Position numbers and translations under genes: made by a program. From the NCBI GenBank assembly GCA_039621445.1, contig CP154954.1, forward strand, positions 33,023,455 to 33,087,454: a stretch of 64,000 nt of DNA, read 5' to 3'. The number at the start of each line of letters is the position of its first letter. Position 1 is the stretch's first letter. This DNA comes from Euglena gracilis. Taxonomy: Eukaryota. Positions 1 through 64,000 of the stretch are shown here, one piece after another. The notes beneath the pieces are model-generated. The model was not told where the DNA came from and ran no database searches. It saw only the letters and a program-made list of their open reading frames with translations.

Positions 1-8
1 CTGGCAGC

Positions 9-322
9 CAGGGAATATTTGAAGACAAAACATCTCAAATATTTTGAAGGGTTTTGGGGTAAGATTTTTTAGAAATATATTTCCAAGGGCGGGACAAGAC
101 ATCGAATGTGTCAAAAATCAAAAAGTCTGAAGGCCCATTTTTTTCGATTTGGGTGGATGCACACTGTTCCAGTGATGCCAGGTTTTTTTTTTGCGGAGCT
201 GGATTTTTTGTGGAGGTTTTGCAACTTCATTTTGACTCAGTTTGAGGAGAATTTTGCCAGAAAGGTTTTAGGTTTTTTCAAATTTTTTTTGAGTTTTTCA
301 AAGGCATTTTAAAAATCGCCTG
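9..322. mobile_element. Family-A MITE (CAG..CTG termini)
   Basis: Shares internal blocks (gtcaaaaatc..gggtggat..ccagtgatgcca, aaggcattttaa) with 5864-6249, 38283-38738 (inverted) and 51634-52353. No TSD recognised. Confidence 0.65.
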
Positions 323-547
323 CCTTGTCGCGCCGAACGGCGCAATCCGAGGCATTTGCCCTCTCCGCGCACTGCCAATCTGCTGGTTATTCTGCTGGCT
401 ACCCAAGGCCGAGGCCAGGGTCCACAACCCGCCCAGAATCGCCAGGAGGGGGGGCGAGCAAGAAAACTGCTGAAAATTTTTGAAGTCAAAAAATTCTGAA
501 GTGGGAGAATCATCGTCATCCCTTGGTATGTTTTTTGACCCCCTCCT

Positions 548-1130
548 GACTCACACAGTTCTTTTTGGTGGGGAGCAAAAATTTTGGGTCACAAGTTCAT
601 AACAAAACAGGAATGGTGCATTCAACAGCACGACCCTCAAATAATACCCCCCATGGGCCGGGACTTCGGGCGAATAAATTAACAGGCTGGGGGGGGTTGT
701 TATTTGGGAGGGGGGTGAACCCTCCTCCAAATAAAACCCCCAAATACCCCCAAATAATACCCTCCCCCCCAAAAATACACCCCCCTCGGGGTCTGACTTT
801 GGCGACCAAGTTAATAACCCCCCCCCCAGTAATTTGGGGCTGACGACCAGGATTTTAACCTAAAAAATGCCGATAAAAGTGACAATCTCTGACAATAGTT
901 ACGAGAAGACTATTTTTCTGGATCATCCGTCCAAAATGCTAAATTGTATGAGAAAATGTAAACAAAAAAAACTCCCCAAAGGGGGGTGTTGGGTGCTATT
1001 TTGGGTCCCATGAGGCTTCAAAACTTTCGATTATTTCGATTATTACCCCCTCCAAGTGATCCCCCCGGCCACAATTTCGGACGGAAAAATAACACCCAGG
1101 GGGTATTATTTTGGGGGGTTTACCCATTAC
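548..1130. mobile_element. Family-B MITE-like repeat (AATACCCCCC/GGGGTATTATT motifs)
   Basis: Similar to 35460-35905 (inverted), 9733-10236, 12040-12095 and 43520-43730. Confidence 0.6.
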
Positions 1131-1988
1131 ACAGGTCTTGGTTTCCCTTTGAAACCCTCGACAGGCAACCTTGGTGTTTGAGGCGACAACCTTGTAAACC
1201 CCTCCCTTGGTTTTCGACCAACGTTCCGAATAATGCTGTTTGTTTCTTTGTCTTTTTTCTCAATGCAGGTTTTTGGAGGCTCAGGGTGATTTTTTAAAGT
1301 GTAATGCTTAGTTTTGAATCCATATGTTTATATGGCAACAAATTTGCTACTGACCACCCCGGGGGGGGGGGGAGGGTAGCAGTGAAATGCACCAGGGACC
1401 ACGTTTCACCGCTTGGCCCCTCACAAGTTTTCTTTCTTGGGAAAATGTAGTATCACTGAAAACGTTTAGGGTTGGGATTTAGGTTTAAGGTTTGGTGAAG
1501 GGTCGGCCAAATTTGAGCCTAAGTTAGACCGCGCTTTCAGCCAAAATTTAAGTCCATTTTGTCCAATTTTGGCCTACCTTTTTTCCTAACATGTTCCCTA
1601 ACCATGCTTTGAACCCTAATCCCAATCTTTAATGGAAGCGGAATTGAAAAAAAAATTTGTGGTGCAAAGTCCAAAAATCGGCGTTGGCCCTAGAAGTAGG
1701 GTTGCTCGCACGTTTCACCACCTAGTTCTGGGGGGGGGGGCAGTGGTGAATTGTTGCCATTTATTTTTGTGTGTTGAGCGTGATTTAATTCAGTTTTTAC
1801 ACGTATAATGCTATGTGTTCTACACATTATTCTATTTCTCGTTGTTATTTGATTGTTTTTTCCCACATTTTTATACACATATGTACATTTGCATGCAGCT
1901 TGCTTCATATCTTTTGTTTTTTTTTGAAAGTACCGCATGTTTATTATCATAAGATTTGATAGATGTGTTGCATGCGCATTGCTTTGGA

Positions 1989-3316
1989 TCAGGCTCTTGG
2001 CAGATTGAAGTGATGCCAGATTTTGGTGTCTTCAGGTTTGAGGTGTGGCCAGATAAGGCTGAGGCTAGATTCAGTGGCTTTTAGATTGTGTGCCAAAGTA
2101 TTCTCCACACACCAGCGATTTTCCATTCCATTGGACATGTTCAGAAGCACTCCCCCGCCCCCACCACGGATTTTATGAAGTTTGGAATCTGGGGGAGGGG
2201 GCTAGGGTGGGTGGGTCTGTTGGACCCCCCCCCAGGGTGGGTTCCCCCAAGGACCCCGGGGGGACTCTGGGAGAGGCAGGTTTTTGGGTTTCTTCAGTGC
2301 AGATTTTTTGACTCCAAGGTTAACCACAAGAAAGAAAGGGGGTGCCCCTCCATCCCCTGGGTGGGTGGGCCCCCCCCCGGTCTTAACAGTTCCTGCCTCC
2401 ACCCCACAACTGTTGACTGGGCAGCCGTCCTGGTTCTGACCCAGGGTTTTGCAATGGGACTCGTTGGCTCGATTGAATGACTGGCAACAACAAGTGCTGG
2501 GGGAAGGAAGTCAACCCGGTCCCCAGCGTTGTTGTTTGCATCATTGTTTTCGATGGATGTGAATCTCGGTGCACCGAGTGTGAGGGATGTGGCTGGGATT
2601 TCTGACAGACACTGACATGTTTTTTTGTGCGCAGGAAAGACTAAAAGCAACCGGAAGGCCTGGCGAGATGAACCGGTTCGAGGTCAGGGGCCGGATCGAT
2701 GCGAGGCTGATGATGGCTTCCATCACCGCCGACTGATTTTGTCGAAGTGGACGGGGAATGTGACCGGAGGCAGCCGTTTTCCAACCCCACCCCCAATATT
2801 TCGGATGGATTGCTGGCTGCCATCCCTGTGTGTCCCTCGTGATGAACATGGGCGGTCTACAGGGGATGGGAAGCTTTTTCCTGCCTCAAGACCTGTGATA
2901 GCACAATTCCCTCGGGCTTCCAGAGGGGTGGGAGGGAGGATGGATCAGCATTACTGTTTGGCCCGGAGCTCGTCAATGACACCCATAGGCTCACTTGGAT
3001 GACCTCCGCTATGCCAACCACATGTCCACATGTCCCACCCCGGGCTGGAGCTAAGCCCTGTTTGTAGATCTTTGTTCCTGTTCCTGTCCTTTGGGGACAT
3101 ATGCCCCCCCTGGGGTTTCGTCCAGAGCCAAACCTTGATCGCCCCTTGTTGCTGCCGTCCATCAGGATGACGTCACCCAAAGAGGCTTTCATTTTCCAGG
3201 TTTTGTCGATCTGATGCAGGCAAGCACCCAAATATGTTCAGACAACATTCAGTCCAAAGTGCACTGCACAATGCGGCTGTCGCCGTCCCCCTGGTGCATG
3301 GCCGCTGGTGCTGCAT
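1989..3316 (-). CDS. Hypothetical multi-exon orphan protein (~5-6 exons)
   Basis: Minus-strand coding-like blocks: ~3143-3230 (ACLHQIDKTWKMKASLGDVILMDGSNKG), ~2960-3010, ~2655-2740 (AVMEAIISLASIRPLTSNRFISPG, high GC3), ~2398-2478 (IEPTSPIAKPWVRTRTAAQSTVVGW) and a last exon ~2155 to a stop at 1989 or 2071 depending on frame. A candidate trans-splice acceptor (TGTCTGCAG) lies at ~3332. Start and last-exon frame are uncertain. Confidence 0.5.
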
Positions 3317-4188
3317 TACCAATATGCTGCCCTGCAGACATGCACAAACAAAAGCGAGCGCAAAGTATCAACCAACCAACCAACAGCATTCATCCCAAGA
3401 AACGTGATTTTTTGTGGGGGTTTTATTGCATTTTTTTTCCAGGTGATTCTTTGATTTCTATGGGACATTGGGACCTTGAGAATTTTTTTCGACTCTGAAA
3501 GATCCATATTTTCGCCCGTTTTTCCTTCCAACCAATTTTTTTTGCAATTTCTTGTCATGTTATTTATCTTTTTTGCCAAAAAAATCACCATTTTCAGCTT
3601 AGCAAAATATTAATGAGGAATTTTCTCGAGGACACAAAAAAATGATTTTATTTCAGTTCATTTGCTTTTGATTGTGTTTATTTGTTTTTTTTTGGCAATT
3701 TTGTGTCGCGTTATGCAAGGATCCACGTTGTGTTTCCCCGCCCCTGCTACGATGAACGTTATGTTTGTATTGTTTCTTTGTTTTCAAAAATGGTCTGGTT
3801 TTCAAGACTGTTGTTTTTTTGTGTAATGTGCATATGGCTGCCCGTTGCTACCTGACCGCCTGCCCTTTCCCTGCTCACCTCCCACGATGTTGCCCTCTAG
3901 TGTTTGGACCACATGTCCAAACACGGATTCCGCCCTGGGAGAATTGTGGAAAAATTGCGGTATTTGCCGGTCGGAGGTTGCAGGTCATGTTACGAGCTGG
4001 CGGACGCCCGAGTGGGGAATTTCAGAAAATGAAGATCCCTGGTGGACGAGAGTTTTAGGCCCAAGTGTTCAGTTTTTTTACTTTTTTTTTTTCAGGTGGG
4101 GGTTTATGGGGCCAAAGATTAGCCAGGTGCTTTTTACTGGGTGGTGTTGCATGTATGGATGGTATGTGTGTCTGTATGTATGTCTGTT

Positions 4189-4565
4189 CAGGGATTTTCT
4201 TACGCCGGAAGGGACCCTACCTCCAAGGGGGTCAGCCAGCCAGCACTTTTTTTCCAGCCAGCACCTCCCACCCGGGCTGCGGACCCCCCCCCCCAGGGGG
4301 AATTATGTTTGGGGTAGCCTGGCGAAGCTGGGCTTGACCGAGAATTTTGAAAAAAGGGAGCTAATGGCCAAAAATGGCCTTTTTGGGGTGTTTTGGGGGA
4401 ATTTTTCACCCCAATGGATGCCTGAAAAATTCCAAACCAGGTAGATTTTGGGCTTTTGGGGGCATTTTTTTGGTTAGCCGCCGGGTCCAGCTGCCAGCGA
4501 GGTTCGAATTACCGGACCCCCACCCCCTAGGGGAGGGTCCAGCCAGCATTTTTTTCCAGCTGGCC
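4189..4565. mobile_element. Family-C repeat (GGGTCCAGCCAGC motif)
   Basis: Related copies at ~9117-9390, 12700-13160, 53628-53840 and 55440-55560. Confidence 0.6.
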
Positions 4566-5130
4566 TGCGTGCATGTATGTATGTATGTACGCTTGTATGC
4601 ATGTATGTATGCATGTATGTGTATGTATGTAGGTATGTATGTACGTATGTATGTATGTTGTTTGAAAAAGAAACATTGGCAATTTCTCATTCTCATGGGT
4701 GTATAGCAAAACGTATGGAATCAAGAGGAATGACCCACCAAACCATTAACCACAAAGAGGGATGCCATTTATGTTCAGGAAAGTTCCATTTCAGGGCACT
4801 TGGAACGGACAGAGCACTCAGAAAAATCATACAAAACGATCTTTGAAAATGAATAGTTCCACAGAGAGGTTATGTGCAGTTGCCTTCCTGTGTCGAAGAA
4901 ATAATTGTGTTTGAATCACCTGTTCTCATTTTAATGAAATGATTTCGGTGATTGTCTTTCTGTTTGTCTGTTTGTCTGTATCATGGACGGACATACACAT
5001 ATGAATACATACACACATACACACTCACACGTATGCATGCATGCATGCATACATGCATGAATACATGCATACATACAAACATGCACACACACGGCCAATG
5101 GTCACAGCACTGTCAATGTGTTAATTCATG

Positions 5131-5153
5131 CTTCCATCCCACCTTCTGCCCAG
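5131..5153 (+). promoter_or_regulatory. Putative spliced-leader trans-splice acceptor
   Basis: Pyrimidine tract cttccatcccaccttctgcc followed by CAG, 20 nt upstream of the ATG at 5174. Euglenozoan mRNAs are SL trans-spliced. Confidence 0.5.
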
Positions 5154-5173
5154 GTTTCACTGTAGCCCACCCC

Positions 5174-8100
5174 ATGTTAGTGCTGCGCGGGGTGGTGGGG
5201 CGCAGCAAGCTGCACTGCAACGCCGGGGTCCTCTTTTCCCTTGCTTCTGCTAGAAATCCCCCCTCCGGTGCCATCTCCCAGAGGACCCACTGGAATAGAA
5301 GACCGGAACGATAGAGGAAGGTGAATGGCCAAACCCAGTGACAACAACATTAATAGTACCAGTTTTAGTGGTGGTGGATGTTTTTGCAGTATTTTTGTCA
5401 TTTACTCTCACAGAACACAAAGGGCTCGTTTTGGGGAGAGGTTCTGCATCAAGGGGTAAGAATTGTGAAGATCATGCACATAAGAAGCCCATTTTCTTTG
5501 CGACATTTCGTTCAGCTGACGGGAGCGATTCTGTTTCAACGACAGGAGCCATTCTGTTTCAACGAGATAAAGATAAGTGTGAGCACTGGCCATTTCCCTG
5601 TTACGGGAAGTTTGATTCCGCTGCCCCAACGAAGCATTGCAGGTGTTTCCATCTGAGCTGGCATGGCTGGGATGGCGAGCGGTGTGACGTGGCGAGCAGT
5701 GTGCCACCTGGCCTTCTGGGGCCTCCCTCCAGGCCACAGTCAAAGGAATGGCGGCCCCTCCGGGACGTCTTCACGGTGTGCACCCCCACCGCCCGCCAGA
5801 CCCTCCTCTTCTTCCCGGGGGATGTACAGGCAGAGCGTGCGGCCATGCTGACCGGCCGGTGCCCAGGGCTATTTTTCAAGCCAAAAGAATCAATTTTCAA
5901 AATTCCACAGGCAATTTTTGAAGCATTTTGTTAAGTTTTTTAAGGCTTTTCTCAAATTGCTGTTTTTCAAGACGGTGCAAGAGCAGTCCAAGAGTCGAAT
6001 GGGGGTCGAAAATTACAGAGCCAAAAAAAAAACGCATTTCCGAGTTTTGGGTGGATTGCCGATGTACAAGCATGCCAGAAATCATTCTCTTTTCTGAAGT
6101 TGGCGTGTTTTTGCCGAGATTTCGAGATTTGCTCAGTCAGATAAAATTCTGCCAAAATGATTTTTTTATTTGACCAAAAGTTGATTTTTGAGTTTTTTTA
6201 AGAGTTTTTTTCTGAGGGTTTTAAGATGCCTTCAAAGAAATCAGCCCTTCTGGTACCCTCAGTTTGCAGAGTATGCATATGAGGGGACGCTAGACCTTCT
6301 GAAGGACAGTTTCCCTGTCTTGTCCCCTGCTGCAACCCTTCCCCGGCCTTCTATTTTGAAATGATTATGTTTGACCCAAAGGAATTGATGGTATTTATGT
6401 CCCCCAAAGTTGTCGTTTGAAATGATTGTAGATGCAGGGTGAAGATAAAGTTGTGGCACCATCACAACGCACAAGAAACGCCAACTGCCAATACAATGCA
6501 AATGAATTCTGAATGGAGGTGGAATTGGTGATCAGAAACAACCTACTCTGGTCTGAGCTAGCATGCTGAAAGTCTTTCGATGGCGTGCCCAGAGCATTTT
6601 TTAAAAAAATTAAATTGTTTTCATTTTTTAAAGTTAATTTATCATAAATTGATTTATTTTCTCAATTTATATCTAAGAAATATTTGCTGATGATTTAATT
6701 CCAGGGAGGTGTCCCTCAAAATGCAAACCATACCTCCCAAATGGGCCGCTCTTCTGTAATGGCAGGGGAAACACGTTGATACGAACCTCTTCCTGATCCA
6801 GCCGGCCGGGCAGGGCGCTGTTGCTCGCCCCTTTTGCCAACCCTATGACCCGGCTGGGGTGGGACACCCCCACCTTCAACTTCACACAACTCCTGGTCCA
6901 TGCTGACACAACTCCGGGCCACAGCAGCTGCCAAACCAGCTCATTTTTTTTTCTGCCAACGAAGGGGTATGGTATAATTGGTTTGGTGTGATAGGGTGAC
7001 AGTTGGGTGATGTTATTGGAACCCAACCGATGCGGCCCCGGCTGGAACAGAACCCCAGACACCGTACAGTGTGCCCCCCCCACACCATCACACCATGCCA
7101 TCCGGGGCCCAGAGCCCTGAGGCATACCAGCACCCGGACGGGCGCAGCGTGTATGCCAACCTGCTGTCCTCCCTGGACGGGGACGGCTCCCTCGTGGTCG
7201 GCCCCGAGGGGGTGGGGGAAGTGACCACCCGCTGCCAGCTGCAGCCCAGCCCCCCCCCGCCATCCCCCCGGGGAGTGCTGATGGGTGCAACGAAAGCGAC
7301 CGGACAACACTGAGCCCTAACTACCCCATAACTACCCCATACCCCATAAAGTTCATTCACCTCCCCCCCCCCCACCTGGAGTGAGTCTTCGTTGGAATTT
7401 GCAAAATGGCGAGAATGCCTGTTAGGGGTACCCCTGAAAAGCCACTGGATTCCATTAACGTGAGGAAACGCTGACATCAGGAAAAAGGAACTTGCAGTCG
7501 CAAGCAGGTTTTCGGCATGTGGGAGAAATACAATTTTCATGTGGGAGAAATCAATTTAACCCTCCCCATGATGGAGCATTTCAAGACAGGAAATGATAGT
7601 TGCCAGTTGCTTCAGGCTTCTTGTAGGTTACTGTTGAAAAAGATTTTTTTTGCACCAACTTAGAGTCGGATTTTGTTTAATTGCTTCAATGTCAATGGAA
7701 TTCTACCATTTGTGATTTTTCAACTCAGTCCCCCATCCAAATACATCTCCCTGGTTGGAGTTCCAACTAATTATAGAAACATCATGTTTTGTGAAGCCAC
7801 ATGCTCAAAGGGGAAGAAATCACTTGATAATTGCGGTTGGTTTTTTTTTGTGCTCTGTTTGTGCTAGTGAGTTTTTTTTTTGCATTTTTCAGTTTGTTTT
7901 TCCTGGTAAATTTTTCAGTTCTGCTGGGATATTATTTCGATTTGGAAGATTTCATGGTGGACTTTTTGGTTTGGGTTTGGTCTTTATTTCTGTGGCCAAA
8001 TTTTGTTCGGTTTTTGTCAGTTTTGAATCCACATTGCGCATTTTCAGATTCAGAAAGTTCGCAAATTTGCATTCTTTTTTTTGCATTGCATGTTGCGAAA

Positions 8101-11100
8101 GTCCGTGTTGCCCCCCACCCCCCCCCCCGCTTTTGGCGCCGGCCATGGACGGACAAGAAGCCTCAGCAACTGGGGGGGGGGGGGCCGGGGGCCGGGGGGC
8201 CTGCCCCCAGCTCTGATGGCCTCTGTGCAGCGGGCGCTGGCCCGGCAGCACGGCGTCGCGCTGCCGCCCCTGCCCCTCGTCTTGCTGGGCTTCAGCAAGG
8301 GATGCCTCGTGCTGAACCATCTGCTGCTGCCTGGCGGGCGCCAGGCTACTGTTCAACTCGAAGCCCCCCCTCCCCCGCGGGGTGGGGGGCGTGGGTTCCA
8401 GGCCAGACCCCCCCCCCCAGGGGGATATGGGTTTCAGCGTGAAGCGCCGAAAATTTTTTGGGAAATGCCTTCAGACGGCCCGATCTTCGAAGTGCAGGTT
8501 CTGCCTTGGGCCGGGTGAGTGGGGGGACCCCTGCCCCTGGGGGGGGGGTCTTAAAAAGAAGCCTGGCGGGCAGCTCCCCTGCAGCGTCGGCCACAGAAAG
8601 CAGCGTGGGCCCTAGTGTTGCGTTTCCTTGGTGGTGGGGCCTCCACAGCACTCAATGTGGAAGTTCTAGATTATTTTCTCAATGTGGAATTTGCGTGCGC
8701 CATGTAAAATTTGCTTGCAGATTTGCCGTGGATTGAACTGCATCTAAGGTCCTCGGCAATAACCCCCCCAACAACAACTGTCATGTCTGGGGAAGTATTG
8801 CGTCCCCCTCCTCCTGAAGCTGTCAGGGTCGCCAGTATTGGCCCACCGGCACCCCCATTTTTATTATTTTTAAACGGCGGCGTTGATGTTCAGGATGATA
8901 TCGACTCTTTTCGAGGGAGGGGGGACAGCACCTGAACTGGCACGTTGGGGATTTTTGCAATCAATCAACTCTGTGCAGTGAACTTTTGATCACATTTTTT
9001 CTGTGCACCCGTTTCCTCCAATTTTCCATTTATTTTTCCTTTTTATTTTCCTTGTTGCGCTGGGACAAAAGTTTCTTTTTTTCCATTTCGTTCAGGGCCG
9101 CCTTGCAAAGAACAGGCAGGGGTTTTCTCACGCGGAGGGGACCCTACCCTGGGGGGGGGGTCCAGCCAGCCGGGCTGTGGGGGGTCCGCTGAAATAAAGT
9201 TTGGGCCACACCCCAGCGAAGCCAATGGACCGAAAATATTGGGAACAGGGGGTCAAAATGGCCAGAAATGGCAAGGCTTTTCGCCTGTTTTTTGGTGCCC
9301 TCCGGGTCCAGCTACCACCTGGCCAGACCCCCAGACCGGTACCCCTGGGGGGGGAGATGGGCAGCACCTTTTTCCAGCCGGCATGCCCCTCGCCCCGGGT
9401 TTGTTTGGGGCCAGGGCCCGCCTCAACCCTCAACCGTCGCCAGCCGCCCGCCGCCGCCGGAGGAAGCGGTGGATGACCCCCGCGACGGCGCCCCCGCCCA
9501 GGACAGCCCCTTCGCCCTCCGCCTCGTGCGGCGCCTCATTTGGGTCGACGCCGGCAACTCCAACCTGCCGGGCGCCTACCCCGGCCCCTGGCCCGCCGCT
9601 GTGCAACGCCCAGGCCGCCTTTCACCTCCGCTGTCCCCCTCAACCCGCTGAGACGGTGGTCTGTTGCGATCTCAGTGTTTGTCACCTACGTGTCGCCTAA
9701 GGAGGAAATTGTGAGCATTCCCGATCAATGATACCGAACTTTATTAAACCCGCCCAAAAGTAAGACCCCCCAAAAACAAGACCCTCCCTTCGAGCAAAAA
9801 TTCAAAAAATAAGACCCCCCCAAAATAAGTCTCCCCCTGGGCCGATCAAGCAAAAATCCAAAAATAAGACCCCCAAAAATAAGACCCCCCCCTGACAGCA
9901 CGAAGCGCCAAAGACGGTGAACATTTGAAAAAATATGCCTGAAAATTGCCAAAACCCCCAATTTCACGCACAAAAATGATGAAATTTCAAATTTTTTTTG
10001 TCAGATTTTTGAAGGGCAAAAAAAAACATGCCAAATGCCAAATGTCAACTTACACCAATTTGCACATGGTTCAAAGCGCCAAAAGAAAATTTGAAATGCT
10101 TTTGGGATCCTGAAAAAATGATTTTTTTTCAGGCCCGGGTTGGTCAAGGAAAAATCCAAAAATAAGACCCCCCCCCTGGAGGTTTCCAGGAACGGACCCA
10201 GAAATATGACCCGGGGCTTATTTGGGGGGGGGGGGGTACTGTTTGTGCAGATTGTTCTGCAATTTGACTCCTTCATTCATTGTTCATCGGTACCAGAGTC
10301 ATTTTTCACCAAAGCTGATGAAGCACAATGTGGCTGGAACCTTCTTTTTAAGAAAGCCAAATGCCAAATGCCACGCACCAAATCACATGCAAAAGAAGGC
10401 AGGGGGAAATGCAAGCTTGTTTTTGACTTGTGTGTGTTTTGTGTTTTGTCCCTTTTTAGGGTCCATCGCTGAAGGAGTTGCATTCCTGGTATTCAATATT
10501 GTCGACAGTTTTTTGCTGGTACCCTCCCCCTCCCTTGTCGTAAGACCACCCCATTATAACGACCACCCCCTGTTCGCAGGTTGCAGGTCAGGGGGGTTTA
10601 ACGACCACCCCCCAGTCGCAGGTCGCAGGTCAGAACCAAAAAAGGCTGGTTTTTTGAGGTTGTCGCCTTTTTCAGGCATTTTCCATGTTCCCCACCGGCG
10701 CTCATGGTTTGCACACCCGTAGCGATGGCTCGAAAGCCTCCGCAGTTTGTACAAGGTCCTTCAGCGCACCCATGACGACAATTCAGGTCCCCATTGGTAT
10801 CGGTCAATATTGTGAACAACAACCACCCCAGTATAACGACCACCCCCCCGGTCGCAGGTTGCAGGTTAGGGGGGTCTAACGACCAGCCCCCCTGTCGCAG
10901 GTTGCAGGTCGTACGACAAGGGAGGGGAGGGTAGCCATTTGGGTTTCTTTCAATAATGCCCAATCAAAAATTGATGCCAAGGATGGTAACATCCAAGTTA
11001 CCATTTAACCTTTAAATCAAAAAAGTGTATCCAAAATAAGCCAGCCATTGGCCCCCTGCATCTGGGCTATGGAATTTGGTTTGGTTTGGTTTGTTGTGCA

Positions 11101-11829
11101 GGACAATTGCTGATGTGCTTAACTGATCGATACACAAAATTCAATAACTGATGAAGGGGGGGGGGGGCGATGAAATGATGCCTTGCTGTGCTTCGTGGAG
11201 CGGTGGGTGGCGGCAAAGTCCAGCAGGGTTTGCCTCGGCTAGCCAGGGGTTTGATGCATGAAATGCTGAAATGAAAGGCTTTGGAAACTACGTGGGATTC
11301 ACGTTTTGACTACACTAACGACCCGCCCCTTCACCCCCCCCCCCTGGTGGGACGGGTTGGTTGGCCCCCTGATGGTCTGTCGCGTCATCAAACCCTGAGG
11401 GCAGCTGCTGACGGGGGTCAGCGCTGCGTCGAAATCCACTCCACCCCGTACATGGTGCAGCTGCGGCCTCGGCTGCGTTGCCACCTGTGCTTGCCCCGGG
11501 GGGCAAAGTGAGCTTTGGGTGTGCACAGCTGGGGAGAGAGGGGGTCACACCACCCCGACCTCACTTTTGGAACCCTGGCTCTCCGCCCCTGCCTGATTTT
11601 GCTGCTTTTCAGTGTGGAAGACACTTTGCTTGTTGCGTGCGCTGGGACTCACTCGATATCTGCCAAAAGGGTTCGGAAGCGTGCCCAACCCACCTCACTC
11701 CGCAAAACACCCATCGCTGCAGTGTCTTACAAAATTTGCCGTGCGGCCAATGCGGCAGAGCTGAGGTTTTGTGTAACTCCACCAAATTGTTGTTGTTGTT
11801 GGTGGTGGTGGTGTTGTTGTTGTTGTTGC

Positions 11830-11871
<42 letters not shown>

Positions 11872-11995
11872 CGTTGGTGTGGTTGTTGGTGGTGTTGTTT
11901 GTTGTTGTTGTTGTTCTCGTTGTTGTGTTGTTTTTGTAGTTGTTGTTCTTTTAATTATCATTATTATTATTAATATTATTATTATAATTATTATA

Positions 11996-12044
<49 letters not shown>

Positions 12045-12272
12045 TGCCTGAAGTCCCCGCCCAGGGGGGGCTTTATTTGGGGGGAGGGTTTACATCCGGG
12101 GGAATGGGGTGTTGCAAAGCGAAGGCTGGCGGCGGGAGGCGAGCTGGAGCAGTTCTGCCGCACGCTGCAGGCGCTGCACGGCGACGCATTCCGCTCCACG
12201 TGCGATTATCACTTCGCCGGCCGCCGCCCCTCACTGGAGGACCACTTTGCCGTCCTGAGGCACGTGCGGTGA
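5174..12272 (+). CDS. C2orf69: C2orf69 / UPF0565 family protein (alpha/beta-hydrolase-like), ~10 exons
   Basis: Stitched exons: 5174-~5221 MLVLRGVVGRSKLHCN; ~5764-5860 DVFTVCTPTARQTLLFFPGDVQAERAAMLTGR; 6255-~6316 YPQFAEYAYEGTLDLLKDSFP; ~6777-6804 DTNLFLIQP; ~7118-7243 EAYQHPDGRSVYANLLSS..QLQ; 8209-~8338 ALMASVQ..LVLLGFSKGCLVLNHLL; ~8571-8604 (uncertain); ~9444-9590 ..RLVRRLIWVDAGNS; ~11383-11460 ..VEIHSTPYMVQ; ~12133-12272 ELEQFCRTL..YHFAGRRPSLEDHFAVLRHVR*. Motifs FPGDVQ, GFSKGCxVLN, WxDxG, HxTPY and PSxExHF occur in the order recalled for C2orf69. Confidence 0.9.
5861..6254 (+). other. Nonconventional intron consisting of a family-A TIR element plus one TSD copy
   Basis: The intron begins GCC-CAGGGCT and ends AGCCCTT-CTGGT|A. 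Removal gives in-frame TGR-Y-PQF. Flanking 8-mers CCGGTGCC / CTGGTACC match at 6/8. Confidence 0.75.
7244..8208 (+). other. Euglenid nonconventional intron
   Basis: GCC-CAG-C-run ... G-run-CTG-CCCCC|A. CAG at +4..6 pairs with CTG at -8..-6, and splicing gives in-frame QLQALMA. Confidence 0.85.
10522..10931. mobile_element. Tc1/mariner-type MITE, TA TSD
   Basis: TA|CCCTCCCCCTCCCTTGTCGTA ... TACGACAAGGGAGGGGAGGG|TA, with internal repeats of TAACGACCACCCC..GTCGCAGGTTGCAGGT. Confidence 0.8.
11787..12043. repeat. (TTG)n / (ATT)n microsatellite
   Basis: Direct observation. Confidence 0.95.
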
Positions 12273-14315
12273 CACCCTAGGCGCGGGGCAACCCGGCCTC
12301 CGGCTATGGATTAACTGCACGCCCCCACCCTTGGACTGTCTCCTGCCGTGTTGATTGGGCGCGTGATGCAGTTACGTTTGTCTTTTGAACCCCTCAAGTG
12401 ACCGGGTTGGCATGCTCCATTTGTTGGATTGCGCATTTTGATGGTCTGTGTTTTCATCCATGAACCCATCGTGCCAACCTGGAAATATGGAACGCAGTAC
12501 ATAAATACTTTCCCCACGCAGTTTAATGATCAGCAGGCCATTATCGAGACCATCTTTCTAGTACCTCGTCATTTGGACATCGCCATATTCTTCCCAATGC
12601 TAATAAAACAAGAATGGTAATTTTTTAAGATACAGATATCATTCAAAATATACAGATATCATTCACATTTTATGCACCCAGCTCCTGGGACAGTGTCACC
12701 AAGGGTTTTCTCAAGCCACCCCCGGGGGGGGGGGGGGTTCCATTCAGCCAGCACGTTTTTTTTTCCAGCCAGCAGCTCCCAGCTGGGCGGTGGGCCCCCC
12801 CAGGAGATCCTCCTAAATGAAGTTTAGCCAGCCCGGCAAAGCCGAGTTGGGCCGGAAAAAAGGAGGCAAAGTGGCCAAGAAATGCATTTTTGAGGGGGGC
12901 TGTTTTTAGGGATTTCAGGGTTTTTAGGGTTTTTAGGGTTTCGGGGTTTCTAGCTAAAAAAAAAACCCCAACCCAGCTGGAGTTGGACATCTCTGCCATT
13001 TTTCGGGTATCTGCCAGGCCCAGCTGCCAGAGGTCGGACCCCCCCCCCCCGAACCCCCCACCCCTCACCTGGCTGCCTGGGGGTCCAGCCAGCACCTTTT
13101 TCTAGCCGGCCCGCAGGCCCCCCCCCCCCCCCCCGGAGGTTCTTAAATGGAAACCCCTGGCTGGCATGCCCGAGAACCTGTCAGGTCCCACCCGGGATGC
13201 TGTCCGAAGCCCCAGTACCGGCCAATCTGTCATCATGGCAAGTTGCCAGGGTCCCTGGTACTGTGGTACTGGCTGACTTTTCATGTGACAGTGTCCCAGG
13301 TGGGTGGGTGTGCTTTCACGGATTTTCTACAAATTGTGTGGAATCCTTGTGGCTAACAATTTTATTGGTTTATTTCTGTGCCTCGCACCTTTTGCAAAAA
13401 AAGATTGAGGGGGGACTGAATTTTTTTTCCACCTCAAGGGCTGCGGTCGCACCAGCAGGTTGTTGGGGTGAAACCAGGGCTGTTTGAAAATCTCCAGTTT
13501 GCGACCTTCCTCTCCTGCAGAGATAAACAGCCCTGGAGTCAGTCGCAGCCGTTCAGCACACTTACCAGTGGGCGTACCCCTGAATTGCTTTTGTTTCCGG
13601 AGGCACCACCCCTCGTCTCACAACGTCTGTTCAAAATCCCAAAATTGTAGGTGTTCCTGCTTTTGCAAGCAAATTCACTTCCACCATTGCTGATTGGTTG
13701 GTTGGGAGAAACCCTCATTCAGCTCCGATATTTGTTTGACAATGTGGTGCATTGAGACGGTTGTTATGAAAAAACCTGCTTAAGGCATCCCATGCGCATC
13801 CACACCTTGAGTGGTGTGTCAAATGATTCGGCCCCGGTTAGCATCCCAACAGGTGGGGCAGCCACCTTGAAAAAAGGATTTCCCCCAAAAAAATCTCGGG
13901 GCGCGGCCCGCAACCTTCAAAGAACAAAACGGAAGCAAAGAGATAAAAATGCCAATCCAATCGCTGAGCAGATTCAGGTGGACGCTTTGTTCACTGGCCG
14001 GGGCATTTTTACGTTATGCACCTACCCCCCCCCCCCGGGAAACTGTCATGCCCGAGAACCTGTCAGGGTCCCGCCCGGGAAACTGTCAGGGTCCCCGGTA
14101 CCGGCCAACCTGTCAGGTGACAGTTTCCTGGGGGGGGGGGGGTAGGTACCAGTGTGGGAGGTTAAGCCTGGGAGCATAGAAAATGGCCCCCGGTTTTTTC
14201 TTCTGGAGCGCCCCAATGACAGTTCAATCCTCCAACTCAACCACTGCCACCCGACCCCGCAGTGCGTCGCATGCCGTGTGTCGTCTTTTTCCTCCGGGCG
14301 GTGTGAGGCGCCGGG

Positions 14316-29342
<15,027 letters not shown>

Positions 29343-29548
29343 AGTACGATGTTTCCCATCATTGTGACTTTTCCATAATGATCACCGCAGCCCGAACGGA
29401 AACGGTGACAATTGGAGCAAGTCCCCTGTTATTATGATAAAGGCAAGCGAGGGAAAGAACTGGCTGGGTAAGTTGGGCTGGGAAGGAGTATGGGGAGAAG
29501 TATGCAGATATGGTGTGGCACACATGCACACACACAAATGCAGAAGGG

Positions 29549-29606
<58 letters not shown>

Positions 29607-29747
29607 CACGCAAATACACACACAGACACACATGCATGCAAACACACGCACAAACACACATGGACAAACACACACACACACACACACACCCACACCCAAT
29701 CACACACACACACCCAATCGCCTTTTTGGCATTTATCCAACCACATC

Positions 29748-32700
29748 ATGGCGAAATGTGTATTGTACCCCAGACCATTTGTGACAAGCAGACCACCGGC
29801 TGGAAGGGAGGGCTGTGAGGCGTCTTTCCGGGAGCTGCAGGAGGAACGCCAGCGAGAGGCCATCCGCCTCCGGCTCCACGCCCCCCCACCCCGCCGCTCC
29901 GCCGACCCGCCCAATCACCCCCCCCCCACACCTGCGGACACATTGGCATCTCTACCAACCCCCCCCCCCCGCTGCCCACAGATCGATTTTCGGCACTGCC
30001 GGTTCCAGCATCAGTACACCAACTGACCCACCGATGCGGCGGTGCAGCAGTGCTTGGCAGGACACAAACGTCCCATACACTGGGGGAGACCCCGGGCCTT
30101 TTGGTTTGCTTTTTTTTTTTGGTTTTGATGGCGAAGGTGGTCCCGTTTCCCAATAAACCCGAAATGGCGAGGCCGGCACACAAAATGGCCGCCCGGCCTG
30201 ACCGCGGCAGGGTGGCCGCAGGACACGGAGTTCGCGGCGCAGCTGGCGTCGGCGAAGCAGAGCGCGGAGCAGCGCCGGCAGGCGAAGCGGGAGGCAGAGG
30301 ACCGGGACTTCGAGGAGCGCTTCGCGAAGTTCCTGGCGGACCAGACCGGCTTCGTGCGGGACCTCCGGCAGGAGGTGAAGGAGGTGTGGCTGCTGACACG
30401 GGAAGCTGGAGGGGCCGCTGACACGGAAAGTGTTCTTGATTCGATGCGCTGAGTGCACACAGGCGCAACTTCGGTCCGAAAGTGACGGGAAAAAAGAAAT
30501 GATGAGATTGTTAAAAATTATTTGATTTTGTGGCATTTTTCCCCCGTACCCTTTCTAACCCCTCCCATTCAGACTGATCCCCCATTCATACTGACTCCCC
30601 CCATTTATACCGACCGCCGTGAAGGAAAGAAGAAGAAGAAATCCATTTATATATAACCCCAACCCCCTCTCTTGCATCCGGTGCACCAAGGTAAAGCACA
30701 GAGAGGTCTCAGAAAACACAAACAAAAACACTTAGGCTCACGCCAGCGTTTATTTCTGGCGAAATGTGAACAGTGGATAATTGCTTATTGGGGGTGGATG
30801 ACAAACTGGGAGAGAGGATGAATGCACGTCACCTCGTCCCCTCCCCCCCCCCAGTTGGGCATCTTGACCCATTTATACCGACCTCCCATTTACACAGACC
30901 CCCCCCGAGATTTCAAGCAGTGTGAAAGTGACATACCGACCCATCGGTGTGAATGAGGGGGGGGGGGTACGTCTTTTGGTGGCAGTACGTAGTCAAATTT
31001 CACACACAAAGTCGGGGACAGACATTCATTTAGTGTGGTACACCAAGGTTGTCATTTTGTGGTTCACTGTGGACACCACAAAAATTTTTGTGGTTCACCT
31101 GTGGACACCAAAAAATTTTTTGTGGTTCACTTGTGGACACCAAAAAATTTTTTGTGGTTCACCTGTGGACACCAAAGTAATATTTGTGGTTCACATGTGG
31201 ACACCAAAAAATTTCCAACGCCTCTGACATTTGCATCATTTTCTTTCTCATCAACAGCAATGAAGCAATCTTCTTTGAACATGTTTGACTCAGGCGGCGT
31301 AAGTGGACCTACAATTCTGGAGCTCTAAAAACAGAAGAGGAAGCGGAAAACCACTTCCAAAAAAGGGTCATATTTTTCGATTTTTTTTGAAGAGGTTCTG
31401 ATTTTGGCCAATTCCGGTGGACGTTTGGCTCACAGTAGAGACCTATACAGTCGAACAAAAAAAAGCGGCCACCCCCCCCCCCCCCACCCCCCCCCCCCCC
31501 CCCCCACCCCCCCCCCCCCCCCCCCCCCCCCCAATCAAAAAAAACCCCCCGTCGAAACAGACCTGAGAAGGCCAATTTACTTTCGAATTCTGGTAAAATC
31601 AACAAAACCAATCAAGAAATACATGAACAGGAGGAACAGACAAAAACAAGCGTTGTTTCTGCTGCCGTAAGCCCCGAAGGAACGAAACAGAAAAATTAAA
31701 AAATGGAAGCGGTAAATATTGCATTCCGCTTCAAAAGCAGGAGATGTGCAACGAAAACTGAACGCAATGAATTATACAGAATGTAATGTAAAAATATGCA
31801 TAATGTTTGCACACCAAAAAGGAAGCGTAAAACCGCTTTGAAAGAATCCGTTAAAAAAAATGTTATGAATTGAAATGATCAACAATGATCACCAAACGAT
31901 ATTCCAATCCCAATAACAACGAAGAACGTTAACATTTATGAAATTTATGAAGATAACAGAAACTGGACAAACGGAACAGAAATTGAATGTCATTATCCAA
32001 AGTGCATAATGCAAATACGTCAAACCACGTGGAGACAGTTGCACGAGTTACGAAAGGTAGAACAGGCGAAACGATACAGACCTTCTGTTCACTTCCCCGT
32101 GCTTCACTTGGAAGGACATTTCGACATGACATTGGCGTAAAACCTGCAAAAAAAAGCAGAGCAAATATGAAGCGGTTATCCGCTTCCTCAGGCTGACATA
32201 ATACCTTTTAATTATCTCATATTGCCAAACTGCAAAAACCAGAATGAGGCTGACACTCACCCTTCTGAATGAAAAACTATACTGAATGTGGTCTTTCATT
32301 GAATGGTCAAGTTGAAGATCTGACACCACAGCAATGAAGTGGCTTTCCGGCTCCTACCTCAAAACAAAGCACATGGCATTGCCGATTTTTCAGTCACTTT
32401 TTCAGGCACTGAGGCACTCAACTGACATCCACAATGCCCCAGAACGCTCCTAATGTCCACAGCCATGCCAAAGCCCCACGATAATGTCGCGTGTTTCTGC
32501 TTCCATGAAGCGGAATTCCGCTTCATCGACGCCAGTATTTAACTTTTTGATGGTATCCTTGTTGGGTAAGTTGTCTATAGAGCATGTCTGCTTGAGAACT
32601 CTCGATAGCAATCTGTCCAATTCCAACTGCCACGCTTCGTGGATTGAGCCGGGGCCAAGGCTCAGAATGTGGTTGAGGTGTCTAAAGATCAATCCGCTTT

Positions 32701-35700
32701 TAGGTGTAAATTTTTTCTTTCGATCCTCAATCAATTTTTGTGGACCACAAATTTTTTTGTGGACACCACAAAAATTTTTGTGGTTCACCTGTGGACACCA
32801 AAATTTTTTTTGTGGTTCACCTGTGGACACCGAAAAAAAATTTGTGGTTCACACGTCTTTTGTGAACCACACTAAATGAATGTCTGGTCGGGGATATGAC
32901 ACATGGTCAATTTGGGGTTTGTTTTGTAATATAAAGAAAACAGCAACAAAAAAGGCACTACAAGACCATTTTGACCTCTTCTTTTTTGACTTTTTTGCCA
33001 GAAAAGTTTTGTCACAAGCGGGAAAAAGTATTCCATTTTCTGTGAAAACCAGTACAGTCCATAAGGGACGGGAAAGTTCTTCTTTATTTTTATTTCTTAA
33101 GGACCCCCCCTTTGGGCCAAAAGGCCAGCAAATGGCCGGACTCAGGCTTGAATGGTGTCGAAAATCAAAGTCAAAAAACACGTTTTTTGACGTTTTGGGT
33201 GGGTGGGCGCTGAGCCAGAGGTGTGGAATCAATTTTCTTCCGCTGTCGATCTGTTCTTGCCGAAAAATGCCAAATTTCCTTGCCCATTTTTTTTGTGGAT
33301 TTTTCATTGCATGTGCTGGGACAGCGGAGTTTTTTTTTAATTTTCTTATGGTGCACCAATTGTGCCAGTGAGTTGTGTGTGTGTGCGCGTGTGTTGTGCA
33401 AATTTCTTCTGAAGGAAGGGCGGGGGGGGCAATGGGAAGGCAATTTTGACCACAGGAGTCGGGTTTGGGGAGGGGGGAGCGTAACACCATGCCCCCAGCA
33501 CCGAAGGCGCTTGGCCCCCAAAATGACCGTTTTCCAGGAAACTTTTTCACCACCAGGATGCAACATTGACCCCCGTAGTTGTTGCTTTGCACTGCCTCCA
33601 GACCCTGTCGTCCCACCCACCGCAGCTGGACGATCAGCAACAGAGGAGGAAACAGCGAGATGAAAGACGACAAAATAGAACACGAGGGGATGAATACAAG
33701 GGATCAGCAACATAGTAGGAAGGAGGAGGCGCTGCACGAGGGGTGGGCGCAGTCGGTGTACCGCCCAGGCTTCTTTTTATCGACGACCCACCAACACCAG
33801 GGTTGCTATGGGATATGGGTTGCCATGGGTAGTGCTATGGGATATGGAGGGAGGGCACTTTGAAAGCCCTCACAGCTCGGTGGGCATTTGGCTTTGGGGT
33901 AGGTTAAGCTAGCACACACACAACACACACATGCACACAACACACACACGCACACGCAACACACACACACACAACACAACATAACACACATACAACGCAC
34001 ACAACGCACACACAACACAACACACACACAACACAACACAACACACACACACACAACCCACACAACACAACCCGATCACAACACACACACACCCCGGCGT
34101 GGAAGGCGCTGGGGGGCCCGAAAATGGCCAATTTTCTGGGAAGATTGCCTAGGCCCCTGGTGTGGGCCAACCCCCGCAGAACCAGGCACACCACTGCCCC
34201 CCAGGGGGTGCGAAACAGACGCCGGGCCCCGCCCGATCCAGTCGGAGATCCTCGCCCGCGTCGAGGCCAGCCCCGCCCACGCCATGGGCGCGTCCCGCGG
34301 CCGCAGCCGCGGGGACGGCGCCGCGCCGGCCGCCGCATCGCTCGGCGCGTCCGGCAGCCAGGCGACCCTGGACCGGTCGATGCAGGAGCGGCTGGACCGC
34401 ATGGCGGGCTCCATCAAGTGCCGCCCCGCCCCGCCCCACCCCGCCCGCCACACTCCCAAAAAAAAAGTTTTTTGGCTTTCTGTGTGACCAAACACCATTT
34501 AGAATGCTATTTTTTGAACCATGCGGACAGTTTACAGATAAAAAATGGGGCATTTGTATTTTTTTAGGGGTCAACCTTTGACCACAGTTCCTGGAAGCAT
34601 TGACCAGACACTATTTTTAAAGCGAAAATTTCGAAATATTTCAAGGTTTTTGGGGGGTTTTTTGATATTTTTAAGGCACCTTAAGAATTAATACCTGCCC
34701 GCCCTGCTGCCCCCACTGCTGCCGGCGCAGACACGTGAGGCTTCCACTCGTCGTGGCGCCATCGACTGCCATTTGCAGCTGTCAGTGGGCCGGAACCGCC
34801 GCCATCCCATCCCTGTCCATAAGCATCCATTAAGCCTCCCTCCCCCAGGCTGACCGACCAGCCAAAGTGATCCCCCCCCTTTTTGACGGTTTTTGTGGGT
34901 GTTATCGCCAAAAAAAATTTCGCTTTTCATGTGACCAGCACCACTTAAGGTGCTAAATCTTTTAAAGCATTGTAACGGATTTCAAATTAAAAAATGGGTA
35001 TTTATTGGGGTATTTCTAAGAGTCAGATTTTCGCCATCAGTTCCTGGAAGCATTGACCCCCCCCCCCAGCACTCCCATGGTTGTCTCTGGGGTCACCATG
35101 CGCAATTACCCTGCAGGTACTCCGTCAAGGTTCAGGACCCGCTCTTCTCCTCGCTGGGGACGCACTTCGACGAGGAGTTCAGCGCGCTGGCCGGCGTGCT
35201 GCTGAAGCGGAAGGGCCCCGAGTACCGCAACCTGGCCTCACCGCTGGAGTACCTCCGCCCCGAGGCGACCCCCAACGGCCGCTACTCCGAACAGGTGTGG
35301 GGACGCCGCCTTATTGATGCTTTAAAGCATTAAGCCCCCGGTGTAATCCAGGTCTTGAATTGGTGGCAAAAAGCAAACTCCCTCCATAAAGTGCCCACAA
35401 CGAGGTATTAGCAGCGTCGATGAATATAACCTGTTTATCATGATCCAGTTATAACTTAATAATAATAAGTAAACCCCCCCCCAAATAATACCCCCCCGGG
35501 GTATTATTTTTTCGCCCGAAGTCCCGGCCCGAGGGGGGGGGTATTATTTGGGGGGGGGGGTATTATTTTTCCAAAAATTTCGAAATTTTTCGAAGTCCCG
35601 TAAAACCCAAAATAGCACCCAAAACCCCCTTTGGGGTCATTTTTTGCACTTTCTTGTGAAATTTACCATTTTATGGAGGTCAGATGAGCCAGAAAAATTG

Positions 35701-38700
35701 ATTTTTTTTCGTAATTTGTTGTCAGAGATTGTGGTTTTTACCGACATTTTCAGGTCAAAAATCCGGGCCTTCGGCCCGGAACAGGGGGGGGGGTATTATT
35801 TCGGCGGCCGAAGTCGGACCCCGAGGGGGGGGGGTTTTATTTGGGGGGGGTATTATTTGGGGGGGGGGGTATTATTTGGGGGGGGTTTAACCTATATAAT
35901 AACCAAATGATAAAAAAAAAAAAAACAGCAATTATGTGAATAAGGCATCCTTCCAACGCTCCTCATGGGGGTCCAGCCAGCCAGAAGCCTTTTCCCGGCG
36001 CTCAGGAGAAATATTTTTAAAATAATTTTTCAGCCTTTTCTCCCATAAAAGCATTTGGTTTCTATCTAAAGGGCGGCAGGGCAGTAATGGATTTATTTGC
36101 TTTATTGGATGATATCAGGGCCCCCTGAGAGGGGCAACTCAGAGGCTGCAAAAATTTGGGTTGGCCGGAAAATGAGGGGGAAATTGGCTTGGCCAACCTC
36201 CCTATAGGGGCCCCCTTGTCTGCAGCTGGCCGGGCTGGGAAAAAATTAAAGCGGCAAAAAGGGGCGAACCAGCAAATTATGATATTTTTATGGCAGGTGG
36301 GGGGTGGGGGTTGGGGGGTGGGCGAAAGTCAGTCCGGGGGGGGAGGTACCCGGTGCCCATTTTCCCGGAATTCGGCCCCGCAGCACCCAGGAAATGCGCC
36401 GGAATCGGGCAATTGTGGCCAGGTTCAGGGAGAATGAGTGATTAAACCTCCCCCAAATAACTTTGCAGTGCCCTGAAGCTTTGCGTGCCCAAATAACTTT
36501 GCAGGGGGGGGAAGGCCGAAAAGATCGGTCCAAATGATTTTGCCCCACCCCTTTTCAAGGGAAAACACGCGAAAATTAATGCACGTTTTTGGGAAATCAG
36601 GAGGAACTGAAATGCCACAATGTTCCATTATTTGATGAATCAAAGCATTAAATTATATTACAAATATCAATGAACAGCACATGACAACAAATTATTTTTC
36701 GGGAACGTGGCCAATCGGTCCATCGTGGTTTTGGGTCCTGCCCAAATAGCTTTGGAAGGGGCTGGGCCAAAAAGATCGGTCCACTAATTTTGCAGGGGGC
36801 AAAGTTATTTTGGGGGTGGTTATTTTGAGGAATAGGGTTAGGGTAAGGATTGGTGCGCCAAAAATTGGCCATTTTTAGGGACCAAGCTAGGCTGGAAGTC
36901 AGGTCCCCATTTCGAAATGTTTTTAAGAACACAATCCGCCAAAAAACTGCCTGAATTCGACCTAAATTGGTCGGTCCGAAATGCATTAAATTCCCCCAAA
37001 AAAGGCCAGGAAGCTCTCTGAGAGTCCGGCCGTTACCCTAACCCTATCTTGAAAAATAGCCCAAATTTTCCCCAAAGGGTGGAACTCGTGTACCACCATC
37101 CCCCCCCAGGCTGACTATCGCCCCCCCCCACCGGGGGGGCCTAAGGTAGGTGGCTGCCATTTTTATTCCCAAATCTGAGATGGCCTGCCCATTTCCGCCC
37201 TATTTTCCCCCCACTGGTTTCTGGAGGAGGTCGTTAAGGGCACGCCCTGGTGGGTGGGTCACCCCCCCGGGGGATCAGGGTGGTCCATTGGGGACAAGGT
37301 ATTTTTTTTCTTGCTGAGGACCACCCCATTGGCGGCTGGCCTGAACAGGGTTAGGATGAAGCAATAGTAGATTATAACGTCGGCAAACGTATTTTCCGAT
37401 GCTTTGGGTGGCAATGGTCTATTAATACTAAAAATCAGAATTTTTTTCAAAGTCAATTTCCCTCGGGCGAGTGGGCATTTTTCCCCGGGCCCAACACCCA
37501 GCTTTTTTTCTTTTTGAGGGGGGGGAACCCCACCACCCATGACCCCCCCCCAGGATCATTTTCAACGCGAGAAAAAAAAACTGTGCTGGCATATTTAACT
37601 GAAAATCCACCGGGCAAAAGGGGGATTTTGAGATTTCTCGGCAAACCCGGGCCACCCGGTATCGTCCCCCAGCCTCCCATTCGCCCCAGAACACGCGGCT
37701 CCACCAGCGGCGGCGCGTGGCCAATGCCCCCCGGGACAAGCTGGCGCTGCCGGACCACTACGCCCCGGCGGTGCTTACTTCAGGGCGGGGGGGGGGGGGC
37801 GGGGATGAGAGACAATTATGTTCGGCAGAAGGGTTGGGGTTCGTGTTGGGATTTGTTGAGACGAGTGGTCGCATGTGTGTTGGATTGGCGTTGGGGTGAG
37901 CGTCGGGATTGGTCGGTTTCGGAACGAATGACCGACGTGCTCGGCTGCCTTCCCCGGCCGACCGGAGCCAGACCTCCGGTGGGACACCAACCGCGGACCA
38001 TGACGCCTCCGGGGGATGCCCCGGCCACGTTTGGAGTTCCGCCGGCCGCCGCCGAGCCGTCCCTGGAGGACACCCGGGTCGCCCTCCGCAGCGAAGTGGG
38101 AGGTGGGCCCAGAGCGCCTCAGAGCAGCCTCGGGAGAGGCGTATACAACAGCGCATTGCCGTGGGTGTTCGATTTGAAAAGAATACAAACGAACACAACC
38201 CCTGTGGAAGCTTTGATATGGCAATGCAACCCAACCCCCCAACTGGAGCGCCAAGAGGACGCAGAATGCAGAATGTGGGCATCCATGAACAGAAAAGTTC
38301 CTGAAAAAAAAATTCGTCAAAAATTGATGTTTTCTGCCAGAGTAGTAGCCTCAAAATGCGGTTTAAGAATTTTGGTCAAAATGCCTTAAATGGCTTTGAA
38401 ATGCCTTCAAACATTTGGTCTGGCAAAATTTTCTCCAACCAAGCAAAAATGAAAACTGCAAAATCTCAGCAAATAAAGGCCAACTCGGGAAGAAAAATGA
38501 TTTCTGGCATTGCTGGAACATTGTCTATCCAACCAAATCTCAAAAGAAATGTGTCTTTTGACTCTTTTTTTTTGATTCTGTGAAACGTGCAAAATCCAAA
38601 ACGTTAGTTTGCCCCGACAACCCTTTGACTGCCCTGGAAAATACCGCTGTAAAATGCCTTAAATGCTTTAAAAAGCCTTAAGAAATGCTTTAAAAGGCCT

Positions 38701-41341
38701 TAAAATTTGAAAATTTTTGCCTTGAAAAGTAATCCCTGGTGGCCATCCAAGAGGTGAGTGACAGCATCAGTAATATCTGATAACATGAAAAAAACAAACA
38801 GATCAAGGAAGTACCAGAAATTACAGGCGAAAGGAAAATATTTGGTGTTTTAAGCTTGGTAATCTGGTACCTCAAACGATAAATTGAATCTCTTTGGCCA
38901 GCCAATCAAAATAAGTTGTGGCTCAATGGGCGAGGGAATATAACAAGGAAACTTTTTGTACAAGATGAATGAAGAAAAACATTCCGCTGACCCCCAGAAT
39001 AACAAGCCTCCCTGACCCCTCCTGCCAGCATTGGATACCCCTCAGGCTTTCTGTGTACAAACATCATTGGCAGGCATATTCTTAATGGCCCCTCCGGGGG
39101 GGAGGGGCGTCCAAAACATCCAGGCAACAGATTGTGTTCTGATGAGTCAGGGGGGCCTTCAGCATACCCCCCCCCCTATGTCCAACGACCCCTGTATGTC
39201 CAATGACCACCCCCCCGGTCAGAGGACACCTTTTCAGAGGTTTGACCAAATTTTTGGTCCCGGCGCTTCACGCCGGGACGAAAAATTTTGCCCAAAAATT
39301 GGCCAAAAATTTGGCCAAAGTGCCATTTTTGACACTTTTTGGACAAAAATTTGTCAAAATTGCCCAAAATTTTCGGCGCGAAGCGCCAGAAGGGAAAATT
39401 TGGGCATTTTTGGGTGGGTAGGGACCCGGGTACCCACCAACTTTCTTTTGACCCCATGTCCAACGACCACCCTCCCGGTCAGAGGACACCTTTTTGGTCA
39501 CTACCCTATGTCAACGACCACCCCCCCCCCCGGTCAGAGGACAGAGGTTACCGGTCATTGGACATAGGGGGGGGGGGGTAATTGTGCCTGCTTTCCCACT
39601 GGCGATGTGACAGCGGTTTCTCCTTTGGGGAGGTGCGCACTTTTTAGGGAGGTAGTTTCGGACCCCTTGGGGGTGCGCATTTATTTGGGCACTGCGCTTA
39701 ATTAGGGCACTGCGCTTAATTAGGGCACTGCGCACTTTTGGGGGGGGTTTAGGCCCAAGTTAGGCCGCATTCCGGACGAATTTTGGCTGAATTCGGGCAC
39801 TTTTTTTTTGCCTAAAAATGGGACCCAATTTCTGGCATAACTTTGTCCCTAAATTGGACCAATTTTTGGCGCACCGATCCAGCCCTGACCCTATTCCTAA
39901 AAATTAAGTGCCCATCCTACCTGAATCCACTGCCGGTTGCCCTGAAACCGCGCACTTCCCCCGTGCCGCGGGCAAGCACCTATATTTAAAATGGCCAAAA
40001 ATGGCCGGAAATGGCCGAAAATGGCCGAAAATGAAATTTTGGGCTCTATAGGTGGGGGTCCCGAAAATGGCCGAAAATGGCCGAAAATGGCCGAAAATGA
40101 GACAATTGTTGCAATTTTTTCACATTTTTTTTTGCCTAACAGTTTCTTTTTCCCTGAGGGGCAATTTTCAGTGCGACTGATTCTTATCTCTGTGCAGCCT
40201 TTCTTCTTTTGTTATCATGCCTGGCCCTGCAACACATGCTGCTCAAAGAACCACCTCCGAATGGGTTATTTGGGCCAAAGCCGATGGCTTTGATGACATT
40301 TCAGAAAATTGTGGTGACAAGGTGCAACCAGGCAAAGTATGTGATGCGTTTTTTTCTCCGTTAAAGGTGTGATTCCTGCATCAGGTTTATTGCACACAAG
40401 TGGATGGGATCTAACAGTGCCACCATCAAACAATGTTGCTTGGGGTATCAAGTTGGAATAGGTGAGGGGAAGTTGTTTGTGAAAAGTATCCACGCCAAGA
40501 GGCTTGAAGAGAAAAGCACCAGTTTTGGTGTTGCCATCCACCATTGTGGTTAATATGTCATGTGCCAACCACTCTCATGTAGCGTCCCAAGAACCCCCAG
40601 CAAAAAATGACCAAAGTGGACAAGAGCCTCTCTGGCAGGAAAAAAGAAGCTTATTCCCAAAACCTTATATTTGCATATTGCAACAAAAAACTCTTTGACC
40701 TCTTTAATCCCTGAGCACCCATTCCAAACGGACCTCCTTGGATGCGTTAGCTTGTCACAACTGCTTTCATGTTGACTGAATGACCAAAATGCATTGTAGG
40801 TATGAAAGAATTTTAAGGCAGCTTTACCCCCCACTTGTAGGAAAAAATGGCCGAAAATGGCCGAAAATGGCCGAAAATGGCGAAAATCTGGGGGTCAACT
40901 ATAGGTTGTTGCCCGCGGGACCGAAAAGTCGGACCCAGGTCACCCCCCCCCCGGGGGGGGGAGGCATTAAGAATATGGCTTCCATACACATATTGGGGGA
41001 TCAAACCTCCAGGACCAGAAACTAAAACATTTTCTGCTGCAATTTTGCCCTCATTTTGCCCAAGTCTACTTTTCTCACACAAAATTCCAATGCGCTTTAA
41101 AAAAAATAATGCCTGATGGCAGCCATTGACAACAACAACCCCCAGCTCAAAATGCTGCGGGCCAACCCCTCTCGTCCACAGAACGCCGAAGGGCCGCCTC
41201 AGACCGGGGGGCTGCATCACGTACCAGGGAAGCGCTCTGCCGGGGAAGCGGATGGTCAGCCACTCCCCGACCGCCCCCGGGCCCCGGCCCACCGGCCGCA
41301 AGGCCCTGCAGGGGCCCCCCGACGGCCTCGGGTCGCTCTAG
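29748..41341 (+). CDS. FAM228-like protein (multi-exon)
   Basis: Exons: 29748- MAKCVLYPRPFVTS; ~29808-29880 EGCEASFRELQEERQREAIRLRLH; 30222-30381 DTEFAAQL..FAKFLADQTGFVRDLRQEVKE; ~33626-33660 LDDQQQRRKQ; ~33718-33762 RKEEALHEGWAQSVY; ~34240-34418 EILARVE..QERLDRMAGSIK; 35117-35294 YSVKVQDPLF..; ~37705-37770; ~37990-38095; ~41182-41341 TPKGRLRPGG..GSL*. The pattern F(V)xDL...RKExLHxxWxxxVY..DPL resembles recalled FAM228. Coding status is strong; the family call is moderate. Confidence 0.6.
30549..30967. mobile_element. TA-flanked MITE
   Basis: TA|CCC..CCCATTCATACTGA repeats at the left and TCGGTGTGAATGAGGGG..G|TA at the right. Confidence 0.55.
31019..32886. mobile_element. hAT-like non-autonomous transposon, 1.87 kb
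   Basis: 21-bp TIR CAGACATTCATTTAGTGTGGT / ACCACACTAAATGAATGTCTG, a perfect 8-bp TSD GTCGGGGA on both sides, and subterminal ~29-bp tandem repeats TGTGGTTCACCTGTGGACACC. Confidence 0.92.
39167..39578. mobile_element. Tc1/mariner-type MITE, TA TSD
   Basis: TA|C-run-TATGTCCAACGACC ... GGTCATTGGACATA-G-run|TA. Confidence 0.8.
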
Positions 41342-41660
41342 GCCGCTGCCCACCGCCGCCAGCCCCAACTCCGTTTCTATCCTGTGTGTGTCCCATTTGG
41401 GCGAATGCCTCCCTTCAGCCCCGATGCCTTTGCGTCTTGCTCTTCCTCAGTTGTCTTTGAGAGGGATTCATTTTTGTTCATGTCCCCTCCGTACAAACCA
41501 CATTGCTGTTTGCGAAAACAAAACTGTTGGTCATTTTCAAGAAGAGGAGGTGAATTTCAAAAGACAATTTGTTTTATTCCACATCAGTTTGTTTTGCCCG
41601 TTGAGAAAACAGCCGCGCCAAGGAATATGTGACACCACTCCCACATTATGTGCCCTCCCT

Positions 41661-44525
41661 ATGTCGTTCCCGCTTGTTCTGGGACTCATCACGCACAGTC
41701 CTGACACTCATCCGCATGCAGGACCGAGGGGGGGTAGCTTCATCCACCCCAACCACCCAACCCGTGGCTGGCCAGTGCGGGAGAAAGGGGGGCGAAGACG
41801 GGAGGGCTGGGCCTCCCTTCCCACCATTTCCCCCCGGCTCTCACGTCGGCACTTCACGGAGCACCGCTCCCTTCCCTCCCTGCCCCTCCACCCTGCCTCC
41901 TCTGACCCACCGCTGTCCCTTCCTTTCCCACTAATCGGGTTCGCGTGGTGCAGATGGTAACCACCCCTTTTGCGCATTTCATTTCGGCACACTGGACACA
42001 CCCGGCAAGCCACTCTGTGCAATGATGTGCATTGCAAACAAAATGCATCCTTTCGGTGTGGGTCGGTCCATCGCCATTGAAGTATGCCGTGTCCAGAAAC
42101 CAGATGCCACACGCTGAGCCATCCTACGTTAGCCTCATTGCCCACCTTTAGGTCAGAGCTACACATGCGCATGCACACACACACCGAAACAGACGCACAC
42201 ACTACAGAGCTTGAAAGGAGGAGTCACACCTGCAGAACAACTATCCTTCTTTTGCCCACTCCCTCATTTTTCTCGCATAATCAACCAACAGTTCCCCATG
42301 TGTGTGTGTTTCTCTCCCTCGGTCATCAACAAGGGTTTGTACATTCTGTATGGAAGTCAGCTGAGATTGAACCCCTCTATGGGAGGAGAGGGTTGAGTTG
42401 TTTTGCAGTTGGTACCCTTGTTTCCTTTTTCTTTACAGGAGTAGAAATTTTGTTTGGGGTGTGCCCGACCTCCACAATCCCGGAAGTTCACCGCCATTTG
42501 ACAAATCAACATCTGCGTCTGGATTTCAGTCCTGCTTTTGACGGTGGGCAGAGTCACAAAGTCACCATGGATGACCGAGAGCTAACCAAGGTTGGACCAA
42601 GTCCAACTTTTCTGTGCTGTATTTGTTCATCGCTCTGACCTCCTCTTTCCTTTAACACCATCGCCTCTCCCGAACCCTTCTTCTCTTCCCTTTAAAGTTT
42701 TTGTTCTGTCCAAAAGCACACGTACGTTTTTTTAAGGGGGAAAAAGAAAGCAGTTTTTTGGAAGACCTGGAACTGGACAAATTAAATTAGGAATTGCCTT
42801 TTTTGAAGCGACATTTTCAATCCTGATAATATTCCCACCAGAACCCGACTTCAGGACCAGGTTTTTGAATAGTGCTGAGCTCTTAAAGGGACTTGCACGT
42901 AATACAGTATGGAGCATAACTTTTTGAACGACTTTTGCTCATAACTTTTTGAACGCCCCCAAAAAAATTATTTAAAAGTCAAGACTGGGGACACTTGGAG
43001 GCACAGCACTGATCCTTTTGGCTGCAAACACTTTTGCCACCACTAGAGCAATTGTTTGTGACAAATCAGGCGCAGTGTGACCTGTCAGTACACCTGTCGG
43101 GTGTAGCCACCCTTGGCAAGCTTCAAACAGGACAGACGGCTAGGCATTGAATCATACAGACGCAAAATTTGTGCAGCAAAAATGGATAGACGGCAGTAAA
43201 GACGACCATTGCAAATTTTACATTATTTCTGATTTACAAATCAGCATAAAAACAGTTTTGCCGGGTACGGGAGGCCAAAAAACATCGTTTCGGGCAAAAA
43301 AAAAATTGTTCGGTTTTTTTCGACTTTTTTGACCCAATGGCATGTACAAAATGGACAAAATTGGCCGAAAAATGGCCGTAACTCGGGCTAGGCGGGGAGT
43401 TGCACCACTTTTGAGAAATTTTAGAAAAATTGATTTTTTGACCCCAAAAAGCGGCCAAAAACGGCCAAGTCGCAAGCCTGCCCATTGCGCTGTGGCGCAA
43501 TGGAAACACATGTTGACACATAAACCCCCCCCAAATAACACCCCCCCGGTGTGTTATTTGGGCACCCGAACTGGGGCCCCGGGGGGGGGGGGGGGGGTGT
43601 TATTTGGGGGGGTTATTTTTACATGGAAAACAAAAGGAAAAAAGGGGGGGGGTTTTTTTGGCGCTCTAAATCGGCCCCAAGGGGGGGGTGTTATTTGGTG
43701 GGTGGTATTTGGGGGGGTATGTTGTTATTGTTCTGCAAATGCGGCAATGGTCACCCACATGTTGAATTGCAAAAAATTAAGAAATTTGCGCCAAAGCACA
43801 AAGCATTTATTTTTTCTAATGAAAAAAAATCGTTGCGCCAAAGCGCAATTGCGCAATGGAGTCCCCTCGTTTCATTACCCGGCGCTTTGTGTTCATGCAC
43901 CCTGGGACTCAGGCGCGCTGTGCCCGTAGATTGTGGAGTTCTAAGTCGTTGGTTTCGTCCCCAGGCCTGGGGGGTGCAGGGAGCCACTAATGCGGGCCGT
44001 TCGAGTCTCAGGCCGGCGGTGTTCGAAAACAGAAAAAAAAAACTGGCATGCCCCGTCGGCGTAAATTTACAGTCATTTTCAAAGCTAAGTGCGAGTTTGG
44101 CCGCCTAAGAACAGGCATACCCAGTGCGGTCCTTCAACAATCAATGCGCGTGTGTGCACATTCCCCTGTCAGAGAAAATTTTAATGTGAATTGTGGCCAT
44201 TTGTGTGAATGTATGGCATTCCAATGTGAAACACTGAGGAACAGCTTTGGAGCAGTCGTTGGATGTCTTTCGCCTCATTTATGAAACTTTGAGAGCTACC
44301 TTTGTCCCACCTTTTGGGTGGAAGATGCGAAGTCATCTTGTACGATCAATATGCAGACTCTTGAAGACTTTCCCATCAATTCCATTTGAATGTCAGCATC
44401 TTCTGTCAAATTTTAAGTTCCTTGGATCAGATTGTTTCAAACAGGTTTCCCTGCAAAATTGTCCATCAGGGCCTAAATTTCATGGGCCAGAGGGTCAATT
44501 ATTCATGTCCCTGGGGGCCCTATAG
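41661..44525 (+). CDS. Hypothetical protein, possible Whirly-fold nucleic-acid-binding protein
   Basis: Candidate exons: ~42075-42120 PLKYAVSRNQMPHAE; ~42351-42390 WKSAEIEPLYGRR; ~42483-42590 EVHRHLTNQHLRLDFSPAFDGGQSHKVTMDDRELTK (GT donor follows); ~43043-43120 LEQLFVTNQAQCDLSVHLSGVATL; ~44253-44323 QSLDVFRLIYETLRATFVPPFGWK. Start and stop are uncertain. Confidence 0.4.
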
Positions 44526-44697
44526 AAGTGTCCTCCATTCTCCCATTTCCTGCCCGGCGGGGGTCACCAAAAATGTCCGGCCGGGTCCAACAATTGTGTC
44601 TGTCGGCTGTAAAAAGGATGGACTCTGCCCCGATCACCCCCTGTTTGGTTCTGCCCTAACAGGGGACCCTTCAGGTCCAGACACAGCGATAGAGCCC

Positions 44698-47600
44698 ATG
44701 GGGTTCGCCCCCCCCCCACCTGGTCTTCTGTCAACCCGTACCCCCCAAAACGGGCAGCCGGGGCCGCGGCCTGGCGGCAGCCTGGAGGGCCTGCAGTGCG
44801 TGACGCCTTTCGAGCGCCTGCACCGCCGCCTGCTGGAGCTGCAGGCGCAGGCGAAGCGGCACCCGGACTACGGCGCAGCGCGGTCCTGTATGGACGCCAT
44901 GGCCAGGGCGTGGCCTCCCGCCCACCGTCCGTGTGCAAATGGGTGAGTATGACGCAGTGGGCCCTGTCTAGGTCCAGAATGGCGTGCCATTTCTGCCGCC
45001 CATCGGCTCCGAATGCATACGTTTCAGGAACGAGCTTTGCTTGACCAGCCCAGCCGCAAAAAAGCACTATTTCCGGACCCGAAAAACAGACCAAAAAGTC
45101 ATCCTTCGGCGCCTCGCAGAATCTGTTTACAGTTGAACGAAGAAATGCCATATGATTTTGGGGGGGTCTTGAAACGCCGAAAGTATCAGCGTTTTTGTCA
45201 TGTTTTATGTCTGAAAGCGATGTTCAGTCATTTTTAAGGAAGGTTCCATCCACGGTCAGGGGGGGGGTTAAATTTGGGGTCTATTTGGGGGGGTGATTTT
45301 TGCTCAATTGTCCAGGGGAGGGCCTTTGGGGGTATTGGGGGGGGGTAGTCGAACCACACCGATGGAGCCTGTCTTCCTGCGAATCCTCTTTTGGAAAGGT
45401 CCTGCAGCCAATTCCCCCGGAGACGGTGCCCACCTACCGCTCTGTGGAGCAGGAGGTGTACGGCTCCCCCGGCCCTGATGGCCCTCGGGTTCCCCGGCGG
45501 TGGTTCCCGGCCCTCTCGCTCTCAGAGGGATTGGGTCCCAGCTGGGCAGGCGGGAGGTGGCGGAACGGACGAACCACCCTTGGCGGGTGGATTGCCTTTG
45601 CGTTGTGTCAGAACCCCTTGTGCTTCGGGAAGGGGGCGGCCGAGTGCCGCCATGGCCGGGACCACCCCTCGCCGCTCCTCTCCCTGCAGCCCGCCGGCCG
45701 AACAGGACTCGGCGCCCTCATGCTATGGATGACGGCTGTGTGCCTGGGGAAGGGGAGGGGTTGCATGGCTAAGCCCCCCCCACAAAAAACTAGCACCGAA
45801 AACCCTCGCCAAAAGCAAATGCAACAAAAATAATAATAAAAAAAGAAATTACCAACCACCCCCCCCTGCTATGAAAACCATTTGAAGAATGGCTGGGGCT
45901 CATTTCAGCATGCAGGAATCAAGTGGATGTGGACCAGGCCTTTGCTCGAGGGTTTGCAGTACTGGCTGGATTGTAGCTAGGCCAAATTTGGCTGGCGGCA
46001 ATTCTGGTGGACCAGAGGGCTGACTAGTGGAAATTTTTTTTCTAGTGACCGGCGCAAAGCGCCAAAATTTTTTTGGGAACTCATTTCCACCTCAGCACAC
46101 AGCGCCGGAGGAAATCTTCTTTCCAGTCGGGGGACCCCCCAGGACCCCCCCAGGGGGGTCTAGCTCGTCCATTTTTCCAGTGTCTAACAAAATGGCCAGC
46201 CAGTGGACCCCCCCCCCGGTCCTCAAGCAATGGCCTGATGTAGACGAAAAGGGGACAAATGGGGGAAAAAATCGAAATGGCAGCCTTCTACCCCCCCCCT
46301 GCGGCGGGAGGTGGTGCTTTCAATATTAACCTTTGACTTTTGGGTACTTTTGGGTTTTGGTTTTTATTAAATTTGGCTTCTGCTGCGAGATTGAAACTTC
46401 AAAGAATTTTGCATATTGGACCAAGTTTTTTCCGCAGCACCATTTTTTCTGTCAATTTTTTGGCATATATGACATTTTTGGGGTTTTCTGGGGGCCAAAA
46501 AAATTCCATAGTTTTTAGGGCCAGGGGGTCAGTTTGTTCCTAAATTACAAAAATCATGTTTTGGGGGTTTTTTGTTCAAAAACAAATGCGAAGGACGGTT
46601 CAAACCTGCACCAATGTTTCACAATGAAAATATCTGGAGGTTCTAGGTCCCCTCCATCAGCACTCCTGTATTTTCCACGATTTTTTTGAAAGCCTTCAAT
46701 GTCGATTTCTCCCCTCCTGCCTGACGTCCCGGCAGACCCGTGAGGTTTGGACGGGAAGTTGCCCGGCCCTGGGTCCAGCAGCTCAACACCAAGGCGCTGC
46801 CCAAGCGGGACGGCAACCTCAATGTGGCAGTGGCCCACGGCCGGCCGGTGGTGAAGGCGGAGGAGGACGAGGAGCCGCTGCCCGCCTCCCCCTGCCCTGC
46901 CTGGGGGTGGGGGGTGGGGGGCTTACGATAAACCCCTCCAGGGTTGTAACATTGAGCCCCAACTGTTAGTATGTGCATTTGGATTGAATAGGGACGGGGG
47001 ATCAGCTTCTTTTTACCGAGGGGTGCCTTGTGCTCCCGCCCGGGGGGGGGGGGTTGGTTTTAGCGAGCGGGTGGACAGTGTGGACAAAGTGGCGGACACG
47101 GCATTTTTTCAGTTTTCACCATCATCAGCGAGGTGTTGGAGAGGAAAAACGAAAAAAGATCCATTATTTTCTGGCATTTTCCATTTCATCATCATCATTG
47201 GCAGTGGGGTCAAAACAAACTTTTCTGTTCTTTTGGCAATTTTTGGTTTTCATCATCAGTAGCAAATTGTTGGGAGGTGTGTAAGGGGTGTGGGGGAGGG
47301 GGCTAAAACCGAAAATTTTTAATCCATCTATTTGTTATTTTCGATTTCATCATCATCAGCAGTAGGGGGGGTGTGGGGGTGAACTCGGAAATTTTTTTCG
47401 GTCTGTGCACAGATTTGGTTATCGACGAGCAGGCTCCGGGAAACCAGCCTCCGCGGAGATTCCGGGGAGTCTCCACGGAGGATCCGGGTAATCACTCTTC
47501 TGTGGAGCCTCCATGGAGGCTCAGGCAACTAAAAGTCAGCATTCCAAATTTTCTGGGATCCAGTGGGTGGGTGGATGGGAAATGCCATGCACATACCTTG

Positions 47601-50600
47601 CGGGTGCCACATTTGGAACTCGAAGGGGTCTCAGCCAGGGTTTGGTGTCATACAAGAGGGCTGGAGGGGGATATTCCACTCCCGGGCTTCCGGTGCCTGC
47701 CGACCAAGCCATTTCCCCTGAAAATGGCCATTTTCAGGTTCCCAGCGCCTTTGGCGTAGGGGGGGGGGGCAACCCACCCTGAAACCCGACCCCCTCGGGG
47801 GTTGAAAGTGCCCGCCCCCTTCCTGCCCATAGCACGGGGTTCGATATAAGGAGGGTGTACAGGTTTAGGTGGAGTGGTATTCCTTCCCCTTCCTAGGATC
47901 AGAGGGCAGTTCCATTCCCCCACCTGCTAGGGGGGGCTCCAGTCTGACCCCAGGGTTTCCCACTGATTCGTACACGAATAAGTACGAATAAGTACGAATA
48001 AGTACGAATTGCCGAGATCTGCCAAAATACGAATAAGTACGAATAAGTACGAATAAGTACGAATGAAAAATTCCCCAGTTACGAATAAGTACGAATTGCC
48101 AAGTGGAAAAGGTACAATTTTCTACACCATTGCACTGACTTGAAGGGCCCTCACACTTCTCTGTATGTGATGCATATCTTACGCTGCAGGATGCCTCATG
48201 TCCTCTTTTCCCTCCGAAAATGATGCAGCTGCCACTCGGAGTCCTGCATGTTTTGCAATGGTGACTGCGAAGAACGCTTTGCACACCATTGAACAATTTG
48301 CTCGTTTCACCTTGAGTATTTGTTCGTGCATGGCATGCTGGACAACATCAGTCGCAAAGAAGGAATGTGTTTTTCCTGTGCTGTTTTGTTTGTTTTTTTC
48401 TCACAGCGATTTTTTTCCACAAATTTCGCCAGAATGAGTTCGTCACTTAGATAGTTTCTCAAGTGAATGAGCTGTTTTCCTTGCTTTTCCCGGTTTCAGA
48501 ACGTTGAAGATGTGCTCAAGGAAGCATACCAAATGGTCACCTATTGCTGTACATGGCCCTTTTTTGAAGTACGAATAAGTACGAATAAGTACGAATAAGT
48601 ACGAATGGGCTCGGGAGTCCCCAAGTACGAATCGGTGGGAAACCCTGCTGACCCCCCACCTGCCCTGGGAATGCGAACTTCGTTGGAAAGAAGCTTTTTC
48701 AGGGGCATGGTGGGAAAAACTGAAAGGTGCACACTGAAAAACTCGAATGGTAGATGGCAATCGACCTCAAATCAGGGCACAAAACCCCAAATGGGGGTCA
48801 TTCAAACGTTCACCCCAAGGGTCTTAAAATCCTGCCAAATCCAAGCCAGGGGATGGAGATGGGGTTTTATTATTTTTTTCATGGTGCGTTTGGGGGATGT
48901 TCATTGGGGGCTCATTTTTGTGCGTTCGAAAAAAGGCATGTGTTTGAGTAGGCTGGACAGCCTCCCCAAATGTTGCCCTGGCGGGGAATGTTTGCAAATG
49001 GTGGAAGAGGCGTCACTGTCCTGCCAAATGGGAGGGGGGGTCTGTCAGTTGCACAGGTCGGGGCAGGGCCCCCACAGAGGTGGTGGTGGAGGTGGAGGTG
49101 TACCACCCGACGCGGTCCTCGCGGCAGGAGGCGTTCAAGGTGCTTGGCTCTCAGCCCCTGCTGGCCCTGCGGCGGGCGATCTACTGCGTCACCGCCCGGG
49201 CCGGCACATTCCGGGGGGGGGGGGGGGACTTGCACGTCAATGTGCGGCAGGGCCGGTCACCACTTCCGGGAAGTTATTGTGTCAGTGTCATGAATGTGAC
49301 ATAATGCAATAGCTCAAAAAACATGCTCTGTGGCATATCACAGCATTGCAATGACTTCCAATTTGGAACCTGAATCAGACAACGGGTCTTTGTGCTCTGT
49401 CTGATATGGGAGACCGTCCTGTTCCAAAACTCAAACAATAGCCAAAATGAAACGAATGCAGCAAGCGCTGATATGATGATATTTGGATGATTTCCTCCCA
49501 ACTGTGAAATTTTTGGTCGTCCAATTTGGGACATCACTTTAGGGAAGAAAAGTTCCAGACCATATGCACAGCGTGAGATTCTGGAACCAGGGCATCAGTC
49601 AGGCCTGTGGGGCCCAGCATCCATGGGGGGCCCAGCCAGCCAGCAGCCTAATTCCAGCCTTGGAATCCCACCCAAACGACGAGTTTTATTATGTTATGTT
49701 TATTTTCCTGCCGGCTGGATGGTAACAGATCGCTTTGCCTTCAGAGGTACAAATAGCCTAAAATGGTCGAATTTGGGCTGGCCAGGGCAAATTTGGGGTC
49801 AAAAAAATCGATTTTTTTTTTACATAACTGACAGTTTTTTGGAGGGGGGGCATTTTTGCAGTTTACACCCATTCCAGCCGGGGGGCCCCCATTAAGGGTT
49901 AACCCGCAGCCCTTTTCCAGCCTCCCCAAATTTTCCAGCCTCTGATTTGGACCCCCCAAGAGGGTGGTCGTTAAACAACGTTGTATCTGGAAGAATCAGA
50001 TATTAGTGCCAAACCGTATCGCACAGCATTTTTACTTTGTCTCAGCTTAAGCAAAGTACATGTGCTACCCATAGAACGTATGTTGTGTGGCTGAGGGGCC
50101 AGCCACACGACCTTCCAGCAGACCCACTGTTGCATGGCCTGCGGCCGGACCCTCTCCACTGTGTGCCGGGGCCAGACCCCAACAGCAAGGTGTCCGAGGC
50201 GTGCCAACGGTCAGCGTGCTTTTTCATCAACAACGCGTTTTACAGCGACATGTCCATGGAAGGTGTGAGACTCATTTTTTCCCACACCAAGTTCCTCTGT
50301 CGGTGATGTTGTCCCCTCTTGTGTTACTGTCCCATAATGAATGGATTCCATTAGGTCCCGCGCTCTGCATTCAGAGAGAATTGTGTTGCAGTTTGGTACC
50401 AGCACAGTAGGTTCGTACCGTTGCAATTTTTTTCGCCTACGCCATCCGACAGCCCGGGGGTGCAGCCGCCCCAGTCTCTGAAAGGGTCATCCAGCGTCGC
50501 CCTGCCTGCCCCTTGCTGTCTCGCCCCAGGCAGCAGTGACTACTCGCAGCTCATCCAGTCTTTCCAGTGGTTCCCAAACAAGGATTCCGCGCGGAAGGAG

Positions 50601-52562
50601 CCGTTCCCGACGCTCTCCATGCAGGACGTCACCTTCAATCAGTTGTCCACCGCGGCCGTCGGATTGTGTCCCCCGCCCTCCAACAGAATTTTCTTTGCCC
50701 CGTTCTTTCCGATCCCACTGATTGCACCGTTTGTGGCGGTCACGCGCTTCCATCATATTACACCACCATGCATCCGTTTTTCACGTTGTTCACGTTGGTG
50801 TTTGGGCATCGGGAACACGAAGGGAGTCGTCCCGTCACAGCTGGGGGTTAACCCGACGTTTGTCTCCGCGGCCGCCCCGTGTCCGGCTCGGGGAGCGATA
50901 CTTCTACGTCCACGCCGGCGGCTGTGCGCACTACGTCGTGTTCACTGCAGTCCGCCTGCTGCACCCCGCCCTGCTGCCCCCCTGCCAGCCCGTGGCTGTG
51001 GAAATCATTTCCTCCCTCCTCCCACGCCCTCCTGTTGGTTTCCTGGAATTTACAACGCCGACCAAGAAATGTGTGGAAGTACCAAATCCTGCCTTTTCTG
51101 ATTCGGAGGGGGCCATTCCGCATGCATTTTATTCCCCATCAAGCCACCAGCAGAAGCGATTGCCCACTCCAAAAGAATTCTTCAGGCAGAAACGGCGGCA
51201 TCAGCAGCGCCGGCAGGCAGAGGTGCAGGGGGAGGATTGATATCCGCAATTTTTCCGCAATTTTTCTGCAATTTTCTGCGATTTTTTCGCAATTTTCCGC
51301 GATTTTTTCGCAATTTTCCCGAAGGCCATCGATATCAATCCCCCCCCACCCCGTGAGAGGCATGAGGGCAGCAGCCGGCAGGCGGGACGCCACCCGCCGC
51401 TCAGCGTACCCGGACCGCGTGTTCTGTCTCAAGCCGCGGGTGCGGCGGTGCGGCGTGTGCGACGTCCGCAACGCGAAGAAGGTGACGTACAATGACCAGC
51501 TGTGTGTGGACAGCCCGGCTAGGGACTCCTCTGCATCCACTGGTATTGTACCCACTGCAGGCGGTGTGTGTCTGCCAAAGCCACCGCATGCGTGTCCACA
51601 CAATCCCCCCAGGTTTCCCTCAAAGACTGGGGGCAGGCGTTATTATTTCCATCATTATTATTATTATTAGTGTTGGTATTGTTGTTGTTGTTGTTGTTGT
51701 TGTCGTTGTTGTTGTTATTATTATTATTGGTATTAGTAGTATTAGTATTATTAGCATTAGTATTTGTATTAGTGTTAGTATTAGTATTGGTATTAGTATT
51801 AGTATTAGTATTAGTATTAGTATTAGTATTAGTATTAGTATTAGTATTAGTATTAGTATTGGTTTTAGTATTGGTATTAGTATTAGTATTAGTATTAGTA
51901 TTAGTGTTAGTATTAGTATTATTTATTTATTTATTTTTCTATCTATTTATCTAATTATCTATTTATTTATTTATTTATTGACTTTTATTTTTAAGGCGAA
52001 ATTTTCAAAAAATAGGGTTTATAAAAGTTTTTTAAAGGCATTTTAATGTTTTAATGCATCTGTTTTCCGAGGGCAGTCAAAGAGCCAGGCATCTAATGTC
52101 GGTCAAAATCGAAAATCAAAAAGTCGAACAAACCCATTGTTTCAAGTTTTGAGTGGATAGACAATGTTCCAGCGATGCCCTGAAAATCCAGAACTCATTC
52201 CCCCCCCCAGAGTTGACTTGTTTTTGCCGAGATTTTGCGACTTCTTTTTTCTTGCTCGAGATTTGAAAAATTTTCCTAGAAGATTTTTTGGGGATTTTTA
52301 AGATTTTTAAAGGTTTTTTGAGGATTTTTACGGCGCTTTAAAAGAAATGCCTGACTGGGGGCCTCCGGGAGGGGGAGTGCAGAGTCAGAAAACCTCGTAG
52401 AGTTGAACTGCAGCTGTTGCAGGTCTCTCTTCCTGCCCTGCCACGTCTGCAAACGAGCCAGCTACCAAACGTTTTATTCCTCAAACCCCGGTGTGCATTT
52501 CATTTTGGCCGTGGTGGTTGTGCAAGCAGCAGATATGAGTGCCTGGCGACCCCATCAAGCTT

Positions 52563-52607
<45 letters not shown>

Positions 52608-53012
52608 TATATATATATATAGATATATATATATTATATATAGAGAAATATATATATATATACATATATATAATATATATATCTATATCTTTATATATTA
52701 TTATAATATACATATATATATATATATCTTTAAATATACATAATATAAATATATATAATATATCAAGCTTTAAAGTGGACCGTCGGTCCCCCTGCCCAAT
52801 AGGGCCATTTGGGGTGTTGGGCTGTCATGCTGATCGGCATATTGATGTTGGGCGGGTGCCAGATGTTGGGTAATGGAAGCGAGGGCCCCCTGGCGGAGAC
52901 GTTCTTCTGCGACCCCTGCTTTTATCGCCTGCATTATGACAAACCGGGGCCGGACGGTACGATGCGGGCGCTGTACACTCAGTTTCAGGTGTACCCCTAC
53001 TGGCACGAGTGA
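44698..53012 (+). CDS. SNAPC3: snRNA-activating protein complex subunit 3 (SNAP50)
   Basis: Exons include ~44757-44907 (..FERLHRRLLELQ..), ~45399-45465, ~45606-45654 CQNPLCFGKGAAECRH, 45909-45931, 46243-, ~46736-46885, 49078-49190 EVVVEVEVYHPTRSSRQEAFKVLGSQPLLALRRAIYCV, ~50140-50263 SACFFINNAFYSDM, 50530-50646 SDYSQLI..MQDVTFNQL, ~50881-50970 VRLGERYFYVHAGGCAHYVVFTAVRL, ~51370-51517 YP..CGVCD..VTYND..SP, ~52900-53012 FFCDPCFYRLHYD..FQVYPYWHE*. These are the classic zf-SNAP50_C motifs. Confidence 0.92.
45932..46242 (+). other. Nonconventional intron = hAT-like MITE (45935-46237) plus one TSD copy
   Basis: TIRs CAGGCCTTTGCTCGAGG / CCTCAAGCAATGGCCTG, flanked by ATGTGGAC / ATGTAGAC (7/8). The N3-CAG..CTG-N5|G splice gives CRNQVDV|DEKG. 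Confidence 0.7.
47951..48647. mobile_element. TIR element with 7-bp TSD
   Basis: TIR CAGGGTTTCCCACTGATTCGTAC / GTACGAATCGGTGGGAAACCCTG, flanked by CTGACCC on both sides, with subterminal (AAGTACGAAT)n. Confidence 0.85.
51634..52353. mobile_element. Family-A hAT-like MITE with internal microsatellite expansion
   Basis: CAGGCGTT ... AAATGCCTG with a perfect 8-bp TSD ACTGGGGG. (TTG)n and (TATTAG)n lie inside. Confidence 0.85.
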
Positions 53013-54327
53013 CCCGCGCCACTGGCTCACTTTGTGGCCGGTGCCTCGTGTGATGCTGCCTGCCTTGTTTGCATTTTTTTTGTTTTTTTTTTTTTTTTTT
53101 TTTTTTTTTTTGTTTTGTCTTTTTTTTTTTTTTTTTTTTTTGTTTTTTTTTTTTTTTTTTTTTTTTCAACCGCCATCGGCACGAGGAAGGTGAGGGTTTT
53201 TGGAACATATCACGTCTTTCTGTGGTCTGAGCTGAGCTGTTTGCACCTCTCCCTTCAGTGGGCAGCCTTCCATAGAGTGACGAGCGTATAATGTTTGCTG
53301 CCCCGATAAACATGAAAAGGGTGCTGCCACATCCTCTATCTGCCCATGTTTCACCCAGGTCAAGCTTATATATGGATATATATATGCATATATGTTATGT
53401 TATTGATGGAACATTTATATATTATATACGACAAGTGTACTCTTTGATCCCCCCCCCGGGGGGTATCCAATGGGACACCTGGTGGCCACCCTGGGGTTAG
53501 TGAAGGCATAGGGTTATGGTTAGGACTGGCTGGCCGCAGTTCGGCCTCACTCCCCTCCCCAACGTCTTGCCTGCTGCACAGCTTAGTAACATGGTAAAAC
53601 GTGGTTACATAATGCATGGCAAAACAGCCAGGCTTTTTTTCCCCAACCAGAAGCTCCCAGCAGGCAACAGACCCTTCCTGGGGTCCACTGAAACAAAATT
53701 TGGGCCACCTCCAAATTTTGGCGGATAAAGGCCAACCCATCTGGATTCGGGCTTTTTTTTGCCTGTTTTTGGGGTGCTAGCCCGGCCGCCACCTGCCCAG
53801 CTGCCAGCCAGCTGGACCCCTCGGGGGTCCAGCAAGCAAGCACCTCTGATGATGCTGGGCGATGCTGGGCGATGCTGTATTTTTGGATACCAGAGGTGGG
53901 GTTCCGATGCTGGGCGATGCTGGGCGATGCAGGGCGATGCTGGCATTTTTTTTGTATATTTTGGAGAATTGAACTATTTTTGGGATATTTTCCCCACAAC
54001 GCTCCAGTTTTACACCCATTTTGGCCATAATGGGTCAATTTTTGCTAATTTGGGGGCTATTTATCACTGATTTGGCAAATATTGGGCTAATTGGGGCCTT
54101 TTTGAGCAGGTGTTATGGCATTTTTGGCCATTTTGCGCTTTTTTGGTGATTTTGGGTCATTTTTCACAATCTTTTGTGGACATTGTTGGTGTTTTTGGGC
54201 AATTTTGGGTTATTTTAGTTGCTTTTGGGGGCTTTTTGTGGTCAATTTTGGGCTTTTTGTGGCCATTTTTGGGCTTTTGTGGTTATTTTGGCTTGGTCAG
54301 GAGCCAACGGATGAATACTAGACAGAT

Positions 54328-54722
54328 AATGGACAAGATGCAGATGCTGGACACGATGCCGATGCTGGACAAGATGCAGATGCTGGACAAGATGCACATA
54401 CTGGACAAGATGCCGATGCTGGACAAGATGAACTGGATGCAGACACTGGACAACATGCAGATGGTGGACAAGATGCAGTTGCTGGACAAGAAGCAGATGC
54501 TGGACAAGATGCAGATGCTAGGCAAGATGCAGATACTGGACAAGATGCCGATGCTGGACAAGATGAACTGGATGCAGACACTGGACGGTGGACAAGATGA
54601 AGTTGCCGGACAAGAAGTTGATGGTGGACAAGATGCAGTTGCTGGACAAATAGCAGATGCTGGACAAGATGCAGATGCTAGACAAGATGCAGTTACTGGA
54701 CAAGATGCAGATGGACAAGATG
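54328..54722. repeat. 18-bp minisatellite (TGGACAAGATGCAGATGC)n
   Basis: About 20 degenerate units. Confidence 0.9.
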
Positions 54723-54841
54723 GGGTGCCACCCTCCACCCTCCAGCACAACAACTGGTTTGGACTTTGTTTGTCTGACCGGCAAGAGGCTTGCAACTTGC
54801 ACTCGATGTTGCCATCTCACAGGCCTGCACCACATCCTCCG

Positions 54842-55372
54842 GCAAAAAGCAGCAAAAGTGGTCAAAAAGTGGTAAAAAAAAACAGGCAAAAGTGGGTAAA
54901 AGTGGTCAGAAAGCAGCAAAAGTGGTATAAAAAAAAGTGGGCAAAAGTGGGCAAAAGTGGTCAAAAAGCAGCAAAAGTGGGCAACAAAAAAAGTGAAAGT
55001 GATCAAAAAGCAGCAACAATGGCCAAAAGTGGGCAAAAAGTAGCAAACGTGGGCAAACATGGTCCAAAAGCAACAAAAGTTGTCAAAAGTGGTCAAAAAG
55101 CAGGCAAAAGGGGCCAAAAGTGGTCAAAAAGCAGCAAAAGTGATCAAAAAGCTGCAAAGGTGGTTGGAAATGGGCAAAGGTGGGCAAAAAGCAGCAAAAG
55201 TGGTCAAGAAGCAGTCAAAATTGGTCAAAAGGCAGCAGATGTGGGCAATAGTGGTCAAAAAGCAGTCAAAAGTGGTCAATGTGGGCAAAAAGCAGTCAAA
55301 AGTGGTCAAAGTGGTCAAAAAGCAACCAAAGACGGCCAAAAGTAACCAAAAGTGGGCTAGAGCGGCAAAAGC
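54842..55372. repeat. Degenerate tandem repeat (CAAAAGTGGTCAAAAAGCAG)n
   Basis: Direct observation. It lies inside a family-C element. Confidence 0.85.
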
Positions 55373-55663
55373 GGCAGGCATTATAGGTACACCTTCAAGG
55401 GCCTCCAAAGGCGATGCTGGGCGATGCTGGGCGATGCTGGGCCCAAAGACATGGCTGACCAGAGGTGCTTGCCAGCAAGCACGCTTCCCCCCCCCCTGCC
55501 AACACCTTTTTCCAGCCAGCCTGCGGGACCCCCCTGCGGGTCCTTAAAGGACCCGACCCCGTGTTTTATTTGACATTAGAGGCAGGGGTGCTTTATTTGG
55601 GAGTCATGGTATTCTTCGGCCAACCTTTTTGTACGCTTCGGCCCCCTGCTTCGAGGTCAACCC

Positions 55664-64000
<8,337 letters not shown>

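Follow-up and report, generated by a model that had tools for sequence, protein, structure and literature searches.

Transposon-Derived and Nonconventional Introns

Transposons that act as introns are described in several lineages. Huff, Zilberman & Roy 2016 are said to have traced introners in Micromonas and Aureococcus to DNA transposons, and Giroux et al. 1994 reportedly found that Ac/Ds elements, which belong to hAT, are spliced from maize transcripts. In euglenids, the nonconventional introns follow the code 5'-N3CDG...CH'GN5-6|R (Nomura et al. 2025; also Milanowski et al. 2014, 2016). Their junctions are Y|R, and a purine starts the downstream exon (PMC4770533 and PMC12501133, both in excerpt). 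According to the excerpted text of PMC12501133, synthetic introns of 50 bp with CAG/CTG and spacers of 3 and 5 nt are spliced in E. gracilis, although their design holds no direct repeats; a test intron ceased to be spliced once its CTG had been changed to CTA; and direct repeats render 84.4% of the introns of E. agilis "slidable". Because synthetic introns are spliced without repeats, the repeats at natural introns can be regarded as history and not as a splicing signal. At a newly gained gapC intron of E. agilis, an eight-nucleotide direct repeat was ascribed by Milanowski et al. 2016 to double-strand-break repair (PMC4770533, in excerpt).

The origin of these introns and their odd 3/5 geometry have been questions since the 1990s. 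No euglenid transposons were yet known in 2014 (PMC3935182), and the origin of nonconventional introns was still termed unclear in 2025 (PMC12501133, in excerpt). Across the literature of 2014–2025, a "MITE-like" hypothesis recurs without a named element. An earlier sequence-only reading of the locus described here had held that a transposon origin was suggested in general terms, and the available parts of PMC3935182, PMC4770533, PMC11282704, PMC12501133, and PMC12621601, in which a MITE origin is proposed in general terms only, agree with this.

The C2orf69-Family Gene and the Junction of Intron 2

The window, that is, the whole stretch of DNA that was analysed, comprises 64,000 nt of Euglena gracilis (assembly GCA_039621445.1, contig CP154954.1, 33,023,455-33,087,454, forward strand). 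The host gene belongs to the C2orf69 family. It was mapped by tblastn with P0001 (EukProt EG_transcript_18880), an independent E. gracilis protein derived from a transcript, which matches PF10561 in Pfam (E=1.1e-16). When single exons were submitted to Pfam, five of the six exon pieces were without any match, and for exon 6 the match to PF10561 stayed under the cut-off. Relatives of P0001 in metagenome scans amounted to 82 pattern matches, none of which was confirmed. At the last intron (about 11477-12140), P0001 and the window sequence disagree. On the tblastn map, the 394-nt intron at 5861-6254 is the second of the gene.

5174..5221, plus strand: exon 1, starting at Met (MLVLRGVVGRSKLHCN); tblastn with P0001, RNA joint 5221->5764
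5764..5860, plus strand: exon 2, with the 3' end ...ATG CTG ACC GGC CGG T; RNA joints, translation, P0001
5861..6254, plus strand: nonconventional intron 2, 394 nt, slidable from 5858-6251 to 5861-6254; RNA joints, boundary table, P0001
6255..6317, plus strand: exon 3 (YPQFAEYAYEGTLDLLKDSFP); RNA joints, translation, tblastn

The RNA evidence consists of raw-read runs under the same species label and two contig sets that are presumed to be RNA. At the joint 5857->6252, 394 nt are absent from the RNA; three bases are ambiguous (GGT on each side), and four placements are equivalent. The joint is carried by three reads in X21 and two in X22 among the raw RNA runs, and by one contig each in X16 (depth 18.9) and X17 (depth 25.9). 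P0001 reads ...AAMLTGRYPQFAEYAYEG..., which is the same junction. RNA depth across the intron is near zero, and no back-splice joint occurs among the reported joints. The sequence-only reading had placed the junction at 5860|6255. This is one of the four placements within the slide range of the RNA joint 5857|6252, and P0001 agrees with it; the restoration of the frame that was predicted from cuts at 3 and 5 nt (MLTGR-Y-PQF) is likewise matched by the spliced RNA and P0001. The CAG/CTG code that was assumed there holds at the 5' end only. In the placement 5861-6254, CAG stands at +4..+6, CTT instead of CTG stands at -8..-6, and the downstream exon begins with A. A 397-nt intron with a true CTG at -8..-6 was considered and rejected, since the RNA skips 394 nt and P0001 has R-Y-P, not R-S.

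Depending on the slide position, the borders of intron 2 range from GG..CT to GC..GT and are non-GT/AG throughout. The junctions are T|G at the 5' side and T|A at the 3' side, hence Y|R at both, with a purine starting the downstream exon. CAG and CTT form two of three pairs, and GGCT/AGCC adds four pairs to the helix. This terminal helix joins both ends in the MFE and centroid structures, while the overall fold energy is no better than that of shuffles (z=-0.91). The CTT at -8..-6 counts against the model of origin given below because the published change to CTA abolished splicing.

The Repeat Element within Intron 2

Within the intron lies a copy of a dispersed repeat, family A, with an 8-mer at each side that can be compared as the two copies of a target duplication (TSD).

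5864..6249, plus strand: family-A copy c1, 386 nt; alignment, nhmmer, fold, composition
5856..5863, plus strand: 8-mer on the left side, CCGGTGCC, taken for one TSD copy; five exon nt and three intron spacer nt
6250..6257, plus strand: 8-mer on the right side, CTGGTACC, taken for the other TSD copy; five intron nt and the first three exon nt

Copy c1 begins with CAGGGCT (from 5864) and ends with AGCCCTT (6243-6249), with a 6-bp terminal pairing of AGGGCT and AGCCCT. Its GC content is 36% compared with 62% in the flanking exons, and it has no match in a phage collection. The 394 nt of the intron are the sum of 386 nt of c1 and 8 nt (3+5), which leaves no room for older intron sequence. The two flanking 8-mers, CCGGTGCC and CTGGTACC, are identical at six of eight positions. 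A match of at least 6/8 to the left flank is found for 354 of the 63,992 8-mers of the window (0.55%; P about 0.005), and over registers -10..+10, a score of 6 is reached at register 0 only, the others giving at most 4. Both mismatches are transitions, and each falls in that part of a copy that is intronic and hence unconstrained. These flanks suggest a decayed TSD.

All eight RNA-supported introns of the gene fit the form "N3 + 3 pairing nt ... 3 pairing nt + N5", and intron 7 is likewise CAG...CTT. Over the eight introns, the flank 8-mers match at 29 of 64 positions, where permutation gives a mean of 20.4 (P=0.009); when intron 2 is left out, 23 positions match and the permutation mean is 16.4 (P=0.017). 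Of 13 registers compared, register 0 scores highest. As a group, the other seven introns thus have a weakly raised flank identity in this register; taken singly, they match at only 3-4 of 8 positions.

Dispersed Copies of Family A

In the 64 kb of the window, family A has four full copies (314-720 bp) and three core-only relatives, all of them non-coding. Besides c1, the full copies are the following.

51634..52353, plus strand: family-A copy c3, 720 nt, with ends CAGGCG...GCCTG and a microsatellite expansion in the 5' part
38338..38738, minus strand: family-A copy c2 (CAGGGATTAC...CTACTCTG); alignment, nhmmer
9..322, plus strand: family-A copy c4 (CAGGGAATATTTG...ATCGCCTG), at the window edge; nhmmer, sequence

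Three of the copies align over their full length (MAFFT). A profile made from these three, in which c4 is absent, finds c4 at 16-311 with E=7e-30 (nhmmer); for the three core-only relatives, which it also finds, E ranges from 4e-11 to 1.6e-7. A degenerate core pattern of 25 nt has four matches in the window compared with none in 100 shuffles, and no match in metagenome scans. The 7-mer CAGGGCT as a family marker shows no enrichment in the window (11 against 11.03 expected). The family named in the sequence-only reading is thus real by alignment, profile, and core pattern, and its claim that intron 2 is wholly such an element agrees with the sum 386+8=394, which includes no other sequence.

The flanks of the copies are unrelated. 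Similarity starts at CAG and stops at CCTG/CCCTT where the ends are readable. Dispersal in many copies with unrelated flanks points to transposition. With a pairwise identity of 56-66%, the copies are old. The inverted ends are short, about 6-8 bp: CAGGGC/GCCCT(T) in c1, CAGGC/GCCTG in c3, and weak in c2. At copy c3, a perfect duplication of 8 bp, ACTGGGGG (51626-51633 and 52354-52361), directly abuts CAG...CTG. Such a perfect TSD is somewhat unexpected because the family is old, unless subfamilies had diverged before the insertion. The tally of flank matches is uneven, with 8/8 at c3, 6/8 at c1, 2/8 at c2, and 1/8 at c4, the last two being without a TSD in register. The left flank of c2 recurs as a 10/11 direct repeat about 55 nt beyond the downstream end. 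Of the four copies, c1 is demonstrably an intron; the other three lie outside the RNA-mapped stretch.

Eight-Base-Pair Flank Repeats across the Window

Elements with CAG...CTG or related ends that carry flank repeats of 8 bp also occur elsewhere in the window. No strand is assigned to them.

31019..32886: non-coding element unrelated to family A, 1,868 bp; perfect 8-bp TSD GTCGGGGA
20828..21444: CAG...CTG element, 617 bp; perfect 8-bp flank repeat CCCCTGAC
34202..34706: CAGGGGG...GCCCTG element, 505 bp; perfect 8-bp flank repeat CTGCCCCC
45935..46237: CAGGCC...GGCCTG element, 303 bp; 7/8 flank repeat (ATGTGGAC/ATGTAGAC)
10589..10894: CAGGGGGG...CCCCCCTG element, 306 bp, nested in intron 7 of the C2orf69-family gene; 7/8 flank repeat

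The 1,868-bp element has inverted ends that match at 24 of 25 positions and start with CAGAC, together with subterminal tandem repeats of ~30 bp. RNA contig depth is high over the element at 10589..10894.

The frequency of such repeats was scanned over 3,241 CAG...CTG pairs with further end complementarity after tandem repeats had been masked, in a test that was devised after the hits had been noticed. At k=8, there are three exact flank repeats that abut the ends, while 63 shifted controls have a mean of 0.16 and a maximum of 2 (0/63 reach 3). At k=7 and at k=9-12, no exact flank repeats were found. The 505-bp element was left out of this test; it touches masked sequence. In the unmasked scan, seven pairs match at 7/8 or better against a control mean of 2.9 (21 of 255 controls are as high), and three match at 8/8 against 0.35 (7 of 255). 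This unmasked excess is weak and is dominated by tandem repeats. One unmasked 8/8 match, at 35926-38303, was rejected as a poly-A artefact.

Origin of Intron 2

It is likely that intron 2 is a family-A transposon that was inserted in an exon and is now spliced out together with one TSD copy. The reading starts from the RNA-supported junction, from the membership of the intron in a dispersed repeat family, and from the 8-bp duplications at CAG...CTG elements of the region. In this scheme, a non-autonomous DNA transposon of ~390 bp (family A, with CAGG...CCTG ends) would have entered an exon of the C2orf69-family gene, with the duplication of an 8-bp target that was probably CCGGTACC. The nonconventional splicing system of euglenids would recognise the paired ends of the element, and its cuts would fall 3 nt before the 5' CAG and 5 nt past the 3' end. 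As 3 and 5 add up to the length of the TSD, the RNA would lose the element and exactly one TSD, and the frame from before the insertion would be restored. There is good support for equating the intron with the element and a single 8-bp duplication: the RNA junction fits the 3+5=8 rule that the sequence-only reading had put forward, c3 has a perfect 8-bp TSD, and the window repeats occur at k=8 only. Of that reading as a whole, the element and the 3+5 TSD offset stand, and the detail of a 3' CTG, which is CTT here, does not. The direct insertion of c1 into the exon is what we infer from these observations. Against the scheme stand the lack of a TSD in register at c2 and c4, the age of the family, its short inverted ends, the CTT of intron 2, the low matches of the other seven introns when taken singly, and the weak excess in the unmasked scan. 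An introner mechanism is not established, with one family-A copy seen as an intron.

The superfamily of the mobiliser is a separate matter. Membership in hAT fits the 8-bp TSDs, seen as perfect repeats at the window elements, and the CAGGG ends, and is unproven. The end consensus of hAT is 5'-YARNG. The ends CAGGG of c1, c2, and c4 and CAGGC of c3 fit it, while CAGAC of the 1,868-bp element does not; the CAGGG ends of family A also presumably resemble the Ac/Ds end. The target consensus of hAT is nTnnnnAn, which is weak in hAT itself. Both of its positions are present in ATGTGGAC only and are not both present in CCGGTACC, ACTGGGGG, GTCGGGGA, CCCCTGAC, or CTGCCCCC. Pfam found no transposase, of hAT or otherwise, in ten long window ORFs (out of 31 ORFs of at least 230 aa, most of the remainder of which sit in tandem repeats), and in the Euglena literature searched, the word hAT was not met for the E. 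gracilis genome. It is possible, if doubtful, that the reading as element and TSD is right but that the mobiliser was Merlin or another superfamily with 8-bp TSDs (e.g., P) and not hAT. The targets that depart from the hAT consensus and the lack of a hAT transposase among the ORFs scanned speak for this, as does the report from E. gracilis of two Merlin families whose DDE motif is conserved and whose TSDs measure 8 bp (PMC8101967, in excerpt). By the Merlin criteria of the same excerpt (TSDs of 8-9 bp and inverted ends that start 5'-GG), the TSD length fits but the ends do not, since the elements here start with CAG right after perfect 8-bp repeats, and CAGGG agrees with the hAT ends.

It is improbable that the flank similarity of c1 is a coincidence, that the element landed in an existing intron, or that the intron arose by double-strand-break repair with filler DNA. 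Such accounts would accommodate the match of just 6/8 at c1 and the absence of flank repeats at c2 and c4; the 10/11 recurrence of the c2 left flank is a poor fit to a simple TSD, and break repair is the published reading of the eight-nucleotide repeat at the new gapC intron (PMC4770533, in excerpt). However, the intron holds the element and 8 nt and nothing else, the match at c1 is confined to the exact register, and the copies are dispersed with unrelated flanks. Moreover, the perfect repeats at c3 and at unrelated elements are exactly 8 bp, with none of 7 or 9-12 bp, which argues against break repair because it is not expected to set a length.

It is very improbable that family A is a mobile intron that spread via RNA, an excised circle being reverse-spliced and copied into DNA instead of cut and pasted: nonconventional introns reportedly leave the transcript as circular RNAs of full length (cited in PMC11282704, in excerpt) and all family-A ends carry the splice-code trinucleotides, but reverse splicing gives no target duplication, whereas perfect duplications of 8 bp, differing in sequence, stand at c3 and at unrelated elements, the spacers that an RNA copy would carry vary among copies (5' GCC, CAC, AGC, GGG; 3' CTGGT, ACTGG, CCTTG), and the long inverted ends and subterminal repeats of the 1,868-bp element are typical of DNA transposons.

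Implications for Euglenid Splicing

On the preferred reading, in which a DNA transposon inserted into an exon, the locus gives the long-standing hypothesis a repeat family with a name, a TSD length measured as 8, and an arithmetic link, 3+5=8. The sum explains how an insertion in an exon can be scar-free and may explain how introns are gained without harm to genes. The TSD arithmetic may be the general source of the 3/5 geometry. A wider proposal is plausible but falls a little short of being probable, namely, that the 3/5 cuts exist because they sum to the 8-bp TSD of a group of CAG...CTG transposons, that most of the ~70% nonconventional Euglena introns are such insertions, and that the slidable repeats are decaying TSDs. 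If this were true, the machinery would carry out a "precise excision" at the RNA level, by which insertions into exons would be harmless from the outset, and it might descend from, or have evolved together with, factors by which these transposon ends are recognised. The introner principle, in which transposons make introns at genome scale, would reach a splicing system that apparently works without a spliceosome.

Comparison with Known Systems

Like the introners of Micromonas and Aureococcus, intron 2 is read as a non-autonomous transposon in an exon whose geometry of element and TSD restores the mRNA. Those introners are spliceosomal GT-AG introns with one splice site co-opted from the TSD, whereas the Euglena borders are non-canonical, the cuts are set by distance from the paired ends, and one copy of the family is seen as an intron. 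Maize Ac/Ds shares the 8-bp TSD, the CAGGG ends, and the transposon acting as an intron; Ds, however, uses cryptic spliceosomal sites, usually imprecisely, while the removal of intron 2 is exact and part of normal processing. The Merlin families of E. gracilis are DNA transposons with 8-bp TSDs in the same species, but they have GG ends and a DDE_Tnp_IS1595 transposase, in contrast to the non-coding CAG elements here (PMC8101967, in excerpt). Introns of Fritillaria borealis and Amoebophrya resemble this case in that they are abundantly non-GT-AG, have inverted ends and TSD-like repeats, and are ascribed to MITEs; they differ in lineage, end motifs, and TSD lengths (3-5 nt in Amoebophrya), and those of the tunicate Fritillaria are removed by a modified spliceosome (PMC11282704, in excerpt).

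The closest relatives are the euglenid nonconventional introns themselves. Intron 2 shares with them the non-GT-AG borders (GC..GT), CAG at +4..+6, the spacers of 3 and 5 nt, the Y|R junctions, C at the third exon base, the paired ends, and the slidable short repeats. It departs from them in its 3' CTT, which makes the outermost pair C-U and leaves the helix to AGGGCT/AGCCCT, and in its body, for which a named family of dispersed repeats can be given; the literature searched makes no such assignment.

The host gene and the intron 2 junction

By tblastn of P0001 (EukProt protein EG_transcript_18880), a member of the C2orf69 family (PF10561, E=1.1e-16), the gene runs from the start codon at 5174 to ~12269 with nine introns, the second of which bears the element. 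Its exon 6 is 100% identical to P0001, so the window is inferred to be nuclear E. gracilis DNA. The landmarks that the sequence-only reading had placed at 5856-6257 are borne out by the window letters:

5856-5863, + strand: left 8-mer CCGGTGCC
5864-6249, + strand: AT-rich block with CAGGGCT as its first and AGCCCTT as its last seven bases
6250-6257, + strand: right 8-mer CTGGTACC

Two raw RNA-seq runs (X21, X22) and two contig sets (X16, X17), all under the same species label, were mapped on 5100-11700. They join 5857 directly to 6252, skipping 394 nt; since GGT stands on either side, three bases at the joint are ambiguous. The skip was supported by three reads in X21, two in X22 and one contig each in X16 (depth 18.9) and X17 (depth 25.9). 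The previously proposed junction, 5860|6255, is among the four equivalent placements, and P0001, from an independent transcriptome with a slightly different allele, reads ...AAMLTGRYPQFAEY..., which is the same spliced product. A 397-nt intron with a genuine CTG at -8 to -6 is excluded by the RNA joint and by P0001. At position 5771 the window has T (DVFTVC) and all RNA reads, contigs and P0001 have A (DVYTVC), a strain or allele difference with the same intron junction in both.

When placed by the published rule (CAG at +4 to +6), intron 2 occupies 5861-6254. Of the CAG/CTG pairing known for such introns, the 5' side is present, with CAG at +4 to +6; the 3' trinucleotide is CTT, and the outermost pair is therefore lost. 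The ends form the helix AGGGCU/AGCCCU, and at this locus the nearly palindromic flanks GGUGCC and GGUACC pair as well and lengthen it. As a whole, the intron has an ordinary fold energy (z=-0.91). Intron 7 (9608-11189) is likewise CAG...CTT and, like intron 2, is spliced, so natural CTT variants exist and are spliced. In Nomura et al. 2025, splicing of a test intron was abolished by CTG->CTA, and 61.2% of the annotated nonconventional introns of E. agilis fit the signature, so that many do not (PMC12501133). The unspliced CTG->CTA mutant is changed at the position that has CTT in introns 2 and 7, where extended inner pairing may compensate.

The intron body as a dispersed repeat

Self-BLAST gave partial matches, and MAFFT aligned three copies of the repeat, termed family A, end to end. 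The profile built from these three recovered a fourth at the window edge (E=7e-30) and three relatives with the ~160-nt core only (E=4e-11 to 1.6e-7). A degenerate core 25-mer matches the four full copies and was found in 0 of 100 shuffles.

5864-6249, + strand: c1, the intron copy
38338-38738, - strand: c2
51634-52353, + strand: c3
9-322, + strand: c4

The copies are 314-720 bp long and non-coding, with unrelated flanks. They are old: their pairwise identity is 56-66% over aligned columns, with c4 taken with 26 extra flank bases. Similarity extends from CAGG to ...GCC(C)TG, for which c1 has ...GCCCTT; the GC content of c1 is 36% versus 62% in the adjoining exons. The true start of c3, inside which a microsatellite has expanded, was set at 51634 by a CAG...CTG pair scan. 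Intron 2 contains 386 element bases and 3+5 others, and nothing else.

Eight-base-pair duplications

At intron 2, the 8-mer directly upstream of CAG and the one that follows the right terminus agree at 6/8 bases; only 0.55% of all window 8-mers match the left flank at least this well. Among registers -10 to +10, a score of 6 occurs only at register 0, in which the 8-mers adjoin the element ends; all others reach at most 4. The two mismatches are transitions, each of them within the intronic half of one of the two copies. Read from the exonic halves, the target site was likely CCGGTACC.

When the window was scanned for CAG...CTG pairs whose ends are complementary beyond these trinucleotides and whose flanks match, c3 proved to be flanked by a perfect ACTGGGGG duplication. 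The other elements, the first five unrelated to family A, were as follows:

31019-32886: 1,868 bp, 24/25 inverted ends starting CAGAC, without a long ORF, perfect target-site duplication (TSD) GTCGGGGA
20828-21444: perfect 8-mer flank repeat
34202-34706: perfect 8-mer flank repeat
45935-46237: 7/8 flank match
10589-10894: nested in intron 7, 7/8 flank match
47951-48647: CAGG...CCTG element, abutting repeat of 7 nt (8 nt when a terminal base is counted in both element and repeat)
14488-14669: the same arrangement

The last two point either to an occasional 7-bp TSD or to junctions altered by 1 nt. With tandem repeats and homopolymers masked (3,241 candidate pairs, 63 shifted controls), in a test devised after the hits were already known, there were three exact abutting flank repeats at k=8 (control mean 0.16, maximum 2; 0/63 reached 3) and none at k=7, 9, 10, 11 or 12. 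The unmasked scan at >=7/8 gave 7 versus a control mean of 2.9, an unconvincing excess, as 21/255 controls were as high. Copies c2 and c4 are without a flank repeat in register (2/8 and 1/8), which, like the unmasked result and the two 7-nt repeats, speaks against the 8-bp reading. CAG...CTG elements with an 8-bp TSD are shown for this genome region by the exact flank repeats.

The left flank of c2, TGGATGGCCAC, recurs 10/11 as TGGATGCCCAC ~55 nt past the 3' CTG (38273-38283 and 38739-38749, minus strand), which is out of TSD register and at odds with a simple TSD. The 31019-32886 element has ~30-bp subterminal repeat arrays at both ends and an internal poly-C tract of ~60 nt; as a non-coding DNA transposon, it is a good handle for its autonomous partner.

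Superfamily of family A

The 8-bp TSD and the CAGGG ends are compatible with hAT elements. CAGGG fits the hAT end consensus YARNG and resembles the Ac end. A Pfam scan of ten long ORFs in the window found no transposase. Merlin elements with 8-bp TSDs are present in E. gracilis, although Merlin ends are described as GG-starting (PMC8101967). The hAT-type label given to family A at first sight exceeds the evidence; it is a lead, a real possibility but less likely than not.

Other introns and repeats

GT-AG borders are absent from each of the gene's eight RNA-supported introns, and each intron fits a 3-nt spacer and three pairing bases at one end and three pairing bases and a 5-nt spacer at the other. 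The pairing trinucleotides are CAG/CTG (three introns), CAG/CTT (two), and GGG/CCC, TGT/ACA and TGG/CCG (one each). Flank 8-mer identity, which peaks at register 0 among 13 registers, sums to 29/64 versus a permutation mean of 20.4 (P=0.009), or without intron 2 to 23 versus 16.4 (P=0.017). Small as the sample is, the excess agrees with the prediction and would suit older TSDs whose intronic halves have decayed. The 3-nt spacer is GCC in 5/8 introns (starts 5222, 5861, 7244, 8329, 9608), and introns 1 and 7 have an identical left 8-mer, GCAACGCC; both hint at a target-site or splice-site preference.

Inside intron 5, a G/C homopolymer-rich stretch (8110-8192) has the region's top raw RNA read depth. 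It also shows poly-C/poly-G loose ends and, in X21, 16+20 reads with 'opposite strands' joints, and is likely either an artefact of a repeat or hairpin or a low-complexity repeat that is transcribed. Contig depth inside intron 7 (9741-10400 and 10625-11066) is 20-375x versus 2-25x in the exons; nested high-copy repeats are abundant in the RNA or contig sets. Elsewhere, an array of tetranucleotide-type microsatellite repeats, ~1.8 kb long and strongly strand-skewed (21640-23500, GC skew -0.41), has short relatives just upstream of the gene (4573-4658 and 5033-5089), and G/C-skewed tandem-repeat blocks at 56900-57680 and 61410-61830 show about 75-84% identity when one of them is inverted.

Probable mechanism and relation to published work

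Most likely, a family-A element inserted into the exon with duplication of 8 bp. The nonconventional splicing system would then find the paired element ends and cut 3 nt beyond the 5' one and 5 nt beyond the 3' one. As 3 and 5 sum to 8, the RNA would lose the element together with a single TSD copy, and the original codons would be restored. The cut positions at intron 2 are observed directly; that the insertion took place and that the causal link holds in general are inferences. At this locus there is good support, from its composition (386+3+5), the 394-nt skip, the 6/8 flanks and the k=8 excess, for equating the intron with the element plus a single 8-bp TSD, as the sequence-only reading did, and for explaining the 3+5 geometry in this way. 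Plausibly, the explanation is general. The term 'introner' goes beyond the evidence.

Among the main texts of openly accessible Euglena papers searched, none was found to place a nonconventional intron in a repeat family or to connect 3+5 with an 8-bp TSD. A MITE-like origin was put forward in 2014, at a time when euglenids had no known transposon (PMC3935182), and restated in 2016, 2024 and 2025 (PMC4770533, PMC11282704, PMC11170887, PMC12501133, PMC12621601); the 2024 review terms CAG/CTG a 'TIR' and the junction repeats 'TSD-like' (PMC11282704). Milanowski et al. 2016 described eight-nucleotide direct repeats at a gapC intron that a single E. agilis strain had recently gained, but interpreted them as double-strand-break repair (PMC4770533). 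Others have shown the 3/5 rule and that it does not depend on junction repeats: synthetic 50-bp introns, their design listed without direct repeats, were spliced (PMC12501133). In the same paper, Nomura et al. 2025, in which the words hAT, TSD and introner do not appear, 84.4% of E. agilis introns are slidable via direct repeats. Intron 2 gives a long-standing hypothesis a concrete case that can be tested, rather than opening a new category.
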